A DNA stretch of 64,000 nucleotides from NCBI GenBank assembly GCA_963784935.1, contig CAWATD010000001.1, positions 189,411 to 253,410 of the forward strand, in the 5' to 3' direction. Source of the stretch: an uncultured Acidobacteriota bacterium. Its GTDB lineage: Bacteria; Acidobacteriota; Thermoanaerobaculia; UBA5066; Gp7-AA6. This document shows, in pieces, positions 1 through 64,000 of this stretch. Both the position numbers and the translations under genes were made by a program. The notes below the pieces were generated by a model that saw only the letters and a list, made by a program, of their open reading frames with translations, searched no databases and was not told where the DNA came from. The stretch's first letter is position 1; each line of letters begins with the position of its first letter.

Positions 1-79
1 CCGCCGCCGACACGGCGAGCGCCGCCGCCGCGAGGCCGAGGAAGAAGCTCGCGGTCCTGGCGATGCCCGGGGTCTTCAT
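1..79 (-). CDS. 5' end of a secreted-protein gene running off the left edge (partial)
   Basis: Minus-strand ATG at 77-79 is preceded by GAGGAGAAG. The first 26 codons read MKTPGIARTASFFLGLAAAALAVSAA (signal-peptide-like). Nothing more is visible. Confidence 0.3.
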   Translation of the reverse strand, partial: MKTPGIARTASFFLGLAAAALAVSAA

Positions 80-235
80 GGATCTTCTCCTCGGTTTTCG
101 GAACTCTCCAGCAGCCCGGGGATCTTACCCTCGGCCCGGGCCGGACATTCCGGCGCTTGATTCATTCACATCATGCGATCGCCGGCCTGCCGTCCGAAAC
201 TCGAACCCGCGCGGGAAACCGCCGGAAGGGAAGGC

Positions 236-2014
236 ATGGCGAAGAGAGACATCACGATCGGGATCTTCGGATCCGGAGGAGACGGCGTCGTCACGCTGGG
301 AGATCTCGTCGCCCAGGTCGCGGCGCAGGAAGGGCTCCACGTCATCAAGACCGAAGCCTACGGGCCGCAGATCCGGGGCGGCGAATCCTCCTGCACCGTG
401 CGCGTGGCCGCCGACGAAGTGTTCGCACAAGGAGCCAGCGTCGACGTGCTCATCGTCTTCGGTTGGGCCGACTTCGCGCGCTTCCGCGGGGAAGTGTCGG
501 TGGCCCCCGACGCCCTCGTTCTCTGCGAGGAATCCGAGGAGCGCCCTTCCGGCGAGGACCTCGGCCTCGTCGACGGAGAGGACCTGGCGTGGATCCCGGT
601 GCCCTTTGCCGGGATCGCCCGCGCCTCCTCGGGGACTCCCGGCTCGAAGAACGTCGTCACGCTCGGCATCCTCGGCGAGCTCCTCGGGCTGCCGTCGGAC
701 ACCCTGAAACGCGCGATGGCCCGCCGCTTCGGACGCAAGAAGGCGTCCGTGCTCGAAGCCAACACCCGGGCGTTCGAGGCCGGCCGCGAATTCGCGGCGT
801 CCCGGGGCGAGCTCTTCGCGAAGAAGCGCCTCGACTACGAGCCCTCCGCCCCGCGGCTGCTGATGTCCGGAAACGAGGCCGCCGCCATCGGCGCGCTCCA
901 TGCCGGTTGCCGGTTCTTCGCGGGCTACCCCATCACGCCCTCGTCCGAGATCCTGCACTTCCTCGCCGAGTGGATGCCCCGCGTCGGCGGCTCCTTCCTC
1001 CAGACCGAGGACGAGCTCGCGGCGATCGGCGCCGTCATCGGAGCGTCCTTTTCCGGGGTCAAGTCGATGACGGCGACGTCCGGCCCGGGCCTTTCCCTGA
1101 TGACCGAGATGATCGGCCTGGCCTCGATGGCGGAAGTGCCGGTCGTCATCATCGACGTGCAGCGAGGCGGCCCCTCGACGGGCAATCCGACCAAGAGCGA
1201 GCAATCCGACCTCCTCCAGTGCCTGTTCGGGACCCACGGCGATGCGCCGCGGGTCGTGCTGGCGTGCTCGGACGTCGAGGACTGCTTCCACGCGACGGTC
1301 GAGGCTTTCAACATCTCCGAGGAGTTCCAGATACCCGTCCTCGTCCTCTCCGACCAGTCCGTCGGGCAGCGCAAGGAAACCATCCCCGCCGAAGCGTTGA
1401 AGCACGCGGTGCGCGACCGCCTGAAGCCGACCGACGCGGAGCTCGAGGACTACGAGCGGTACCGCGAGACGCCCAACGGCGTTTCGCCGATGAGCGTGCC
1501 GGGGATGAAGAAGGGGATGTACCAGACCAACGGCCTCGAGCACGACGCGGAGGGCCGGCCGAACTCGCTCTACCTCACGCACGAGACGATGAACGCCAAG
1601 CGCTACCGGAAAATGTGGCCGATCCGCGAGCGCTACCACGCGTTTCGCCGGTTCGGGCCGGCGCGCGCCGACGTCGGCGTCCTCTGCTGGGGCTCCTCCA
1701 GGGGGCCCGTCCAGGAGGCCGTCGCCGCCGCCAGCGCGCGCGGGGAAACGGTCGCCGCCTTCGTCCCGCAGACCATGTATCCCTTTCCCAAGCGGGACTT
1801 CGAGGAGTTTCTGGCCAGCGTCGGCGAGCTCCTGATCGTCGAGCTCTCCTACACGGCGCAGTTCTACAAGTACCTGCGGACCTTCCTCGACCTGCCGGCC
1901 GGCCGCACGCACGTCTTCAAGCGCTCGGGCGGCAAGGACCTGACGGGCGCCGAGGTCCTGGAAGCCGTCTCGAGAGCTCGCGCCGCGACGCGGCGGGAAA
2001 AGGTGGCCGTATGA
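236..2014 (+). CDS. korA: 2-oxoacid (probably 2-oxoglutarate):ferredoxin oxidoreductase, large alpha subunit with fused gamma-like N-domain
   Basis: Internal ATG of ORF 173..2014 (MAKRDITIGIFGSGGDG...) lies behind a GGAAGGGAAGG purine tract. It has the GNEAAAIGALHAGCRFFAGYPITPSSEI motif typical of OFOR alpha subunits. There is a 4-nt ATGA overlap with the next gene. Confidence 0.85.
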   Translation: MAKRDITIGIFGSGGDGVVTLGDLVAQVAAQEGLHVIKTEAYGPQIRGGESSCTVRVAADEVFAQGASVDVLIVFGWADFARFRGEVSVAPDALVLCEESEERPSGEDLGLVDGEDLAWIPVPFAGIARASSGTPGSKNVVTLGILGELLGLPSDTLKRAMARRFGRKKASVLEANTRAFEAGREFAASRGELFAKKRLDYEPSAPRLLMSGNEAAAIGALHAGCRFFAGYPITPSSEILHFLAEWMPRVGGSFLQTEDELAAIGAVIGASFSGVKSMTATSGPGLSLMTEMIGLASMAEVPVVIIDVQRGGPSTGNPTKSEQSDLLQCLFGTHGDAPRVVLACSDVEDCFHATVEAFNISEEFQIPVLVLSDQSVGQRKETIPAEALKHAVRDRLKPTDAELEDYERYRETPNGVSPMSVPGMKKGMYQTNGLEHDAEGRPNSLYLTHETMNAKRYRKMWPIRERYHAFRRFGPARADVGVLCWGSSRGPVQEAVAAASARGETVAAFVPQTMYPFPKRDFEEFLASVGELLIVELSYTAQFYKYLRTFLDLPAGRTHVFKRSGGKDLTGAEVLEAVSRARAATRREKVAV

Positions 2015-2889
2015 GCACGACCCTCGACCTGCCGGCCTTCCAGCCGGCGGACTACAAGTCGGACTTGAAGCCCGTCTGGTGCGCCGGTTGCGGCGACTTC
2101 GGCGCACTCGCCGCCCTCCACCGCGCGATGGCAAAACTGCAGCTCGCGCCGTGGAACACCGTGGTCATCTCGGGGATCGGCTGCTCGTCGCGCCTTCCGG
2201 GTTATGTCTCGACCTTCGGGTTCAACGGGGTCCACGGCCGCGCGCTCACGCTCGCCAGCGGCGTCAAGGTCGCCCGGCCGGAGCTGAACGTCATCGCGGT
2301 CGGCGGAGACGGCGACGGCATCGCCATCGGCGGCAATCACTTCCTCCACGCGGCACGCCGCAACCTCGACATCGCCTACCTCATGATGGACAACGAGATC
2401 TACGGCCTGACGAAGGGCCAGGCGGCGCCGACGACGCCGGCGGGGGACAAGACCAAGTCCACGTACTGGGGCAACCCGGAGCCGTCCGTCGACCCGTGCG
2501 AGCTCGCGATCTCGTTCGGGGCGACCTGGGTCGGCCGCGGTTTTTCGGGGGACCCCAGGACCCTCGTGGACCTGATGACCGCCGCGATGCAGCACAAGGG
2601 CTTTGCGTTCCTGAACGTGATGTCGCCGTGCGTGACCTGGCGCGGCGACGAGCAGTTCAAGCAGCTCAAGGCAAAGCTCGCCTTCCTGCCGCCCGACCAC
2701 GACCCGGCCGACCGCACGGCCGCCCTGCGCTACACGCGCGAGAAGGACGTCCTGACGACCGGAGTGCTGTACGAAGTGCGGCAGCCGTCGCTGTGCGAGC
2801 GGATGGACGAGATGCGCAGCAAGGCGCGGCAGGCCGGCGTGGTCTCGACGACCGCCGAGATCCTCGCGGCGCTGTCCCCGCCGATCTGA
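2011..2889 (+). CDS. korB: 2-oxoacid:ferredoxin oxidoreductase, beta (TPP-binding) subunit
   Basis: In-frame ATG at 2011 inside track ORF 157..2889 (MSTTLDLPAF...). It has the WCAGCGDFG and GGDGDGIAIGGNH motifs of OFOR beta subunits. Confidence 0.85.
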   Translation: MSTTLDLPAFQPADYKSDLKPVWCAGCGDFGALAALHRAMAKLQLAPWNTVVISGIGCSSRLPGYVSTFGFNGVHGRALTLASGVKVARPELNVIAVGGDGDGIAIGGNHFLHAARRNLDIAYLMMDNEIYGLTKGQAAPTTPAGDKTKSTYWGNPEPSVDPCELAISFGATWVGRGFSGDPRTLVDLMTAAMQHKGFAFLNVMSPCVTWRGDEQFKQLKAKLAFLPPDHDPADRTAALRYTREKDVLTTGVLYEVRQPSLCERMDEMRSKARQAGVVSTTAEILAALSPPI

Positions 2890-2919
2890 AGCCTGGCCCC
2901 CGGGCCGGGCCAACGCGGG

Positions 2920-3480
2920 CTACCTGACCGAGGCGCTCTTCTCGGCGGGACGCTCGACGGCGAGGCCCGGGAATTTCTCCCGGAAGGACTGCGCCGTGTG
3001 GCAGTTCCAGCAAACGCGCTGGTGCGTGGCGAAGACCTGGGGCAGGTTTTCGGGCCTCACCTCGTGCCATTCGATCGTCTTGCGGTCGGGCGTCAGGAGC
3101 GCGGGCTTGTGGTCGGACCAGCGGATCTCGCCGATCTCCTTCTGGCAGAAGGCGCAGGTCGAGCCCTGGTACCACTCGATCAGCATGTTGCGGACGAGGC
3201 ATCCTTCCGGCGAGTTCTCGACCTGGGACAGGCACTCCTGGCCGCACCCTTCCCGCTCGGGCCAACGCGAGCAGGAGCTCAGCCGCAAGTCCGGCTCGCC
3301 CACGGCGAAAGTCGCCGCCGCGTGCCTCTTGTCGACTTCGACGGCCGCGGCGCGTCCGGTTTCGGGACAGGTGATGACACGCGTGCCCCGGAACCTCCGG
3401 TAATTGCGCAGGGCCACCCAGCCGACCGGAATGAAGGAGAGAACCAAGAGAGCGACGAACAACAGAAACATGGTGCTCAT
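2920..3480 (-). CDS. membrane-anchored cysteine-rich protein of unknown function (last gene of the bcr operon)
   Basis: 186-aa ORF with an N-terminal TM helix (MFLLFVALLVLSFIPVGWVAL). It has nine Cys, including CGQEC, CAFC and CWNC. No classical CxxCxxCxxxCP ferredoxin motif is present. Confidence 0.6.
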   Translation of the reverse strand: MSTMFLLFVALLVLSFIPVGWVALRNYRRFRGTRVITCPETGRAAAVEVDKRHAAATFAVGEPDLRLSSCSRWPEREGCGQECLSQVENSPEGCLVRNMLIEWYQGSTCAFCQKEIGEIRWSDHKPALLTPDRKTIEWHEVRPENLPQVFATHQRVCWNCHTAQSFREKFPGLAVERPAEKSASVR

Positions 3481-3579
3481 ACCGTGCCTCCTCGGTCACG
3501 GTAGCGCCGGCGGGCACAGCGCTCATGATTCGGATGCATCAATTCGGCCGCGCCCCCTCCGGCCACCCGGCAGGGCCGG

Positions 3580-4047
3580 TCAGGCCGGCAGCGCTCCGAG
3601 GCGCAGCTCCAGGACCAGCCGCGGCGCGGGGACGAAGCCCTGGAGGCCCAGGAACCGGTTGAGGTCGTGCTCGTCCCAGGCCACCTCCGTGCGCAGCCGC
3701 TCGATCCCGAGGGCCCGGAGGTTGCGCGTGAGGTTGTCGAGGAGGGACGAGCCGATGCCGCGCCGGGCAAAGCCCGGATCGACCAGAATCGTGTCGAGGA
3801 CGGCGATCGGTTCCGGCTGGCCGAACTCGCCGTAATGGAGCGACCCGAGCACCGCGCCGACGAGAAAGCCGTCGACCTCGGCTCCGAGCGAGACCTGCAG
3901 GTCGGACTCCTTGAGCGCTCGCTTCAGCTTCCCCTCGTACCACGCGGTCCGGTTTCGGCCGGTGATCGCCTGGTCCATGCGGACCAGCCGCGGCGCGTCC
4001 GCCAGGGTGAGCAAGCGGACCGTCACGCCATTGCATTCTTCGTCCAT
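3580..4047 (-). CDS. GNAT-family N-acetyltransferase
   Basis: Start taken at MDEECNG inside track ORF 3580..4497. The acetyl-CoA-binding signature is ILVDPGFARRGIGSSLL. It overlaps the bcrD stop by 25 nt, so the start is uncertain. Confidence 0.7.
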   Translation of the reverse strand: MDEECNGVTVRLLTLADAPRLVRMDQAITGRNRTAWYEGKLKRALKESDLQVSLGAEVDGFLVGAVLGSLHYGEFGQPEPIAVLDTILVDPGFARRGIGSSLLDNLTRNLRALGIERLRTEVAWDEHDLNRFLGLQGFVPAPRLVLELRLGALPA

Positions 4048-4877
4048 GCGGCGCCCTCCATGCCGACCCGTTGCCGGCGAAAACCTCCCCAGATCGCGGC
4101 CCCGATCGCGCCCGCGTAGGCCGACAGCGGATGGCGGGCGACCTCGAGCGCCGCCGAGCCCTTGGCCGCGCCCTGCGCGAGCGCCGCCCCGAGCGCCGCG
4201 GCCAGGCCGTCGTCCGCGGCCAGGCCGCCGCTGACGAACACGACGCCCTCGACGCCGAGCGACTGGAGCAGGCGGGCGAAGCGGCCCGCCATGCTGTCGT
4301 GGATCCCGCGCAGGATGTTGGCGGCGCCCAGGCCGCGCGAGACCATGTTGATCACGTCGGTCTCCGCGAGCACGGCGCAGATCGAGCTGACCGCCTCGGG
4401 CTTCTCGGCCGACATCGAGATCGCCCCGATCTCGGCCTGCGCCACGCCCAGGTACCGGCCGATGTTCTCCAGGAACTGGCCCGACCCCGATGCGCACTGG
4501 CTCGTCATCTTGTAGCCGAGCACCTTGCCGCGGGAATCCATGAGGACGGCACGGGCATGGAGCGCGCCCACGTCGAGGACCGAGCGCGCCCGCGGATCGA
4601 GGTACAGGGCCCCGCGCGCGTGGGTCGTCATCCCGTAGAAGTGGCCCGTCGCGATCGGCGTCGACTCCCCCTCCCCGGTCGTCGCCACGTAGTCGAGCTC
4701 TTCGACACCGGCCGCCTCGATCGCTTCGCCGAACGCCTCGTCGACCACGTCGGAGACGCTGCGGCGGCGCACGCGGGCCACGGCGTGGGAGAGGATCCGG
4801 TCCTCCCCCTCCCCGACCCGCATCACGGCCACCTTGACGGCCGCCGAGCCCACGTCGATCCCGGCCGTCACGCTCAC
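4023..4877 (-). CDS. bcrD: benzoyl-CoA reductase delta subunit (BcrAD_BadFG-type ATPase)
   Basis: GTG start ([15 protein letters not shown]) overlaps the bcrA stop as GTGA. About 284 aa. Has the CASGSG cluster-ligand region. This is the C-terminal part of the artificial 1245-aa track ORF 4023..7760. Confidence 0.8.
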
Positions 4878-6155
4878 GCGGCCGCCCCCCGCAGCGCGAA
4901 GTGGGCCGCGCCGAGCGCGCCCGTGTAGATGCTGTCGGCGGAAATGTTGATCCGGCGCGCGCCGTAGTTCTCGGCGACGAGGCCTTCGAGCGCCCGGACG
5001 GCCGCCGGGTTGCGCGCCACGCCGCCCGTGAAGGTGAACTCGTCCGCGATCCCGCCCGAGCGCGCGAGCAGGCTCATCGCGCGCAGGATGACGGCCCGAT
5101 GGAGCCCCGCGAGGATGTCCTCGCGCCGCTCCCCGAGCGAGAGCCGTTCGCGCAGCTCCGCTCCCGGCGAACACGGTGCAGGTCGAGCTGATCTTGACGG
5201 GCCGCCGGCTCTCGAGCGCGAGCGGCCCGAGCTCGTGCAGGCCCATGTTCATCTCGTCGGCGATGTAGCCGAGGTACCGTCCGCACCCCGCGGCGCACCG
5301 GTCGTTCATCTGGAAGCTCGTGACGATGCCGCTGCCGTCCACCTGGATCGCCTTGGTGTCCTGACCGCCGATGTCGAGCACGGTGCGCGTCCCGGGAAAG
5401 AGCACGTGGGCGCCGAGGCCGTGGCACAGGATCTCCGACCGGATCTGCTCCTTCGGAAACGGCAGGCGCGCACGCCCGTATCCGGTGCCGACCGTGGCCG
5501 ACACGCCGAGGTCCGCCGACAGGGCCGCCTCGACGGCCGCGCGCACGCCCGGCGTCTCACCCGCCCGGCCGAGCGCCTTGCCGATGTTTTCGCGGAAACC
5601 GAGCTCGACCGGCTCGTTCTCGACCCGCACGATGCACTGGTCGTAGAGCCCGAGCAGCCGATCGAACGTGACGCGGGCGCCCGGCTCCTGCGCCGCTTCC
5701 TGGGCGAGGCGCGCATACGCCGATCCGGCCGCATCGCGGAAGAAGTCGGATCGCTCCGGAGGTCGCGGCTCCTGGAATCGAGCCTCCTCCTCGGCCCGGA
5801 TTCGGGCGAAAATCCCCGCGACCGCGGCGGCGAGCGCGTCGCGCTCTCCGGGCGCGCCCCGGCCGATCTCCTCTTCGATCCGCCCGCGCAGGGTCTCGAG
5901 CTGGACCTGCATCTGCTCGAGCCGAAAGGCGCGCAAGAGGCGCGCGAGCGTCTCGGGCCCGCCGGCTTTCTCCACTTCACGCTCGAGCAGGCGGAACCGG
6001 GCGCTGATGAAGGCCTCCGTTCGGGCGAGCTCGGCCGCAAGGTCGTAGTTCGAGCGGGAGTTTGTGATTCCGCGGCCGAGCACCTCTCCCCTCTCGTCGA
6101 GGACGACCGCCTTGGTCGTCGTCGAGCCGAGATCGATGCCGACGACGCAGCTCAT
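4874..6155 (-). CDS. bcrA: benzoyl-CoA reductase alpha subunit (BcrAD_BadFG-type ATPase), reading frame broken once near 5159
   Basis: The N-terminal part ([15 protein letters not shown] ... [12 protein letters not shown] ... [12 protein letters not shown]) is in the frame of ORF 4023..7760. The C-terminal part (...[47 protein letters not shown]...) is in the frame of ORF 4874..5077. Total length is 1282 nt, i.e. 3n+1. Confidence 0.75.
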
Positions 6156-7426
6156 GCCGGAACTCCCGCCTTGCGGGCGTCGAGCATCTGGAAATAGCTC
6201 TCCAGCCGGTTCTTGAGATTCGCGGCCGAGAAGTAACGGGGGTCGACGAGGTCCGACTCGATGAACGCGCCCGGGATTCCCGTGCGCCGCTCCACTTCCC
6301 TCAGCATCGGCAGCTGCCCCGCCGAGAAGGAATTGCAGGACTTGACCGAGTGGATCAGGAACCCGTCGGCCCGATATTCCTCCGCGTAGCGCGCCAGCAT
6401 CTCGACGCGCGAGGGCAGGTTGCGGTTGGTGTAGCAGCCGCTGCAGTAGTCGGCGAGCGTGCCGAGCGGGTCGGCCGGGTCGTGGCGGAAGCCGAGGTCG
6501 TACGTCCCCCCGACCTTCGAATAGGTGGACGCGACGACGACCGCTCCCTCGTCGGCGAACATGCGCCAGAACTCCCGGAAGTGCGTCCAGTTGGGAGGCC
6601 CCTCGACGACGAGGCGGTACTTCTGCCGATCGAGGCGGCCCGACGGCGTCGTGGGGCCTTCGCCGCGGGCAACGCGTCCCTCCACCTCCTGGCGCAGCGT
6701 CCGGTAGTAGGCGAGGCCTTCTTCGGTCCCCCGGAAGGCGGAGAAAATCGGCCCGACGTAGTACACCGCTCCGAAATAGGCGTCGATGGGGCTCGGCGTC
6801 TTCTTCGCAGACTGGAGGACTGCCACGAGGTCGTCCTCGGCGGCCGCGCTCATCCGGAGGTTCTCGCGCAGCCGCTCCTCGTCGAAGGCGCGGCCCGTGG
6901 CCTTCTCGAGCGCGGGGATCAGGCTCTCGCGGATCTGCCGCGCCACGTACGAGCGCATGGCCGGAGACTGCTCCCCGTCGCCCTGGTACGGAATCTGGAG
7001 AAACACCATCGGGCAGCGGTACTCCTCGCGGAGCAGCTCGAACCACTTCATGAACGTGTAGCAACCCGTGTAGGAGAGCAGCAGCAGGTCGGGCTTCGGA
7101 AGCCGCGTCCCGGTCGGGCTGACGTTGCCGGCCTTGAGCATCCCGAGGTCGCACTTGACGTACGAGCAGACGTCCTCCGAGTGGCCCGCCTTCTCCGCGG
7201 CGGCGATGTAGCCCTGGCTCTTGCCGCGCATGGCCGACTGCAGGGCGTTGATCTCGGGCAGGACGGGCAGGGCGCCGAAGGAACGGATCAGCTCGGTCAG
7301 GTTTCCCGGCACGAACGTGTAGACGACCGGCTCTCCGGTCTCCGGGGCCGCCTCGAGGCGGCGGTAGTGCTCGGCCAGCATGTCCTTCTGGAGAAGCATC
7401 GAGAGGTCCTTGTCGGTCTCGCTCAT
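6152..7426 (-). CDS. bcrB: benzoyl-CoA reductase beta subunit (2-hydroxyacyl-CoA dehydratase family)
   Basis: 424-aa ORF with ATGA overlaps at both ends. It is of HgdB/BcrB-type (…CSYVKCDLG…, …HSVKSCNSFS…). Confidence 0.8.
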   Translation of the reverse strand: MSETDKDLSMLLQKDMLAEHYRRLEAAPETGEPVVYTFVPGNLTELIRSFGALPVLPEINALQSAMRGKSQGYIAAAEKAGHSEDVCSYVKCDLGMLKAGNVSPTGTRLPKPDLLLLSYTGCYTFMKWFELLREEYRCPMVFLQIPYQGDGEQSPAMRSYVARQIRESLIPALEKATGRAFDEERLRENLRMSAAAEDDLVAVLQSAKKTPSPIDAYFGAVYYVGPIFSAFRGTEEGLAYYRTLRQEVEGRVARGEGPTTPSGRLDRQKYRLVVEGPPNWTHFREFWRMFADEGAVVVASTYSKVGGTYDLGFRHDPADPLGTLADYCSGCYTNRNLPSRVEMLARYAEEYRADGFLIHSVKSCNSFSAGQLPMLREVERRTGIPGAFIESDLVDPRYFSAANLKNRLESYFQMLDARKAGVPA

Positions 7427-8592
7427 CCGGCGCCCCCCCAGAGTTTGATCGCGTCCGCGAACGTGCCGGCCTGCTCCCGGAACTGCTGAAACTGCCCCGT
7501 GTTCTCCGCGAACTGGAAAGCGATACAGGGAATCCCGGCTTCCTCCGCCCCGGCGCGCAGCATGGGACGGTCGAGCAGGGCCGGATCGCAGAAGCTCGCC
7601 GCCGCAAAAAGCACGCCGTCGGCGCGCGCCTCGGCGGCGCGCTCGCGCACGAAACGCCGCTTGCCCGACGGGTCCGGCTCATACAGCGTCGAGTTGCGGG
7701 CGGCGTGCCGGACGAAGGCCTCCGCCAGGTTCGTGAGCGGGTCCCCGTCGAGCGGAACATCGCCGCCGATCATCCGGTTGCCGAGCAGGAAGTCGTCGTC
7801 CACGATGAAGCAGCCCGCGCGCTCGATCGTTTTGATCAAGCCGATGGGCGGCTGCTCGCAGAAGGCCCCCACGACGATCACGCGCGCCCGGTCGCGCACG
7901 CGTCCCGGCTCCGCTTCGACCGCGGCGAGGTAGGCGCGGGCGCGGGCGACGAACTCCTCGAGCGGGACAGTCTCGCCGGCGCGCAGCAGCAGGTACAGCT
8001 CCTCGGTCGGCACGCTCCACGGGGCGTCCCGGCGCGCCCGGTAGAGCTCCCGGATGAGCCCGCGCGCCTCGTTGTACGCTCCGATCGCCTCGCGCAGGGC
8101 GGCATCCGACGGCGGCGCGCCGGCGATCTGGCCCAGGTCCCGCGCGAGGACGGCGAGCTCTTCCCGCCAGAAGTCCGACGCGAGCTCCGGCTCGGCCACC
8201 TGCGGCAGGTCCAGGTAGCGCACGTAGAGCTTGGGGTAGAGCAGCTGCCAGACGCCCGAGAGATTCCGGATGACGTCGCAGGTGGCTGGGAAAAGCACGC
8301 CGGACAGGACGTCGAGGCGCCCCGACTGGGCCAGCTCCACGACCGAGCGCGGCAGGTGGCAGATGTACGACTGGTAGAAGGCATCGCCGCGGATGATCTC
8401 GAGGCGCTCCCCCGCGCCGTGGATGCCGACGGGGAGCATCCCGCAGGCGCGGATCAACTCACGCGGCGCGTACACGGGCAGGTAGCCCACGGCCTTGCGG
8501 CCCGGCTTCTCGGCGATCCAGCCCCGGGCCGCCGCGAAGTCGATGTCCTCCGAGACTTCGGCCGCCCAGTCGACGATCTCGCTGCGCTTCAC
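7423..8592 (-). CDS. bcrC: benzoyl-CoA reductase gamma subunit (2-hydroxyacyl-CoA dehydratase family)
   Basis: GTG start (VKRSEIVDWAAE...) is in frame in track ORF 7423..9897 and overlaps the dch stop as GTGA. 389 aa. Confidence 0.8.
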   Translation of the reverse strand: MKRSEIVDWAAEVSEDIDFAAARGWIAEKPGRKAVGYLPVYAPRELIRACGMLPVGIHGAGERLEIIRGDAFYQSYICHLPRSVVELAQSGRLDVLSGVLFPATCDVIRNLSGVWQLLYPKLYVRYLDLPQVAEPELASDFWREELAVLARDLGQIAGAPPSDAALREAIGAYNEARGLIRELYRARRDAPWSVPTEELYLLLRAGETVPLEEFVARARAYLAAVEAEPGRVRDRARVIVVGAFCEQPPIGLIKTIERAGCFIVDDDFLLGNRMIGGDVPLDGDPLTNLAEAFVRHAARNSTLYEPDPSGKRRFVRERAAEARADGVLFAAASFCDPALLDRPMLRAGAEEAGIPCIAFQFAENTGQFQQFREQAGTFADAIKLWGGAG

Positions 8593-9374
8593 GAGTTGGA
8601 CCAGGCCGGCGGCCGGCGCTCGAGAAACGCCGTCAGCCCCTCGATGGGGTCTCGGTGCGCCATCAGATCCTCGAGGTACTGCTTCTCGAGGACGGGCAGG
8701 TCGTTCGACAGGGCCGCGGCGAGAAATCTCCGCGAGGCGCGCCAGGCCGCGCGCAGGGCCACGGCGGACTTGTCCGCCAGGGTTTCCTGGAACCAGCGCT
8801 GCAGTTCCGCCTCCGCGTCGTAAATGCACCGGTCGATGAGGCCCCACGCCGCCGCGCCCTGCGCGTCGAACGTGTCGCCCGCGACGATCAGCTGCGTGGC
8901 GCGCGCGCCCGTCGTCCGCCACGGAAGCGCGATCGCCGCCAACGGCGGAAAGACCCCGAGCCGCGTCTCCGGCACGCCGAAGCGCGCGGAGGGCTCCGCG
9001 ACGACCATGCCGCACCAGAGGGCGAGCTCGAAGGCGCCGCCGAGGCACTGCCCCCGGACGACGGCGGCCGTCGGGGCCGAGAGCGCCTCGAGGTCCCGGA
9101 AGAGGCCGTGGAACGCGGGCAGGAGCTCGGTCACCTTGCCCGGAAGGTGCTCCTGCACCGACGCGCCGAAGCTGAAGTGGTCGCCCGCGCCCTCGAAGAC
9201 GACGAGCTTCAACGGCCCCGGGTCCTTCGCCAGCTCCCGCAGGCGGGCGCGGACCGCGGAGATCATCTCGAGATCCAGGACGTTGGCCTTGGGCCGGTCG
9301 AACAGGATCCTCTGGATCTGTCCCGATCGCTCCACGGCGCATCGGATGGGCGAGGCTGCGACGGATGCGGTCAT
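8589..9374 (-). CDS. dch: crotonase-family enzyme, probably cyclohexa-1,5-diene-1-carbonyl-CoA hydratase
   Basis: 261-aa enoyl-CoA hydratase fold (FEGAGDHFSFGASV, GQCLGGAFELAL). Its position directly upstream of bcrC matches the Thauera arrangement. Confidence 0.7.
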   Translation of the reverse strand: MTASVAASPIRCAVERSGQIQRILFDRPKANVLDLEMISAVRARLRELAKDPGPLKLVVFEGAGDHFSFGASVQEHLPGKVTELLPAFHGLFRDLEALSAPTAAVVRGQCLGGAFELALWCGMVVAEPSARFGVPETRLGVFPPLAAIALPWRTTGARATQLIVAGDTFDAQGAAAWGLIDRCIYDAEAELQRWFQETLADKSAVALRAAWRASRRFLAAALSNDLPVLEKQYLEDLMAHRDPIEGLTAFLERRPPAWSNS

Positions 9375-10474
9375 GCCATCTCCTCCGGGTCGGGGACGAG
9401 AACGATGCGCCGGTCCACCCGGCGCGAATGCACGTCGTCCAGCGCCTCGGCAATGCGCGAGAGCGGCCGCAGCGCGGCGTGCGAGACCACGTCGATCCGG
9501 CCCGCCAGCACTTTATCGAGGATGGCCGGATAGAGCTCCGGGGCGCACCCCCAGTTGCCGAGGGCCCGCGCGTCGAAGGCCATGAGGTTCGAAAGACGCA
9601 GGGACACGGGCTCGAGCGTGAACCCGACGACCATGAGCGTCGCGCCGTGGACGAGAAGACCGAACGCCGTCGCCTGGCCCGCGGAGGTCCCCGAGCATTC
9701 GAGGATCGTCCAGCCGGTCGCCGGCGCGCCGCCGGTGCGGGCGAACTCGGCCACGCGTGCGCGCAACTCCTTGCCCGCGATCTCCCGCGGATCGAGAGCG
9801 AGGCCGACGCCGATCTTCGCGGCCGCTTCCCGCCGGCGGGGGTCGACGTCGAGGCCCACGACCGCGGCGCCGCGCTCGGCGGCAACCTGCGCCGCAAAGG
9901 TTCCCACCCCGCCCAGGCCCACGACGACGGCGAGATCTCCCTCGCCGAGGCCCGAGCGCTCGACCGCCTGGTACGCCGTCGAGACGGCGTCGGCGACGAT
10001 GGCGAGGTGCCGCAGCGTCAGTCCCGGCGCCTCCCCGAGCGGGGCGTCGGGATCCGACGCCGCCCCGGGCACCGGACAGAGGAAGCGGCCCGGCAGGACC
10101 GCATGCGTTGCGAAACCGCCGTCGCGGTCGTTGCCCGGCATGACCTGCGCCGCGCAGATCGTCGAGCGGCCGCTGCGGCAGAGGGCGCACTCGCCGCAGG
10201 GAAGCACCGCCGGCACGACCACGGCCTTTCCCACGAGCGCGCGATGGCGGCTTCCCGCGTCCTCGACGTAGCCGCTGATCTCGTGCCCGAGGACCAGGGG
10301 CAGCCGATGGCGCGTTCGCACGCCGTCGTACAGGAACCCGAGGTCGGTGTGGCAGACGCCGCAGCCGGCCACGCGGACGAGCACGTCGTCGGCCCCGAGC
10401 GGGGCGATCTCTCGGCGCACCGGCTCGAGCGGCTCTCCGGGAACGGTCAGCTGAAAGCCGCGCATCGTCGTCAT
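9371..10474 (-). CDS. had: Zn-dependent alcohol dehydrogenase family, probably 6-hydroxycyclohex-1-ene-1-carbonyl-CoA dehydrogenase
   Basis: Start at MTTMRGFQL inside track ORF 9371..10912. Has GCGVCHTDL and GHEISG zinc motifs and a GLGGVG Rossmann motif. Sits between oah and dch. Confidence 0.7.
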   Translation of the reverse strand: MTTMRGFQLTVPGEPLEPVRREIAPLGADDVLVRVAGCGVCHTDLGFLYDGVRTRHRLPLVLGHEISGYVEDAGSRHRALVGKAVVVPAVLPCGECALCRSGRSTICAAQVMPGNDRDGGFATHAVLPGRFLCPVPGAASDPDAPLGEAPGLTLRHLAIVADAVSTAYQAVERSGLGEGDLAVVVGLGGVGTFAAQVAAERGAAVVGLDVDPRRREAAAKIGVGLALDPREIAGKELRARVAEFARTGGAPATGWTILECSGTSAGQATAFGLLVHGATLMVVGFTLEPVSLRLSNLMAFDARALGNWGCAPELYPAILDKVLAGRIDVVSHAALRPLSRIAEALDDVHSRRVDRRIVLVPDPEEMA

Positions 10475-10479
10475 CGCGG

Positions 10480-11226
10480 TCAGGCCCCCAGCGCCTGCCC
10501 GCCGTCGACGGCCAGGGCCTGGCCCGTGATGTGCCCGGCTTCGGGACCGGCGAGGAAGGCCACGGCTGCGGCGATGTCCTCGGGCTGTGCGGCCCGGCCG
10601 AGAGGAGTCTCCGCGAGCGCCCGCCCGCGGACTTCGGCCGAAAGGCCGGCGGTCATCGGCGTCTCGGTGAAGCCCGGCTCGACGACGTTGACCGTGACGC
10701 CGCGCGAGGCAAACTCCCGGGCCGCCGACCGGGCGAGGCCGAGCAGGCCCGCCTTGGCCGCCGCGTAGTTGGCCTGGCCGAATTTGCCGCGCCGGCCGTT
10801 GATCGACGAGATGAGCACGATCCGCCCGGACGGGCTCCGTCGCAGCGCGGGGGCCGCAGCCCGCAGGTAGTGGGCGGCGCCCGAGAGATCCACCGCGATC
10901 ACGCGGTCCCACGCCTCGTCGGTCATCTTCCAGAGCACGGCGTCGCGGCAGATCCCGGCCGCGAGAACCAGAAGGTCCAGGCGCCCGCGCCTTCGGAGCA
11001 GATCCGCGACCGTCCGGCGCGCCGCCTCCGGGTCCGCGACGTCGGTCTCGTAGAGGTCCGTGCCGACGAAGACTTTCCGCAGCGCGGCCAGCCGCCGCGC
11101 GTCGGCGTCCGCGATGGCGACCCGCGCGCCGTCCGATTTCAACCGCCTCGCGCAGGCCAGGCCGATCCCGCTGGCTCCCCCGGTCACGAGCGCCACCTGC
11201 CCCGACAGCGCGCGGCGCGCCGTCAT
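10480..11226 (-). CDS. short-chain dehydrogenase/reductase (FabG-like)
   Basis: Start at MTARRALSGQVALVTGGASGIG. Has the YAAAKAG catalytic motif. 248 aa. ATGA overlap with oah. Confidence 0.8.
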   Translation of the reverse strand: MTARRALSGQVALVTGGASGIGLACARRLKSDGARVAIADADARRLAALRKVFVGTDLYETDVADPEAARRTVADLLRRRGRLDLLVLAAGICRDAVLWKMTDEAWDRVIAVDLSGAAHYLRAAAPALRRSPSGRIVLISSINGRRGKFGQANYAAAKAGLLGLARSAAREFASRGVTVNVVEPGFTETPMTAGLSAEVRGRALAETPLGRAAQPEDIAAAVAFLAGPEAGHITGQALAVDGGQALGA

Positions 11227-12272
11227 TCGAGCCCGCCTCCGCAGAGGCCGCAGTGCTTGAAGGAGGCCGGCAGTCCTTCCGCTCCGCAGGACTTGCAGGT
11301 CCGGACGTGGGCGCCCCAGGGCGTTTCGGGCGAGCCGCCAGGCTCGACGGCGCGCCGGCGCACCGCGGCGAAGTCCACGGGACGCTTCTGCGCGAAGGCG
11401 CTCATTCCCTCGAAGGGCTCGTAGTCGGTGTAGTGGAGCGCCAGCCAGTCCTGGGCGTGCCGCACCGTGAGCGACCACGAGAAGTCCTTCCAGAAGTTGG
11501 TCTGCTGCTTCGTGTAGCGCGCGCACTCGGGAAAACTCCGCAGGAGCTCCTGCGCGAGGCCGTCGACCTCGGCGTCGAGCCGCGAGAGGTCGATGGAGTA
11601 CCCGTCGGCGCCCTTGCGGGCCTTCTCGATCTCTTCGGGCGAGGCGTTCGTCACGAACTCCGCGCCCCGGCGCACCGAGGGCGCCACCCGATTGACGAGC
11701 CCCCATTCGAGGGCCAGGCGCGCCGGGATCGGACGGTTCGTGAAGAGCATCTCGCGGGCGCGCTTGTCCCCCACCGTGATCGGCAGCCACTGCGTGGCGC
11801 CGCCGCAGGCGACCGATCCGACGCGCACTCCCACCTGTCCGACGTAGGCGTGCTCCGCGATGACCGCCAGATCGCAGGCGAGCACCGTCTCGTTGCCGCC
11901 GCCGACCGCGGCACCGTTGATGCGCGCAACGACGGGCTTTCCCGTCGACAGGATCCCGTCGATGTAGGCGCGGAAGAGGGCCATGTACTTCCAGTAGTCG
12001 CGCGGCGCCGCGACGTAGGCCTCCGCGTACTCCTTGACGTCGCCCCCCGTGCAGAAGGCGCGGTCCCCGGCGCCCGTCAGGACGACGACGCCGACCGAGT
12101 CGTCGAAGGCCGCGTCGCGCAGAGCCGACGCGAGCTCCTCGAGGCAGGCCGTCGAATAGGCGTTGTATCGGTCCGGCCGGTTGATCGTGACCCGGGCGAC
12201 GCCGGCCGACTTCCCGTAGAGGATCTCGCGGAAGGAGAAGGAGGCGGCAGGGCGGGGCGCGAAGACGGTCAT
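11223..12272 (-). CDS. oah: crotonase-family ring-opening hydrolase, probably 6-oxocyclohex-1-ene-1-carbonyl-CoA hydrolase, with a C-terminal CxxC-x11-CxxC tail
   Basis: 349 aa and MenB/BadI-like (RAFCTGGDVKEY, INGAAVGGGNE) but about 90 aa longer than BadI-type enzymes. The tail reads CKSCGAEGLPASFKHCGLCG. It is the first gene of the operon. Confidence 0.7.
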   Translation of the reverse strand: MTVFAPRPAASFSFREILYGKSAGVARVTINRPDRYNAYSTACLEELASALRDAAFDDSVGVVVLTGAGDRAFCTGGDVKEYAEAYVAAPRDYWKYMALFRAYIDGILSTGKPVVARINGAAVGGGNETVLACDLAVIAEHAYVGQVGVRVGSVACGGATQWLPITVGDKRAREMLFTNRPIPARLALEWGLVNRVAPSVRRGAEFVTNASPEEIEKARKGADGYSIDLSRLDAEVDGLAQELLRSFPECARYTKQQTNFWKDFSWSLTVRHAQDWLALHYTDYEPFEGMSAFAQKRPVDFAAVRRRAVEPGGSPETPWGAHVRTCKSCGAEGLPASFKHCGLCGGGLE

Positions 12273-12494
12273 TGTCGCCTCCCGAGTCTGGCTGGAACAG
12301 ACGGTGTGTCTATGATTTGAGTCATCCTATCGGCCTTTCGGGCCGATAGTCATTGTGGTCGGCGACGGCAGGCGCCCGAATGATGCATTCACACCACGCC
12401 CGCGCTCCCGTCTTCCGCGGGGATCGTGGAGCCGCATTACGGAGGGGGGCATAATCTCGCGAAACTGCAGCGTCGCGCGGACGTAACCACCACC

Positions 12495-14924
12495 ATGAGC
12501 CAGTTCCTCCAGGACCTGCGGTTCGGCGCGCGGGGGCTCGCCAGGAGCCCGGGCTTCGCGGCCGTGGCGCTCGCGACGATTGCCCTCGGCATCGGCGCGA
12601 ACACGGCGATCTTCAGCGTGGTCAACGCGGTCCTGATCCGTCCCCTGCCCTACCCGCAACCCGAACGCCTCGTCGCGGTGTTCCAGACGCTTCCGAGTCA
12701 GGGCGTCGCCCAGACCGGCGCCTCGTACCCCAACTATGTGGACTGGCAAGCCCGGGCGAAATCGTTCGACGCCCTTGCGGCCATCCGGATGCACGACTAC
12801 ACCCTGACCGAGCAAGGCGACCCGGCGCTGATCATCGCGGCCACCGTGACCTCCAATCTCTTTCGGATCCTCCAGACACCGCCCCTGCTCGGCCGGACGC
12901 TCGCCGCCTCCGATGACGACCCGAGCGCTCCCCCGGTCGCGGTGATCGGGGAGCGTCTCTGGCGCTCGCGATTCAATGCCGACCCGGCGATCGTCGGCAA
13001 GCCGATCCTGCTCGACCGGCAGGCCTGCACCGTCGTCGGCGTCATGCCCGCCGCGTTCAAGACGCCCCCGGAAACGCCGCCGGTGGAATTGTGGTTGCCG
13101 CTCACGCACGACCCGGTCTTCGGCGACCTCTCCACGCGCCGCGCGGGGCACTACCTGAGAATCGTCGCGCGCCTCAAGACGGGGACCCCGATCGCTCCCG
13201 CCGAAGCCGAGCTCGCGGCGATCCAGCGCACCCTGAGCCGGGACCATCCGAAGGAGAACGAGGGCTGGGGCATTCGGATCGTGCCGCTCGCCGAGAGCCT
13301 CGTCGGCGGCGCCCGCACGTCGCTCATCGTGCTGCTCGGAGCCGTCGGTCTCGTGTTCGGAATCGCCTGCGTCAACGTTGCCAACCTCCTGCTCACCCGC
13401 GCCAGCGCGCGATCGCGCGAGGTCGCCATTCGCACCGCGCTGGGAGCCAGTCGCGGGCGCCTGATCCGGCAGTTCCTCGCCGAGGGTCTTGTCCTTGCGG
13501 CCGCAGGCGGGGCGCTCGGCTTCGCGATGGCGGCGGCCAGCCTTCGGGCGCTGCGCGCCTGGCTGCCGCCCGATCTTCCGCGACTCAGCGAGATCGGGCT
13601 CGACGGCGCCGTGCTCCTCTTCGCGCTCGCGATCTCGCTTCTCTCGGCGCTCGTATTCGGGGTCGTCCCGGCCTTCCGGGCTTCGAGCCCGAATCTCTCC
13701 GGCGCCCTCAAGGAGGGCTCGGCCGGCGCGGGCGAGGGCCGCGGGAAGAGACGTCTTCGAGGCTTGCTCGTCGTGACCGAGACGGCCCTCGCCTTCGTCC
13801 TCCTCGCCGGCGCAGGCCTTCTCACGAAGAGCTTCCTGCGCCTCCAGTCGGTCCCCCCCGGGTTCCAGGCATCGAACGTCCTCACGGCCGGGCTCTCACT
13901 TCCGAGAAACCAGTACTCGAAGCCCGAGGAGTGGATCGGTTTCTACGAGAGGCTCGTCGAGCGCTTGCAGATCCAGCCCGGGGTCGAAGCAGCCGCCGCG
14001 GTCCTCCCGCTGCCCCTGACGGGGGGAGGTTTGAACCTCGCGTTTACGATCGAAGGCCGCCCCGCCGCGGCGCCGGGAGCCGACTTCAGCGCCAACTACA
14101 CGGCCCTCACGCCGGACTACTTCCGCGTGCTCGGCATCCCTCTTCTTCGCGGACGACTCGTGACGGCGGGCGACGCGCGGTCGGCGCCGAAGGTCTGCCT
14201 CATCTCCGACGCCTTCGCCCGCCGCCACTTCCCTCACGACGATCCCCTCGGTCACCGGCTCGTCTTCGGGTTCAAGGAGGGTGTTGCGCGCACGATCGTC
14301 GGCGTCGTCGGCGACGTCAAGCGCGACGGCCTCGGCGCGCCCTCGCAGCCGGAGATGTACGTGCCCTTCGAACAGGACCCGTGGTGGGCGGCCTACCTTG
14401 CCATCCGGACGAAGGGAGATCCCGTCGCGCTGACAGCCGCGGTCCGACGGGAGGTGGCGGCGCTCGACCCGACCCTGCCCCTGGCGGACATCGAGCCGAT
14501 GGCGCACATCGTCTCGGAGTCGGTGCAGCAGCCTCGATTTCGCACGACGCTCCTCGGCCTCTTCGGGCTGACGGCGCTGCTGCTCGCCATCATCGGGATC
14601 TACGGCGTCATCGCCTACGACGTGGGACGGCGAGCGCGTGAAATCGGCATCCGGCTCGCGCTCGGCGCGCGAGAGGGCGACGTCCTGCGCCTCGTCGTCG
14701 GCCAGGGCCTGGTCCTGACTGGCGCGGGTCTGGCCGCAGGCCTGGCGGGAGCCCTCCTCCTCACGCGATTCCTTACGACCCTCCTCTTCGAGACGCGGCC
14801 CCTCGATCCGGCCACCTATGCGGGCGTTGCGCTCCTGCTCCTCGCGGCGAGCCTGCTCGCCTGCTGGATCCCCGCCCGGCGGGCCCTCAAAGTCGATGCG
14901 ATGTCGGTCCTGCGGAGCGAATAG
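12495..14924 (+). CDS. ADOP-family duplicated permease (MacB/FtsX-like, no adjacent ATPase)
   Basis: Start at MSQFLQDLRFGARGLARSPGF (the typical ADOP N-terminus). 809 aa with two FtsX-type 4-TM modules. Confidence 0.85.
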   Translation: MSQFLQDLRFGARGLARSPGFAAVALATIALGIGANTAIFSVVNAVLIRPLPYPQPERLVAVFQTLPSQGVAQTGASYPNYVDWQARAKSFDALAAIRMHDYTLTEQGDPALIIAATVTSNLFRILQTPPLLGRTLAASDDDPSAPPVAVIGERLWRSRFNADPAIVGKPILLDRQACTVVGVMPAAFKTPPETPPVELWLPLTHDPVFGDLSTRRAGHYLRIVARLKTGTPIAPAEAELAAIQRTLSRDHPKENEGWGIRIVPLAESLVGGARTSLIVLLGAVGLVFGIACVNVANLLLTRASARSREVAIRTALGASRGRLIRQFLAEGLVLAAAGGALGFAMAAASLRALRAWLPPDLPRLSEIGLDGAVLLFALAISLLSALVFGVVPAFRASSPNLSGALKEGSAGAGEGRGKRRLRGLLVVTETALAFVLLAGAGLLTKSFLRLQSVPPGFQASNVLTAGLSLPRNQYSKPEEWIGFYERLVERLQIQPGVEAAAAVLPLPLTGGGLNLAFTIEGRPAAAPGADFSANYTALTPDYFRVLGIPLLRGRLVTAGDARSAPKVCLISDAFARRHFPHDDPLGHRLVFGFKEGVARTIVGVVGDVKRDGLGAPSQPEMYVPFEQDPWWAAYLAIRTKGDPVALTAAVRREVAALDPTLPLADIEPMAHIVSESVQQPRFRTTLLGLFGLTALLLAIIGIYGVIAYDVGRRAREIGIRLALGAREGDVLRLVVGQGLVLTGAGLAAGLAGALLLTRFLTTLLFETRPLDPATYAGVALLLLAASLLACWIPARRALKVDAMSVLRSE

Positions 14925-15166
14925 TCGAGATTCCGGAGAATGCGCTTGACACGCAAGGCAGTACCGCCGCTTCTGGGACGAGAGCCTCGATCGGCTCGAG
15001 GTCTACCTCCGGACACTTCAAACGAAGAGAAGAGAAATGAGTCGATCCGCACCGCAACTCCGCAGGCGAAAGAGGAATCGATGAACGAGACAGTTTCCAG
15101 CACGGCCGACCGGGAGCAGCAGACACTGACCCGCCTCGAGCAGCACCTGGCGACGGAGGTCGGCCG

Positions 15167-15589
15167 ATGAACGCGGACCGCGTCGTTCCGTTTTCGTATT
15201 TCCTGCTTCGGCTGGTCGCGGGCCTGCTCTTCTTCCAGGCCGGGGCCTTGATCATTCTCGGCTGGTTCGGCGGGATGCCGGGCGGTGCCGGCTCCCCACC
15301 TCCCCTGCTGTCCCAGACCGGCATCGGCGGCCTTCTCGAGCTCGTCGGCGGCATCGCGATCATGCTGGGGCTCTTCACCCGGCCGGTCGCCTTCATCCTC
15401 TCGGGCGAGATGGCCGTCGCCTACTGGCAGTTCCACGCGCCCAACGGCCTCTGGCCAATCGTCAACCATGGGGAGCCCGCCGTTCTGTTCTGTTTCCTCT
15501 TCCTTTACATGGCCGCGCGCGGCGGAGGCGACTGGAGCCTCGACGCTCTCATGCGACGCAGGGCCCATTTACCATCTGTTGACAGATAA
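15167..15589 (+). CDS. DoxX-family membrane protein
   Basis: 140 aa with 4 predicted TM segments. Has LRLVAGLLFFQAG and a LFTRPVAFILSGEMAVAY signature. Confidence 0.8.
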   Translation: MNADRVVPFSYFLLRLVAGLLFFQAGALIILGWFGGMPGGAGSPPPLLSQTGIGGLLELVGGIAIMLGLFTRPVAFILSGEMAVAYWQFHAPNGLWPIVNHGEPAVLFCFLFLYMAARGGGDWSLDALMRRRAHLPSVDR

Positions 15590-15683
15590 TTCTAACGGCT
15601 GATCTCTGCACTTCGTTCCGCCAGCGGACCCTTAGGCCCTCCGGCAGTCCGTCGAATCGGGCAAGAACAAGGAGAGGTGAACC

Positions 15684-16613
15684 ATGAGTCATCCGCGCAC
15701 CCGTGCAGCCTCTTTCGTCGTCACCGCGATGCTCGCGCTGAACGCCCCCGAGGCCCTCGGAGCCGGGCCGGACTGGGAAGCCGCCGAGAAGATCCTTGGG
15801 AGACAGGCGAAGGTCCAGCCCGACGGCGTCCGGAGGTTCGGGTTTCCTCGAACCGATCTCCACGTGACGCTCGATGGAGTCGTCATCGAGCCCGCACTCG
15901 CTCTGGGTTCCTGGGCGGGGTTCGCGGAGATGCCGGCTGGCCAGGTCATGGCGATGGGAGACCTCGTCCTTCTCGGCCCGGAGGTCAACCCGGTCGTCAG
16001 CGCCCTCCAGGCCGGAGGGATCGAGGTCCTCGCGATCCACAACCACCTGATCGGCGAGATGCCCCGCATCCTCTACCTGCACTTTTCCGGCAAGGGCCCG
16101 GCGCCCGACATCGCAAAGACCCTGAGAACGGCGCTCGAAAAGACGGCGACGCCGCTCGACGCGCGCGGCGCCGCACCCGCGACGCCGCCGCCCGCGGACG
16201 CTGCCGTGCTCCAGCGCCTCGAGGAGGCCCTCGGCCGGACGGGCTCGATGGCCGGCCGCGTGCTCCAGGTCTCCGTGCCGCGCGCTCAAACGATCCAGGA
16301 AGACGAAATGGACATTCCGAACGGAATGGGAATGTCGACCGCGCTGAACTTTCAGCTCGCGGGTGAGCGTGTGGCGACGACGGGAGACTTTTCCCTCGTG
16401 GCATCCGAGGTAAATCCCGTCGTCCACGAGCTGTGTGCGCGCGGCATCGAGGTGACGGCACTGCATTCCCATATGCTGGCCGAAACTCCCCGGCTCTTCT
16501 TCCTGCACTTCTGGGGCCTCGACAAGCCGGAGGCCATCGGAGCCGCGCTCCGTGCCGCCCTCGAGCGCGTCGCGACGAAGCGGGGCAACCCCGCCTCCGC
16601 TCGAGTTCCCTGA
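15684..16613 (+). CDS. DUF1259 (LppY/LpqO-like) secreted protein, two tandem domains
   Basis: Signal peptide followed by a repeated pattern, GDLVLLGPEVNPVVSALQAGGIEVLAIHNHL then GDFSLVASEVNPVVHELCARGIEVTALHSHM. Confidence 0.7.
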   Translation: MSHPRTRAASFVVTAMLALNAPEALGAGPDWEAAEKILGRQAKVQPDGVRRFGFPRTDLHVTLDGVVIEPALALGSWAGFAEMPAGQVMAMGDLVLLGPEVNPVVSALQAGGIEVLAIHNHLIGEMPRILYLHFSGKGPAPDIAKTLRTALEKTATPLDARGAAPATPPPADAAVLQRLEEALGRTGSMAGRVLQVSVPRAQTIQEDEMDIPNGMGMSTALNFQLAGERVATTGDFSLVASEVNPVVHELCARGIEVTALHSHMLAETPRLFFLHFWGLDKPEAIGAALRAALERVATKRGNPASARVP

Positions 16614-17807
16614 TTGAAGGCCGTCTCGAGGCCGTCCGCTCCCGGCTCGCGGCGTGCCAACGCGCTCGCGGTGGGGCTCTTCGTTTTCGGCTTCGGCGAG
16701 GAGCTCTGGTTCCGGTACCTCCCCGCGTATCTGCGGACTCTGGGCGCCTCGGTCTTCGGCGTGGGGCTCTTCGGGACGCTCAAGGACCTCCTCGACGCCA
16801 CCTACGCCTACCCCGGCGGGGCAATCTCCGATCGCCTCGGGACGCGCCGCGCCCTCCTCTTCTTCGGAGCCTTGAGCACGGCAGGCTTCGCCCTCCTCTG
16901 GATGTGGTCGTCGGTCATCGCCGTCTTCGCGGCCCTCTTCTTCGTGATGGCCTGGGCTTCGCTGGGCCTTCCGGCGACTTTTTCCCTGGTCGGCGAGGAG
17001 CTCGATGGCAGTCGCCGCGTCGTGGGATTCACCGTTCAGGCCGTCTTGAAGCGCGTGCCGATCGTGCTCGCGCCTCCCGTGGGGGGCTTGCTCATCGAGC
17101 GCTACGGCATGGAGAAGGGCATGCGCACCGGTTTCGGCATTTCGGTCGCGCTCTCCCTGGCGATGCTGTTCGGCCTCTCGCGCGCTCTCGCCGGCCGCCC
17201 GCCGGGGACGCCCGGACTGCCGCCCACGGCCGGCGTGCGCCTCCGGCCAGCGCTGCGGCAGCTGCTCATCGCCGACTGTTTCATCCGCCTGTGCGAGGGG
17301 CTTCCGGACGTCTTCCTCGTCGTGTGGGCGATCGAGATCGTCGGCGTCTCCCCCGCGCAGTTCGGCGTGCTCGTCTCCGTTCTGATGGCCACGGCGATCG
17401 CCTCCTACCTTCCGGCGGCGGCGCTGGCCGGACGCGCCGAGAAGAAGCCCTTCGTGCTGCTGACCTACGTCTTCTTCACGCTCTTCCCCGTCGCGGTCCT
17501 CGCGTCGAGGACGTTCGGGCACCTGCTCTTTGCCTATGCCCTCGGAGGCTTGCGCGAGATCGGCGAGCCGGCCCGCAAGGCCCTGATCGTGGACCTGGCC
17601 GATCCCGCAGCGCGGGGAAGGTCCGTCGGCCTCTACTATTCGATCCGCGGCTTCGCCGTGGCCGGGGCGGCCGCCATCGGAGGGGCGCTGTGGACCATCC
17701 GTCCTTCCCTGACGTTCGAAGCCGCCACGGCTCTCGGAGTCGTGGGGACCCTCTGGGCCGCGCGGTATCTGCCCCGGTCTTCGCATTGGAAGGAGCAACC
17801 GTCATGA
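16614..17807 (+). CDS. MFS transporter
   Basis: 397-aa multi-TM ORF with a GGAISDRLGTRR loop motif. The TTG start is as given by the ORF track, so the exact start is uncertain. ATGA overlap with the next gene. Confidence 0.7.
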   Translation: MKAVSRPSAPGSRRANALAVGLFVFGFGEELWFRYLPAYLRTLGASVFGVGLFGTLKDLLDATYAYPGGAISDRLGTRRALLFFGALSTAGFALLWMWSSVIAVFAALFFVMAWASLGLPATFSLVGEELDGSRRVVGFTVQAVLKRVPIVLAPPVGGLLIERYGMEKGMRTGFGISVALSLAMLFGLSRALAGRPPGTPGLPPTAGVRLRPALRQLLIADCFIRLCEGLPDVFLVVWAIEIVGVSPAQFGVLVSVLMATAIASYLPAAALAGRAEKKPFVLLTYVFFTLFPVAVLASRTFGHLLFAYALGGLREIGEPARKALIVDLADPAARGRSVGLYYSIRGFAVAGAAAIGGALWTIRPSLTFEAATALGVVGTLWAARYLPRSSHWKEQPS

Positions 17808-18244
17808 GGTGGGTCACCCGCAGCCGCATTCACGTCAACCGCACGGCCACGGGCTGGCTCATCCGCCGGTTCCTCGACCCCGGCGCGGAGATCCTGTTCG
17901 TCGAGCCGGCGGACGTCGCCAGGGTTCAGCGGGACGGGGCCGTCGGCTTCGACGCCCCGGGCGCACGCTATCCGCACGAGGATGCGCTCGGCCGCTGCTC
18001 GTTCGAGCAGCTGGTCGCGGAAAAGCTTCCCGGCGATGCGGCCCTCGAGCGCCTCGCGCGGATCGTCCACGGGGCGGACTTTCCCGAGCAGATGGACGTC
18101 ACGCCCGAATCGGCGGGCCTCTGGGCGATCAGCCAGGGGTTCACGGATGTCGGCGTGGACGACGAGGACATCCTGAAGCGCGCCCTGTTCCTCTACGATT
18201 CGCTCTACGCCCACCTGCGTCGCCAGGGCGATTCGAAAGCCTAG
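17804..18244 (+). CDS. ChrB C-terminal-domain-like (chromate resistance family) protein
   Basis: MRWVTRSRIHVNRTATGWLIRRFLDPGAEILFV matches the conserved start of ChrB_C-type domains. 146 aa. Confidence 0.65.
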   Translation: MRWVTRSRIHVNRTATGWLIRRFLDPGAEILFVEPADVARVQRDGAVGFDAPGARYPHEDALGRCSFEQLVAEKLPGDAALERLARIVHGADFPEQMDVTPESAGLWAISQGFTDVGVDDEDILKRALFLYDSLYAHLRRQGDSKA

Positions 18245-20458
18245 TTGCAATTCGTGCGTCATCTTGCCCTTCGGGCGCCCGGGCTTGCCGCTCTCGCGGC
18301 GGTCCTGACGCTCGCCCCGGGGCGCGCCGGTGCGCAGGCGCCGGAGCCTCCGCCCGACCTCCTCACGGCCGGCGACACCCAGGGGAAGATCCGTCTCGAC
18401 GGCCTGCTGGACGAACCGGCCTGGCAGAAGGCCGGAATCATCGCGGATCTCGTCCAGCAGTCGCCGAAACCCGGCGAGTCGACGCCGTTTCGCACCGAGG
18501 TCCGGATCCTCGTCGACAGCGACCATCTCTACTTCGGGATCACGTGCACCGATCCGGACCCGGCCCTCGTCGCCGTCCACACGATGCAGCGGGACGGCAA
18601 CATGCGCGGGGACGACACGATCTCGATCGTGCTCGACACCTTTCACGACCACCGGACCGGATACCTCTTCGAGGTCAACGCGGCCGGGGCGCGGCTCGAC
18701 GGCCTGATCTCGGACCCAAATGCCGACAGCGCTTCGCTCGACTGGGACGGGATCTGGGACGTCGCGACGCGCAGGACGGCCACGGGATGGACGGCGGAAA
18801 TCGTCCTTCCGGCGCAGACGATCCGGTTCAACGGCGCGAGCGACCCCTGGGGATTCAACGTCCAGCGGTACGTCGCGCGGGACCAGCTCACGCTGCGCTG
18901 GACCGGGACGACGCTCGACTCGAACCTGCTCGACATGCGACGCGCCGGCAACCTGGCGGGCGTGGCCTGCCTCGACCAGGGCTGGGGCCTGACCGTCTCC
19001 CCCTACGCCCTCGGACGCTACGAGGTCGACCAGCTCACCGGTCACGACTTCACGAAGGGCCAGGCCGGGGTCGACGTCGGGTACCACATCACGTCGCAGC
19101 TCGACGGCGTCCTGACGATCAATCCCGACTTCGCCGAAGTCGAGGCCGACAGCCGTCAGGTCAACCTCACGCGCTTTGCCCTCTTCTTTCCCGAGAAGAG
19201 ACCGTTCTTCACGGACGGCGCGAATTTCTTCGACTTCGGCCTCGACCTCCAGGAGGCCTTCATCCCCTTCTACTCGCGGACCGTCGGCCTCTATAACGAC
19301 CGGATCATCCCGATCACCGCGGGACTGAAGGCCGTCGGGCGCGAGGGTCCGTGGGGCGTCGGCGCCCTCGACGTCCAGACGCGGGGCGTGTACGGCGTTC
19401 CGGAGACGAATCTCGCGGCCGGACGCGTGACCTACGACCTCAACCGCAACCTGCGGGTCGGGGCGATCGGCACCAACGGCGACCCGAACGGCCGCTCGAG
19501 CAACTCGCTCGCCGGCGTGGACGCGGTGTGGCAGACCGCGAGCTTTCACGGCGACAAGAATCTCGGTTTCGGCCTGTGGGCCGCGCGCAGCTTCGGCGAC
19601 GTCGGCCCCGGCGACCGCAACGGCTGGGGATTCAAGGCCCAGTATCCGAACGATCTCTGGAACCTCCAGGCTTCGGTCAAGGAGTTCGGGGACGCGCTCG
19701 ATCCCGCGCTCGGCTATCTGCCGCGCCCCGGGACGCGCCAGTACACCTCCTACGTGGCCTACCAGCCCCGGCCCTCCGGCGGTCTCTTCTCGGGCGTGCG
19801 ACAGTTCTTCTTCGAGGCCAACCCGGTCCTGATCACCGACCTCCACGGCGAGACCCAGTCGTTCCGCACGTTTCTGGCGCCCATCAACTTCCAGACGCAG
19901 GCGGGCGACCACTACGAGGCCAACTACGCCCCGGAGTACCAGCGCCTGACGGAGCCCTTCGAGATCGCGCCCGGCGTCGTCATCCCGACGGGGAGCTACC
20001 AGTTCAACCGCTTTCGCGTGTCGATCGAATCGTCGGATGCGCGCCCCCTGTCGGCCGGAGGAACCGTCTGGTTCGGCGGCTTCTACGGCGGCCACCTCAC
20101 GCAGGTGCAAGGGTTCGTGAAGTGGACGGAGGGTTCCGGACACCTGCAGCTGGCATTGAACGTCGAGAACGACTACGGATATCTCCCCGAGGGCGACTTC
20201 ATCTTCCGCCTCTGGCAGCTGAAGACGGTTTATGCGTTCAACCCCGACCTGCTCCTGGCGGCGTTCTTCCAGTACGACTCCGAATCGCAGGACCTCGGCG
20301 TGAACGCCCGGTTGCGGTGGACGATCACGCCCGGCAGCGACCTCTTTCTCGTCTGGAACCGGGGATGGAAGCATCCGATCTCCGAGCGCGCTCCGGACCT
20401 GCTGGTGCCCGAGGCCGACCAGGTCATCGTGAAGCTGCGCTGGACGTTCACGCGCTAG
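18245..20458 (+). CDS. DUF5916 / CBM9-like outer-membrane-associated protein
   Basis: Signal peptide, then IRLDGLLDEPAWQKAG...DHLYFGITCTD (CBM9-like), then a long beta-rich C-terminal region. TTG start from the track (GTG at 18254 is also possible). Confidence 0.65.
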   Translation: MQFVRHLALRAPGLAALAAVLTLAPGRAGAQAPEPPPDLLTAGDTQGKIRLDGLLDEPAWQKAGIIADLVQQSPKPGESTPFRTEVRILVDSDHLYFGITCTDPDPALVAVHTMQRDGNMRGDDTISIVLDTFHDHRTGYLFEVNAAGARLDGLISDPNADSASLDWDGIWDVATRRTATGWTAEIVLPAQTIRFNGASDPWGFNVQRYVARDQLTLRWTGTTLDSNLLDMRRAGNLAGVACLDQGWGLTVSPYALGRYEVDQLTGHDFTKGQAGVDVGYHITSQLDGVLTINPDFAEVEADSRQVNLTRFALFFPEKRPFFTDGANFFDFGLDLQEAFIPFYSRTVGLYNDRIIPITAGLKAVGREGPWGVGALDVQTRGVYGVPETNLAAGRVTYDLNRNLRVGAIGTNGDPNGRSSNSLAGVDAVWQTASFHGDKNLGFGLWAARSFGDVGPGDRNGWGFKAQYPNDLWNLQASVKEFGDALDPALGYLPRPGTRQYTSYVAYQPRPSGGLFSGVRQFFFEANPVLITDLHGETQSFRTFLAPINFQTQAGDHYEANYAPEYQRLTEPFEIAPGVVIPTGSYQFNRFRVSIESSDARPLSAGGTVWFGGFYGGHLTQVQGFVKWTEGSGHLQLALNVENDYGYLPEGDFIFRLWQLKTVYAFNPDLLLAAFFQYDSESQDLGVNARLRWTITPGSDLFLVWNRGWKHPISERAPDLLVPEADQVIVKLRWTFTR

Positions 20459-20764
20459 ACGATCCATATCCAGGTCGGCGAGGCCGGCAACGACGACATG
20501 AACAGCCGTCTTCCTTGCTGCGGCTTCTTGACGAGCACGGAGAATCCGGGCTTCGGCGGCGCGATCGACTGCGGGCCGCTCGCCGAGCACTGCCGGAACG
20601 GCGACCACACGCGCCCGAACGCGACCTCTCGCCTGAGGTACGATCCGTTCTTCGCCCCGAAAATCGTCGAACGCATCCTGAAGACCGCACCGGCGGGCGG
20701 CGACGTGAAGAGCTGGAGGTACTGACTTCCAGAAAGGGGCCTGGACAGCCTCTTGGAGGTCGAC

Positions 20765-21397
20765 ATGCGGTCACGCCGGATGATGATGGGCCTGTGGGTT
20801 CTGTTCGCGCTGAAGCCAGGTCCGATGCGGGCGCAGCAGCCGGACACGGCAACGATGATGCGCTGGGCCAGCGCCGACGTCATTCGCTACCACATCGTGG
20901 GCGTGTACCAGGGCCAGCCGTACATCGCCAGCGACGGCTCGGGAAAGGCCGACGTAACGGACCGCGTCGTGATCGATCTGAAATGGAAGCTTTCCGAGGC
21001 GAAGCTGGTCGGAACGCCGACCTTCGAAAACACGAAGTCCGTGCTCACGAACCCGAAGGACAAGGAGCCGTCCTGCCTGCCGCCCGTGCTCAGGGGCGAG
21101 TACGAGCACTACGAGATTCTGGGCATCAAGGAAGGCCCGGGCGGCGCGCTCGAGCTCCAGGTTCAGACCACGTACCCCGTCGTGGAGATCGCGCAGTCTT
21201 GCACCGCCAGCCGCAAGGCCGTGCCGGCGAGCCGCAAGGCGCGGTCCGAAGATCTGGTCCTGCCGTCGCCGGTCATGATGGGAATGCCACTGCCGGATTC
21301 GGACGACCTGCGCGTCTCGAAGGACAAGAAATCCATGATCGTCAAGAAGGGCGGCTGGACCTGGACCTTCACGCCGAGCATCGAGGGTGCGAAGTAG
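20765..21397 (+). CDS. hypothetical secreted protein
   Basis: ATG at 20765 lies 6 nt behind GGAGG (MRSRRMMMGLWVLFAL...). I recognised no family. Confidence 0.5.
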   Translation: MRSRRMMMGLWVLFALKPGPMRAQQPDTATMMRWASADVIRYHIVGVYQGQPYIASDGSGKADVTDRVVIDLKWKLSEAKLVGTPTFENTKSVLTNPKDKEPSCLPPVLRGEYEHYEILGIKEGPGGALELQVQTTYPVVEIAQSCTASRKAVPASRKARSEDLVLPSPVMMGMPLPDSDDLRVSKDKKSMIVKKGGWTWTFTPSIEGAK

Positions 21398-21439
21398 GGC
21401 CCCCACGGATGTAGCATCGCGGGCAAAGAGGAGTCAGAA

Positions 21440-22675
21440 ATGCCTCCAACCCGCAGCACGACGGCCCGGGTTCCGTCGCTCGACATCCTCCGCGGCGCGG
21501 TGATGGTGCTCATGGCGCTCGATCACGTGCGGGTGTTCTCGGGCGTGCCCGCCGGAGGGCGGACTCCGGCGATCTTCTTCACGCGCTGGGTGACCCATTT
21601 CTGCGCGCCCGCCTTCATCTTCCTGGCGGGCACCGCCATCTTCCTGTACGGCCAGAAGCTCGGCGGCCGTGCCGAACGCGGCAGGCTCGCCCGCTTCCTG
21701 CTCGTGCGCGGCGCGTGGCTGATCCTCATGGAGATGACGCTCATCCGATTCGGCTGGACCTTCAATTTCGATTACGCGCACTACGCGCTGGCCGGCGTGA
21801 TCTGGGTGATCGGCCTGTGCATGATCCTGATGGCGGGGCTCGTGTTTCTCCCGGTCGCGGCCGTCGGCGCTCTCGGGGCAGTGATCCTCGCCGGGCACGA
21901 CCTGATGGACGGGCATTTCTGGCAGCTCGCCGACACCCTGAACGATCACAGCCTGGCCTGGCTCTGGAAGATCCTGTACTTCGGTTTCGCCAGCGGTCCG
22001 ATCGACGTGCTGGGAGTGCGGTTGACCGTGCTCTATTCGCTCGTCCCCTGGATCGGCGTGATGGCGGTGGGCTACGCGTTCGGCCCGATCATCCGCATGG
22101 ATGCCGCGCGGCGGCGCCGCTGGTGTCTGACGATCGGCAGCGGAGCGATCGCACTCTTCCTCGTTCTTCGCGCCTTCGATCTCTATGGCGATCCCGGCAA
22201 GTGGAACCCGCCCCCGGACACGAGCGCGGCCGCCGCAGAGGGTGCGAAGGCCCGGCCGCAGGCACCCCCGCTCCTGCGCTTTCTCAACACGAACAAGTAT
22301 CCAGCGTCACTGCTGTTCCTGCTCATGACGCTCGGACCGATGATCGCAGTCATTCCCCTGCTCGAGACGGCACATGGCCGCGTGGCGCGGGTCCTGATGG
22401 TCTACGGGCGCGTTCCCTTCTTCTACTACATCCTGCACATCCCGCTCATTCACCTCGCGGCGATCGCGGTCTCGCTCCTGCGCGAGGGGCGCGTGAACCC
22501 GTGGCTCCTCGCGAATCACCCGATGGGCAATCCTCCGCCGCCTGACGGGTACGCGTGGGGGCTGCCGCTCCTGTACCTGGTCACCGTCGTCGTAGTGGCA
22601 ATCCTGTACGTTCCCTGCCGCTGGATGGGCGAGCTCAAGCAGCGACGAGACGAGGCCTGGCTGCGATACCTGTGA
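21440..22675 (+). CDS. DUF1624 / heparan-alpha-glucosaminide N-acetyltransferase-like membrane protein
   Basis: SLDILRGAVMVLMALDHVR N-terminal signature. Multi-TM, 411 aa. GAGGAG RBS. Confidence 0.7.
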   Translation: MPPTRSTTARVPSLDILRGAVMVLMALDHVRVFSGVPAGGRTPAIFFTRWVTHFCAPAFIFLAGTAIFLYGQKLGGRAERGRLARFLLVRGAWLILMEMTLIRFGWTFNFDYAHYALAGVIWVIGLCMILMAGLVFLPVAAVGALGAVILAGHDLMDGHFWQLADTLNDHSLAWLWKILYFGFASGPIDVLGVRLTVLYSLVPWIGVMAVGYAFGPIIRMDAARRRRWCLTIGSGAIALFLVLRAFDLYGDPGKWNPPPDTSAAAAEGAKARPQAPPLLRFLNTNKYPASLLFLLMTLGPMIAVIPLLETAHGRVARVLMVYGRVPFFYYILHIPLIHLAAIAVSLLREGRVNPWLLANHPMGNPPPPDGYAWGLPLLYLVTVVVVAILYVPCRWMGELKQRRDEAWLRYL

Positions 22676-22713
22676 CTCCTGGAAGGCCCGGCCTCGACTC
22701 CGTGACTCGTGCG

Positions 22714-23250
22714 CTAGGCGCCGCGCTTCACCGCGTCGATCCCGACACGAGCGGCCCCGTAGCGGAACAGCTTGTGGCATTCCTGGCGGAGAAAACCGCC
22801 GGTGACCGGGATGGGGTGATTGCCCTTCTCGAGAACGAACCGGCAGGAGATGAGACAGGCCCGCCACTTGTAGTCATCCGTGCCGCGCTTGCTGCCGTAG
22901 GCGGCGATGTCTTCCTGCGACACGCCGTAGATGACCGCGCCAATTCTGGACCACACGCAGGCACCGGCGCACATGGCACACGGTTCGTGCGTGGAGTAGA
23001 GGACGAAGTCGGGCAGGTAGCGGCCATAGCCGCTCGATACGTACTTGAGCGTCTCCAGCTCGACGTGCTTGATGCTCGAGCCCGAAGTCTTGACCCGGTT
23101 GCCGGCGCTCGCGATGACCACCTCGCCCCCGCTCGTAACGCGTGTGATGACCGCGCCGATGGGATAGTCGCCCCGGTCCCGGGCGCGCTTGGCCTCCGAG
23201 ACCGCCAGTTCCATGAACTTCTTTCGGGGCTTGTAGGAACGAGGAATCAT
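22714..23250 (-). CDS. CMP/dCMP-type zinc nucleoside deaminase (TadA/guanine-deaminase-like)
   Basis: Has the HVE ... THEPCAMCAGAC zinc-binding motifs. 178 aa. Confidence 0.8.
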   Translation of the reverse strand: MIPRSYKPRKKFMELAVSEAKRARDRGDYPIGAVITRVTSGGEVVIASAGNRVKTSGSSIKHVELETLKYVSSGYGRYLPDFVLYSTHEPCAMCAGACVWSRIGAVIYGVSQEDIAAYGSKRGTDDYKWRACLISCRFVLEKGNHPIPVTGGFLRQECHKLFRYGAARVGIDAVKRGA

Positions 23251-23356
23251 ACGGACAGATTATGCTCGTGGAGCCGCCGCGAGCTCCGAAGAGTTGACGC
23301 CACCACGTAGAAATCAGAGGACCCCGGCACTCCTCGCGGCCCGAAGGAGTCGGGAA

Positions 23357-23430
23357 CGGCGGGTGGTGAAGGGATCGAACCCCGGCCACATGCGTTCAAA
23401 GCAGGCGCCCGACCGCTGAGCGAACGTCGC
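23357..23430 (-). pseudogene. decayed copy of tRNA-Val (acceptor stem no longer pairs)
   Basis: Hand alignment to the tRNA-Val at 24182..24256 gives about 61 of 75 positions identical, with D-arm, anticodon stem and T-loop recognisable. The acceptor (GCGACGT vs ACCACCC) has 3 of 7 mispairs. The anticodon loop is TTTGAAC and there is no CCA. Confidence 0.5.
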
Positions 23431-23478
23431 ATTGGGGGCTCTCCGGACAATTGCCAGACCCAATGGTAGAATTATGGC

Positions 23479-23724
23479 ATGAAAACTACCATCGATACTG
23501 CGGGCCGGGTCGTCATCCCGAAGGCCGTCCGCGTCCGGCTGGGACTCACCGCCGGCGAACCCCTCGACCTGCGCGAGCGCGATGGGTATCTCGAGATCGA
23601 GCCCGCGCCCACCGCCATGAGGCTGGTCAAGAGGAAGGGCGGCGTCGTGGCCGTGCCCCTCAAGCGCCTTCCGACGCTTTCCGATGAAGTCGTGCGCGAA
23701 ACCCTGGAGCGGTCCCGGCGTTGA
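23479..23724 (+). CDS. vapB: AbrB/SpoVT-family antitoxin
   Basis: 81 aa. The MKTTIDTAGRVVIPKAVRVRLGL swapped-hairpin motif is present. 4-nt overlap with the PIN gene. Confidence 0.75.
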   Translation: MKTTIDTAGRVVIPKAVRVRLGLTAGEPLDLRERDGYLEIEPAPTAMRLVKRKGGVVAVPLKRLPTLSDEVVRETLERSRR

Positions 23725-24125
23725 TCGCGCTCGACACGAGCGTCGTCGTGGCTGCTTTTGCGTCGTGGCATGAAGGGCACGCCTCGGCGGTGGCAGCGCT
23801 TGCCCATCGTCCCCGGCTCCCGGCTCATGTCATCGTGGAGGCCTACTCGGTCCTCACCCGGCTGCCCCCGCCTCACCGGGCACCGGCCGCAATCGCCGCG
23901 GCATTCCTGCGCGAACGATTTCCCGGGACACCCCTGTCGCTTCCCGGCGCTTCGCACCGCGATCTCGTCGACCTCGCAGCCCGCGCCGGCCTGATCGGCG
24001 GCGCCATCTACGACGCGCTCGTCGCAGCGACGGCCCGTCGCGCGTCGGCCACCCTTCTCACACGCGACCACCGCGCGATCCCGGTCTACGAAGCGGTCGG
24101 CGTTCGCTACGAGCTTCTGAGCTGA
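23721..24125 (+). CDS. vapC: PIN-domain toxin
   Basis: 134 aa. Has (M)IALDTSVVVAAF, then YDALVAATA, then LLTRDHR acidic-residue pattern of VapC. TTG start. Confidence 0.75.
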   Translation: MIALDTSVVVAAFASWHEGHASAVAALAHRPRLPAHVIVEAYSVLTRLPPPHRAPAAIAAAFLRERFPGTPLSLPGASHRDLVDLAARAGLIGGAIYDALVAATARRASATLLTRDHRAIPVYEAVGVRYELLS

Positions 24126-24181
24126 AGATCAGGAAAGCCACGCGCGCCACACACCAAGCTCGCTCAAGCCACGGAGAAGGA

Positions 24182-24256
24182 TGGTGGGAGGTGAGGGGAT
24201 CGAACCCCCGACCACCTGCGTGTAAAGCAGGCGCTCTACCGCTGAGCTAACCTCCC
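24182..24256 (-). tRNA. tRNA-Val (anticodon TAC), CCA encoded
   Basis: Sense strand is GGGAGGTTAGCTCAGCGGTAGAGCGCCTGCTTTACACGCAGGTGGTCGGGGGTTCGATCCCCTCACCTCCCACCA. All four stems pair by hand folding. Confidence 0.9.
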
Positions 24257-24371
24257 GCGGCCGATCGGAAGGCTACACCGATTCCATTTGTGTGGAGAGA
24301 CGAGCCGCAGGAGCGTCGCGATGAAGACGAAGTCGCGACGCCCCCGGGCTACCGAAGGGACCCCGATCCGA

Positions 24372-24815
24372 TCAGGCGATCGGCACCGTCATGACCGGGC
24401 AATTCGCCGTCGCGATCACGTGCGAAGAGACGCTGCCCTGGATGAGGCGTGAGATCCCGGTGCGGCCGTGGGACCCCATGATGATCAGGTCGACCTCGTT
24501 CTTCTTCGCGGCCTCGGAGATCGCCTCGTTGGGCGAGCCCTTGAGGATCAACGGCCGCGCCTTGACCTGCTGCCCGCGCGCCTGCTCCAGGAGCGGCTCG
24601 AGCTTGGCTTCGATGCCGATCCGCAGGTTCCGATCCCACTCCTCGTACACGGCCGGAGCGACGGCTTGCGCCTGGGTCAGGCTCGGCGGCTGGTAGGCGT
24701 AACCGATCAGCAACTCGGCGCCGTTCTGCTTTGCGAGATCGAGAGCCTCTTTGAATCCGAGCATCGATGACGTGGAAAGATCCGTGGCAACGAGAATCCG
24801 CCGGTAGGGCTTCAT
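24372..24815 (-). CDS. universal stress protein (UspA family)
   Basis: Start at MKPYRRILVATDLS inside track ORF 24372..25124. Has the MGSHGRTGISRLIQGSVS ATP-binding motif. 147 aa. Confidence 0.85.
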   Translation of the reverse strand: MKPYRRILVATDLSTSSMLGFKEALDLAKQNGAELLIGYAYQPPSLTQAQAVAPAVYEEWDRNLRIGIEAKLEPLLEQARGQQVKARPLILKGSPNEAISEAAKKNEVDLIIMGSHGRTGISRLIQGSVSSHVIATANCPVMTVPIA

Positions 24816-24963
24816 GACAACCTCCTCGAGGGAATGGGCTGACACCCTCGAAAAACCCACGACGAGCCTGCCACGCCACCCACTTCCTTCGCGTGATGCA
24901 ACCCCATCAATTCCGGGTTCGCGGGGGCCCGCGGCCCCGAAATCCGCCTTTTGTGGCGCTCGA

Positions 24964-26421
24964 CTAGATCGCGATGGAGGCGAAGCGCTCGATCTCCTCG
25001 ACCGGCATCGGCCGCGCGAGCAGGAAGCCCTGGCCGTAGGGAACGCCGAGCGACTGGAGGACCCGCAGTTCTTCACGGGTCTCGATGCCTTCCGCGATGA
25101 CCTTGGTGTGCATCTTGCGCGCAAAGCTCATGAGCGCCTCGAGCAGGTCCTGCTTGACCTGCTTGCGGTCGATGCCGCGCACGAAGACGTTGTCGAACTT
25201 CAGGTAGTCCGGCTCGATGTCGGCCAGCGACGACAGGTTCGAGTAGCCCGTGCCGACGTCGTCGACGGCGATGCGGAAGTTCTGCGAGCGGAACTTGGAG
25301 AGGACTTCGCGGAAGAGACCCTCGTAGACGGCGTAGGTCCGCTCCGTGATCTCGAGGACGATGCGGTCGGGCTCGAGGCCCAGTGCGCGCACCTGGTCGC
25401 GGAAGACGGGGCCGAGAAACTCCGGGTCCGACGCCGCCGCCGGCGACAGGTTCATGAAGATCTGACGTTTCGGGTTGGCCTTCGCGGCCGCCTCGAGCGC
25501 GCGCTGGCGGCACACCCGCTCGAGCGGCAGGAGCAGCTCCGTGCGGTCGGCGAGCGAGAAGAGCGCCTCCCCGCTCTCGAACTCGCTGCCGCGCGGGCCC
25601 CGCGAGAGGGCCTCCATCCCGATCATGTTCCCCGTCGCCAGGTCGAAGACCGGCTGGAACACCGGCCGGATGTCCTGGCGCGAGATGACGTCCTGCAGGA
25701 GCTGGCCGCCCCGGATCTCGGCGCGCACGGTCTTGCGCGTGACCTGGTCGCGCGCATCCTGGACGCCGCGGTAGAGCAACCGCTCGATGCGGTGTTTCGG
25801 GTCCTTCATGATCCGCGAGGAGCCCACGAACGAGCGGAAGCGCGCCGAGACGTCCGCGCGCTCTGCGAGGTACCCGCGGATCAGCTGATCGAGCTCCGCC
25901 GACTTCTGCCCGAGCGCGGTCGGGCCCTCGACCATGCCGCCGCCGTCCGGGCTGATGAAGAGGATGATCTCGTCCGACCGCACGTACGGCAGGCAGAGCG
26001 TGCCGCCGGGAACGATGCCGTCGGTCTGGAACGCCTTCAACCGCCGCACGAAGTCGAGCAGCAGGTCGTCGTACGCCTCCCACCCCCAGACTTCCTCGAC
26101 GGCGCCTTCGGAACTCGGACGGAAGACCAGCACCGAGATGCTGCCGAGCTCCTCGAGCTGCTTCTTCAGGTCGTCGACGAGGACGGCGACGGTCGGCAGA
26201 CCGGTCTCCCGGTCGTACAGGCGGGTGCGTTCCTTGAACCACTTGCCGCGCAGCGCGACCAACTCGCTCTGCTTCTCTTTGGCCAACAGGGCCTGGCGTT
26301 CTTTGTCCAGCGTCCAATGAGGATAGCACCGCGCGCCGACGCCGGGCCAGGTCTGTCGGGCGTCAGGGGCCGGCCAGCAGGGGCAGGGGCGAAGCGTCAC
26401 GGATCCGGGCGATGGCATCAT
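24964..26421 (-). CDS. c-di-GMP phosphodiesterase: degenerate GGDEF-like domain plus EAL domain
   Basis: EAL-domain motifs present (MEALSRG, ..EITE.., DDVGTGYSNL, KFD, EGIET). The upstream GGDEF position reads RSDEI. The start is uncertain: the maximal ORF overlaps the ClC gene by 59 nt and I found no convincing ATG/RBS downstream. Confidence 0.75.
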   Translation of the reverse strand: MMPSPGSVTLRPCPCWPAPDARQTWPGVGARCYPHWTLDKERQALLAKEKQSELVALRGKWFKERTRLYDRETGLPTVAVLVDDLKKQLEELGSISVLVFRPSSEGAVEEVWGWEAYDDLLLDFVRRLKAFQTDGIVPGGTLCLPYVRSDEIILFISPDGGGMVEGPTALGQKSAELDQLIRGYLAERADVSARFRSFVGSSRIMKDPKHRIERLLYRGVQDARDQVTRKTVRAEIRGGQLLQDVISRQDIRPVFQPVFDLATGNMIGMEALSRGPRGSEFESGEALFSLADRTELLLPLERVCRQRALEAAAKANPKRQIFMNLSPAAASDPEFLGPVFRDQVRALGLEPDRIVLEITERTYAVYEGLFREVLSKFRSQNFRIAVDDVGTGYSNLSSLADIEPDYLKFDNVFVRGIDRKQVKQDLLEALMSFARKMHTKVIAEGIETREELRVLQSLGVPYGQGFLLARPMPVEEIERFASIAI

Positions 26422-28432
26422 CGCTGCCGAGGACGACGAGCACGTCGCCGTGCTCGAAGCGGTCGGTCGGCTCGGGCACGAATCGCCTCTGGAAGCCCTG
26501 CTTCGTCAGCCGCTTCACCGCGAGGACGGAGACCCCGTAGCGCGACCGCAGCGCCGCTTCCGCCATCGTGAGGCCCTCGATGGATGCGGGCACGTCCACC
26601 TCGATGAAGCGGTGCTTCTCCGGCAGCTCCAGGTAGTCCACCTCCCCCGCTTCGCCGACCGTCCGGACGCGAGCCATCAGCCGGTTGGTCTTCAGGACCT
26701 CGCTGTCGAAGGCACCGAGCAGGTCGCGCTGGGTGACGATGCCGAGGAACTTGCGGCCTTCCGCGGAGTCCACGACGGGGAGCTGCCCCATGTCGCGAAA
26801 CCAGAGCTTCTCGTTGACCGAGGTCAGCGGCTCCTCCGGCGTCACGAAGGGGATCTCGGTGGCGAGGTCCGCCGCGATCACGAGCGGCGAGAGGTCGCGC
26901 TCGGGAAACGACTCCTTGATGTCGTGGATGTCGACCGCGCCCTCGAGCCGGCCCTCCGCGTCGCCCACGTAGAGAAAGAGGCTGCGCGAACGCAGGAAGG
27001 CGGCCACGATCTCGGGCAGCGTCGTCGTCCGCGGGATGAGCGCCACGTCGCGCCGCATGATGTCCGAGACCTTCAGGCTCGCCAGCGCCGTCGCCTCCGG
27101 CGTCTTTTCCCACACGATGCCGGCCGAGCGCAGGCTCTCGACGTACATCGATTCCTTCTGGACGATGCGCGCCGCCGCCACGGCCAGCACCGAAACGACC
27201 ATCATCGGAAGCAGGACCGCCGTGTTCTGCGTCAGCTCGAAGATCATGATCACGGCCAGCAGCGGCGCCCGCGTCACGCCGGCCATCATGCCGCCCATGC
27301 CGAGCAGCGCGTAGCCACCGACGGGCGCCGCAAGATGCGGCAGCGCGACCTGGACGAGCTTCGCGACGACGCCCCCGAGGGCCGCACCCACCAGCAGCGA
27401 CGGCGTGAAGACTCCGCCCACGCCGCCCGAGCCGATCGTCGCGGAGGTCGCGAGGGTCTTGCCGACCAGCAGCAGCAACAGGAAGAGCAGCGTCGGGTTG
27501 CCGTGCAGGATCTCGTCGGTGGCTTCGAATCCGTTGCCGAAGACCTGCGGCATGCCGATGCCGATGGCTCCGACGAGCGCGCCGCCGATCGCCATGGTGG
27601 CCCAGATCGGCAGCTTCGTCGCCGCGAACAGCTTCTTGCCCGCCGTGAGCGCCCGCACGAAAAACGCGGACACGCAGCCGCCGAGCAGGCCGATCGCCGC
27701 GTACGGCAGGCTCTCGACGAGCGACTCGGGACGGAAGGGCGCGACCTTGTAGACCGGCTCGTCGCCGAGGACCGAACGCACCAGGATCGTCGAGACGACG
27801 GCCGAAACGACGGCCGGACCGAAGAGCGCCATGGAGAATGACCCGACGACGACCTCGAGCACGAAGAGCGTCGCCGCAATCGGAGTGTTGTACGCGCCGG
27901 CGACGCCGGCCGCCATGCCGCAGGCCGTCAGGATGCGCACGCGCTCGGGCGAGACCTTCCAGCGGCGCGCGAGCGCCGACGCGAAGGCCGCCCCGATCTG
28001 GATGATCGGCCCCTCGCGCCCCTCCGATCCGCCGCTGGCGATGACGGCGATCGAAGAGACGCCGCGCGCCAGCGACGGCCGCAGCCGCACCGACCGGCGG
28101 CCGAGCGAGACGACCTCGATCATGTGCGAGATGCCGCTCGGCCCCTTCTCGCCGAAGAAAAAGAGCGCGACCAGGCCTCCGACGAGCCCCCCCGCCGCCG
28201 GCAGCAGCACGCGGACGACCGGCTCGAGCGACTGGGCGCCCCGGACGATGTCCTCGGCGCCGACGAGCAGCCGCGTCAGTCGGTGCGTCAGGAACCGGAA
28301 TGCGATCGCGCCGAGGCCTCCGAGCAGCCCCGCGACCGCCGCGAGGATCAGGAACTGGGTGTTGGGATCGCGCCAGAAGAAGCGGCCAAACCGCGAAGGC
28401 CGCCCCGGCGACTGGGGCTCAGGAGCGCTCAT
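26363..28432 (-). CDS. ClC-family chloride channel/antiporter with C-terminal CBS pair and TrkA-C-like domain
   Basis: Start at MSAPEPQSPG inside track ORF 26363..28627. Has the GSGIPE-equivalent GGSEGREGP, GKTLATSATIGSG and GVFTPS motifs. CBS-like repeats follow the channel core. Confidence 0.85.
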   Translation of the reverse strand: MSAPEPQSPGRPSRFGRFFWRDPNTQFLILAAVAGLLGGLGAIAFRFLTHRLTRLLVGAEDIVRGAQSLEPVVRVLLPAAGGLVGGLVALFFFGEKGPSGISHMIEVVSLGRRSVRLRPSLARGVSSIAVIASGGSEGREGPIIQIGAAFASALARRWKVSPERVRILTACGMAAGVAGAYNTPIAATLFVLEVVVGSFSMALFGPAVVSAVVSTILVRSVLGDEPVYKVAPFRPESLVESLPYAAIGLLGGCVSAFFVRALTAGKKLFAATKLPIWATMAIGGALVGAIGIGMPQVFGNGFEATDEILHGNPTLLFLLLLLVGKTLATSATIGSGGVGGVFTPSLLVGAALGGVVAKLVQVALPHLAAPVGGYALLGMGGMMAGVTRAPLLAVIMIFELTQNTAVLLPMMVVSVLAVAAARIVQKESMYVESLRSAGIVWEKTPEATALASLKVSDIMRRDVALIPRTTTLPEIVAAFLRSRSLFLYVGDAEGRLEGAVDIHDIKESFPERDLSPLVIAADLATEIPFVTPEEPLTSVNEKLWFRDMGQLPVVDSAEGRKFLGIVTQRDLLGAFDSEVLKTNRLMARVRTVGEAGEVDYLELPEKHRFIEVDVPASIEGLTMAEAALRSRYGVSVLAVKRLTKQGFQRRFVPEPTDRFEHGDVLVVLGSDDAIARIRDASPLPLLAGP

Positions 28433-28647
28433 TCTCCATCTTCGAGCTTCTGCAGGTCGGTTTCGTCCTCGACGTCGTCCTGCCCGCCGAAGAAGAAGGC
28501 ATGCGCGCAAGGCTTGCTGCAGAAGCTGTTGCCCCCCATCCGGACCACGCAGGTCTCGCAGGCGGGCTTGCGGCAGGTCTGGCAGAGCGGCAGGGCGTAG
28601 GGAAAGTCCTGGTCGCAGGTCACGCAATGGTCCGCGAAACCAGCCAT
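28429..28647 (-). CDS. small cysteine-rich (zinc-ribbon-like) protein
   Basis: 72 aa with an ATGA overlap with the ClC gene. Has CVTC ... CQTC ... CETC ... C..PC spacing. Confidence 0.5.
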   Translation of the reverse strand: MAGFADHCVTCDQDFPYALPLCQTCRKPACETCVVRMGGNSFCSKPCAHAFFFGGQDDVEDETDLQKLEDGE

Positions 28648-28698
28648 GGGACGAGTATAGCCGGGGGCCGCTGTTTTGCTATTATCCGCCGTCCCGAA

Positions 28699-28775
28699 GG
28701 CGGTGTAGCTCAGCTGGTCAGAGCACGCGGCTCATATCCGCTAGGTCCGGGGTTCAAATCCCTGCACCGCCACCA
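28699..28775 (+). tRNA. tRNA with CAT anticodon (elongator Met or lysidine-modified Ile2), CCA encoded
   Basis: GGCGGTGTAGCTCAGCTGGTCAGAGCACGCGGCTCATATCCGCTAGGTCCGGGGTTCAAATCCCTGCACCGCCACCA. The G1-C72 pair excludes an initiator. One C-T mispair sits at the top of the anticodon stem. Confidence 0.9.
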
Positions 28776-28855
28776 AACTTCGCCAACCGTGGAGGCCTTT
28801 CGTGGCCGACTGTCTGCGCCAGACCCCCCGACTGTCTGCGCCGCGCTCTTCGAAC
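28750..28855 (+). repeat. repeat copy A: tRNA(CAT) 3' end plus conserved downstream flank
   Basis: Reference copy. It contains an internal direct repeat CGACTGTCTGCG x2. Confidence 0.9.
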
Positions 28856-28868
28856 AACCTGGGTGCCG

Positions 28869-30026
28869 TCACCGCTGGACGACGCGAGGAGTCTGCGGCG
28901 GCCTCTGCGCCGGGACCAGGATCCGGCTATGCGGATCAGACTCTTCGAGGGCGATCGAATCGATGCTGACATCGCCGCTGCTTTGAATCGGAGTCAGCCT
29001 GAGCTGCCGCAGCGTACCCTTCCATCCGGCATTACCGGCGAGATCGAAGTAGTAGTCCACGTATTCCGGAGAGCTCATCACGGCGTCTACGGTGACGCTC
29101 TTCGATTCGCTGAAGGCCGGATCAGCCAGCGTCGCGAAGGAGACCTTCGCCGAGGTTGGCGCGCCGCTGTTTTTCATGCGAACTCGCAGGAACGAGAATC
29201 GCGGCACCGGGATGTTGAGGTTATCAGCCGACATGAGCATTGGGCTGCCCCCGGAGCTCGATATCTGGAGCTTGCCGTCGGTCACTGCGAAAGACGAGAT
29301 ATTGGCGAATGGCGACCACCCTTCGACGCCGCTCGCGAATTGCCAACCTTCCTTCCCGTGCGCTTCGAATTCGTAGATCCTGGCGCGCCCGTCGCCCGAC
29401 ACCGTGCCTTGAGTCACGAGCAGTCTGATGAAACGACCGCTTGCCACGACAGCGCGATCGGTCAATCGATCCGTGTTGCCCGTCACGGAGTCGGCCCCGG
29501 AGAACGCCAGGCCATCGTCGCTAACTTGGAGGGCAAAGTCACTTGCATTGAGATCATCGGACTCTCCGTTGATCCCGGCGTGCCGGACGACCCACCTGTC
29601 GATCTCGGAGGGTTGATCCAAGTCGACCGTAATCCAATTCGTCCCGGCGGTTGCCGAAGTCCACTTCGTGAACTCGGATCCGTCGACGGCGCCGGACGGG
29701 CCCTCGTCCTCGGACGCGGAGGAGCTCGCCGTGGGCGTCTTCCCAAGGGTCAGGCTTTTCTCGTTGTGGAAGCGGAAGACGCCGCCCGAAAGGTCCCGAT
29801 TCTCCGCGTTGGCCCAGCTCATCGTGCCGTAAACGTCGACGGAGCCGGTGAAGGAGGAAGTGCTAGCGAACGACGCCCGCCCCGAAGCGGCTCCAGCCGC
29901 GCCGACGAATCGGAGTTTGTCGCCGCCCTCGAAAACGTAGCCGGACTGAGACGACGGGTCCGAGTGGGACTTCCAGAAGGTCGAATCGGTGCAGCCCCCT
30001 CCGTCCGCGAGCATTCGCCAGCCCAT
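28869..30026 (-). CDS. F5/8 type C (discoidin) domain protein; probably the C-terminal part of the disrupted gene upstream
   Basis: AVDGSEFTKWTS...NWITVDLDQPSEIDRWVVRHA...FALQVSDDG...GRFIRLLV is a discoidin signature. No signal peptide or obvious RBS at the track start. Confidence 0.55.
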   Translation of the reverse strand: MGWRMLADGGGCTDSTFWKSHSDPSSQSGYVFEGGDKLRFVGAAGAASGRASFASTSSFTGSVDVYGTMSWANAENRDLSGGVFRFHNEKSLTLGKTPTASSSASEDEGPSGAVDGSEFTKWTSATAGTNWITVDLDQPSEIDRWVVRHAGINGESDDLNASDFALQVSDDGLAFSGADSVTGNTDRLTDRAVVASGRFIRLLVTQGTVSGDGRARIYEFEAHGKEGWQFASGVEGWSPFANISSFAVTDGKLQISSSGGSPMLMSADNLNIPVPRFSFLRVRMKNSGAPTSAKVSFATLADPAFSESKSVTVDAVMSSPEYVDYYFDLAGNAGWKGTLRQLRLTPIQSSGDVSIDSIALEESDPHSRILVPAQRPPQTPRVVQR

Positions 30027-30033
30027 CTTGAGC

Positions 30034-32324
30034 TCAAAGGAATCCAGACCGAAGGTGCACTCTCATCGAGACAGCGTACCGAAAGCAAAAGGCAACTGGC
30101 GTTCTGGCGTGTGTAAGCGGCGACGAGTCCGATCCATATGCCTGGTCCGTCCAGACGCAGAAACTGCTTGAAACGGGCCCAGGTCGACCATCACCCTTTC
30201 TAGCCGGCCATGCTGTGAGCCGCCGCCTACGAGAATCCCGGTGTTGAGGACGGCTCGCCTCGACACCGGAGACCAAATGGTCGTCGCACCGGAAGCTCGA
30301 GAGATCGATCAGGTTGTAGGCGGTTGACGACCAGATGTTCTCGACCCAGACCCCGTCCCCGGTTCCTCGAACCGTGAAGGGATACGGCAAGGACAGGAGC
30401 GGAGACTGACCCGTAGCCTTGCTCGGGATAGACGACGTCGAATCCACGTATTCCCGAGCGAGGTGAAAGCGTCAGCAAGGCAGGATCGGAGGCGGGGGCC
30501 GTGCGTGTTCTTGCCATCGTAGCCGAGGAGTGACACAGGTCCGCGAACCCCCCGGCACTCCCGTCGTGATGGCTGAAACCGCCGAGCGGGCCTCGCAGCT
30601 CGACGCCGGTGGGAATCGTCAGCTGCGTCACGCGGTACTCGGCCCGGGGGAAGATAGACCGTGCCTCCGCCCTGGCCTCCGATCGCGTCGAGGGCCTGCC
30701 TGGATCGCCGCCGTGTCGTCGGCAAGGCCGTCGCCCGCTGCGTTGAAGGGTTGGGCCTTGACGCTCGCGAAGTTCGTCGCGTTCGAGGGGCTGCGGAATC
30801 CCGACGAAGCGCGTAGCTCCAGACTCTCGGTCCCGGGCACGTTGTCCGTATCGACGAAATGCAGATCTGGCTGGCGGTAGCTGTCGACTTCTTCGATCCT
30901 GGCCGTCGATTGCGGACGACGAGTCCGTAGAACGACAACTGGATCTTCAGGCAGCTTCTTGATCAGCACGTCCCGATGCGCATCGCGGACGCGAATGCCG
31001 TGGACGGCGAGCCCGTCGCACCAGCCAAGCTGAACTCCCGTTACGTGGCTCGACGTATATGTGTCGAGCGCGAGGCGATCTTCGTCGTTCGAGGGCGCGT
31101 TGGATCAATGATAGAGCGAGGGGCTGACTTCCAAGTGTCGTTGCCGAAGTTCACACTGGACATCCACGAGAACTCGTCCAACGTTCCCGACCGTGAGGCC
31201 CTGATGCAGAACGGTCCCTGCGATGTCGGCCAGGCCTGGTTATTGCTGGCGGACTAGCGATCCCGTCGTAAGAGTCGTACAGACGAAGGTTGAGGGCGTT
31301 GGCGCCTTCGTCTGTCGAGCGAGACAGTGGCGGGATATGGTTGGACCGTGTCGTTCGTGAATCCCTGAGACGGGTACCAGATGCTGAGGTCCCGGACGCA
31401 GGCCATGAGCGCCGAGCGATATGAATGGGGCAGACGTCTCGTCCCCCTGCCCGAAGGAGGCAAGAAGCAACGTGCCGATTCGATTTGGGTCGCTGCGATC
31501 CGTCAGGTCCGCGCCTCGAAGCGTGGTGCTTTCAGGGACGGACAAGCGTTCCGTCGATCCGGTAGCTGCCGGTGGGCGCGAACACGGTGCCGCCGCCGTA
31601 GGTCCGCGAAACGGCGGCCAGCGCGGCGGCTGAAGGCCTGCGTCGAGTCCCGCATCCCCGTGGGGTCAGCCAGAAATGGCGGGTCGGTGACGACGGCGTC
31701 CGCGACGACGACCTCGGCGCTCGGGCCCTCGAGAGGCACGATACGCGACTTGAGAGCCGGCGGAGCGACGGTCGGGCTGATCTCGACTCGGTCGAGAGCG
31801 ATAGATCCACTCCGAATGAGGACCCCCAACGTGTGGCGGCCCGCGCCCAGGTAGAGACCGGAGGACCAGACGTCTGCGAAGCCGTCCTGGACGGGCACGC
31901 CTTGAGAAGTGTCCCCGAGCGGCCGATCGTCGATGAGCGTTACGAGACCGACCGAAAAACCTGGAGCGATCGTGCGGGCGAAATAGTCGACCTTGTACCA
32001 GCCCGCTTGACCCACTTCGACGGTGTACTTCAGCCAATCGCTGATGATGCCGCCCTCAAGCGAACTGATTACATATGAGCCGCCGGGGCCAATGGCGATG
32101 TCCACGTCCGTATCGGGTCGGTAGCCGCTATAGCCGCCCTGATTGCCCGGTGTCGCCGCGTAGTGGGCGACGAGCGGGCCGCCGTCGTTGAAGTCGACCG
32201 CGCGAATGGTGCCGGGGACGTTATGAGGACCGTTGTGCGCGGTGCCGTCGTCGGCAGTCGCAGCCGCAAGGCCGGCCAACCAGAGAAGGATCAAACCGGC
32301 GCCAATAGTGGCGCGTCTCATCAT
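30034..32324 (-). pseudogene. frame-disrupted locus: signal peptide + CBM6-like module + two pectate-lyase-superfamily (beta-helix) segments
   Basis: MMRRATIGAGLILLWLAGLAAA then GTIRAVDFNDGG...WLKYTVEVGQAGWYKV (CBM6-like). Then FSAALAAVSRTYGGGTVFAPTGSYRIDGTL, and later NAAGDGLADDTAAIQA / ALDAIGGQGGGTVYLPPGR / VTQLTIPTGVELRG / PYPFTVRGTGDGVWVENIWSSTAYNLIDL. These pieces lie in different frames, giving at least six frame changes by hand translation. Confidence 0.55.
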
Positions 32325-32794
32325 CAGCTGTTGATCGGCCCACCGGCCAGCAGGTCGGACCGCCGAGACACCCTTGCGCACGGGACCAACGCTTTCTACC
32401 GAACCGGCGGCGGGCAGCTCAGTTTCTTGCTGGATTCGGTCCGTCGGAGGGGATCGGATTGCTAAGCCTACCATCCGCCCGGGCCTCCGATTGGTCGCCA
32501 CCCGCCAAATTGGCTTCCGAACGCGGCTCACGAAAGTGTTCTCGCAGAGCAGGGTCTCGTGATTCAAGGGAGAATGTGGCTCAAGATTTCGCCGGCACGT
32601 CGAATCTTCGAAGGGGGGAGGCTCGCCGCCCACGGCCCTGCTCTGAAGGCCTGGCAACTTTCTGCGATTCTTTCTGCGAACTGTCCGGCGATGTCCGGCG
32701 GTTAAGGGGTCAGCGGAAAAGGAAAGGGCTCTGGAAACCCAAGTTTCCCAGCGCCTTAGTGCCGGACAGTGACGGGCAGTGACTAATCTTTCGC

Positions 32795-33144
32795 GGGTTC
32801 AAATCCCTGCACCGCCACCAAACTTCGCCAACCGTGGAGGCCTTTCGTGGCCGACTGTCTGCGCCAGACCCCCCGACTGTCTGCGGCGCGCTTCTGGAAC
32901 ATCGCGCTTACTGATCGCCGCGCGATGTCGGTCGAGAATCACTTCGCGCCGGCGACGAGCTTCTGGAACCTTTGATTCTGAGCCATCCGGGAGAGAGGTA
33001 GTACGGGATCTTCAGTAGCGGCTCGAGCTGGTCGAGCGCCTTCTCCGACTCGCCTACCAGTATGTAGATCCGCACGAGCTGATGCTGGTAGCAGGGGCCT
33101 ACTGTCGCGTCCTTCGGAATGAGATCCAGGGCGACCCCTCGCAT
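32795..33144 (+). repeat. repeat copy B: tRNA 3' end (26 nt) + flank + 5'-truncated minus-strand gene tail
   Basis: 32795-32885 is identical to 28750-28840 (91 nt, hand alignment). It continues into the remnant ...LVRIYILVGESEKALDQLEPLLKIPYYLSPGWLRI (track ORF 32908..33144). Confidence 0.85.
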
Positions 33145-33172
33145 ACTCCAGTGGCTAAGGGGGGTCCAGGAC

Positions 33173-33373
33173 CTACCCCCGGCTGCCCCGGAGGACAGTG
33201 GGCGTCTGTCGGCCGGCGGCCGGCGGCCGGGTGCCTTGCTCGAAGGATCCCGACTCTGGATTGAAAGGCACCCTGCACCGGGCGCAGAGCCTGGGGCGGC
33301 GCTTGTCGCTAGCGACGAGGGTCGTAGCCGAGCAGGCGCGGCACGGAATCACAACGTAGCGCGGGTTCTCCAT
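33173..33373 (-). CDS. small zinc-ribbon-like protein
   Basis: MENPRYVVIPCRACSATTLVASDKRRPRLCARCRVPF..., with GGAGG 5 nt upstream of the ATG at 33373. 66 aa. Confidence 0.4.
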   Translation of the reverse strand: MENPRYVVIPCRACSATTLVASDKRRPRLCARCRVPFNPESGSFEQGTRPPAAGRQTPTVLRGSRG

Positions 33374-33649
33374 GGCCGCCTCCAAGACACATGCTACCGC
33401 CAGGCAGCCCCTTCGCGCGGGCCCGCTCAAGGTTCGCGTCGAGCAGGTTCCCGACCGTGACCGCCGCCATGCTCGGCGTGACGAGCGCCTCCTTGCCCTC
33501 GGCCGCGTTCGAGCAACGCGCGGGAAGCCGCGCGGCGCGTCAAGCCGCTCTGGACGGCCGCCGTCTTCACCGCCGGCCCGATAGCAGCGGCGCTCAACAA
33601 CCGTCGGGGCGTTGACGGCCTCGAAGCCAGCGCGTACTATCGCCCAGTC

Positions 33650-34642
33650 TTGAGGCTAGGAAGAGCTTCCAGGTCGCTGGCGGTTTGGGCTGCAACGTCT
33701 CTATGCCTCTTCATGCTCGCGGGATCGCTTCCGGCGGGCATCCCAACGAGCGCCGACCTCTCGGTCACGAAGACCTGTAGCAACTGCCCGGAGCCGGCCG
33801 GAGCCAGCATCTCCTACATCGTGAGCCTCACCAACGGAGGACCGGACGACGCTCAGAATGTCACGTTGACCGATGCCGTTCCGACGAACACCACTTTCGT
33901 ATCCGCGATGCAGACCAACGGCCCGGCCTTCACTCTGAGCACCCCTCCGGTTGGCGGCACCGGAACCATCACCGGCACCCTCGTGACGCTCGCGGCCGGA
34001 GCCTCCGCTACCTTCCAGTTCACGATCAACGTCAACGCCAGCTTCACCGGCACGACCATCACCAACACGGCCACCGCCGCATCGACGACTCCCGACCCTA
34101 ACCTCGGCAACAATTCCGCCACTGTCACGAGCACCGGCGGCGTTGTCGCCCAGCTCTCCGTCACGAAGACGGATGGTGTTTCCACCGTGACGGCGGGGGC
34201 AAACACAACCTACGCCGTCCTCCTGACCAACAATGGACCGAGCGACGCGCAGAACGTCACTCTGACCGATCCCGTCCCCGCCAACACTGCGTTTGTATCC
34301 GCGATGCAGACCAACGGCCCGGCCTTCACTCTGAGCACCCCTCCGGTTGGCGGCACCGGAACCATCACCGGCACCCTAGCGACGCTCGCGGCCGGAGCCT
34401 CCGCTACCTTCCAGTTCACGATCAACGTCAACGCAAGCACACTCAACGGCACGACCATCACCAATACGGCCACCGCCGCATCGACGACTTTTGACATCAA
34501 CCCCGCCGACAACTCCGCCACGGACACGGACACGGTAGGTCCACCCCCCGGTGCAACCGTGCCGATGCTCTCGGAGCCGGGGGTTGCGCTGCTCGGCCTC
34601 GGGCTCGCCCTGGCGGCTCTGGCCGTGCTGCGCCAGCGCTAG
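33650..34642 (+). CDS. DUF11-repeat surface protein with PEP-CTERM-type C-terminal sorting signal
   Basis: Signal peptide followed by two DUF11-like repeats (LSVTKT...NGGPDDAQNVTLTD...). The C-terminus LSEPGVALLGLGLALAALAVLRQR is PEP-CTERM-like. TTG start from the track. Confidence 0.75.
   Translation: MRLGRASRSLAVWAATSLCLFMLAGSLPAGIPTSADLSVTKTCSNCPEPAGASISYIVSLTNGGPDDAQNVTLTDAVPTNTTFVSAMQTNGPAFTLSTPPVGGTGTITGTLVTLAAGASATFQFTINVNASFTGTTITNTATAASTTPDPNLGNNSATVTSTGGVVAQLSVTKTDGVSTVTAGANTTYAVLLTNNGPSDAQNVTLTDPVPANTAFVSAMQTNGPAFTLSTPPVGGTGTITGTLATLAAGASATFQFTINVNASTLNGTTITNTATAASTTFDINPADNSATDTDTVGPPPGATVPMLSEPGVALLGLGLALAALAVLRQR
33846..34438 (+). repeat. in-frame tandem duplication, period 396 bp, inside the DUF11 gene
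   Basis: Cores starting at 33899 and 34295 share about 140 nt with only 2 mismatches (83 identical, then a 4-nt patch, then 53 identical). The first part of each unit is clearly more diverged. Confidence 0.85.
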
Positions 34643-34850
34643 CCGGGGTAGTCGCTGCTCGCCTTCGCGGCGACCCTGCCGCGCGATTTGTCAGCTGTAC
34701 GTCCGGGATCAGAGGCCGGTGCTCGGCTCCGGCCCAAAAGCTAGTGAGCCCGGTAACGCTTTTGTAACGGGCCTGCGCCCCCGACTGTCAGAATTCCTGT
34801 CAGTAATTCGCCCGCCGCTGCTCGCCTTCTAGCCCCTCGCGCGCGCCCGG

Positions 34851-34884
34851 CCGAAAAAGAAAGCGCCCGATTTCTCAGGCGCTT
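34851..34884 (-). terminator. putative intrinsic terminator (minus strand)
   Basis: The minus strand reads AAGCGCC-TGAGAAATCG-GGCGCTT followed by TCTTTTTC. That is a 7-bp GC-rich stem with a 10-nt loop. Confidence 0.45.
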
Positions 34885-34922
34885 GCGGCAGACAGCGGCG
34901 GGCGGCGGCTAAGCCGCCTTGC

Positions 34923-35135
34923 GTTCAAATCCCTGCACCGCCACCAAACTTCGCCAATCGTGGAGGCCTTTCGTGGCCGACTGTGTGCGCCAGACCCCCC
35001 GACTGTGCCGAACTTTCTGGGACATCGCGCTTACTGATCGGCGCACGATGTCCGTCGCAGATTACTTCGCGCCCGCGACGAGCTTCTGGAACCTCGGGTT
35101 ATTGCGCAGCGGTCGATGTTGGGGTCAATATTCAA
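34923..35135 (+). repeat. repeat copy C: tRNA 3' end (24 nt) + flank + decayed gene tail
   Basis: GTTCAAATCCCTGCACCGCCACCAAACTTCGCCAATCGTGGAGG..., with a few mismatches to A/B. The tail encodes WLNIDPNID(P)LRNNPRFQKLV with one missing base. Confidence 0.8.
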
Positions 35136-35569
35136 CCAGGCTCTTCTCCCAAACGTCGTGGATCTCGCCCACCATTTTTCGTAAGAAGCTCGCCCAATCA
35201 GGTTTACTTGCATGCGTACTCAATATTTCATCCACAGCTCGATCTGCGGTAGGATGATGGCAGGGGGCGGCGGCGCTCCTCGACCTCCGGCAGCGGTCGC
35301 GTGACCTCCGGCGGCGGTCGGGTTGCCTGCCGCCCCATCCTTCCGCCGCGACCCTCGTCGATGCACCCCCTGCCCGCCGTTCGCTCTGGCGAGCTCCAAA
35401 GCTCGCGCGGCAGGTCGACAGTATGTGAGAAGCCTGAACTCGAGGTGCGGGGCGACAGCCTCTTCGAGCCCGCAGGCGGACAAGAAGGTGCTCGAGTTTC
35501 TGTGATGACACGCACCCAGGGCACGCACCCTGACCCTCACGTCGTTGAGAGGCCTTGAAGAGGCACAGT

Positions 35570-35935
35570 TTCCAAATCCCTGCACCGCCACCAAACTTCG
35601 CCAACCGCAGAGGCCTTTCGTGGCCGACCGTCTGCGCCAGACCCCCCGACTGTCTGCGGCGCGCCTTTCGAAGTACTCGCTGCGCGATATCGGTCGAGAA
35701 TCATATTGAGCCAGCAACGAGCTTCTGGAACCTCGGGGACTTTCGCAGCGGGTCGAAGCTGGGGTCGATCTTGAGCCAGGCAGGAGACCAGAGGCCGGGG
35801 AGCTTCATGGACTCGCTCGACGTGATCGAGCGCCTTCTCCTGCTCGCCGACCGCGATGAAGATGCGCACGAGGTCCGCTTCTTGCCAATCTCCTGTCACC
35901 TGCCACTCATGTGCCGGGCGCAGCTCCATGGCCGA
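35570..35935 (+). repeat. repeat copy D: tRNA 3' end (about 22 nt) + flank + decayed gene tail
   Basis: CCAAATCCCTGCACCGCCACCAAACTTCGCCAACCGCAGAGG.... The tail encodes ...LVRIFIAVGEQEKALDHVERV... / ...LKIDPSFDPLRKSPRFQKLVAG in shifted frames. Confidence 0.8.
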
Positions 35936-35951
35936 GTCCACGTCCTGCGAT

Positions 35952-37268
35952 ATGCTTGCGCTCCCCATGAGAGCGCGGGCGCTGCTTGCGGCCTCACTGT
36001 TTCTTTGGGCGGCGGGATCCAGGGCTTCGACCGCTCCCCTCGTCGTCTTGGCACGCATCGACACCCCGATCCACCCGGCTTCGGCGAGCTACCTCGAGGG
36101 CGTGCTGGCCACGGCGGAAAAGGTAGGAGCGGCTCTCGTGGTCGTGACGCTCTCGACTCCGGGCGGCCTGCTGACGTCGACGCGGGACATGAGCTCCGCG
36201 ATCCTACTGAGCCGGGTGCCAGTCGCGACCTACGTGTCGCCCTCGGGTGCCCAGGCAGCATCAGCGGGCTTTCTCCTGTTGTTGTCGGGCGACGTCGCGG
36301 CGATGGCCCCGGGCACGAATACAGGCGCTGCTCATCCCGTTGGCGGAGAAGGCCAGGACCTCCCCAAGAAGCTGAACGAAAAGGCCGAGCAAGACGCTCG
36401 CGCCTTCGTCCGGACGCTCGCGTTGCAACACGGACGCAATGTCGAGAAGGCCGAGCTCGCGGTGTCGAAGAGCGCCTCGTACACGGAGGCGGAGGCGAAG
36501 GCCGACGGTCTCGTCGAGATCATCGCTCGTGACGTTCCGGACCTGCTCGCGCAGCTCGATGGGCGCCGGTTCACCCGCGTCGGGGGCGCTGAGACGACGC
36601 TTTCGGTGAAGGGGTACCGCCTCGAGACTCACGAGATGGGGCAGATGGACAGAATTCTGGGCGTCGTGTCCCATCCCAACGTCGCCTACCTTCTCTTTCT
36701 GCTCGGTCTGGTCGGCCTCTACTTCGAGCTCTCGACGCCGGGCGCAATTCTGCCGGGCGTCGTCGGCGTGATCTCGCTGCTCCTCGCTCTCTATGCCTTC
36801 TCGGTGCTTCCGGTGAACCTGGCCGGCGTGGCGCTCATTCTCTTTGCGATCCTGCTCTTTGTTGCGGAGATCAAGATCGCCAGCCACGGGCTGCTCTCGG
36901 TTGGCGGCGCGATCGCACTGATCGCGGGCTCGCTGCTGCTCTTTTCCGGCAAGGGAGATCGCGGCGGCTACAGGGTGGATCTCGGGATCATTCTCCCGGG
37001 CCTGGCCCTGACGCTCGCCGTCGTGGCCTTCCTGACCTGGAATACGGTACAGCGCCGAAAGGCGCCGGTTCGCACGGGGCTGTCCGCCATGGTCGGCCAG
37101 GAGGCTCGGGTCGCCGACGGCTTCGGGGCCGTCGCGACGAAGGGCCGCGTGCAGATTTTCGGCGAATACTGGGAAGCGGCCGGGCCGGCCGGAATCGCGC
37201 CCGGCGATATCGTTCGCATCCAAAGCATCGAGGGGCGCACGCTGCACGTCGAAAGGAGGAGTGGATGA
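35952..37268 (+). CDS. NfeD-family membrane-bound ClpP-class serine protease
   Basis: Start taken at [22 protein letters not shown] inside track ORF 35856..37268. Has the [12 protein letters not shown] and [11 protein letters not shown] motifs, central TM segments and a C-terminal OB-like domain. Overlaps the SPFH gene by 4 nt. Confidence 0.8.
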
Positions 37269-38026
37269 GAGAAGTTCTCTCGGTACCCGGCCTGCTCGTG
37301 GCGGTCTTTGTCGGTCTTCTCTTCCTCTTCAAGTGGATCAACGTCCTCAACGAATACGAGCGGGGAGTGACATTCTGGCTCGGCCGTCTCGGCAAGGCGC
37401 CCAAGGGCCCCGGTCTTGTCCTGATCTTCTGGCCGTTCGAACGCATGGTCAGGATGTCGCTCCGGACTGTGGTCCACGACGTCCCGGCCCAGGACATCAT
37501 CACCAGGGACAACGTTTCGGTGAAAGTCAACGCGGTCGTCTATTTCCGCGTGGTGGAGCCGGAGAAGGCGGTCGTGCAGGTCGAGAACTTTCTCTACGCA
37601 ACGTCGCAGCTCGCCCAAACGACGCTCCGGAGCGTCCTCGGGCAGGCGCTTCTCGACGAGCTCCTTTCCGAGCGGGAGAAGCTCAACCTCGACCTGCAGA
37701 AGATCATCGACGAGCACACGACGCCCTGGGGCATCAAGGTGTCCCTCGTCGAAGTCAAGCAGGTCGATCTGCCGCCCGAGATGCAGAGGGCGATGGCAAG
37801 GCAGGCGGAGGCGGAGCGTGAGAAGCGGGCGAAGATCATCCACGCCCGGGGCGAGCTGGAAGCCGCGACCGCGCTCTCCGAGGCGGCCGTGATCATCGAC
37901 CGCCAGCCGGCGACGCTCCAGCTGAGGTATCTCCAGACGCTGACCGAGATTGCGAACGAAAAGAACTCGACGATCGTCTTTCCGCTTCCGATCGATCTCA
38001 TCAAGATGTTCCTGCCGAAGGTTTAG
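37265..38026 (+). CDS. SPFH/band-7 (stomatin-like) protein
   Basis: 253 aa. Has N-terminal [32 protein letters not shown] and [12 protein letters not shown]. This is the classic NfeD-stomatin pair. Confidence 0.9.
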
Positions 38027-38097
38027 GCGGCAAGATGTCCATCCGAGGTTCATGCTGACCGCTTGACCCGACTCGACCTGACTCGTCCCGCCTCGAC

Positions 38098-38190
38098 GCT
38101 GCGCCAGACGCCCCGACTCTCTGCGGCGCGCTTCTGGAACCTCGGGCTCTTGCGCAGTGGGTCGAAGCTGGGGTCGATCTTGAGCCAGTC
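38098..38190 (+). repeat. repeat copy E: flank + gene-tail part only (no tRNA segment)
   Basis: CTGCGCCAGACGCCCCGACTCTCTGCGGCGCGCTTCTGGAACCTCGGG...GGGTCGAAGCTGGGGTCGATCTTGAGCCAG. It looks like a B/D-type unit lacking the 65-70 bp between the two internal CTTCTGGAAC direct repeats. Confidence 0.7.
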
Positions 38191-38229
38191 GGGCGAGTAC
38201 GCGGGTTTCGAGAGGACGCGTGCGAAGAT

Positions 38230-38254
38230 TGGTGCGCCGTGCGGGACTCGAACC
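38230..38254 (-). other. isolated 3'-terminal fragment of a different tRNA (T-loop, T-stem 3' half, acceptor 3' strand, CCA)
   Basis: The minus strand reads GGTTCGAGTCCCGCACGGCGCACCA. Upstream sequence doesn't supply the T-stem 5' half or any D/anticodon arm. Confidence 0.45.
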
Positions 38255-38361
38255 TTCAGGAAGCTCTCAACAGGCCCACGAGTTGGGACCACGTGTCCGA
38301 GTCTTGTGCACGGTCCCACATTTGTGGCATTCGAAACCGGGCTGTACCCAGTGGAATGGCG

Positions 38362-38991
38362 TCAGGTCAGCTTGCCGCGCAGAAGATCTTTCGAACCTCG
38401 CCCGAATCGTCGGATAACTGCCACGGCCTGATGAATGGAAAGGTCGACCCGGCGCACCCGGTCGGCCGGCAGATAGAAGATGGACCCCGACGATGGGCTG
38501 GGTGCCCCGGGCACGTACACGGTCTGCTGGCCGTCGTCGTGCGTCTCGACGAGAAACGCGAGCTGCCATGCGTCTTCAATGCGTGCGAGCACGACGGCGA
38601 GCTCTTCCTCGTTCTCCATCCCCGTCGAGCCCGTGAGCATGCTCTTCAGCACGACGTAGCCCGGAACCTTGCCGAGGATCCTCCACTCCATTTCCTCCCG
38701 GAGTCGGCGCCCGATCGAGGTCCGCACGGCCAACCCCAGGAGGAATGAGACAACGACGATCAGGACCACCGCCGCGATGGTCGTCACGGTCAGGCCGAGG
38801 ACGTGGTGGACCGGGAACCGCTGCGCCACGGGTTCGGCAACCTTTTCGGCGATATCCAGGCCTTGCCGGAGCACCATGAGCAAAAGGATGAGCGGAACCA
38901 TGAAGAGGATCCCGCCCACGAGTGTGGCCTTGAGGAAACGGGTGATGATCCTGGGGGAGCGGGTCTCCCGCAGCGGGTTTGTCGGAGTCAT
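38362..38991 (-). CDS. DUF502-domain membrane protein
   Basis: 209 aa with two TM segments. Has GKVPGYVVLKSM and a SGSIFYLPADRV signature. Confidence 0.8.
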   Translation of the reverse strand: MTPTNPLRETRSPRIITRFLKATLVGGILFMVPLILLLMVLRQGLDIAEKVAEPVAQRFPVHHVLGLTVTTIAAVVLIVVVSFLLGLAVRTSIGRRLREEMEWRILGKVPGYVVLKSMLTGSTGMENEEELAVVLARIEDAWQLAFLVETHDDGQQTVYVPGAPSPSSGSIFYLPADRVRRVDLSIHQAVAVIRRFGRGSKDLLRGKLT

Positions 38992-39300
38992 GAACGCCTC
39001 CCTTCACTCATGGATAGTCCCGGGCGCGGCGGCGATCGAGTGGCCGTCGACACCACAGTCTTCCACGTCTCCCCACGGCGGCAGTTCTTGATCCCTCGGC
39101 GGGGCGGGCCCGAGCGCGTCGAGAAATGTCTTGACGGCCGGCTGGACGACTTCTGGGTGACGCTCTGACCTGTGCAGAGGTCAGGGCACGTTGACGTCCA
39201 GCGAGGACGCCCCGTTCAACCTTTCGACTCGATGGAACTTCCGGCCGCCGGGGACGCTCACCGCGTGGCACCCTTCTTGCTCAACTAGAATGCGAAGGCT

Positions 39301-40190
39301 GTGTCCATGAACAGGTTTTTCAAGGTCGGCTGGAAGATTCAACCGCTGCTTCTGGCGGGCGCGCTAGCATTTGCTTCAGCCCCCGCGGCGCTCGGCCAAC
39401 ATTCGGGCGGAGGGTCCATGGCGGTGGGTCCCATGGCGGTGGGTCCCATGGCGGCGGGTCCCATGGCGGTGGCGGCTATCACGGCGGCGGCGGGTCCCAC
39501 GGCAGTGGCGGCTATCACGGCGGCGGTGGCGGGTCCCACGGCGGTGGCGGCTACCACGGCGGCGGCGGCGGGTCCCACGGCGGTGGCGGCTATCACGGCG
39601 GCGGTGGCCACGGTTACTACGGTGGCCGCGGTTACTACGGTGGCCACGGCTACCACGGTGGCCACGGTTACTACGGTGGCCATGGCTACTACGGTGGCGG
39701 CTACTACTACCCCGGTTGGGGCTGGGGTTTGGGCTGGGGCGCCGGTTGGGGAGACTGGGGTTGGGCCTGGCCCGGCTGGTGGGACGGTTACGGCTCGTCC
39801 GGCTACGTTTCGACGTACCCGTCCGTAGAGGTCCAGGTGGGCGAGGACCAGAGCGATTGGGTCCAGGACCCGAACCAGTCCTGGCGGGGCAGCGGACCCG
39901 GACAGCAACCGCCAGCCGGGGGCCAGCCTGCGCCCGAGCCGGGCGCCGGTACGGTGTCGAAAACGAGGGCCCGCATCGTCCTCCGGATTCAGCCGGGCGA
40001 CGCGGCCGTCTACTTGAACGACAGTTTCGTCGGGACTGGGGAAGAACTCTCGACCCTGGCCAGGGGCATGCAGGTCCCGCCGGGACAGCACACGGTCACG
40101 GTCTCGCGACCCGGTATGAAGACCGAGGAGCGCACGGTGGTTGTGGGACCCGGAAAGAGCGAGACCGTCGAAATCTCCCTGCAGCCGTAG
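39301..40190 (+). CDS. secreted Gly/His/Tyr/Trp-rich low-complexity protein with C-terminal PEGA domain; frame broken near 39417
   Basis: The signal peptide (MSMNRFFKVGWKIQPLLLAGALAFASAPAALG) is in frame 1. HGGGSHGGGSHGGGSHGGGGYHGGGG...GHGYYGGGYYYPGWGWGLGWGAGWGDWGWAWPGWWDGYG and the PEGA domain (ARIVLRIQPGDAAVYLNDSFVG...HTVTVSRPG) are in frame 0. The first repeat unit reads GGGTCCATGGC where later units read GGGTCCCATGGC. Confidence 0.65.
39405..39790 (+). repeat. coding short tandem repeats (GGTGGGTCCCATGGC- and GGCTACCACGGTGGCCAC-type units)
   Basis: Directly visible periodic GGN/CAY/TAY units. They encode the Gly/His/Tyr block. Confidence 0.8.
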
Positions 40191-40481
40191 GGGCGCGATC
40201 ACGGGTTGACCGGCACCGGCCTTGCGGAGCTGCCTGACCGCTTGGGTACCGACGACCGGCGGACTGTCGGCTCGATTCAGTCGAAGATACGAGAAGACGG
40301 TCTCATCATTGGCGCCGCGGCTCTTCATATGGACGGCCTCTCCCAGCGGGTCCTCCTCGGTCGACATCTACCTCGGCAAGGCGACCTGACCGAGGTACGC
40401 CTGAGCGTGATCAGGCGTCAGGGAGCGACCGCAGTTCCTCGGGTGGCGAGGGTGTAGCGTGAAGGGTGGAGGTCCAGTGCC

Positions 40482-40673
40482 ATGCCAACGGTCAAGTGCG
40501 AACGCTGCGGGAAGGCGATGACGCAGGCGCGCAATCTGACGGTGAAGCTTGCGGTGCTCCTGGGCGACGGGACAGACCCGGGCAAGGGCGAGGTTCGCCC
40601 CGATGCCTATGTGTGTACCAACTGCGGGCGGGTAGAGTTTCGCGTGCGCGAGCCAGGCCGATTCTCTGATTAG
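40482..40673 (+). CDS. small zinc-ribbon protein
   Basis: 63 aa. MPTVKCERCGKAM...YVCTNCGRVEF has two CxxC knuckles. GGTGGAGG lies 9 nt upstream. Confidence 0.5.
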   Translation: MPTVKCERCGKAMTQARNLTVKLAVLLGDGTDPGKGEVRPDAYVCTNCGRVEFRVREPGRFSD

Positions 40674-40713
40674 AGGCACGAGGGCCCCAACGATCCCTGT
40701 CGAGCCTCGGACT

Positions 40714-40760
40714 CACTTCCCGCCGGCGACGAGCTTCTGGAACCTGGGGTCGTTGCGCTG
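40714..40760 (+). repeat. repeat copy F: short fragment of the gene-tail module
   Basis: CACTTCCCGCCGGCGACGAGCTTCTGGAACCTGGGGTCGTTGCGC, compared with copy B CACTTCGCGCCGGCGACGAGCTTCTGGAACC. Confidence 0.5.
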
Positions 40761-40781
40761 CGATCGTCAGGTCCGTCGTGA

Positions 40782-41726
40782 GTGTATGATCTTGCTCGCG
40801 CCTCATCTACCGCAGCCAGGCGACGATGCCATCGAGGAGATCGCATCACGAGAAACCCGGCCTTCCGCGCCGCATTCCTGATTGTCGGGCTCTTGACCGC
40901 CGCTTCGTCCGGGGCGGTGACGTTCACGTTCAGCACGGGAACCCCAGATGGGCGGATGGCGACAGGATCCCGGCCGGGCGCCTCTGGCATTCTCGAGATC
41001 GAGTCGGCCGACGATTTCGTCCTCCCATCCCAAACGACGATCGACCACGCGACGTTCTTCGGGCTAATCCCATCGGGCGCGAAGCCTTCGGACGTCTCGC
41101 AGGTCATCGTCGAGATCTACCGAGTCTTCCCTCAAGACTCGACGAGTCCACCCTCCGGCAACGTTCCGACTCGAGCGAACTCGCCCTCCGACGTTGCGTT
41201 CGAATCTCGGGACAGCGGCGGAACTCTGTCTTTCTCGACCACCACCCTCGCGGCGAGCTTTACGGCCTCAAACAGCGTTCTCAACGGAATCCACAAGATC
41301 CCCAACCAGACCACCCTCGGAGAAGGGGCCGTGACTGGAGAAGAGGTCCAATTCGATATCACCTTCTCGACAGTCATTACGCTGCCGGCCGGCCACTACT
41401 TCTTCGTTCCGCAGGTGGCCCTCGCCAGCGGCGACTTCTATTGGCTGTCGGCTCCCAAGCCGATCGTCGCGCCGGGAACTCCGTTCTCACCCGATCTTCA
41501 GAGCTGGATCCGGAATGGAGACCTCACCCCCGACTGGCTTCGCATTGGAACCGATATCGTGGGAGGAGCGACACCTCCCACGTTCAACGGCGCCTTCTCG
41601 CTGTCCGGAACTCTGTCGAGCGTCGCCGTGACGGCGGTGCCGGCCCTGGGCACGGTCGGGTTCGGTGCACTGTTGCTCGGTCTGGCCGTTGCGGCGCTCT
41701 TCTTGCTGCGCCAGCAGGGAACCTAG
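40782..41726 (+). CDS. secreted protein with PEP-CTERM-like C-terminal anchor
   Basis: C-terminus is VPALGTVGFGALLLGLAVAALFLLRQQ. The start is uncertain. A better signal peptide (MPSRRSHHEKPG/FRAAFLIVGLLTAASSGA) appears if an ATG at 40826 in another frame is joined by a 1-nt shift near 40862. Confidence 0.6.
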   Translation: MYDLARASSTAARRRCHRGDRITRNPAFRAAFLIVGLLTAASSGAVTFTFSTGTPDGRMATGSRPGASGILEIESADDFVLPSQTTIDHATFFGLIPSGAKPSDVSQVIVEIYRVFPQDSTSPPSGNVPTRANSPSDVAFESRDSGGTLSFSTTTLAASFTASNSVLNGIHKIPNQTTLGEGAVTGEEVQFDITFSTVITLPAGHYFFVPQVALASGDFYWLSAPKPIVAPGTPFSPDLQSWIRNGDLTPDWLRIGTDIVGGATPPTFNGAFSLSGTLSSVAVTAVPALGTVGFGALLLGLAVAALFLLRQQGT

Positions 41727-42319
41727 GAGCGGACTTCTTCGCCTGCGCGGGCCTTACATGAGTAGCTGAGAGAATTGGTCGCGGCGAGAGAACTTGAACT
41801 TCCGACCACTCGGTCCCGAACCCAAGACTGTTGATCCGTTGGGATCAGGGGTGAGACCCACGAATCACGATTCCAGCAACTGCGGCCTGGCCCCCACCGG
41901 CATCGGCTGGGGAGAAGGCGGGGTCAGTCCTGCAGACCTCTTCTCAGCCCCTTCGGAACCCTTGTTTGGTTCCGACTGGACCGGTCTGCAGGCCCTTTGC
42001 GCTGGAAGGTGCCAAGCGAGCGGGGCGGCCTGGGCACAATCCCGGAGGCCCCTCGAGATCTCGTAGTGATTAGATGCGGCTCTGAAGTACGTCGATCATG
42101 GACACCCGGGACACGTCGACCTCTTTTCATTTTTGGAAGTGCGGCCAGGGTCACCAGAACTCGACCGAGCTTTCAGCTGAAGAGCGCAAGCAGGGCGCGA
42201 TCCTTCTGAAGTGCTGGGTCACCGGGTGCCGAGGGCAAAAGGTCATTCCAGGCAGGACCTCGTCGTCCCGGATCCGCGACGGGTCACCGAAAAGTCCCTA
42301 GCGGACGTTGTTCCCCCAA

Positions 42320-42400
42320 CTCGACCCGCTGCGCAAGATCCCGAGGTTCCAGAAGCTCGTGGCAAGGTCGATCTTGAGCCATCCGGGCGAGAGGTAGCAG
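42320..42400. repeat. repeat copy G: gene-tail module with its distal about 45 bp inverted
   Basis: 42320-42364 reads LDPLRKIPRFQKLVA on the plus strand. The adjoining 42365-42400 encodes ...YLSPGWLKIDL on the minus strand. Confidence 0.5.
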
Positions 42401-42566
42401 AGGATTTACAAGAGCACCTTGTAGTCCCGTCCGGTACGCCTCCCCATGCCGCCCGCGCCGAGCGGCATGGATCTTCGGTTCGAGAGGCGCGCTACCGAAT
42501 TCTATTGTCTGGAGCACCCGGGCCCGCAGCCGGGGCCGGCGCCGCCAGACCGCCCGCAGACTACGG

Positions 42567-45157
42567 TCAGCGCAACCCGTCGACGACGTATAGCTCGCCG
42601 AGGATCCGGCTGCCCCCGTACGCCCACACTCTGCCGTCGGGCGCCACGCGAACCTGGATTCCCTGGATGGTGGCGTCGAAGGGGATTTCCTTCCAGAGCC
42701 GCCGGCGGCCTGTCTCCATCTCGTACAACGAGACTCTGGCGGGCCTCTCTCCCCGCCGAAAGACGTAGAGATGGCGCGAATCCTGGCCCCACTGAACGAT
42801 CCGATCACCGGGCGGCGAGAGGTCCGGCAGGACCCGCGATTCGCCGGTTCCGTTCAGGGGGATGAGGAGCGCCTGGCCGCGGCGGATGCCGATCACGTAT
42901 TTTCCGTCCGGCGAAACCGGGCTGGTCAATTGCGCGAGCATCAGTCTCTCCGGCCCGATGGCCTGCGGCTTGCCTTCCGGGACCGCCTGGACATAGAGGC
43001 GTGAGTCTCCTCCCTTCCCCCGCGCGGAATACACGACGCTCCTGCCGTCCGGAAGCCACGCCCCCCAGTCGTACTCGGCAAACTCTCCTGCGAGCGTCCG
43101 CGCCTGTCCCGGGCCGGTCGGAAGGAGGAACAGCGTCTCCGCCTTCCCGGTAGAGGGCAGGCTCTGCGCAAGGACCCACCTGCCGTCGGGAGAAATCGCA
43201 AATCCCTCGCCGTCGCCGAGCTTGACGGCCGGCGACCCGTCCGTGCCCCGCAGATAAGCGACGGACAGTGATCCGCTGCCTTCTCCGGCTTCGTTCAGCA
43301 GAACGGTCCTGCCGTCGAAGGACAGGTCGGCAAGCCAGGAGTCGTCGAGCCAGGAGAGCTCGCGCCCCTCGGGTTCGGACGTCGAGGCGAACCGCACGAC
43401 TCGCGAGCTGCTGTGATGACCGAGCAGTACCCGCCCTTCCGGCGATACGTCGTCGAGCTCGAGACTGCCAGGCACGCGCATCAGGAGCCGCCGCTTGCCC
43501 GAGAGGTCCACGGCCCACAGCGCGGTCGGTTTGCCCGGTTGTTCCGGCGCCGTGAACCACACCTCGCGGCCGCTGGCGCTCCAGCACGGGACGCCGAACA
43601 CGGCGCTCCAGCCTTCCGAGAGAATCCGGTGCGCCCCTCCCTGCCGATCGACGACGGCGATCGCCCAGGCGCTGCCCTTCTCCTCCGAGAGGGCGACGGA
43701 CCGGCCGTCCCGCGACACGCGCAGCGTATCGGCCCCCCGGGGAACAAGAACCTTTCCGACGGGATACTCGAGACGCGCTTGTCCCTCGACGACATGGACG
43801 ACGGCAAGGTCCTTTCCGTCGAGGGAAAAGTCGGCCCCCGCGTAGGCGACATCCTCGAGAACCTGCCGGGGGGTCCCTCCCGACATCGGGACCAGGGAGA
43901 GCGTCCCGGAGGGCTGCCCGACCGGAATGACGAGGATCGCCATCTCGTTCGATGGCGAGATCGCGAGGATGTCTCCCTCGAAATCGAACTTCGCGGATTC
44001 GGGGCTGCCGACCTGGGTTCGGTAGAGCCGCGTACCCGGCGGGTCGCCGATCCATCTCGCTCCGTACACGATCGTCCGGCCGTCCGGCGCAAAGCGGGCG
44101 TTGCCGATCGCGCCCTGTCGAAAGGTCAGCCGCGTGAAGCGGGGGGCCTCCGGCGCGGCGCTCAGGCGGCCTCGAGCGAACCAGCCGGCGCCCAGTGCCG
44201 CGGCGAGCAAGGCAACACCGGCGAGCAGCGCGGGGACACGCCGGCGCGGCCGCGCCGTCGTGGCGAGCAGGGCCCCTGAGCCGCTGGTGACTTCCGAGAT
44301 GTGGTCGCGCACGCTGGCGAGGTCCCGCGCCAGATCCCGCGTCGAGGCGTACCGCTCCTCGGGCTCCTTGGCCAGGCACCGGTCCAGCATCCACCGCACC
44401 GGCAGCGGCAGGTCGGGACGGAGCTTGGCAACCGCCTCCGGCTCCTCCCGGATGATCGCCGACATCGTCTCGGCGGCCGTCTTCCTCTGGAACGCCTTCT
44501 GCCCCGTCGCCATCTCGTAGACGATCGACCCCAGCGAAAACTGGTCCGACCGGAAATCGAGCGCCTCGCCCGAGGCCTGCTCCGGCGACATGTAGGCCAC
44601 CGTCCCCATCACCGTCCCGGGGTGCGTCTCCGGCTGGACCAGCGTCGGCATCGCCGACACCTCTCCCCGACTCCGGCTCCACCAGCTTCGCCAGGCCGAA
44701 GTCCAGGATCTTCACGAACCCGTCCTTCGACACCATCACGTTCTCGGGCTTCAGGTCCCGGTGCACGATGCCCAGCCGCGTGCGCTTTCGCCAGGCCCTC
44801 GGCGATCTGCGCGGACACGCTCAGAACCCTTCGCACGGGCAGCGGCCCCGAGGCCTCGAGCTCCCGCAGCGTCTTGCCGTCGACCAGCTCCATCGCGATG
44901 TAAGCCGACTCGCCCTCCCGCCCGATCTCGTAGACCGTCACGATGTTGGGATGGTTCAACGCCGAGGCCGCTCGCGCCTCCTGCTCGAAACGCAACAGCC
45001 TGTCCCGGTCCAGGGCTACCGCCTCCGGCAGTACCTTGAGGGCCACGTCGCGCCCCAGCCGCGCGTCCCGAGCCTTGTACACCTCACCCATCCCGCCCGC
45101 GCCGATCGGCGACAAGATCTCGTAAGGACCGAGACGGGTCCCGGCTGAAAGTGCCAT
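42567..45157 (-). CDS. Ser/Thr protein kinase - TM - TolB/WD40-like beta-propeller; two frame breaks in the kinase domain
   Basis: The gene is split across three track ORFs. Part 1 is [29 protein letters not shown]...AKAHAAG (ORF 44609..45157). Part 2 is (I)[25 protein letters not shown] (ORF 42805..44766). Part 3 is [29 protein letters not shown]... plus a 600-aa propeller (ORF 42567..44660). Breaks are at about 44770 and 44664. Confidence 0.75.
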
Positions 45158-45499
45158 CGGATGACCGCTGCGTCGATTCTATGTCGTGGGGAGCAGTCTG
45201 GGCGGGGCCGCCCGAAACCACGTGAGAGTCGCATCCGCTATCGGGAACGATACTCGTCGCGCTTGCGGACCGCTGCACGGTGCCGGTCGGCGCTCCTGAA
45301 ATGGTGGACAGGTCATGTCCGCGCCCGAGTCGTCAGCGTTGCCGCGGCCCTGTGACCCGGAGCAAGAGAGTCCTTCAGGAACTTGACGATTTCGGCAAGG
45401 GTCGGCGCCAACGACTAGCAACCGAGCGGCCTGACATCTTGGGAGAACTTTCTGCAGAGCCCGTCGTAACTCTTGTAGTCAATCGACAGGAGGGACGAC

Positions 45500-46465
45500 A
45501 TGAAGCGAAGAGAATTCCTGGCGGCATCGGCGACGGCCGGAATCCTTGCGGCGTTGCCGCGTTCGGTTTTCGGACAGACCCCCGCGGCCGGGAGAACCGC
45601 CGGCGCGGCGAAAGGCGCTGAAAACCCGTCCCCCGCGCTCGCACCCCCCCTGAAAGCACCCGCACGCGGCAGCATCCCCGTCGCCTTTCTCCTTTCGGAG
45701 GGCGCGGTGATGATCGATTTCGCGGGACCCTGGGAGGTCTTCCAGGACGTCTACGTGCCGTCGCGCGGCGCGGACATGGACGACCAGATGCCCTTTCGCC
45801 TCTATACGGTGTCCGAAACCACGAAGCCCATCCGAGCTTCGGGGGGCCTTCAGGTCGTGCCGGACTACACGTTCCAGGATGCGCCGCCACCGAAAGTCAT
45901 CGTGATTCCGGCTCAAAAAGGCAGCCCTGGAGCGCAGGACTGGATTCGCAAGGCGGCGACGAGCGCCGACGTCACGATGTCGGTGTGCACCGGCGCCTTC
46001 CTCCTGGCGGGCGCCGGCCTCCTGTCGGGAAAGGCCGCTACCACCCACCACTCGTCTTACAAGACCTTCGCGATGCAATTTCCGGACATCCAAGTCCGGC
46101 GCGGAGCTCGCTTCGTCGACGAGGGCAGCCTCGCCAGCGCGGGCGGCCTGACATCCGGAATCGACCTGGCCCTTCACATCGTGGAAAGGTATTTCGGCCG
46201 CAAGGTGGCGAGCGACACCGCCTACCAGATGGAGTACCAGGGCCAGGGATGGATGAAAGCCGATTCGAACGCCATTTACGCGAAACGACTCGTCTCCACC
46301 GACGCCCATCCTCTCTGTCCCGTATGCGAGATGGAAGTCGATCCGGCGACGGCTCCGAGGTCCGCGCTCAAGAGCAAGACCTACTATTTCTGCTCCGCTG
46401 ACCACAAACAACAGTTCGACGCGGCGCCGGAGAAGTGGCCGGCCGCTTCTCCGAAGAAAGACTAG
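45500..46465 (+). CDS. Tat-exported DJ-1/PfpI-family protein with C-terminal YHS domain
   Basis: Has a MKRREFLAASATAGILA twin-arginine signal, a MSVCTGAFLLAGAGLL nucleophile elbow, and a CPVCEMEVD...YYFCSADHKQQFDAAPEKW YHS/TRASH-type motif. Confidence 0.8.
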   Translation: MKRREFLAASATAGILAALPRSVFGQTPAAGRTAGAAKGAENPSPALAPPLKAPARGSIPVAFLLSEGAVMIDFAGPWEVFQDVYVPSRGADMDDQMPFRLYTVSETTKPIRASGGLQVVPDYTFQDAPPPKVIVIPAQKGSPGAQDWIRKAATSADVTMSVCTGAFLLAGAGLLSGKAATTHHSSYKTFAMQFPDIQVRRGARFVDEGSLASAGGLTSGIDLALHIVERYFGRKVASDTAYQMEYQGQGWMKADSNAIYAKRLVSTDAHPLCPVCEMEVDPATAPRSALKSKTYYFCSADHKQQFDAAPEKWPAASPKKD

Positions 46466-46715
46466 CGGCCTGTTCGGAAGCGGACAGTCAGTTCGCGAAA
46501 CCGCTCATATGCAGGAGCGCCGCGCCGGCAATCACATTTCCTATCGAGTAATTGGGGTCGCCGATCTCTGGCACGGATCTCGCCTCTCTGCGTGAAGGCA
46601 AATGAATATCGCTCGAGAGGGCGTGGCTGAGAGGAAGTGGCGCCGCCGTTTGATCCTGGCGGCGGAAGCGGTGGTTTCCGCGATGCCCCGATCGCGGTCA
46701 AGGCCACCGCCTCGA

Positions 46716-46964
46716 TCAGCGAGCCGCGATCGGCCGCCCGCGCCAGGGTGGGCTTCCCCACTCCGCAGCTTCGAGACGTTCCCATCTGCCATCGTGGTAC
46801 TGCGAGACTTCGACGATCGAGCCGAGGGCGGGTCGCACGGCCTCGCACCGCGGGCACCGGACCTTGTACTTGCTGATGCTCCGGCTTGAGACAGGGCTCC
46901 ACCGGACGCGGAGGGCGGTGCCGCAGACGCATTTCACGTCGGTGAGACGAATCCCTTGTTTCAA
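46716..46964 (-). CDS. small zinc-ribbon-like protein (tentative)
   Basis: 82 aa. TTG start 4 nt behind GGAGG. Has KCVCG ... RCPRCE. Confidence 0.35.
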   Translation of the reverse strand: MKQGIRLTDVKCVCGTALRVRWSPVSSRSISKYKVRCPRCEAVRPALGSIVEVSQYHDGRWERLEAAEWGSPPWRGRPIAAR

Positions 46965-47236
46965 GAGCCTCCATTATACCTGTCCCTCGGTACAGGTAGG
47001 AAGGGGCCTGCCGGCTCAATCGGGTAAGGCATTTGGCGGCCCAGGGGGAGGCGATGGGCTGGCCGCCCCCGCGCGGATTCTCGAGAGCGCATCCCGGAAA
47101 CGGCGCGCGTGGAGGCTCCTGCTCAGTGAGGAGGCCTCGTTGACGGGTGGGCGGCCGGTCCTCACGCACCCGATCGGGTCGCCGGCATCCACACTTGCCC
47201 GGATTTCCGAAGGAATTCGAGGCTTTCACCCGCCTT

Positions 47237-47263
47237 CAAGTCCCTGCACCGCCGCCGACTTGA
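47237..47263 (+). repeat. repeat copy H: degenerate tRNA(CAT) 3'-end-like segment
   Basis: TTCAAGTCCCTGCACCGCCGCCGACTT compared with TTCAAATCCCTGCACCGCCACCAAACTT gives 3 mismatches and 1 gap by hand. No upstream tRNA body. Confidence 0.4.
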
Positions 47264-47275
47264 TCTGCCCGGGAG

Positions 47276-49379
47276 TCAGCGCAGCATCATCCACAGGTAC
47301 GCATACTGCAGCGCCGTGACCTGCGCCGTCTGCTTGTTCACCGCGCCGCTGCCGTGCCCGCCCTCGGTGTTTTCGAAGTAATAGACCGCGTGACCCTGCT
47401 CCTCCAGCTTCGCGACCATCTTGCGGGCGTGGGCCGGGTGCACGCGGTCGTCGCGGGTGTTCGTCCAGAAGAACGGCGTCGGGTACTTCGCGTCGGGCCT
47501 GAGGAGATGGTACGGCGACCATGTCTGGATGTATGCCCAGTCTTCGGGCTTGTCCGGATCGCCGTACTCCGCCATCCAGCTCGCGCCGGCCAGGAGATGG
47601 CTGAACCGCCGCATGTCGGCCAGCGGCACCTGCGCGACGACGGCATGGAAGAGGTCCGGGTACAGCGCGAGCGTTCCGGAGACGAGGAGACCGCCCTGGG
47701 AGCCGCCCATGATCCCGAGGTGTCGAGGCGACGTGATCTTTCGCGCCGCGAGGTCTTGCGCGACCGCCGAGAAGTCCTCGAAATTGTGGATGTGCTTGTC
47801 CTTCACCGCACCCTTGTGCCAGGCGGGACCGAACTCCCCGCCGCCGCGAATGTTCGCGAGGACGTACACGCCCCCGCGCGAGAGCCACGCGGAGCCAATG
47901 ACTCCGCTGTAGCTGGGGACCTCGGAGACCTCGAAACCGCCGTAGGCGTAGAGAAGCGTCGGGGCCGTCCCGTCCGACTTCACCCCCTTCGGCCGGACGA
48001 CGAAGTAAGGAATCTTCGTGCCGTCCTTCGAGGTCGCCTCGAGCTGCTCGGTCGTCATACCGGTCGCGTCGAAGAACGCGGGCATCGTCTTTACCTTGTC
48101 CGAATTGCCGCCGTTCTGGGAGAGCCACAGGGACTGAGGGGTCGTGAAGTCCTCGTACGTGAAGAAGTAGCTCTCCGACCAGTCGTTCATGGCCGACAGC
48201 TCCGCCGTGCCGAGCCCGGGCGCCGGGATCTCGGTCCGCCTCCAGGCGCCGTCGTCGAGCGAGGCCGCCGCCAGGCGGCTCCTCACGTTGTCGAGCGTCT
48301 GGAGCAGCACGCGCTCGCGCGTGCGCTCGACGGCGCCCAGCGAGACGCGCGCGCTCGGCTCAAAGAGCACATCCAGCCGGCGCTCTCCGCGCCCCAGCTC
48401 TTCGAGCGGCGCGGCCAGAAGAGAGCCTTCGCGGTAGGTCTTTCCGTCCACGGTCCAGTCGCTCCGCAAGGAGAAGAGGAGCCGGCCGTGGAACACGATG
48501 CGCGCTTCGCTGTCCTCCGGAATATCCAGCTTGACCAGGCGCTCGCCGACGTAGAGAAACGTCTCCTGCCGGAAGAACGCCGGAACGCGCGTGACGAGGT
48601 CGAAGCGGCCGTCGCTCAGGATCTCGGTTCCTCCGGACGCAGCCACGTCCTCGGGTTGGCACTCGTAGATCGTCCTTGCCTCCGAGAGCGGCGCGCCTCG
48701 CTTCCAGAGCTTCACGATTCGGGGATACCCGGAGGTCGTCATCGATCCCGGCCCGAAGTCCGTGCCGACCCAGAGCGTGTTTTCGTCGCGCCAGGCCACC
48801 CTCGACTTGGCTTCCGGGAGGGAGTAGCCGCCGGGCACGAAGCCCTTCGTCCTCGTGTCGAACTCGCGGTACACGTGGGTGTCCGAGCCGCCGGGCGAGA
48901 GGTTGATCATGCATCGCTCGTACGCGGGCGGGAGACAGGTCGCCCCGTGGAACACCCAGGGCTTGCCGTCCGCCTTGGCGAGCGCGTCGACGTCGAGCAC
49001 CGTCTCCCACTGCGGGGCGGCCGCGCGGTAGGACGCCAGCGTCGTGCGCCGCCAGATCCCGCGCTCGTGCGCATCGTCCTTCCAGAAGTTGTAGACGGTC
49101 TCGCCGAGGAGCTCGGGCGTCGGGATCTTCTCCTTCGAGTCCAGGATCTCGAGCGTCCGCGCGTAGATGGGTTTGTACTCCGGCCGGGCTCTCCAGGACC
49201 GCGAGCGTCTTCGCGTTGCGCTCCCGGGCCCAGGCGAGAGCCTTCTCCCCCTGCACGTCCTCGAGCCACTGGAAGGGATCCTCGTCGGGAAGAGCCGCGG
49301 CCGCGCCCAGGCCAGCCAGTCCCGCAAGTGCGAGCGCAGCCGCCGTCAGCCGATTCGAGTTCGCAAGGGACGTCCTCAT
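47276..49379 (-). CDS. prolyl oligopeptidase (peptidase S9A); frame broken near 49187
   Basis: The signal peptide and start (MRTSLANSNRLTAAALALAGLAG...DPFQWLEDVQGEKALAWARERNAKTLAVLES) are in the frame of ORF 48360..49379. The rest (RPEYKPIYARTLEILDS ... IRGGGEFG ... GGSQGGLL ... HG) is in ORF 47276..49327. GAGAGCCCGGCCGGAG carries one base too many. Confidence 0.8.
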
Positions 49380-49425
49380 TCCTTCATCTCCGAAAGGTGA
49401 GGATCATAACGTTCCCGCCTGTGAC

Positions 49426-50070
49426 TCAAGGCACCTTGATGTTCGCCTGCGCGCGCCCCGTGATTCCCGATGTGACCGACTCCTCGGATGCGCCCTTCGG
49501 GAGGACCTCTCCGTAAATGATCATGAGTTCCCGGCGCTTGGTGGCGTCTGGAAGATGGAAGAGACGAAGAGTGACGAAGGCGCCATCGAGCTTGAAGCCC
49601 TTGGCGCGGAGGAAGTCCGCGGCGGCTTTGGAGTCGGAGCCGGGACGATCATCCATGGTGAAGTAATCTGGGCTCACCCTGACATCGCCCATGAATGCGA
49701 GACGTCCGATTGCCAACGGCTTCTGCTCCATTCCCGAATAGTCGTAGCTCTCTTTGTTGTTCGGATAATAGTGCTCGAACTGGATCCAATAGAAGCGGCG
49801 GATCGACTGATCGGCCGCGGCGTCGATGAAGAAATATTGCTCTGCTGCGGCAACCTTCAGGATGTCAATGGACTGGCCGCCGGCGTAATGAAATGACTTG
49901 TCGAGCACGAACGAAGCGGCGGGGTCGGCCGTCGAGATCAGGGTGCCACCGTTGACTTCGCGCAGCGGTGCGGGCTTGCGAAACAAGCGTGGATGACAGC
50001 AGCATGGCCAGAATTGCCATAGGGCGAAGACACATGAGTACCTCCTGGAGACAATACGCCCGGGAATCAC
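49426..50070 (-). CDS. hypothetical protein (possibly secreted)
   Basis: 214-aa ORF of no recognised family. A signal-peptide-like MCLRPMAILAMLLSSTLVSQA lies in another frame just upstream (ORF 49865..50266), suggesting a possible frame break near 49970. Confidence 0.45.
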   Translation of the reverse strand: MIPGRIVSRRYSCVFALWQFWPCCCHPRLFRKPAPLREVNGGTLISTADPAASFVLDKSFHYAGGQSIDILKVAAAEQYFFIDAAADQSIRRFYWIQFEHYYPNNKESYDYSGMEQKPLAIGRLAFMGDVRVSPDYFTMDDRPGSDSKAAADFLRAKGFKLDGAFVTLRLFHLPDATKRRELMIIYGEVLPKGASEESVTSGITGRAQANIKVP

Positions 50071-50288
50071 TCGGGTTTCGCGCCAGGACTTGACGCTGCA
50101 TCGAGTCGCGACCCGGGCGCTCCCGCCCCACCGCAGCCACTCGGTCGGAGAGGCGGGCCTTCGGCCCTACCCCTTGCGTCAGCCGCGCGAGAAACGTGCA
50201 CTTCTCGCAATACGGTCTCGTCACACACTCGCAAACGGCCGCGACGCGAACCCCCTGCCGGACCAAGGAATGAACGCTTCGCGTGGCG

Positions 50289-51023
50289 TCAGAGCCCGAG
50301 TGCCTTGGCCAGGAAGACCGCCATTTGGGCTCGCGTCACAGGGCTATCGGGGCAGTAGCGCAGCGGATTCGCCTGGCACCCGGCCGTGATCCCGGCGGCA
50401 AACAGTGCCTCAATCGCCTGGAAGAAGACATATGTCGTCGGGACGTCGGTGAAGGACGCGATGGCGGGCGCGGGGCTCACCGTACGACGCCACCGAGCCT
50501 CCACAAATCCGAAGTATTGGTTGTTGGGACTGGCGGCAATTGCAACGTCCAGGATCAGGGGTTGGGAATCGGTCTCAATCCCGGCAGGTGTTGAATTCTC
50601 GTCCGTCGCCCAGGAGGCGTGAGGCGAGTTTGAGACAGACCCAAGAAACGGGGTCGCGCCAAGTATCGTGCGCCTCCACAGGGTGACGCTGATCACCCCC
50701 GGAGTCCCGTCGTTGAAATTGTTGAGGCCGAGGTAGTCGATGATGACGCCCGAGGGAACTTCGAGCATCGCATAAAAGTGCTGAATGACATTGATCCTGC
50801 CGGTTCGACTCAGCGGGGCGACGGGGATGTACGACTCGCCACTGAAAGACAGCGCCGAGATCGTTGTGATCGTATACTTCAAGGTCCCGAACTGGCTGGG
50901 CGCTTGAGTCGTCGTCGGGAGCGGGCTGGGCTCGCTCGGGAGCTGAGCCGTACCGACCCCCGCACACAGAATCGCGACCGACGCCAGGCCCAGAACCCGG
51001 GGGCCCCTTCTCTCGCTCTGCAT
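50289..51023 (-). CDS. secreted protein with C-terminal SLH-like domain
   Basis: Start taken at MQSERRGPRVLGLASVAILCAGVGTAQ. The C-terminus FTDVPTTYVFFQAIEALFAAGITAGC...YCPDSPVTRAQMAVFLAKAL resembles S-layer-homology modules. Confidence 0.6.
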   Translation of the reverse strand: MQSERRGPRVLGLASVAILCAGVGTAQLPSEPSPLPTTTQAPSQFGTLKYTITTISALSFSGESYIPVAPLSRTGRINVIQHFYAMLEVPSGVIIDYLGLNNFNDGTPGVISVTLWRRTILGATPFLGSVSNSPHASWATDENSTPAGIETDSQPLILDVAIAASPNNQYFGFVEARWRRTVSPAPAIASFTDVPTTYVFFQAIEALFAAGITAGCQANPLRYCPDSPVTRAQMAVFLAKALGL

Positions 51024-51146
51024 GGATACCTCCCTCCAGTTGAAGCAAGCATACGGCCGCGCCGCCATCGGTGGGAAGCGGACGTGGCGGACTCTCACGG
51101 TTCGAGCCAATTTACCGGCGGGCCAATGGCACGACGCTCGAAGCCG

Positions 51147-53600
51147 CTACTCGTACCGCAACGCAACCATTGGGTCGACTTTCGTGGCCCGCCGCGCCGG
51201 AACGTAACAGGCCAGCAGTGCCGCCCCAACGAGGAGCAGTGTCACCCCGCCGAAAGTCAGTGGATCGGTGGCCGTCACGCCAAAGAGCAACGACTCCACG
51301 GTGCGCGTCAGGGCCAAAGACCCGCCAATGCCAATCGCCACCCCGATGAAGATCGTGCGCAATCCCTGGCCCAGGATCAACTTCAAAACGTCGCCGGAGC
51401 CCGCACCGAGCGCGACACGCACGCCGATTTCGCGCGTGCGGCGGCTGACCGAATAGGCCATCACGCCAAACACCCCCGCCGTTGCGAGCAGCAGCGCGGT
51501 GATTCCGAAGAACCCGATGAGAATGACGTTGAATCGCCGCGAGCCCAGCGAAGCGGACAACACTTCCGGAAACGTCCGGAACCTCGCCGGAATCTCCGGG
51601 TCGAGGTCCTGGAGGATTCCTCGCGCCGCCGATGTGACCAACCGCGTGTCGGCATCGCTCAGCATCGTCAGGGTGATCGCCGCGCGCGGCCGCTGGAACA
51701 AATTCACGTAAAGGGTTGGTCGCGGTGGCACGTCGAGGCCATATTCGTGGGTGTCGCCCACGACTCCGACGATCGTCAGCAATCGCAAGTCGCCATCCAT
51801 GTTTCCAAACTCGATGGTGTGGCCGATCGGGTCCCGACCCGGCCAGCGGTCGCGCGCAAGCGATTCGCTGATCACGGCAACGTGCGGAGAATTCGGGCCG
51901 TCGCGCTCGTCGAAGATTCGCCCTCGAATCAGCGGAATTCCGAGAACCTGGAAGTATCCGTCCGTGGCAACGCAGAAATCCGCATTGCCAATACGTTCCT
52001 TTTGCTGGAACAGCGCACCCAGACCATCCATCGTCCTGGGGACCTCGTTCGGGGTCATGAGGAGAAACATTCCGTCGGGAAGGCCTCCCTCCGCCAGCGG
52101 CAGGCCGCTCGTCGCTCCAACCTTGCGCACGCCCGGGATTTGTTTGAGCCGATCAATCAGATTCGAAAAGAAGATCGCCTGGCCCGCCTTTGCTCTCGGA
52201 TCGTCCACCCACGGGAGCGAGACGTCCATCGTGACGATGTGGTCCACGCGGAAACCGGGGTTCACTTCGAGCACCTTCATCAGGCTGCGCCCGAGCAATC
52301 CCGCTCCGACCACGAGAACCAATGTGATCGCGATCTGCGCCGCCACGATGACACGGCCGACGCGCTGGCTGCCTTGCGACCCCGCTTGTCCGCGCCCGCC
52401 TTCCACGAGGCCCTTGCGCAGGTCCCCGGACGTCGCGCGCACGGCGGTGATCGCTCCCAGGCCTGCGGCGACCGCGGTGGAAAGGAGGAACGCGAACACG
52501 AGCACCGGAATGCTGATGGAGACGCTGTCCAGGCGCGGCAGATTATCCGGTGCCAGCGCAACCAATCCCGCCACGCCCCCGAGCGCTCCCAGGACGCCAA
52601 GGCCGCCGCCGGCCAGAGAGAGCAGGAATGCTTCGGTGAGGAACTGACGGATCAGCCGCCCGCGCGCAGCGCCGAGGGCGCTGCGAATGGCGAGCTCCCG
52701 CTCCCTCACCGACGCTTGTGCCAGGAGCAAATTCGCCACGTTCGCGCATGCCACCAGCAGCAAGAATCCCACCGCGCCGAGTAGAATCAGCAGTGCCGCG
52801 CGAGCCCTGCCCGTGATCGCGTCCTGCAGCGGGACGACCATTCCATCCTTGAGGAGATAGTCGCCCTGCTCGCTCGATCCGTCGTGAATTCGACGCGCAA
52901 TCGCGCTGATGTCTCGATTCGCTTGCTCGACCGTCACACCGCCGCGGAGGCGCCCGACGGCGCTGTAGTTATGCGACGTCCGGCTCGGGTTTTCACCATC
53001 CAGGTCGGCCGGGAGCCACAGATCCGCGTCTGCGGGAAAGCGAAATCCGGCGGGGAGCACGCCGACCACGGAGAAGACCGTGCCATCGATTTTCAGGTGC
53101 GCCCGCGAGAGATCCTGCGGTGATCCGAGTTGCTGCTTCCAGTAACCATGGCTGACGACAGCGGTGGGAGCGGCCCCTTTTTTCGCGTCGCCGGCGGCGA
53201 AAGCCCTTCCGAGAATCGGATGGATGCCGAAGACTTCGAGGAAGCGGGGCGAGACGTGCGCCGCCAACGTGCGCGTCGGCTGCGAAGCCCCCGAAACGGA
53301 CACGAAGTCGTCGCTGTACTTCGCAATCATCTGGAAGCTGCGGTTTTGATCGCGAAAGTCGTCGAAATTCGGATCCGCAAGGCGCGACGGCCTGCCCTTC
53401 GAGGTGACTTCGAAGATGGCCATGATCCGGTTCGAATCGGGGTACGGCAGAGGCCGCAGCAACACCCCGTAGACAACGCTGAAAATTGCGGTGGTCGCAC
53501 CGATGGCCAGTGCGAGCGTGAGGACCATGATCGCGGGGACGCCGGGGCTTCTGCCGAGCATTCGCGCGGCGTGCCGGAGATCCTGCCAGAAAGCGACCAT
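51147..53600 (-). CDS. ADOP-family duplicated permease (MacB/FtsX-like, no adjacent ATPase)
   Basis: 817 aa. MVAFWQDLRHAARMLGRSPG is the typical N-terminus. It has the same architecture as 12495..14924. Confidence 0.85.
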   Translation of the reverse strand: MVAFWQDLRHAARMLGRSPGVPAIMVLTLALAIGATTAIFSVVYGVLLRPLPYPDSNRIMAIFEVTSKGRPSRLADPNFDDFRDQNRSFQMIAKYSDDFVSVSGASQPTRTLAAHVSPRFLEVFGIHPILGRAFAAGDAKKGAAPTAVVSHGYWKQQLGSPQDLSRAHLKIDGTVFSVVGVLPAGFRFPADADLWLPADLDGENPSRTSHNYSAVGRLRGGVTVEQANRDISAIARRIHDGSSEQGDYLLKDGMVVPLQDAITGRARAALLILLGAVGFLLLVACANVANLLLAQASVRERELAIRSALGAARGRLIRQFLTEAFLLSLAGGGLGVLGALGGVAGLVALAPDNLPRLDSVSISIPVLVFAFLLSTAVAAGLGAITAVRATSGDLRKGLVEGGRGQAGSQGSQRVGRVIVAAQIAITLVLVVGAGLLGRSLMKVLEVNPGFRVDHIVTMDVSLPWVDDPRAKAGQAIFFSNLIDRLKQIPGVRKVGATSGLPLAEGGLPDGMFLLMTPNEVPRTMDGLGALFQQKERIGNADFCVATDGYFQVLGIPLIRGRIFDERDGPNSPHVAVISESLARDRWPGRDPIGHTIEFGNMDGDLRLLTIVGVVGDTHEYGLDVPPRPTLYVNLFQRPRAAITLTMLSDADTRLVTSAARGILQDLDPEIPARFRTFPEVLSASLGSRRFNVILIGFFGITALLLATAGVFGVMAYSVSRRTREIGVRVALGAGSGDVLKLILGQGLRTIFIGVAIGIGGSLALTRTVESLLFGVTATDPLTFGGVTLLLVGAALLACYVPARRATKVDPMVALRYE

Positions 53601-53874
53601 GCTCCTTCGAGTGAATACGGGAGAGGCGACCGAAGGTTACTCGAATTACCGCGAGGACGGTCAGGCCGGACATTCACACCGCCTTTCACACGTGCCCGGA
53701 CCGCCGAAGGACTGCACGGCATACCCTGCACCGTCAGCATGCTCACTCCTCCCGTGGCCGCCCCTGGCGCGCTGCTTCATCCGGCTGTAAGTTCGCTGTG
53801 AACCACGACTCTTCTCACGCCGCGGGGCGTCGAGAGGGTGTAGATTTCCAATCCTTCGTGAAAGGAGCCGACCG

Positions 53875-54342
53875 ATGGCAGGCAAAGTGAAACCCATTCC
53901 CGAGGGCTACCACAGCGTGACGCCGTACCTGATCGTGGACGGCGCCGCCGCAGCGATCGAGTTCTACAACAAGGCGTTCGGCGCGATCGAGGTGGTGCGG
54001 ATGCCGGCTCCCGGAGGCCGGATCGGCCACGCGGAGATCAAGATCGGCGACTCGTACATCATGCTCGCCGACGAGAATCCCGAAATGAATGCCCGCTCGC
54101 CCAGGGCGGTGGGCGGCACGCCGTTGTCGCTTCTGCTCTACGTCGAGGACGTCGACAGGACGGTCGAACGCGCCGTCGCCGCCGGAGCGAAACTGGAGCG
54201 GCCCGTCGAGGACAAGTTCTATGGCGACCGGATGGGCGGAATCGAGGACCCGTTCGGGCACCAGTGGTACGTCGGGACGCACATTGAAGATGTCTCGCCG
54301 GAAGAGATGAAGAAGCGCATGGCCGCAATGGGCCACGCCTAG
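53875..54342 (+). CDS. VOC-family (glyoxalase/PhnB-like) protein
   Basis: 155 aa. Has GYHSVTPYLIVDGAAAAIEFYNKAFGA ... DKFYGDRMGGIEDPFGHQWYV. Confidence 0.85.
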   Translation: MAGKVKPIPEGYHSVTPYLIVDGAAAAIEFYNKAFGAIEVVRMPAPGGRIGHAEIKIGDSYIMLADENPEMNARSPRAVGGTPLSLLLYVEDVDRTVERAVAAGAKLERPVEDKFYGDRMGGIEDPFGHQWYVGTHIEDVSPEEMKKRMAAMGHA

Positions 54343-54435
54343 GAGACCTGGGACCGCCGCCGCGAACGAGTCGGCGGAACCTTTGGAAGCCCGCGAAATT
54401 GTCCGCGCCAGGGCTTCGTCGTCTTCGTGCGGTGT

Positions 54436-57114
54436 CTACCTCTCGGACGACTGGGAGTCCTGGGCCCTGTGAAGGCACGCCGCGAGTCTTTCGCCGAGCG
54501 CCTTGACGTTCGCCTCTTCGTCCATGACCGAGGAGTGGTCGCCCGCAACCTCGTAAACCTCGACGTCTTCGCCGCAGAGCTCGACCCATCCCAGGTGCGG
54601 GGTAGCGACCGTTGCTGGGTAGGGGCCCTTCCAGCGATCCTTCGCTCGGAAAAGCGTCACTCGGCCTTCATAGAACTTCGGGAACATACCGATCGGCTGC
54701 CCGATGATTCGCCTCGAGGACCTCACGCTCTGCCGTTCGCAAGGGGCGGAAAAACGCGTCGTAAACGCGCACGAGAGCACGGACCATGAGCAGTAGCAGG
54801 GTTCGCGCTCGCCGAAGCAGATACGAGGGCTTCTCCCTCGCACCGAGTCTTCTTCAAGGCTTCGAGGTGGATCCGCGTCCTCGACGTGCAAACTCGAGAC
54901 GCGTCGGTCGAGCGGTCCTGGGAAGGAAAATTCGCCGCATCGAAGAAAGCGAGCAAGGCCGATCCTCTCGCCCTCCGCCCGCAGCCGCCGGGCCATCTCG
55001 AAGGCGACTTTTCCGCCGAAGGAATGGCCGCCCAGGTAATACGGCCCTTTCGGCTGAAATTCGCGGACTTCACGAAGGTAGTGCGCCGCCATCTCTTCGA
55101 CGGTCTCGTAGGGCCGTCGTTTTCCATCCAGACCCTGGGCCTGGAGCCCGTAGAAGGGCTGATCCAGACCAAGGACCAGGGCGAGCTGCCGGAAGTAGAC
55201 GATTCCGCCGATTGCGTGGACGCAGAAGAACGGGGGTCTCGTCCCTTTCGGCTGGATCGCGACGAGTGAAGGGAGCGGGCGCCTTGAGTCCCTCCTCTCC
55301 CGGAGCATCTCAGCCAGCTCCGCGACCGTGGGAGCCCGAAAAATCGTCGCCAACGCCACTTGCCGGCCGAGCTGCTTCTCGACTTGCGCCGCAAGCTGAG
55401 CGGCCAGCAGCGAGTGTCCGCCGAGATCGAAGAAGTTGTCGTGAATTCCGACCCTCTCGAGGCCCAGGATCTCGCGCCAGATTCGGGCGATCTTCGCCTC
55501 GACCGAGTTTCGAGGCGGGACGAAGGTGCCCTGGAGCTCCGGCCGAGACGTGTCCGGTACGGGAAGCGCGTTGCGGTCCATCTTGCCGGTCGCGGTCCTT
55601 GGAAGCGCGTCCACGAAGAGGAACAGAGCGGGGACCATCCACTCCGAGAGCTGCTCTGAAAGGGCCTGGCGCATTGCAGCCCCTTCGGGACGGTCCGGGC
55701 CCGACGCGACCACGTACGCGATCAGCCGAACCCCGCCCGGGCCTTCGCGGGCCGCGACGGCGGCCTCGCGGACTCCCGGGAGCGCGTTGACGGCCGCTTC
55801 GATTTCCATGAGCTCGACCCAGTGACCGCGGATCTTCATTCGTGAGTCCGCGCGACCGACATACAGGAGGCAGCCGTCGGGCAGCAGCCGGCCGAGGTCT
55901 CCGCTCCGGAACATTCGCGTGCCCTCGCGGCCGGGGACCGGGACGAACGCCTCCGCTGTCAGATCGGGTCTTTTCCAGTACCCGAGCGCGAGCGTGCGTG
56001 AGACGATGGCGATCTCCCCCGTGTCCGCGGATGTCGGGACGCCCACCTCGTCGAGCAGCAGGACCTCGGTCCCGTCGACGGCGTACCCGAGCGGCGCGAT
56101 CGGCGTCGGACACACCGAATCGTGATCGGCGAACCACTGCCGAATCACGTTCATTTCGGTCGAGCCGAGGCCGACGTGAAAGAGGCAGGTTCTCGGGAAA
56201 CGCTCCCGATACAGGTCGAAGTCCGAGGAGAGCACCGGCTCGCCGCCGAGCTTGATCAGGCGCAGGCGGGAGAGATCCTCGCTGCCATCGAGCGAAGCGG
56301 CGAGCTGTCGGAAGAGGCTCGGGACGCAATGGAGGATCGTGATTCCTTCCTCCACGAGAAAAAGCCGGAGACGCAGCAGCCCGCCTTCCGGCAGTGAAAA
56401 GGGGCAAACGGCCGCGCCGTTGAGGAGCGCGCCGTAGACGTCCGAGACGGAGGCGCCGAAGCTGCAGGAGGACAGCAGGGTCAGCCGGTCGTCCGGCACG
56501 ATTCCGAGGCCGTCCGACAGCTTCAGGACGTTGTGCAGAAGGTTGCGATGGCTCTGCATGACTCCCTTTGGCCTGCCCGTCGAGCCGGAAGTGAACAGGA
56601 CGTACGCGAGGTCGTCCGGCGAGACGGCCATGCCGAGATCGTCGAACGGGCCGTGGGTGGCGATCTCTTCGACTCGCACGATCCGCGCCGCCTCAGCTCC
56701 CATTCGTGCGGCGTCGGCGGCGCCGCCTCGGTCCGTCAGGATCACGGCCGCGTCCGCCTCGCCGAGGATGGCGTGCAGCCGTCCAGGCCCGAGAGCAGGG
56801 TCGAGCGGCACATAGAAACGGCCCGCCTTGAGCGTGGCGAGCATCGCCGCAAAGAGGGTCGCTCCGGCAGGGAGCCACAGCGCGACCGGACGACCCGAGT
56901 CGGAGAAGGCCTGCAGGCCCCTGGCAATTCGATTGGCGGTCGCGTTGAGCTCTGCGTACGTCCAGTGCTGACCTGACGCACGCACCGCAACCCGATCCGG
57001 GTGGGCGCGGACGACGCCCTCGAATCGGCGCGCCACCGATTGCTCGATCCCGCCTGTGGCAGGGGCCGGTAGCCGGCGCGCGGGAGAAATGCGCCGAGAC
57101 TCGGCGCCGGACAT
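54436..57114 (-). CDS. NRPS-like tridomain enzyme: adenylation - thiolation - thioesterase (no condensation domain); three frame slips in the TE domain
   Basis: Start at MSGAESRR in frame in track ORF 54436..57723. A-domain cores are LAYVLFTSGSTGRPKGV, SFGASVSDVYGALLNGA (A4 with Gly instead of Asp), FRSGDLGR, GRADSRMKIRG and LPRTATGKMDR. The T domain has FFDLGGHSLLA. The TE domain has GHSFGG and GDHSSVM. Confidence 0.85.
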   Translation of the reverse strand: MSGAESRRISPARRLPAPATGGIEQSVARRFEGVVRAHPDRVAVRASGQHWTYAELNATANRIARGLQAFSDSGRPVALWLPAGATLFAAMLATLKAGRFYVPLDPALGPGRLHAILGEADAAVILTDRGGAADAARMGAEAARIVRVEEIATHGPFDDLGMAVSPDDLAYVLFTSGSTGRPKGVMQSHRNLLHNVLKLSDGLGIVPDDRLTLLSSCSFGASVSDVYGALLNGAAVCPFSLPEGGLLRLRLFLVEEGITILHCVPSLFRQLAASLDGSEDLSRLRLIKLGGEPVLSSDFDLYRERFPRTCLFHVGLGSTEMNVIRQWFADHDSVCPTPIAPLGYAVDGTEVLLLDEVGVPTSADTGEIAIVSRTLALGYWKRPDLTAEAFVPVPGREGTRMFRSGDLGRLLPDGCLLYVGRADSRMKIRGHWVELMEIEAAVNALPGVREAAVAAREGPGGVRLIAYVVASGPDRPEGAAMRQALSEQLSEWMVPALFLFVDALPRTATGKMDRNALPVPDTSRPELQGTFVPPRNSVEAKIARIWREILGLERVGIHDNFFDLGGHSLLAAQLAAQVEKQLGRQVALATIFRAPTVAELAEMLRERRDSRRPLPSLVAIQPKGTRPPFFCVHAIGGIVYFRQLALVLGLDQPFYGLQAQGLDGKRRPYETVEEMAAHYLREVREFQPKGPYYLGGHSFGGKVAFEMARRLRAEGERIGLARFLRCGEFSFPGPLDRRVSSLHVEDADPPRSLEEDSVRGRSPRICFGEREPCYCSWSVLSCAFTTRFSAPCERQSVRSSRRIIGQPIGMFPKFYEGRVTLFRAKDRWKGPYPATVATPHLGWVELCGEDVEVYEVAGDHSSVMDEEANVKALGERLAACLHRAQDSQSSER

Positions 57115-59126
57115 CACGTCGCCCCGTACACGGCCTGCGAGCGCGTGAAGAACTCCCGCGCCCCCGGCCCGTGCTCCGGCGGACCGATGCCGGACGCTTT
57201 CCAGCCGCCGAACGGAGCGAAGGCGTCGGCGTCGGCGGTGGCCTCGTCGAGCTTGAGGATTCCGGCGCGGGCCTGCTCCAGAAACGAGCTGCGTTGCTCC
57301 GCCGATCCGCCGAAGAGGGCCGCCACGAGGCCCTGCCGAACGCCGTTGCAGAGCGCGAGCGCCTCGGAAAAGTCGGCCGCCCGCTGGACCACGAGAACCG
57401 GCCCGAACGTCTCCTCGCCGACGATTTCGCTGCCCGGCGCGGCGCCGAGGACGAGCGTCGGCGGATGGTAAGCCCCGATCTCCCGCAGCGCGCCGAACGC
57501 CGGAGCCCCGGAGTGCGGCGCAAGAATCGAGACCGCGCTCTCCCGCGCGCGCTCCAGGACCGCGGCAACACGCCGGCACGCCGCATCGGAGAGAAGCGGC
57601 CCCGCTTCGGTCTCCGGCTCCAGCGGATCGCCGCACCGCGTGCGCTCGGTCGCGGCGACGAGCTCGCCGCAAAATTCGTCGTACACGCGCGCATCGACGA
57701 TCGCCCGCCGGTTGGCGGTGCATCGCTGCCCGGCGAAGGAGAACGCGCCCCTCGCGATGAGCGAGGCTGCGCGCGGCAAATCGGCGCCCTGCCAGACGAT
57801 CGCCGCGTTATTGCCGCCCAGCTCCGCCTGGAGCGGGATGCGGCGGGCGGCGCAGATCTCCTGGGCGGCCCAGCCGGCCCGTGACGAGCCCGAGATCGAA
57901 ACGCCTTCGACCCCGGAAGTGCGCATCAGAGCGCCGGCCGTCGCACGGTCGCCCGCAAGAAGGCCGACCACGCCACTCGGCACATCGGCCTGCCGCAGAA
58001 GCGCCAGCAGATGCAGGGCGATTCGCGTAGCCGCCGGCGCGGGCTTCCACACGACGGCGTTCGAGAAGGCGAGGGCCGGCGCGATCTTGCCGATCGGAAT
58101 GGCGATCGGATTGTTCCAGGGTGTCACGACCGCGACGACTCCGAGCGGGCGCCGTCGTGCGAAGGAGCCCGGTCCACAGCGCAGGGACACGGTCTCTTCC
58201 GCGGCCGCGATGGAGCGCAGAAGCCCGGCCGAGCGCCGGACCTCGGCCCGCCCCAGCTGCAGGGGCTTGCCGACGTCCTCCGCCATCTCCCGCGCCAGCG
58301 GCTCCGCTTCCGACTCGAGCTTCTCCGCCAGCCGCTTCAGACACGCCACGCGCGCGGCGTAGCCCGCGGAGGCCCAGCCGTGCAGAGCCTCGCCGGCGGC
58401 GCTCACCGCCGCGGAAGCCTCTGCCTGGCCGGCAGCGGGAACGCGGAAGAGTTGACGGTCGCGCCGGCGCGGCGCGAAGTGAACGATCTCGGGAACCGCG
58501 GAGGGCCGGAGCGCACGTCCCCCGATCACCGCGGCCGGCAGCCGTTCCCCCTGTACGGCCAGGACCGCCGCACCGCTCCCGCACCGGCGAAGAATTGCCT
58601 CGACCGGCACGAAGCGCACGGCGCGGCCCTCGAGGTATCGCTCGGTGATTGCGGCGTGGATCGGATCGTCGCTCCCGACCGCGTCCTCCGCCACCAGGAC
58701 CTCGAGGCGGCGCGCGTATGCGTCGAGCACCGTGGCGCGCACACAGCCGTGGAGATGGACACCGGCCACGATGAGCGTGTCGGGCTGGATGGCGGACAGG
58801 ATCCTGTCGAGCTCGCCGGTGGAGAAGGCGGAAAAGTCGGTCTTGTCAACGACTCTCTCGGCCTCTCCCGGCTGCAGGGATGCGGGCGGATCATGCCCGA
58901 CCGTGCCGCGGACGCACGTCCACCGCTCGAGTGCCTTCCAGTGGGGCATCCGATCGTCGCGCGCCCGGTCGACCGTCGTCATCGCGTGGACGACCGCGAT
59001 GCCGAGAGCGCGGGCCCCGGAGAGCAGACGCGTCGCCTGCTCGATGACTTCGCCGGCGGCGGGCTCGAGGCCAGGCGCGCCGAGAAAATCGTTCTGCAGG
59101 TCAACCAGGAGAAGGAGCGGCCTCAT
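57114..59126 (-). CDS. fusion protein: isochorismatase-family cysteine hydrolase (N) + aldehyde dehydrogenase (C)
   Basis: Start at MRPLLLLVDLQNDF inside track ORF 57114..59273, with an ATGA overlap with the upstream gene. Has IVAGVHLHGCVRATVLDA (cysteine hydrolase). Has VTPWNNP, ELGGNNA and FAGQRCTA (ALDH catalytic Cys). The stop overlaps the NRPS-like start by 1 nt. Confidence 0.8.
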   Translation of the reverse strand: MRPLLLLVDLQNDFLGAPGLEPAAGEVIEQATRLLSGARALGIAVVHAMTTVDRARDDRMPHWKALERWTCVRGTVGHDPPASLQPGEAERVVDKTDFSAFSTGELDRILSAIQPDTLIVAGVHLHGCVRATVLDAYARRLEVLVAEDAVGSDDPIHAAITERYLEGRAVRFVPVEAILRRCGSGAAVLAVQGERLPAAVIGGRALRPSAVPEIVHFAPRRRDRQLFRVPAAGQAEASAAVSAAGEALHGWASAGYAARVACLKRLAEKLESEAEPLAREMAEDVGKPLQLGRAEVRRSAGLLRSIAAAEETVSLRCGPGSFARRRPLGVVAVVTPWNNPIAIPIGKIAPALAFSNAVVWKPAPAATRIALHLLALLRQADVPSGVVGLLAGDRATAGALMRTSGVEGVSISGSSRAGWAAQEICAARRIPLQAELGGNNAAIVWQGADLPRAASLIARGAFSFAGQRCTANRRAIVDARVYDEFCGELVAATERTRCGDPLEPETEAGPLLSDAACRRVAAVLERARESAVSILAPHSGAPAFGALREIGAYHPPTLVLGAAPGSEIVGEETFGPVLVVQRAADFSEALALCNGVRQGLVAALFGGSAEQRSSFLEQARAGILKLDEATADADAFAPFGGWKASGIGPPEHGPGAREFFTRSQAVYGAT

Positions 59127-60283
59127 CGCCGCGAGGGGTGCGCAATCTGTTCCACTGCCGACGCAATGCGTTCGCCCACCTCCCTCGTCCCGACGAGGGA
59201 GGTGCCTTCCTCGGCCATGTCGAACGTGCGAAAGCCCAGACGGAGGACCTCCTCGACACCCTGCTCGATCCACGCGGCCTCCCGCCAGAGGCCGAAACTT
59301 TCGCGCAGCATCATCGCCAGCGACTGGATCTGGCCGATCGGGTTCGCGCGGTCTTCACCGGCGATGTCCGCTGCCCCACCGTGGTTGGTCTGGTAGACAG
59401 CGGCCCCCTGCGCCGAGAAGTTGCCCGAGTAAGAAAGGCCGCGCGAGCCGAGGAGCACCGCCGCGACGTCCGCCAGCACGTCGCCGAAGAGGTTGTCCGC
59501 AACGACGACGTCAAACATCGACGGGCACTGGACCAGCTGGTAGGCCACGAGATCGATGTTCACGAATGCGACACGCAATCCGGCACGGGCGGCCACGTCT
59601 TCCGCGGTCTCCCGCCACAGGGCGGTCAGTGCGGGGAGCCCGCCATCTTTGACGACGACCGTCAACATTTTTCGTCGACGTGTCGCAAGGACCGCGCCAA
59701 CCTCCACGATCCGCCGGACCTCGCGCTCGCTGTAGCGAAAGGTGTGCTCACACACTCGCCCCTCGCCCGACCGTGTACTCTGACGGGCTTCACCGAAGTA
59801 CATGCCGCCGGCGTTCTCGCGGACGATGAGGATATCCGTGCCGCGGACGGCGGCGGCCTTGAGCCGGCCGAGGTGGGCGAAGGCTTCCGAGACGAAAACA
59901 GGGCTGATCTTGCAGAAGAGGTCGAAGCGACGCCGCAGCTCGTAAACGAACCGCCCGCCACCAGGACCCGCCAGGATCGCGCCGTCGTCTGCGAAGACCG
60001 ATTCGCAGAACTTCACGACTCCGTCGGGCATTGGCTGGCCCGTGAGACGCTCGGCATCCCGTCCGATCTCGCCGCCAAACCGAAGCTCGAAGCGAACGCC
60101 GCCGGCCCGTTCAATGACCGGCAGCAGGCCCAGCGCCGCGCCGATGACCTCCGGACCGATGCCCTCTCCGGGCAGGATTCCGATCGTGCAGACGCCATTC
60201 TTTGCACTCGCTTCGCGCCCTTGCGCAAAGACTGCGCTCGTCCACCGGGCCCGCTCCCGAAGCACGCCGCCGCTCGGCTCCAC
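59123..60283 (-). CDS. isocitrate/isopropylmalate dehydrogenase-family beta-decarboxylating dehydrogenase
   Basis: GTG start 7 nt behind AAGGAG. Has ILPGEGIGPEV, IVRENAGGMYFG and DNLFGDVLADVAA motifs. 386 aa. Confidence 0.8.
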   Translation of the reverse strand: MEPSGGVLRERARWTSAVFAQGREASAKNGVCTIGILPGEGIGPEVIGAALGLLPVIERAGGVRFELRFGGEIGRDAERLTGQPMPDGVVKFCESVFADDGAILAGPGGGRFVYELRRRFDLFCKISPVFVSEAFAHLGRLKAAAVRGTDILIVRENAGGMYFGEARQSTRSGEGRVCEHTFRYSEREVRRIVEVGAVLATRRRKMLTVVVKDGGLPALTALWRETAEDVAARAGLRVAFVNIDLVAYQLVQCPSMFDVVVADNLFGDVLADVAAVLLGSRGLSYSGNFSAQGAAVYQTNHGGAADIAGEDRANPIGQIQSLAMMLRESFGLWREAAWIEQGVEEVLRLGFRTFDMAEEGTSLVGTREVGERIASAVEQIAHPSRR

Positions 60284-60497
60284 GCCTTACTCCTTGTTGA
60301 GGTGCCATAGTCTAGCCTGCCCGATGGGACAGGGGTGTTCGCGGAATCGTCGAATCCCGACCCCCGGCGATCAAGAAACTCGGCCCGGTAATCTCGTAAG
60401 TGGTTCTTTACAAATGATTTCTGGTGGTAGAGCCCGGGCCCGGCTGAGCCTGTTTGGGCATCAGCCAGACAGAATCCAGACCCTGGCTCCGCGCTCG

Positions 60498-61242
60498 CTA
60501 CTCGACCTCGATCGCTCCGAACATTCCGCCGTGGCCCACGCCGCAGACCCGCGTGCAGGCGAAGTTGTAGCGGCCGCGCTGGGCCGGCGTCGGAGTGACC
60601 CGGACGACGTAGTCGGCCCCGGGGGCGACGTCCTGGCCGAGAGATTCCGAGCACGGGAATCGCCGAGACTCCGTGCACGACGTCGGCCGAGCGGAAGGTA
60701 ATCTCGTAGGTCACGCCCGCCGTGAGCCGGATGGGCGGGCCGTCGGGGCCTCCCGGCGAGAACTGATACCGCGAGAGCATGACGAGCAGCGGGACCGTCG
60801 TGCAGCTCGAGAACGCGGACGTGTCGAGGATGGGCGCAAAGGCGGCCCCCTGGGGATTCGAGTAGGTCCGGACGTCGCGGGTCGTCCTATCCGTGACGGT
60901 GATCGTGACGTCGAGGTTCGTCAGGCCGGCGGCGAAGAACCAGTAGTGGCCGTCGCTGCCGCAGCCGTTCAGCGTCTTGACGACGAGCTCGATATTGCTC
61001 GGCTCGAAGAACCAGAAGTAGCCGGACTCCTCGGTCAGGCCGACGGCGTGCCCGCTGCCGGAGGCGCCATCGGGCGTCTCTCCACGTCGCCTCGACCTGA
61101 AAGCGCTCATCGTTCAGACAGAGCACCGACTCGGAAGTGCAGTCGGCGAGGCCGTCCGCCTGCTGGGCGGCGCCTTGCCTCGCCGGCAAGAGCACGGCAA
61201 GGCCGAGCAGGCAAAGGGCGCCGAGGCGGCCTATCGTGGCAT
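60498..61242 (-). CDS. secreted two-domain protein: '...TITVTD...DTSAF' domain + CuA-type cupredoxin domain; about three frame breaks
   Basis: Part 1 is MPR/IGRLGALCLLGLAVLLPA (signal, break near 61233). Part 2 is CTSESVLCLNDERFQVEATWRD (break near 61075). Part 3 is PDGASGSGHAVGLTEESGYFWFFEPSNIELVVKTLNG...LDVTITVTDRTTRDVRTYSNPQGAAFAPILDTSAF...ADVVHGVSAIPVLG (break near 60645). Part 4 is SLGQDVAPG...YNFACTRVCGVGHGGMFGAIEVE, with the stop at 60498. Confidence 0.6.
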
Positions 61243-61246
61243 CACT

Positions 61247-62462
61247 TCAAAGAAAAGCGATGGTCGGGTAGTTGCCGAACAGCACCTCGGCGGGATCCGC
61301 GCCGATCCAATTGGCGAGGACCGATGCGTAGACCTGCCGGAAGTCGGTCGAGAACTTCAGGTTTCCGTCGGGATCGAGGTCCGTCAGCGAGGGAGGCGCG
61401 CCGTAGAGACCGCCCTTGACGCGCGAGCCGAGCACGAAGAGGGGCGCCGCGGTGCCGTGGTCCGTGCCGCCGCTGCCGTTGTCCTCGACGCGCCGGCCGA
61501 ACTCGGAGTAGGTCATCACGACGACCCTCTGGTCCTGGCCGTGCTCGACGAGGTCGCGGTAGAAGGCGTCGAGCGACAGATCCAGATCGAGGAGCAGCTT
61601 CTCGTGATCGCCGAGCTGGTTCGTGTGCGTGTCGTAGCCCCCCTGCTGCACGAAGAAGACTCGCGGGCCGATGTCGGCGAGGAGCACGGCCGCCATCAAC
61701 CTCAGACCGTAGAGACCGGTTTCCTCCGGATAGGTGACGGTCGAGGTGTAGCTGGCGAAGGCCGCCTGCACGGCTTCGGTGTCCGCGAGCGTGACCTCGC
61801 CGATGTGGCTGACGTATTCGCGGTTGGCCGCACCGCCGGGCTTGAACAGAGCCTTGGTCGCCGCCGTCAGGTTGGGATCATCCTGCAGGATAGTTGAACG
61901 AGCCCGCGTCGCCGACGACGGGAGTCGTGACGAAATCGCCGTGGAAGGCCGCGACGTCGCCGCTCACGCAGACCGCATGGAGGGCGTCGGCGTCCTGCCG
62001 GTAGAGTTGATCGAGGGCGCGGCCGAGCCATCCCGTCGACTCCGCCTCGACATTCATCACGGCCTTCTCCCAGATGTCGTCCCCGCGGAAGTGCGACATG
62101 TCTTGACCGGGGTATCCGACGCCCTGAACGATCGCGAGCTTCCCGGAATCGAGATAGCCGTGGAGATGGGAGAGGCTCGGGTGGAGGCCGGTCTTCGAAT
62201 CGATCGGAAGCAGCTGCGAGCCGGTCAGGCCGACTCGGCGCCGGGCCGCCTGGTAGGCCGGATCGGCAAACGGAACGACCGTGTTCAGGCCGTCGTTGCC
62301 GCCCGCCATGTCCACGACGACGAGGACCGTGTCCGAGGCGGCGGCCGTTCGGGCCGCGCGGCGTCCCGGAAAATTCCCGCCGCCGCCCAGCTGCGGCCGC
62401 GCTGCGAGCGCCGCCGCCGTCATGCAGGAGCGCGTGATCAAGGTTCGCCGGTCGATGGCCAT
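61247..62462 (-). CDS. DUF1501-domain protein (Tat signal); frame broken near 61885
   Basis: MAIDRRTLITRSCMTAAALAA ... MAGGNDGLNTVVP ... SFNYP is in ORF 61878..63866. QDDPNLTAATKALF...QQGGYDTHTNQ...GTDHGTAAP is in the frame of ORF 61247..61771. Confidence 0.8.
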
Positions 62463-62470
62463 GGCTTCTC

Positions 62471-63866
62471 CTACTGGAGCTGATACTCCGGGCTCGACAT
62501 CAAGAGATAGAGGGCGCCGCGCCCGAGATAGTCGTAGTCGAAGAGAATCGGGCGTCCAGACGAAGGGATCGCCGTCGGCGGCGAGGATAGCCGCGCAGCG
62601 CCTGCCGCAGCGTATCCGACGGCGGACACCATGCCGAGCCGGTCGACGAGATAGTCGATGAGCTCGTCGGCGCTCGCAAAGCTCCTTCCGTCGAAGAACC
62701 GACCGATGTCCCAGCGGAAGTTCTCGAAGGCTGCGACGTCGCCCAGTCGGTCGGACTGATGGAGCAGCGAGTAGGCGAAGCTGATCCGATTGATGTAGGC
62801 CTGTGTCTGGATCCAGGTTCGTCCCCCCTTCCAGCCCGCGACGTTCGGCGGGAAGAAGGGCATCTGGCCCATCGCGTTCGAGTAGAACTGGTAGTCGGCC
62901 GCATCCGATTCGGCTCCCAGCGATCGGTACGCGCCCACGACGAGCTCGATGGGCGACTTGATCATGTCGGGCGCGTCCGCGGTCTGGTCGAAGTCGTCGG
63001 AGAGGAGGATCTCCCGGACCACCTCGCGGATGTTGCCCGTGGTGGAGACAAACAGGTCCTGGAGACGCTGCGCGAGGTCGGGGAAGGGATCGCCGCCGAG
63101 AAAGAGGCGGGCCAGCTTGAGGCTGATGAAGACGGACGTCTCGGGGCGCTGGCCGAGGATCGCGATGATGTCCTCGGGCCGGAAGGTGCCGTAGTGTCCG
63201 AGAAAGACCTTGCCGCCGTCGTCGTGATTGTACGGGTCGTAGTAGAAGCGGAACTGCTGTTGGCGGTTGACCGTCCATCCGGTGAGGGCCCGCGCGGACT
63301 CCGTGACGTCCTGCTGCGTATAGTTGCCGTGGCCCATCGTGAAGAGCTCCATGACCTCGCGGGCGAAGTTCTCGTTGGGGGAGCCCTTGACGTTGACCTC
63401 GTTGTCGAGCCAGACGAGCATCGCCGGGTCGCGCGACACTTCGAGCAGGAGATCTCCGAAGCGCCCCATCCCCAGATTCCGGAAGATCTGGTTCTGCGCG
63501 TACATCAGCTCCGGAAAGAACACCTTGTTCATGGACGTCGCGAAGTGGTTGTGCCAGAAGAGCGTCATCTTTTCCTGGAGAGGGCGGGGCCCGTGCTGCA
63601 TGCGCAGGAACCACCAGCGGGGCAGGCCGGCCCTTCTGGTTCCGGAGCAGCTGGTCGTCCGCCCAATTGGCGAGGTCGAAGCCGAAGAGATCGAGATAGG
63701 CGTCGAGTTCGGCGGTGGAAATGCGGTCGTAGTCGACGAGATACGAGACGGCCCCTTCGCGCCCCAGAGAGACGGCGCGATCGAGCTCCTCCGGCTTGCC
63801 TCCGAACCCGGCCCGCCGGTACAGGTGCGCCGCGCGTTTTCGGTCCCACGAAGCTGTGGCCATCAT
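62471..63866 (-). CDS. DUF1800-domain protein; frame broken near 63630
   Basis: The N-terminus MMATASWDRKRAAHLYRRAGFGGKPEEL... is in ORF 61878..63866. LPRWWFLRMQHGPRPLQEKMTLFWHNHFAT... is in ORF 62471..63601. Confidence 0.8.
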
Positions 63867-63880
63867 CGTCTCCTTGCGCG

Positions 63881-64000
63881 TCAGAAGGCCGACGTATCGG
63901 CCACGCTCGCCAGAGTCCCGCTGGTGTTGTCATATTTCCGGACGTTTAACGTCTGCGTATCGGTGACCGTGATCGTGTACTCGACGTTCGAGAGCGCCCC
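63881..64000 (-). CDS. 3' end of a gene running off the right edge; same '...TITVTD...DTSAF' domain family as 60498..61242
   Basis: The last 39 codons read GALSNVEYTITVTDTQTLNVRKYDNTSGTLASVADTSAF followed by a stop at 63881-63883. Confidence 0.55.
   Translation of the reverse strand, partial: GALSNVEYTITVTDTQTLNVRKYDNTSGTLASVADTSAF

What the first reader, a model, noticed from the sequence alone, without database searches (positions are those of the whole stretch)
28750..35935. Four same-orientation copies of the tRNA(CAT) 3' end plus its downstream flank, with no integrase in sight
Seen: the last 26 nt of the tRNA gene plus the following 65 nt (28750-28840) recur without mismatch at 32795-32885. 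Slightly diverged copies begin at 34923 and 35570. All four share the flank motif AACTTCGCCAACCGTGGAGGCCTTTCGTGGCCGACTGTCTGCGCCAGACCCCCCGACTGTCTGCG. In copies B-D homology runs on for a further 150-350 bp into a 5'-truncated minus-strand gene tail. Spacings are about 4.0, 2.1 and 0.65 kb. Established: direct repeats of a tRNA 3' end are the att scars of tyrosine-recombinase islands, and tandem arrays arise by serial insertion. Three things are unusual here. (a) I recognised no integrase, excisionase or transposase between 28.8 and 47.3 kb. (b) The repeat extends far past the tRNA into the chromosomal flank, which site-specific integration alone doesn't explain. (c) The 34.9-35.6 kb segment carries essentially no cargo. 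An alternative explanation is repeated unequal or homologous recombination of a tRNA-flank module.
Basis: partly seen in the sequence, partly recalled or inferred. Interest (0 to 1): 0.65.

Follow-up and report, generated by a model that had tools for sequence, protein, structure and literature searches.

The report
Decayed island array at a tRNA gene
The repeats are real, and they mark a graveyard of at least four mobile-DNA insertions stacked behind one tRNA gene; the long repeat is the integration arm plus the last codons of a lost integrase gene, so this is an ordinary, well-preserved genomic-island array and not a new mechanism.

Summary
The tRNA(CAT) 3' end recurs five times, not four: 28753, 32798, 34924, 35571 and a missed copy at 47235. 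A coreless partial module lies at 38099-38197.

A relative (L003) has the same tRNA about 160 nt from the peptidase S9 gene. The whole 28776-47257 stretch (18.5 kb) is therefore accessory DNA.

The "chromosomal flank" is not chromosome. It is the P' arm of an integrative-element family plus the last ~17 codons of its tyrosine integrase gene, which converges on the tRNA. In contig L086 the same flank runs straight into that integrase. The flank's two CTGTCTGCG repeats recur as a pair in the P arm left of copies B and C, as expected of arm-type integrase sites.

The further homology in B-D is the tail of a Ser/Thr-kinase-TPR cargo gene. A complete 3.6-kb unit with that gene occurs in L084.

No intact integrase exists in the window, but relics do (33405-33512, 45250-45357).

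Best reading: tandem accretion of decayed, integrase-less (CIME-like) islands. It is a new member of a known kind and of modest interest. The assembly could not be checked with reads.

The parts
28699..28775 (+). Intact tRNA(CAT) gene. Its last 23 nt (28753-28775, TTCAAATCCCTGCACCGCCACCA: T-loop to CCA) form the common core, copy A.
   Evidence: ARAGORN; Rfam tRNA, 67 bits; the core is shared by all copies.
28776..28856 (+). Flank A. It is the P' arm: palindrome GGCCTTTCGTGGCC at 28794-28807 and two direct repeats CCGACTGTCTGCGCC at 28806-28820 and 28828-28842. It ends in a short relic of the integrase 3' end. Homology stops at about 28856.
   Evidence: In L086 the same sequence is continuous with an integrase gene.
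28857..32649 (-). Cargo of unit 1. An F5/8 type C domain gene lies at 28869-30026. A degenerate CBM/pectate-lyase-like gene, broken into several ORFs, lies at about 30034-32657.
   Evidence: Pfam; ORF list; homology to an intact 622-aa gene of L084 at 73% DNA identity; GC3 of 0.73-0.78 against 0.89-0.93 in flanking core genes.
32650..32797 (+). P arm of family 1 (right end of unit 1). It has two direct repeats CTTTCTGCG at 32658-32666 and 32670-32678, followed by a second repeat pair.
   Evidence: Alignment A2 with window C-left, L001, L054 and L006; motif search.
32798..32938 (+). Copy B: core 32798-32820 (identity to A starts at 32795), P' flank 32821-32885, and a relic of the last integrase codons at 32886-32938.
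32939..33142 (-). Tail B: stop codon plus about the last 77 codons of a Ser/Thr-kinase-TPR gene, 5'-truncated, with a small internal deletion.
   Evidence: tblastn with the 853-aa L084 kinase-TPR protein: residues 777-832 and 841-853, 77% identity.
33405..33512 (-). Relic of the N-terminal part of a tyrosine integrase (...EGKEALVTP..VTVGNLLDANLERARAKGL).
   Evidence: tblastn with P0014, residues 69-104: 67% identity, E 1.6e-8; translation.
33650..34642 (+). Cargo of unit 2: a DUF11-repeat surface protein gene.
   Evidence: Pfam DUF11, E 9.5e-44.
34776..34923 (+). P arm of family 1, degenerate (right end of unit 2).
   Evidence: Alignment A2; blastn to L006 and L054.
34924..35141 (+). Copy C: core 34924-34946, flank to about 35010, integrase relic, then kinase-TPR tail C (stop at 35062-35064, about 25 codons) on the minus strand.
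35471..35570 (+). P arm of family 4 (right end of the near-empty unit 3). It has its own repeat pair, GACACGCACCC-like.
   Evidence: Homology to two P arms in L084.
35571..35947 (+). Copy D: core 35571-35593 (identity from 35573), flank 35594-35658, integrase relic to 35700, then kinase-TPR tail D (stop at 35701-35703, about 80 codons, frameshifted) on the minus strand.
35856..38026 (+). Cargo of unit 4: the NfeD and SPFH/band-7 gene pair.
   Evidence: Pfam. These genes are absent from the 10 kb behind the tRNA in all 78 related loci.
38099..38197 (+). Coreless partial module: the second arm repeat joined to the kinase-TPR tail. The 66 nt between two GCTTCTGGAAC repeats is missing.
   Evidence: Self-blast and sequence.
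42567..45157 (-). Ser/Thr kinase gene with PD40 repeats, split into two ORFs. Tail scraps of the TPR type lie nearby at 40710-40766 and 42314-42405.
   Evidence: Pfam.
45250..45357 (-). Relic of an integrase C-terminus (...ADRHRAAVRKRDEY), fused to the upstream region of the kinase gene.
   Evidence: tblastn with P0008 (E 1e-4) and P0005 (E 1e-3); translation.
47185..47257 (+). Copy E, the right end of the array: P arm of family 2 (47185-47234) and core 47235-47257 (20 of 23 nt). The chromosomal peptidase S9 gene follows 18 nt later.
   Evidence: Sequence; 89-92% identity to the P arms of L002 and L044; S9 follows the tRNA directly in L003.

Best explanation
The stretch 28776-47257 is a tandem array of at least four decayed integrative elements. 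They were inserted one after another by tyrosine integrases into the T-loop-to-CCA core of one tRNA(CAT) gene in a Thermoanaerobaculia (Acidobacteriota) chromosome.

Each insertion rebuilt the tRNA and left a 23-nt partial copy at the element's far end.

The long repeat arises because at least three units begin with the same left end of one element family. That left end consists of:
- a P' arm with two arm-type integrase sites (CTGTCTGCG, 22 nt apart);
- the last ~17 codons of the element's own integrase gene, which reads towards the tRNA;
- behind an old deletion junction, the tail of a cargo Ser/Thr-kinase-TPR gene.

All integrase genes have since been destroyed. The units are now att-flanked, integrase-less remnants (CIME-like), fused and trimmed by later deletions.

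Shown here: the repeats, the shared core, the P-arm families, the integrase origin of the flank, the near-empty site in a relative, and the intact 3.6-kb unit elsewhere.

Inferred: the order of insertions, that the repeated 9-mers bind integrase, and that units arrived independently and did not arise by duplication in place.
For: 1. Five direct copies all start at TTCAAATCC in the T-loop.

2. L003 (CLC protein 92% identical) has tRNA, 160 nt, S9, then MacB. The window has 18.5 kb between the tRNA and S9. Nine of 78 related loci also carry a second tRNA 3' end downstream.

3. DNA to the left of the partial copies falls into families shared across species. Family 1: window B and C, L001, L054, L006. 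Family 2: window E, L002, L044. Family 4: window D and L084 twice. Each family has its own pair of direct repeats.

4. The flank is integrase DNA.
- L086 reads tRNA 3' end, window-type flank, then an integrase ORF (P0022, PF00589) ending ...QRYHVKNADRHRAAIRKRDEYFEKRGADSRGGRRRQ*, with its stop inside arm repeat 1.
- L008 shows the same arrangement with a variant flank.
- phmmer of the relic against 1.8 billion proteins returns integrase C-termini, including the 399-aa P0014 (E 3.6e-8; Pfam 41.5 bits).

5. The same 9-mer pair occurs in the P arm (32658, 32670) and the P' arm. Seven of the eight CTKTCWGCG hits in 64 kb lie in att arms. Both repeats change together between families (TGTCTGCG, TTTCTGCG, TGTCAGCG) at a constant 21-22 nt spacing.

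6. L084 holds a complete unit: core, flank, relic, full 853-aa kinase-TPR gene, family-4 P arm, core. Tails B, C and D match its last 77, 25 and 80 codons.

7. Tail B is 84-88% identical to tails in other species but about 77% identical to tail D.

8. Integrase relics lie inside the array.

9. GC3 is lower in the array than in flanking genes.
Against: - No intact integrase is present in the window, so nothing here shows current activity.
- Units 3 and 4 pair a window-type left end with P arms whose repeat motifs differ (families 4 and 2). They cannot be single intact elements and need extra deletions or fusions to be explained.
- A and B are 100% identical over 91 nt while C and D differ. This could reflect gene conversion or a homology-driven event and need not come from site-specific integration.
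- The partial module at 38099 has no core, so not every copy was made by the integrase.
- Binding of integrase to the 9-mers is untested.
- The assembly could not be verified with reads.
Confidence: 0.75

Rival explanations
1. A chromosomal module (tRNA 3' end, flank and kinase-TPR tail) was multiplied in place by unequal crossing-over or other homologous recombination, with unrelated DNA trapped between copies. No site-specific integration was involved.
For: Homology of 150-400 nt would suffice for RecA-type exchange. A and B are identical over 91 nt. The coreless copy at 38099-38197, a 66-nt deletion between GCTTCTGGAAC repeats, and an inverted pair of tail scraps at 42314-42405 all show that homology-driven rearrangement does happen here.
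Against: All five copies start at the same T-loop position. The DNA to the left of each is a P arm shared with other species and carries its own repeat pairs. Units differ in content. Tail B is closer to other species than to tail D. Copy E has no flank homology at all, yet has the same left boundary.
Confidence: 0.12
2. Assembly artefact: a repeat-induced mis-join or expansion in a metagenome-assembled genome created some of the units. Unit 1 is the prime suspect, since it is bounded by the identical 91-nt repeat.
For: All relatives recovered are metagenome-assembled genomes, so the source is probably one too. No run with usable coverage was found: one soil metagenome holds 5% of the sampled words. 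Several genes in the array are split into ORF fragments, which could be read errors.
Against: Copies C, D and E are diverged and have unique junctions, so they cannot be collapsed or expanded copies. Independent assemblies show the same kind of array (L001, L002, L017, L084). A 91-nt repeat is shorter than ordinary reads.
Confidence: 0.05
3. The flank is a generic dispersed small repeat (REP/MITE-like) or a structured RNA that merely happens to lie near the tRNA.
For: The 65-nt flank is 95-98% identical between species whose neighbouring CLC gene is 78-82% identical. It contains a short palindrome.
Against: All copies in 64 kb lie inside the array. In about 90 related loci the flank always follows a tRNA(CAT) 3' end. 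There is no Rfam match, and the fold is no better than shuffles (z 0.49). It is continuous with an integrase ORF.
Confidence: 0.03

Closest known systems
Tandem accretion of ICEs/IMEs with cis-mobilizable elements (CIMEs), e.g. ICESt1/ICESt3-related islands of Streptococcus thermophilus (Pavlovic 2004 and Bellanger 2011, as reviewed in PMC5704250)
   Same: Site-specific insertion at the 3' end of a gene. Resident elements decay to att-flanked units without integration genes. Further insertions give tandem arrays with internal att sites.
   Different: The phylum differs (Acidobacteriota), as does the target (a tRNA(CAT) T-loop). No live partner element is present. At least four P-arm families share one core. 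Mobilisation has not been shown.
Dehalococcoides ssrA genomic islands (McMurdie 2011, PMC3146451)
   Same: Multiple tandem islands lie behind one small-RNA gene, each bounded by a direct repeat of its 3' end with the insertion point in the T-loop. The integration module is on the reverse strand next to attL, and in one case the repeat is embedded in the integrase gene. Fifteen of those islands lack an integration module and are read as CIME-like.
   Different: That system uses a serine recombinase and tmRNA, with 20-bp repeats only. Here the system is a tyrosine integrase and a tRNA, and every unit has lost its integrase.
tRNA-targeting tyrosine-integrase islands as catalogued by Islander (PMC4383910; sublocation classes from Williams 2002, cited there)
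   Same: A 3' tRNA-gene fragment marks the far end of the island. The crossover lies in the T-stem/T-loop region, a class with 1836 of 3919 islands.
   Different: Islander requires an integrase gene in every island, and it found only 4 arrays of three or more. This array, with five att copies and no integrase, would be filtered out.
Lambda-type attP architecture with arm-type integrase sites on both arms (textbook knowledge, not tested here)
   Same: Pairs of the same short direct repeat lie on the P arm and the P' arm, tens of nucleotides from a small core.
   Different: Binding is not shown. The P' sites lie inside the last codons of the integrase gene itself.

Membership tests
tRNA-gene-targeted tyrosine-integrase genomic island | The insert is bounded by the intact tRNA gene and a direct repeat of its 3' part. 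| tested here: met
   Five copies of the 23-nt core in the same orientation.
tRNA-gene-targeted tyrosine-integrase genomic island | A tyrosine integrase gene lies inside the island next to an att site. | tested here: not met
   Pfam found no intact integrase in the window. Only relics remain: the last ~17 codons in each flank, plus 33405-33512 and 45250-45357. Intact or near-intact versions occur next to the same flank in L086 and L008, and as P0014.
tRNA-gene-targeted tyrosine-integrase genomic island | Related genomes have an unoccupied site. | tested here: met
   L003 has tRNA, 160 nt, S9, then MacB. Even that spacer keeps a scrap of the arm repeats.
tRNA-gene-targeted tyrosine-integrase genomic island | Excision to a circle and re-integration. 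| not testable with these tools
   No run with usable coverage was found.
Cis-mobilizable element (CIME) | attL and attR are retained while integration and transfer genes are lost. | tested here: met
   Units 1 and 2 keep a P' flank on the left and a family-1 P arm with the matching repeat motif on the right, and have no integrase. Units 3 and 4 are hybrids with non-matching arms.
Cis-mobilizable element (CIME) | Mobilised by the integrase of a related element. | not testable with these tools
   Only indirect hints exist: the flank is 95-98% conserved across species, and tails are closer between species than within the genome.
REP/MITE-like dispersed repeat | Many copies dispersed through the genome, independent of tRNA genes. 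| tested here: not met
   There are no copies outside the array in the 64-kb window. In related loci and metagenome hits the flank always follows a tRNA(CAT) 3' end. The whole source genome was not available.

The most novel reading that the evidence does not exclude
The 3.6-kb unit seen intact in L084 (core, P' arm, integrase relic, one Ser/Thr-kinase-TPR gene, P arm, core) may be a still-mobile, integrase-less gene cassette. An integrase encoded elsewhere would move it in trans. On this reading such cassettes shuttle kinase genes between Thermoanaerobaculia genomes and pile up behind tRNA(CAT), somewhat like integron cassettes. The near-tRNA-level conservation of the 65-nt arm would then reflect ongoing selection for mobility.
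Probability: 0.2. Interest if true: 0.5.

Novelty: new member of a known kind. Interest (0 to 1): 0.3.

Why it matters
It shows that a puzzling long tRNA-plus-flank repeat with "no integrase in sight" can be resolved by comparative reading. The flank is element DNA: att arm plus the integrase 3' end.

It documents a tRNA(CAT) integration hot spot used by at least four att-arm families in a poorly studied soil phylum.

It also gives a concrete candidate attP (family-1 P arm, 23-nt core, P' flank), a candidate arm-site motif (CTKTCWGCG), and a candidate integrase family (P0014/P0022) that could be tested.

Island finders that require an integrase gene would miss arrays like this one. The biology itself, accretion and decay of islands, is already established.

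Tried and rejected
- RNA element: Rfam at relaxed threshold found only the tRNA itself, and the flank folds no better than shuffles (z 0.49).
- Source genome: exact look-ups of three window proteins found nothing on record, so no whole-genome search for a cognate integrase or for dispersed copies was possible.
- Reads: one soil metagenome holds 5% of the sampled words. Its short contigs cannot validate any junction.
- Viral contigs: no hit to the flank pattern. The metagenome scan gave four hits, all relics next to the tRNA or inside arrays.
- A crude regular expression for integrase box II in six frames found nothing useful.
- First attempts to prove the integrase origin were weak. Pfam on the 91-aa relic gave 14.4 bits, although at the right end of the profile. 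BLASTP against the unrelated L045 integrase gave E 0.71. A word-indexed protein search returned only other relics. The case was settled by L008, the exhaustive phmmer search and L086.
- I considered that the integrase ORF reads on into the tRNA. The frame is not conserved between flank variants and the L086 stop lies in arm repeat 1, so I dropped the idea.
- I considered the flank to be ancestral chromosome, since it follows the tRNA in single-copy relatives. I rejected this once its continuity with an integrase gene was seen.
Full report
**The observation**

The window carries a tRNA with anticodon CAT at 28699-28775 on the plus strand. The stretch 28750-28840 is repeated without mismatch at 32795-32885. 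The identical run is exactly 91 nt and does not extend leftwards. The repeat finder reports a four-copy direct family at 28750, 32795, 34921 and 35568, 82-96% identical over 107 nt. Two sub-patterns each hit only these four places, against 0.00 and 0.09 expected by chance. Homology of copies B, C and D continues into a minus-strand gene tail.

It is also incomplete.
- A search for the last 23 nt of the tRNA with up to three mismatches finds a fifth copy at 47235-47257, 18 nt before the stop codon of a peptidase S9 gene.
- A partial module without the tRNA part lies at 38099-38197.
- Scraps of the gene tail lie at 40710-40766 and 42314-42405.

**Setting**

The window has 67% G+C. Flanking genes have GC3 of 0.87-0.93, while genes between 28.8 and 47.3 kb have 0.73-0.86.

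Upstream of the tRNA lie an EAL-domain gene and a CLC chloride-channel gene. A scan of one genome per species with the CLC protein returned 78 loci. Nearly all are Thermoanaerobaculia or Acidobacteriota metagenome-assembled genomes, and the closest is 93% identical in protein.

The CLC-tRNA arrangement is conserved in most of them, but what follows the tRNA differs from genome to genome. Nine loci carry a second copy of the tRNA 3' end 1-9 kb downstream. One of these islands (L045) has an intact tyrosine integrase (Pfam PF00589, 57.7 bits) and phage-like genes.

Locus L003 (CLC 92% identical) has the tRNA, about 160 nt, then the peptidase S9 gene and the MacB-type permease gene. In the window those two genes lie at 47276-49327 and 51147-53600. 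The whole 28776-47257 stretch, 18.5 kb, is therefore accessory DNA at an insertion hot spot, and copy E is its right end.

**Left boundaries**

All partial copies begin to match the tRNA at TTCAAATCC, the T-loop. B matches three bases earlier and D two bases later.

The DNA to the left of each copy is not random. It falls into families shared with other species.
- Family 1: window B and C, L001, L054, L006 (alignment A2).
- Family 2: window E, L002, L044, 89-92% identical over about 70 nt.
- Family 4: window D and two sites in L084.
- Family 3: L050 and L060 only.

Each family has its own pair of short direct repeats 50-140 nt from the core. Examples are GACACGCACCC in family 4 and CATTCACACG in family 2. 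A common 23-nt core, with element-specific arms on one side that recur across genomes, is the signature of site-specific integration. Chance duplication or unequal crossing-over would not place the boundary at the same base five times.

**What the flank is**

Read on the minus strand, the roughly 50 nt to the right of the two CTGTCTGCG repeats resembles the end of a tyrosine integrase. At the second copies in L001 and L002 the reading is ...ALRRTAIGALFDAG..AEVQHFSRHRTSPMVQRYHVKNADRHRAAIRKRDEFFEKR.

The first tests of this reading were weak: Pfam gave 14.4 bits at profile positions 121-169 of 172, and BLASTP to the unrelated L045 integrase gave E 0.71. Three later results settle it.

1. In L008 an open frame with ...LYDTKKTATGLLLDSGLSDAEAMDFSGHRTASMLHRYRTKTAKRHGASVRKRDEYLAK... 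runs from the contig end down to the tRNA.
2. An exhaustive phmmer search of the 62-aa relic P0001 against 1.8 billion proteins returned 16 hits, matched at or near the C-terminus in most. They include P0008 (76% identical, E 1.3e-17) and the full-length 399-aa P0014 (E 3.6e-8, match at residues 329-383), which passes Pfam's integrase threshold at 41.5 bits.
3. In contig L086 the tRNA 3' end and a window-type flank run straight into an integrase ORF (P0022, PF00589). It ends ...QRYHVKNADRHRAAIRKRDEYFEKRGADSRGGRRRQ*, and its stop codon lies inside the first repeat.

The "chromosomal flank" is thus the P' arm of an element family, together with the last codons of its integrase gene, which converges on the tRNA.

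**The 9-mer repeats**

The flank holds two copies of CTGTCTGCG, 22 nt apart. Variant flanks in other species hold two copies of TTTCTTTCTGCG, TTGTCAGCG or GACTGTCCGCA at the same offset and a spacing of 21-22 nt. The two copies thus change together. Nineteen of 75 sites have such a repeat of 9 nt or more, against 1% of shuffles.

The family-1 P arm carries the same motif as a second pair: CTTTCTGCG at 32658 and 32670 in the window, and TGTCAGCG in L054 and L006. Seven of the eight exact CTKTCWGCG matches in 64 kb lie in these arms, all on the plus strand.

I infer that these are arm-type integrase sites. On that reading, the family-1 P arm, the core and the flank make up the attP of one element family. 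Binding has not been tested.

**The gene tail**

Beyond a junction about 50 nt into the integrase relic, copies B, C and D continue with the stop codon and the last codons of a gene ending ...WL(R/K)IDPNFDPLRKNPRFQKLVAGAK*. The same junction follows the intact tRNA in L012, L013, L017, L080 and the first copy in L001. It therefore arose once.

Contig L084 shows what it belongs to. A complete 3.6-kb unit there consists of core, flank, integrase relic, a full 853-aa Ser/Thr-kinase-TPR gene, a family-4 P arm and the next core. Tails B, C and D match the last 77, 25 and 80 codons of that protein.

Tail B is 84-88% identical to tails in other species (L013, L019, L041) but only about 77% identical to tail D in the same genome. 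This favours separate acquisitions over duplication in place.

**Integrase relics inside the array**

tblastn with the integrases recovered above finds two further relics.
- 33405-33512 (minus) matches P0014 residues 69-104 at 67% identity (E 1.6e-8).
- 45250-45357 (minus) reads ...ADRHRAAVRKRDEY.

No intact integrase, excisionase or transposase domain was found among about 50 ORFs scanned across the window.

**Anatomy of the array**

- Unit 1 (28776-32820): a truncated flank, an F5/8-type-C gene, a broken CBM/pectate-lyase-like gene, and a family-1 P arm.
- Unit 2 (32821-34946): flank, relic, tail B, an integrase N-terminal relic, a DUF11 gene, and a degenerate family-1 P arm.
- Unit 3 (34947-35593): flank, relic, about 25 codons of tail, about 330 nt of unassigned DNA, and a family-4 P arm.
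- Unit 4 (35594-47257): flank, relic, tail D, NfeD-SPFH, the partial module at 38.1 kb, several unassigned ORFs, a split Ser/Thr kinase gene, an integrase relic, a DJ-1/YHS gene, and a family-2 P arm.

Units 3 and 4 combine a window-type left end with P arms of other families. They must be fusions left by deletions that removed internal att sites.

**Conservation of the flank**

The 65-nt flank is 95-98% identical between the window and L005, L017, L013 and L079. In the same comparisons the CLC gene is 78-82% identical and the CLC-tRNA spacer 61-73%. That fits horizontal spread or selection on the arm. It does not fit a neutral relic. This is the one feature that hints at continuing mobilisation.

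**Rivals**

- Unequal or homologous recombination of a chromosomal module does not explain the common T-loop boundary, the cross-species P arms, or copy E, which lacks the flank. Small homology-driven events are nonetheless visible: a 66-nt deletion between GCTTCTGGAAC repeats at 38.1 kb and an inverted pair of scraps at 42.3 kb.
- An assembly artefact cannot be excluded for unit 1, which is bounded by an identical 91-nt repeat. No run with usable coverage exists. However, the other copies are diverged and have unique junctions, and independent assemblies show similar arrays (L001, L002, L017, L084).
- A dispersed repeat or an RNA element is not supported.

**Comparison with what is known**

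Tandem accretion of integrative elements, and their decay to att-flanked units without integration genes (CIMEs), is established in streptococci. The Dehalococcoides ssrA islands are a close structural parallel. They form arrays bounded by repeats of the 3' end of a small-RNA gene, with a T-loop insertion point and a recombinase gene on the reverse strand next to attL. Fifteen of those islands lack an integration module.

Islander lists 1836 islands with T-stem-region sites. It found only four arrays of three or more, because it demands an integrase in each island. An array like this one would be invisible to it.

**Verdict**

This is a new member of a known kind. It is a clean example in a little-studied phylum, with a testable attP and arm-site motif, but it is not a new mechanism.

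Noticed in passing
L087:1739-10900: A related integrase (P0023, 61% identical to P0008; possibly split into 114-aa and 236-aa ORFs) sits at the end of a roughly 9-kb element with AAA_25 and SLFN_AlbA_2 genes. Next to it is a partial 3' end of a different tRNA (GGGTTCGAGTCCCAGACGGCCCACCA) that is co-directional with the integrase gene. Two TTTCTGCG-type repeats (CTCTTTCTGCG, TTTTTCTGCG) lie between the integrase stop and the core. This is the same integrase family with another tRNA target and the opposite geometry.
   Followed up: partly
window 28776-28840, and the same flank in L005, L013, L017 and L079: The 65 nt after the tRNA is 95-98% identical across species whose adjacent CLC gene is only 78-82% identical and whose upstream spacer is 61-73% identical. 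It is conserved almost like the tRNA itself.
   Followed up: partly
window 33751-34533: The DUF11 gene contains an internal tandem duplication of about 396 nt (82-83% identical copies). It ends in a hydrophobic, PEP-CTERM-like C-terminus.
   Followed up: no
window 42567-45157: The Ser/Thr kinase gene is split into two ORFs: the N-lobe at 44609-45157, and the rest plus PD40 repeats at 42567-44660. This is either a frameshift or a read error. Several other genes in the array are also fragmented.
   Followed up: no
window 42314-42405: Two scraps of the kinase-TPR tail lie head to head in inverted orientation just downstream of the kinase gene.
   Followed up: no
window 28699-28775: ARAGORN calls the gene tRNA-Met. 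By eye, its anticodon arm resembles the lysidine-type tRNA-Ile(CAU) as much as elongator Met. The identity was not tested.
   Followed up: no
L003 rc 3652-3811 (tRNA to S9 spacer): Even the 'empty' site keeps a scrap of the arm-repeat region (CTCGACTATGCGCGCCAGACCCCCCGGCTGTCTGCGG). This lineage was therefore once occupied and later cleaned out.
   Followed up: no
L054 rc 12417-13085 and L053 rc 2600-2760: Ser/Thr kinase genes or their N-terminal fragments ([15 protein letters not shown]...) abut the tRNA or the integrase relic directly in several relatives. Kinase genes appear to be the commonest cargo or neighbour at this hot spot.
   Followed up: no

Follow-up and report, generated by a model that had tools for sequence, protein, structure and literature searches.

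What would an IPMDH-like dehydrogenase, a cysteine hydrolase fused to an aldehyde dehydrogenase (ALDH) and an A-T-TE enzyme of NRPS type do together? The three genes lie in a 64,000-nucleotide window, the whole stretch of DNA analysed here, from an uncultured Acidobacteriota bacterium, and a first-pass annotation had described them as a tightly coupled, orphan operon. All three minus-strand ORFs were present as described (Table 1; genes 1 to 3 in order of transcription). Genes 1 and 2 overlap in an ATGA at 59126-59123, and genes 2 and 3 share 1 nt at 57114, where GTGATG combines the stop TGA (57116-57114) with the start ATG (57114-57112), a translational coupling which indicates that the three proteins would be made together. 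The strong start and the less GC-rich region of about 200 bp reported upstream were likewise found, as the ribosome binding site AAGGAG (60295-60290) lies 6 nt 5′ of the GTG start at 60283 and the leader has a GC content of 58.9% vs 67.1% across the whole window. The leader also contains the palindrome CCTGTCCCATCGGGCAGG at 60333-60316 and a −10-like TAGACT at 60314-60309, and its last ~60 nt, palindrome included, are kept in close relatives (L001, L008 and L011). A search of the leader against Rfam matched no family, and a simple scan of it found no sigma-70 consensus.

Table 1. Features of the operon and their positions in the window.
Feature	Nucleotides	Residues	Strand	Basis or remark
Leader/promoter region upstream of the operon	60284..60497		-	intergenic, 214 bp
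Gene 1, IPMDH-like NAD-dependent beta-hydroxyacid dehydrogenase	59123..60283	386 aa	-	Iso_dh PF00180, Pfam 241.5 bits
Gene 2, fusion protein	57114..59126	670 aa	-	Pfam Isochorismatase + Aldedh
Gene 2, N-terminal cysteine hydrolase, isochorismatase superfamily	~58665-59117	4-154	-	Pfam
Gene 2, C-terminal hydrolytic NAD(P)-dependent ALDH	~57129-58463	222-666	-	PF00171, Pfam 372.6 bits
Gene 3, A-T-TE NRPS-type enzyme	54436..57114	892 aa as assembled	-	Pfam + NCBIfam
Gene 3, A domain	~55582-57021	~32-511	-	AMP-binding, AMP-binding_C
Gene 3, T domain (GGHSL)	~55303-55494	541-604	-	PP-binding
Gene 3, TE domain (GHSFGG ... GDH)	~54475-55230	~629-880	-	Thioesterase
Gene 3, TE stretch read out of frame	54675..54960		-	three +1 shifts near 54960, 54846 and 54675; frame restored overall

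Conservation of the three-gene neighborhood

Our survey of related loci covered 81 non-duplicate examples from at least 10 phyla, among them Acidobacteriota, Verrucomicrobiota, Planctomycetota, Actinomycetota, Cyanobacteria, Proteobacteria and Myxococcota, and the carriers are soil and water bacteria. Smaragdicoccus niigatensis DSM 44881 is a cultured example. The IPMDH-like gene adjoins the fusion gene in 76 of 78 assessable loci, and an adenylating enzyme lies no more than 7 kb away in 65 of 75 (87%), comprising 60 NRPS A-T-x genes and five PaaK/BagE-like ligases. The trio is thus conserved as neighbors in many genomes, and the term ‘orphan’ holds in the sense that the operon is uncharacterised, as we found no published description of the cassette, but not in the sense that it is unique. 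Flanking genes vary among loci, which suggests that selection acts on the trio itself. In the ~13% of assessable loci without a nearby adenylating enzyme (for example L005 in Verrucomicrobiota, L082-L084 in Alphaproteobacteria, and also L020 and L086), the first two genes are found as a pair, so that the pair can work, or be encoded, without the NRPS. The architecture downstream of the A-T unit also varies, from A-T-TE to A-T-C and A-T-C-A-T-TE, with second modules whose codes are of Gly type (DILQ..) or beta-Ala type (VDWVVS), and the TE nucleophile alternates between Ser and Cys among orthologues.

The A domain and its substrate pocket

Pfam recognised the A, T and TE domains in gene 3 and no C domain, in agreement with the first-pass annotation, which had also read the A4 motif as SFGASV and concluded that Asp235 is missing. 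This reading does not reflect a misalignment: HMMER aligns SFGASVSD with LgrA SFDGSALD and IFDISVAE, placing Gly at the Asp235 position, and among 56 cassette-linked homologues this position is Gly, Ala or Met in nearly all and Asp in none. The domain passes the TIGR01733 ‘amino acid adenylation domain’ model (323.7 bits vs a cut-off of 317.4), and its nearest structures are LgrA, PvdL and SrfA-C. In an NJ tree the linked A domains form a single clade, distinct from the amino-acid modules that follow them in their assembly lines. Of the two conditions named in the first-pass annotation as refuting it, an A domain clustering with ordinary amino-acid-activating domains and a trio conserved in no other genome, both came out in its favor.

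Replacement of Asp235 by a small or aliphatic residue is a criterion for non-amino-acid A domains (PMC11253843, PMC10949194), with Gly or Ala found in hydroxy-acid domains and Ile in the keto-acid domain StsA, and keto-acid use requires loss of the A5 proline (PMC11253843). The A5 motif of gene 3 is GLGSTE, with Ser instead of the usual Pro, and across 57 domains this position is Ser in 30, Ala in 11, Met in eight, Leu in four, Cys in three, Asn in one and Pro in none. Judged by these motifs, the support is for an A domain that would suit a substrate without an alpha-amino group. The full specificity code, whose extraction had been proposed as a check, is GASHKGGVIK (motif mapping checked) and is conserved as GASH[KR]GGVIK across acidobacterial A-T-TE genes; at code position 5 (residue 299) gene 3 has Lys, and nearly all orthologues have Lys or Arg. 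Acidic substrates (Asp, Glu, Aad) are marked by basic residues in Stachelhaus code positions. Together, the absence of Asp235, the absence of the A5 proline and the presence of Lys/Arg299 point to an acid of the 2-oxo or 2-hydroxy type whose side chain is anionic. Small residues at code positions 235, 236, 239, 301 and 322 further suggest a roomy pocket, a poor fit to the smallest candidates, oxalate and malonate.

The dehydrogenase and the hydrolase-ALDH fusion

Gene 1 is a member of a separate subfamily whose signature is GGG-R[FY]VY[DE]LR. LeuB enzymes are its nearest solved structures, but it scores below the TIGR00169 LeuB equivalog cut-off (244.1 vs 353.2 bits), and every NCBIfam equivalog cut-off exceeds its score. 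The equivalents of LeuB R94, R132, Y139, K185, D217, D241 and D245 are invariant in all 70 family members examined, and they include its catalytic Y162 and K212 and metal-binding D244, D268 and D272. Alignment to 3u1h and 1vlc showed that the substrate loop is 9–13 residues shorter than that of LeuB and that Arg104 is replaced by Ser; loop deletion and Arg104 loss extend to 70/70 family members, with Ser, Val or Asn at position 104 and an invariant Lys two residues ahead of it. The isopropyl-recognition loop of LeuB corresponds to E87-L91 (Thermus LeuB numbering). With the alkyl-binding loop deleted, Arg104 replaced and the score below the equivalog cut-off, gene 1 can be ruled out as a genuine IPMDH, and no gene for an IPMS/homocitrate-synthase-like enzyme or an aconitase-like isomerase, the usual suppliers of 3-substituted malate, was found nearby. 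The earlier suggestion that this enzyme yields a 2-oxo acid is still plausible, but its substrate would not be a normal 3-alkylmalate.

The two-domain architecture of gene 2 recurs in more than 2000 full-length homologues. In 15 diverse homologues the hydrolase triad (D9, K95, C128) is invariant, as are ALDH residues N338/N339 (PWNNP), E435 (ELGGNN), C469 (GQRC) and E572 (EETFGP). The ALDH thus keeps the residues known as N169, E268, C302 and E399, which marks it as a hydrolytic, acid-forming type, and its nearest relatives, the CHMS, 2-aminomuconate and succinylglutamate semialdehyde dehydrogenases, turn semialdehydes into dicarboxylates. Nearest to the hydrolase domain are N-carbamoylsarcosine amidase and enzymes of the biuret hydrolase type; the best matches are CSHase-type amidases and a so far uncharacterised member of the family. 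Nicotinamidase metal ligands are not conserved in this domain, judging by inspection of the sequence against Mtb PncA. An isochorismatase proper of the EntB/PhzD kind was rejected: PhzD is the weakest of the listed matches (E 5e-6), no isochorismate synthase gene lies nearby, and no gene for a chorismate-binding enzyme was found at any surveyed locus.

Proposed function and relation to known systems

We propose, with about even confidence, that the operon is one copy of a conserved, uncharacterised biosynthetic cassette, ordered IPMDH-like dehydrogenase, cysteine hydrolase-ALDH fusion and adenylating enzyme, which makes and loads an acidic non-amino carboxylic acid. The first two proteins, with three catalytic domains whose active sites are intact, would turn a common metabolite into a carboxylic acid lacking an alpha-amino group but bearing a further anionic group; a short dicarboxylate of the 2-oxo or 2-hydroxy type, about C3–C6, is the likeliest candidate. 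We infer that the pathway runs in this direction, with the ALDH creating one carboxylate and the IPMDH-like enzyme setting the 2-oxo/2-hydroxy function. The A domain would adenylate the acid and load it as a thioester onto the T domain. In the acidobacterial lineage the TE might then release the acyl unit by hydrolysis, transfer to an acceptor or cyclisation, whereas in other lineages the acyl-S-T would be handed to a C domain or to Gly/beta-Ala modules, an arrangement of orthologous A-T units that suggests the acid starts or caps small acyl-(amino acid) products. The cassette accordingly hints at an as yet undescribed family of small natural products.

A broader version of this proposal, which we consider rather unlikely as a whole, has the cassette define a hitherto unrecognised pathway, shared across phyla, to small N-acylated amino acids or related conjugates capped by a 2-oxo/2-hydroxy dicarboxylate. 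The dehydrogenase would then represent a new IPMDH subfamily, the hydrolase-ALDH fusion would channel an unstable aldehyde, and the A domains would form a clade specialised for anionic non-amino acids. If this were true, products such as oxalyl-, tartronyl-, oxaloacetyl- or 2-oxoglutaryl-Gly or -beta-Ala would be expected, which would act in nature as mimics of 2-oxoglutarate, as antimetabolites or as metal binders.

Several observations were counted against the cassette proposal, namely the lack of nearby supplier genes for a 3-substituted malate, the roomy pocket of the A domain, the pair-only loci, the missing catalytic Asp of the assembled TE, and the possibility that the steps run in reverse, with the cassette enzymes tailoring a released product. 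In the reversed order, an A-T-TE or A-T-C product would be built from an ordinary metabolite and then tailored, activated or recycled by the hydrolase, the ALDH and the IPMDH-like enzyme. The data are compatible with this order, and a hydrolase whose nearest relatives cleave amide and ureido bonds could cut an amide made by a C domain or TE. Nevertheless, the pair shows stricter conservation than any single NRPS type and also occurs with PaaK-like ligases and very different NRPS architectures, so that as tailoring enzymes its members would have to accept very different products; moreover, the cassette-linked A domains make up one clade, their pocket co-varying with the cassette, which fits a supplier-consumer relation, and we regard the reversed order as unlikely.

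The pair might instead be a catabolic or detoxification module, for example for a ureido/amide compound or a hydroxy-acid, to which the A-T-TE gene is unrelated or loosely linked, or the IPMDH-like enzyme might be a resistant LeuB copy directed against an inhibitor made by the cluster. The pair-only loci and the catabolic nature of the ALDH relatives favor such a module, but it is hard to reconcile with an adenylating enzyme beside the pair at most assessable loci, across all these phyla and differing flanks, or with the 1-nt overlap that translationally couples the fusion gene to the A-T-TE gene in the window. An enzyme from a family in which all 70 members lack the LeuB substrate loop and Arg104 cannot be a functional LeuB copy, and we judge this group of explanations distinctly unlikely.

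A different doubt concerns the TE domain, whose frame-shifted state the first-pass annotation had merely hinted at. About 95 codons in the middle of the domain are read in the wrong frame, and removal of one base near each of the three shift positions extends the PF00975 match from profile positions 3-94 (83.3 bits) to 3-213 (96.9 bits) and regains the catalytic Asp in FFDAANF, which the TE lacks as assembled. The alternative frames carry ALLAFFDAANFP and GAREKPSYLLRRARTLLL...HRAADRYVPE, both of which agree with orthologues (L001 and L007). Three frameshifts in 290 nt that abolish a catalytic residue could be real and mark the TE as a pseudogene in an operon that is decaying in this genome. 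Yet the out-of-frame segments are well-conserved TE sequence and are stop-free where relevant, the close relatives come from long-read MAG assemblies, judged by contig names, and the remainder of the operon is intact. The neighboring DUF1800, DUF1501 and cupredoxin-like genes also need frameshifts for read-through, which indicates a high indel error rate in the window. We consider decay improbable, and the three compensating 1-nt frameshifts are probably assembly errors.

The first-pass annotation had compared gene 3 with TdiA, AtrA and RalA, A-T-TE enzymes that load an (aryl) alpha-keto acid and whose TE condenses two units into a quinone or furanone. The shared A-T-TE order without a C domain, the absence of Asp235 and the predicted non-amino-acid substrate of gene 3 agree with this, and a 2-oxo acid could come from an enzyme of the IPMDH type. 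The analogy is highly improbable, however, as code position 5 is Lys/Arg vs Ile, Val or Asn in quinone synthetases (PMC10316625), the A domain is of the bacterial NRPS type by its TIGR01733 score and nearest structures, no partner aminotransferase to supply an arylpyruvate is encoded in the operon or next to it, and none recurs in the 81 related loci, the TE nucleophile is Ser in some orthologues and Cys in others, and orthologous A-T units feed C domains or further Gly/beta-Ala modules, so that dimerisation cannot be the common fate of the acid.

Read as the proposed cassette, the operon combines parts with recognisable counterparts. Gene 1 has its PF00180 fold in common with LeuB and the homoisocitrate, tartrate and D-malate dehydrogenases, and likewise the catalytic Tyr, the catalytic Lys and three Asp; it has the NAD-type Asp278 and belongs to a family that retains two of LeuB's three substrate Arg as invariant residues, but it differs from LeuB in the deleted isopropyl-recognising loop and the replaced Arg104. 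The gene 2 hydrolase has the D-K-C triad of N-carbamoylsarcosine amidase, biuret hydrolase, RutB and EntB/PhzD, and its ALDH shares the four catalytic residues and significant similarity with HpaE, AMSDH, AstD and KGSADH; unlike in any of these, both domains are in one polypeptide, and no match reaches an equivalog cut-off. The A domain of gene 3 resembles StsA and EnSyn in the replacement of Asp235 by a small or aliphatic residue, with Gly as in EnSyn, and in the replaced A5 proline, which is Met in StsA and in eight of the homologues and Ser in gene 3. It differs from the StsA-type keto- and hydroxy-acid domains in that it has no embedded KR domain and occupies a starter position instead of an internal module, in that its pocket, with His278 and Lys/Arg299, points to an anionic side chain where StsA-type domains take branched alkyl groups, and in its linkage to a dedicated two-gene precursor cassette.

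Operon organization and conservation of the three-gene cassette

The operon consists of three minus-strand open reading frames whose Pfam domains bear out the anatomy given in the first-pass annotation, encoding an IPMDH-like dehydrogenase, a fusion of a cysteine hydrolase of the isochorismatase superfamily to an aldehyde dehydrogenase (ALDH), and an A-T-TE NRPS enzyme. The tight coupling claimed for these genes was borne out, with an ATGA overlap at 59126–59123 between the first two and a single base shared by the second and third within GTGATG (stop 57116–57114, start 57114–57112). So were the AAGGAG-GTG start, where AAGGAG (60295–60290) lies 6 nt before the GTG at 60283, and the GC-poorer upstream stretch, a 214-bp intergenic region at 58.9% GC compared with 67.1% for the window. 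The palindrome in this region is kept in the closely related loci L001, L008 and L011, and may be an operator overlapping the promoter of the operon. An Rfam scan of 53.5–60.8 kb returned no riboswitch or leader at E ≤ 1, and a simple promoter scan gave no match to the sigma-70 consensus. Alignment with L001, the relative at 84% identity, places a putative tRNA-like sequence (GCGGGCATAGTTCAGCGGTAGAAC...) directly upstream of its operon copy, at ~8600–8680. Both the window (45479–46465, plus strand) and L001 (17096–18022) have a DJ-1/PfpI-YHS fusion gene no more than about 10 kb from the operon, which may represent residual synteny.

Features of the operon and its upstream neighborhood (window coordinates)
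Feature	Position	Strand	Annotation
A-T-TE gene (gene 3)	54436–57114	minus	Pfam AMP-binding, AMP-binding_C, PP-binding, Thioesterase
Hydrolase-ALDH fusion gene (gene 2)	57114–59126	minus	Pfam Isochorismatase, Aldedh
IPMDH-like gene (gene 1)	59123–60283	minus	Pfam Iso_dh
Palindrome CCTGTCCCATCGGGCAGG, then TAGACT	60309–60333		~25–50 nt upstream of gene 1 GTG
Secreted cupredoxin-like protein gene	~60.5–61.2 kb	minus	at least one frameshift needed to read through
DUF1501 gene	~61.2–62.5 kb	minus	at least one frameshift needed to read through
DUF1800-like gene	~62.5–63.9 kb	minus	at least one frameshift needed to read through

Full-length homologues of the hydrolase-ALDH fusion number more than 2000. 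Searching one genome per species yielded 275 relatives, of which the best 80 loci were examined and compared by greedy gene calls. Among the 81 non-duplicate loci, the IPMDH-like gene adjoins the fusion gene in 76 of 78 that could be assessed, and 65 of 75 have a gene for an adenylating enzyme at a distance of 7 kb or less. The constant core is thus made up of the IPMDH-like enzyme, the hydrolase-ALDH fusion and an adenylating enzyme. The 65 adenylating enzymes comprise 60 NRPS A-T-x genes and 5 distant PaaK/BagE-like ligases; loci L034, L045, L052, L064 and L085 are without an NRPS and encode a distant PaaK/BagE-like adenylate-forming enzyme of ~515–620 aa directly after the fusion gene. Relatives 84%, 70% and 60% identical keep the trio in order while their flanks differ, and one verrucomicrobial relative has the first two genes only. 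The trio is thus not unique to this genome but conserved as neighbors across at least 10 phyla, its carriers including Acidobacteriota (Thermoanaerobaculia), Verrucomicrobiota, Planctomycetota, Solirubrobacterales/Thermoleophilia, cyanobacteria, Alpha-, Beta- and Gammaproteobacteria, Myxococcales and others, with one cultured actinomycete, Smaragdicoccus niigatensis DSM 44881 (locus L075). PLSDB held no plasmid record with a full-length fusion, and an exact-sequence look-up of the window's fusion protein returned no record. Two contigs of a single MAG (MFD02134.bin.2.169; L007 and L008) each carry a trio copy 78–80% identical to the window, and the matches in the L008 copy are split, suggesting frameshifts.

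Subsets of the loci additionally encode a Rieske/LigXa_C oxygenase, SAM methyltransferases, GT2/GT28 glycosyltransferases, a PhyH-like protein, a HemN-like radical-SAM enzyme, Amidohydro_2 or an ABC exporter, although none of these is universal among the surveyed loci and none lies inside the window's operon. Their recurrence suggests small products that form one family but differ in their decoration. In L049, L058 and L066 (Planctomycetota), L031 (Xenococcus) and L032 the cassette is extended, and genes for the HemN-like enzyme, Rieske/LigXa_C oxygenase and glycosyltransferases separate the NRPS from the fusion gene.

Signature of the cassette-linked A domains

We extracted the full specificity code by anchoring its positions, in PheA numbering, on the motifs FDxSVxE (235, 236, 239), x-LPPT (278), LxxGGE (299, 301), NxYGPTExxxx (322, 330, 331) and NGKxDR (517) of the GrsA sequence, and checked the mapping by HMMER alignments to LgrA. 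The window code is G-A-S-H-K-G-G-V-I-K, with Gly replacing Asp235 as had been read from the sequence at first pass. None of 56 cassette-linked homologues has D at position 235, where nearly all have G, A or M, and position 299, the fifth of the code, is almost always K or R. The acidobacterial A-T-TE genes share the code GASH[KR]GGVIK, and the A-T-C types have GQxVR[GA][TS]N[IV]K. The proline of the A5 motif (NxYGPTE) is missing in 57 of 57 A domains, which have S, A, M, L, C or N instead (GLGSTE in the window). Basic code residues are the usual mark of acidic substrates, as in Asp, Glu and Aad codes, from which we infer that the loaded substrate would carry a second anionic group. According to a recent review, Asp235 contacts the substrate alpha-amino group, hydroxy-acid A domains have Gly or Ala in its place, the keto-acid domain StsA has Ile, and keto-acid use demands a replaced A5 proline (PMC11253843; see also PMC10949194).

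This signature apart, the window domain is by sequence a typical bacterial NRPS A domain, scoring above the TIGR01733 cut-off and lying closest, among solved structures, to LgrA, PvdL and SrfA-C. In a crude, unbootstrapped neighbor-joining tree with few outgroups, all cassette-linked A domains form one clade, apart from the amino-acid modules that belong to the same assembly lines.

Predicted activities of the precursor enzymes

The IPMDH-like enzyme is nearest to LeuB, yet falls below every equivalog cut-off. Compared with LeuB structures, alignments of the window enzyme show a 9–10-residue gap ahead of the first substrate arginine and a Ser in place of the second. This substrate-loop deletion is universal in 70 family members, in which the Arg104 position (LeuB numbering) is S, V or N, a Lys two residues before it is invariant, and so are the equivalents of R94, R132, Y139, K185, D217, D241 and D245. 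Because these catalytic residues are invariant, the enzyme should still oxidise a 2-hydroxy acid, perhaps also decarboxylating it, and this acid is predicted not to be 3-isopropylmalate. We rejected a role as a resistant LeuB copy, as the substrate loop is deleted, and a 2-oxo-acid chain-elongation pathway, as synthase and isomerase genes are absent.

The hydrolase domain retains its D-K-C triad and is nearest to enzymes of the N-carbamoylsarcosine amidase and biuret hydrolase type, not to EntB or PhzD. Conversion of isochorismate to 2,3-DHB was rejected given this closeness to ureido/amide hydrolases and the lack of a nearby isochorismate synthase, as was a nicotinamidase, whose metal ligands, judged by inspection against the Mtb PncA sequence, are not conserved. 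The ALDH domain retains N169, E268, C302 and E399 (ALDH numbering) and is therefore predicted to form a free acid. Its closest relatives are dehydrogenases acting on carboxylated semialdehydes, which they oxidise to dicarboxylates. A CoA- or ACP-acylating ALDH reducing the thioester was rejected, since the presence of E268 indicates the hydrolytic type. That the hydrolase and ALDH are fused suggests that the hydrolase product may be an unstable aldehyde.

Thioesterase domain, proposed pathway and comparison with quinone synthetases

The Pfam TE match of the assembled third gene ends at profile position 94 of 226. Alternative frames of nt 54675–54960 encode ALLAFFDAANFP and GAREKPSYLLRRARTLLL...HRAADRYVPE, both of which align with the TE of orthologues L001 and L007, and one-base deletions near 54960, 54846 and 54675 extend the match to profile positions 3–213 (96.9 bits vs 83.3) and restore a Ser (GHSFGG), Asp (FFDAANF) and His (GDH) triad. 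The frameshifted genes upstream of the operon (60500–63950) make single-base indel errors seem frequent in the window, and because the DUF1800, DUF1501 and cupredoxin-like genes are affected too, the TE frameshifts are probably assembly indels rather than decay of the gene. Two neighboring secreted proteins (63880–64000 and ~60700–60950, minus strand) each have a similar short domain at their end or internally (…TITVTD…R.Y.N…G…A…DTSAF). The window and the two relatives closest to it, L001 and L007, have Ser as the TE nucleophile (GHS[FL]GG), and the majority of the other acidobacterial orthologues (L002, L003, L013, L021, L030 and others) have Cys (G[ED]C[VM]GG).

The best-supported reading is that the cassette would make a 2-oxo or 2-hydroxy acid that lacks an amino group and has an anionic side chain, that the A domain would load this acid on the T domain, and that in the window lineage the TE would release or transfer it. 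Candidate acids range from the tartronate/malate type (C3–C4) to the 2-oxoglutarate/oxalocrotonate type (C5–C6). We speculate on four substrate routes, none with decisive evidence in its favor: ureidoglycolate to glyoxylate to oxalate, tartrate to tartronate semialdehyde to tartronate, an aminomuconate type, and isocitrate/homoisocitrate to 2-oxoglutarate/2-oxoadipate. Identification of the acid would extend NRPS specificity prediction by a new substrate class, provide functions for a new subfamily of IPMDH and for a fusion protein of more than 2000 members, and uncover a family of small and perhaps ecologically common metabolites. Most carriers are uncultured soil and freshwater lineages of barely known chemistry (Thermoanaerobaculia, Verrucomicrobiota, Planctomycetota, Solirubrobacterales); the cassette offers a well-defined genome-mining target, and the window's minimal three-gene form is its simplest version to reconstitute.

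Our full-text literature searches turned up no description of this gene combination. NRPS loading of a non-amino acid is already known; what is new is the dedicated precursor cassette and the A-domain signature, that is, a clade without Asp235 or the A5 proline and with Lys/Arg299, tied to a fixed two-gene cassette in at least 10 phyla. The A-T portion is followed by a TE in Acidobacteria and some others, by a C domain in Solirubrobacterales and Verrucomicrobiota, and, in part of the Acidobacteriota and Verrucomicrobiota, by C-A-T-TE or a longer series. The codes of second modules are of the Gly type (DILQ...) or the beta-Ala type (VDWVVS). An acid lacking an amine could serve only as a chain starter, which fits the A-T-C and multi-module architectures. 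The first-pass annotation had instead pointed to TdiA, AtrA and RalA, which dimerise keto acids, but such dimerisation is unlikely as a general chemistry, since orthologous A-T units in other lineages feed a C domain or Gly/beta-Ala modules. Nor does the likeness extend to the gene content, as no aminotransferase gene is present with the cassette, or to the code: position 5 is Ile, Val or Asn in quinone synthetases (PMC10316625), whereas nearly all cassette A domains have Lys or Arg there.
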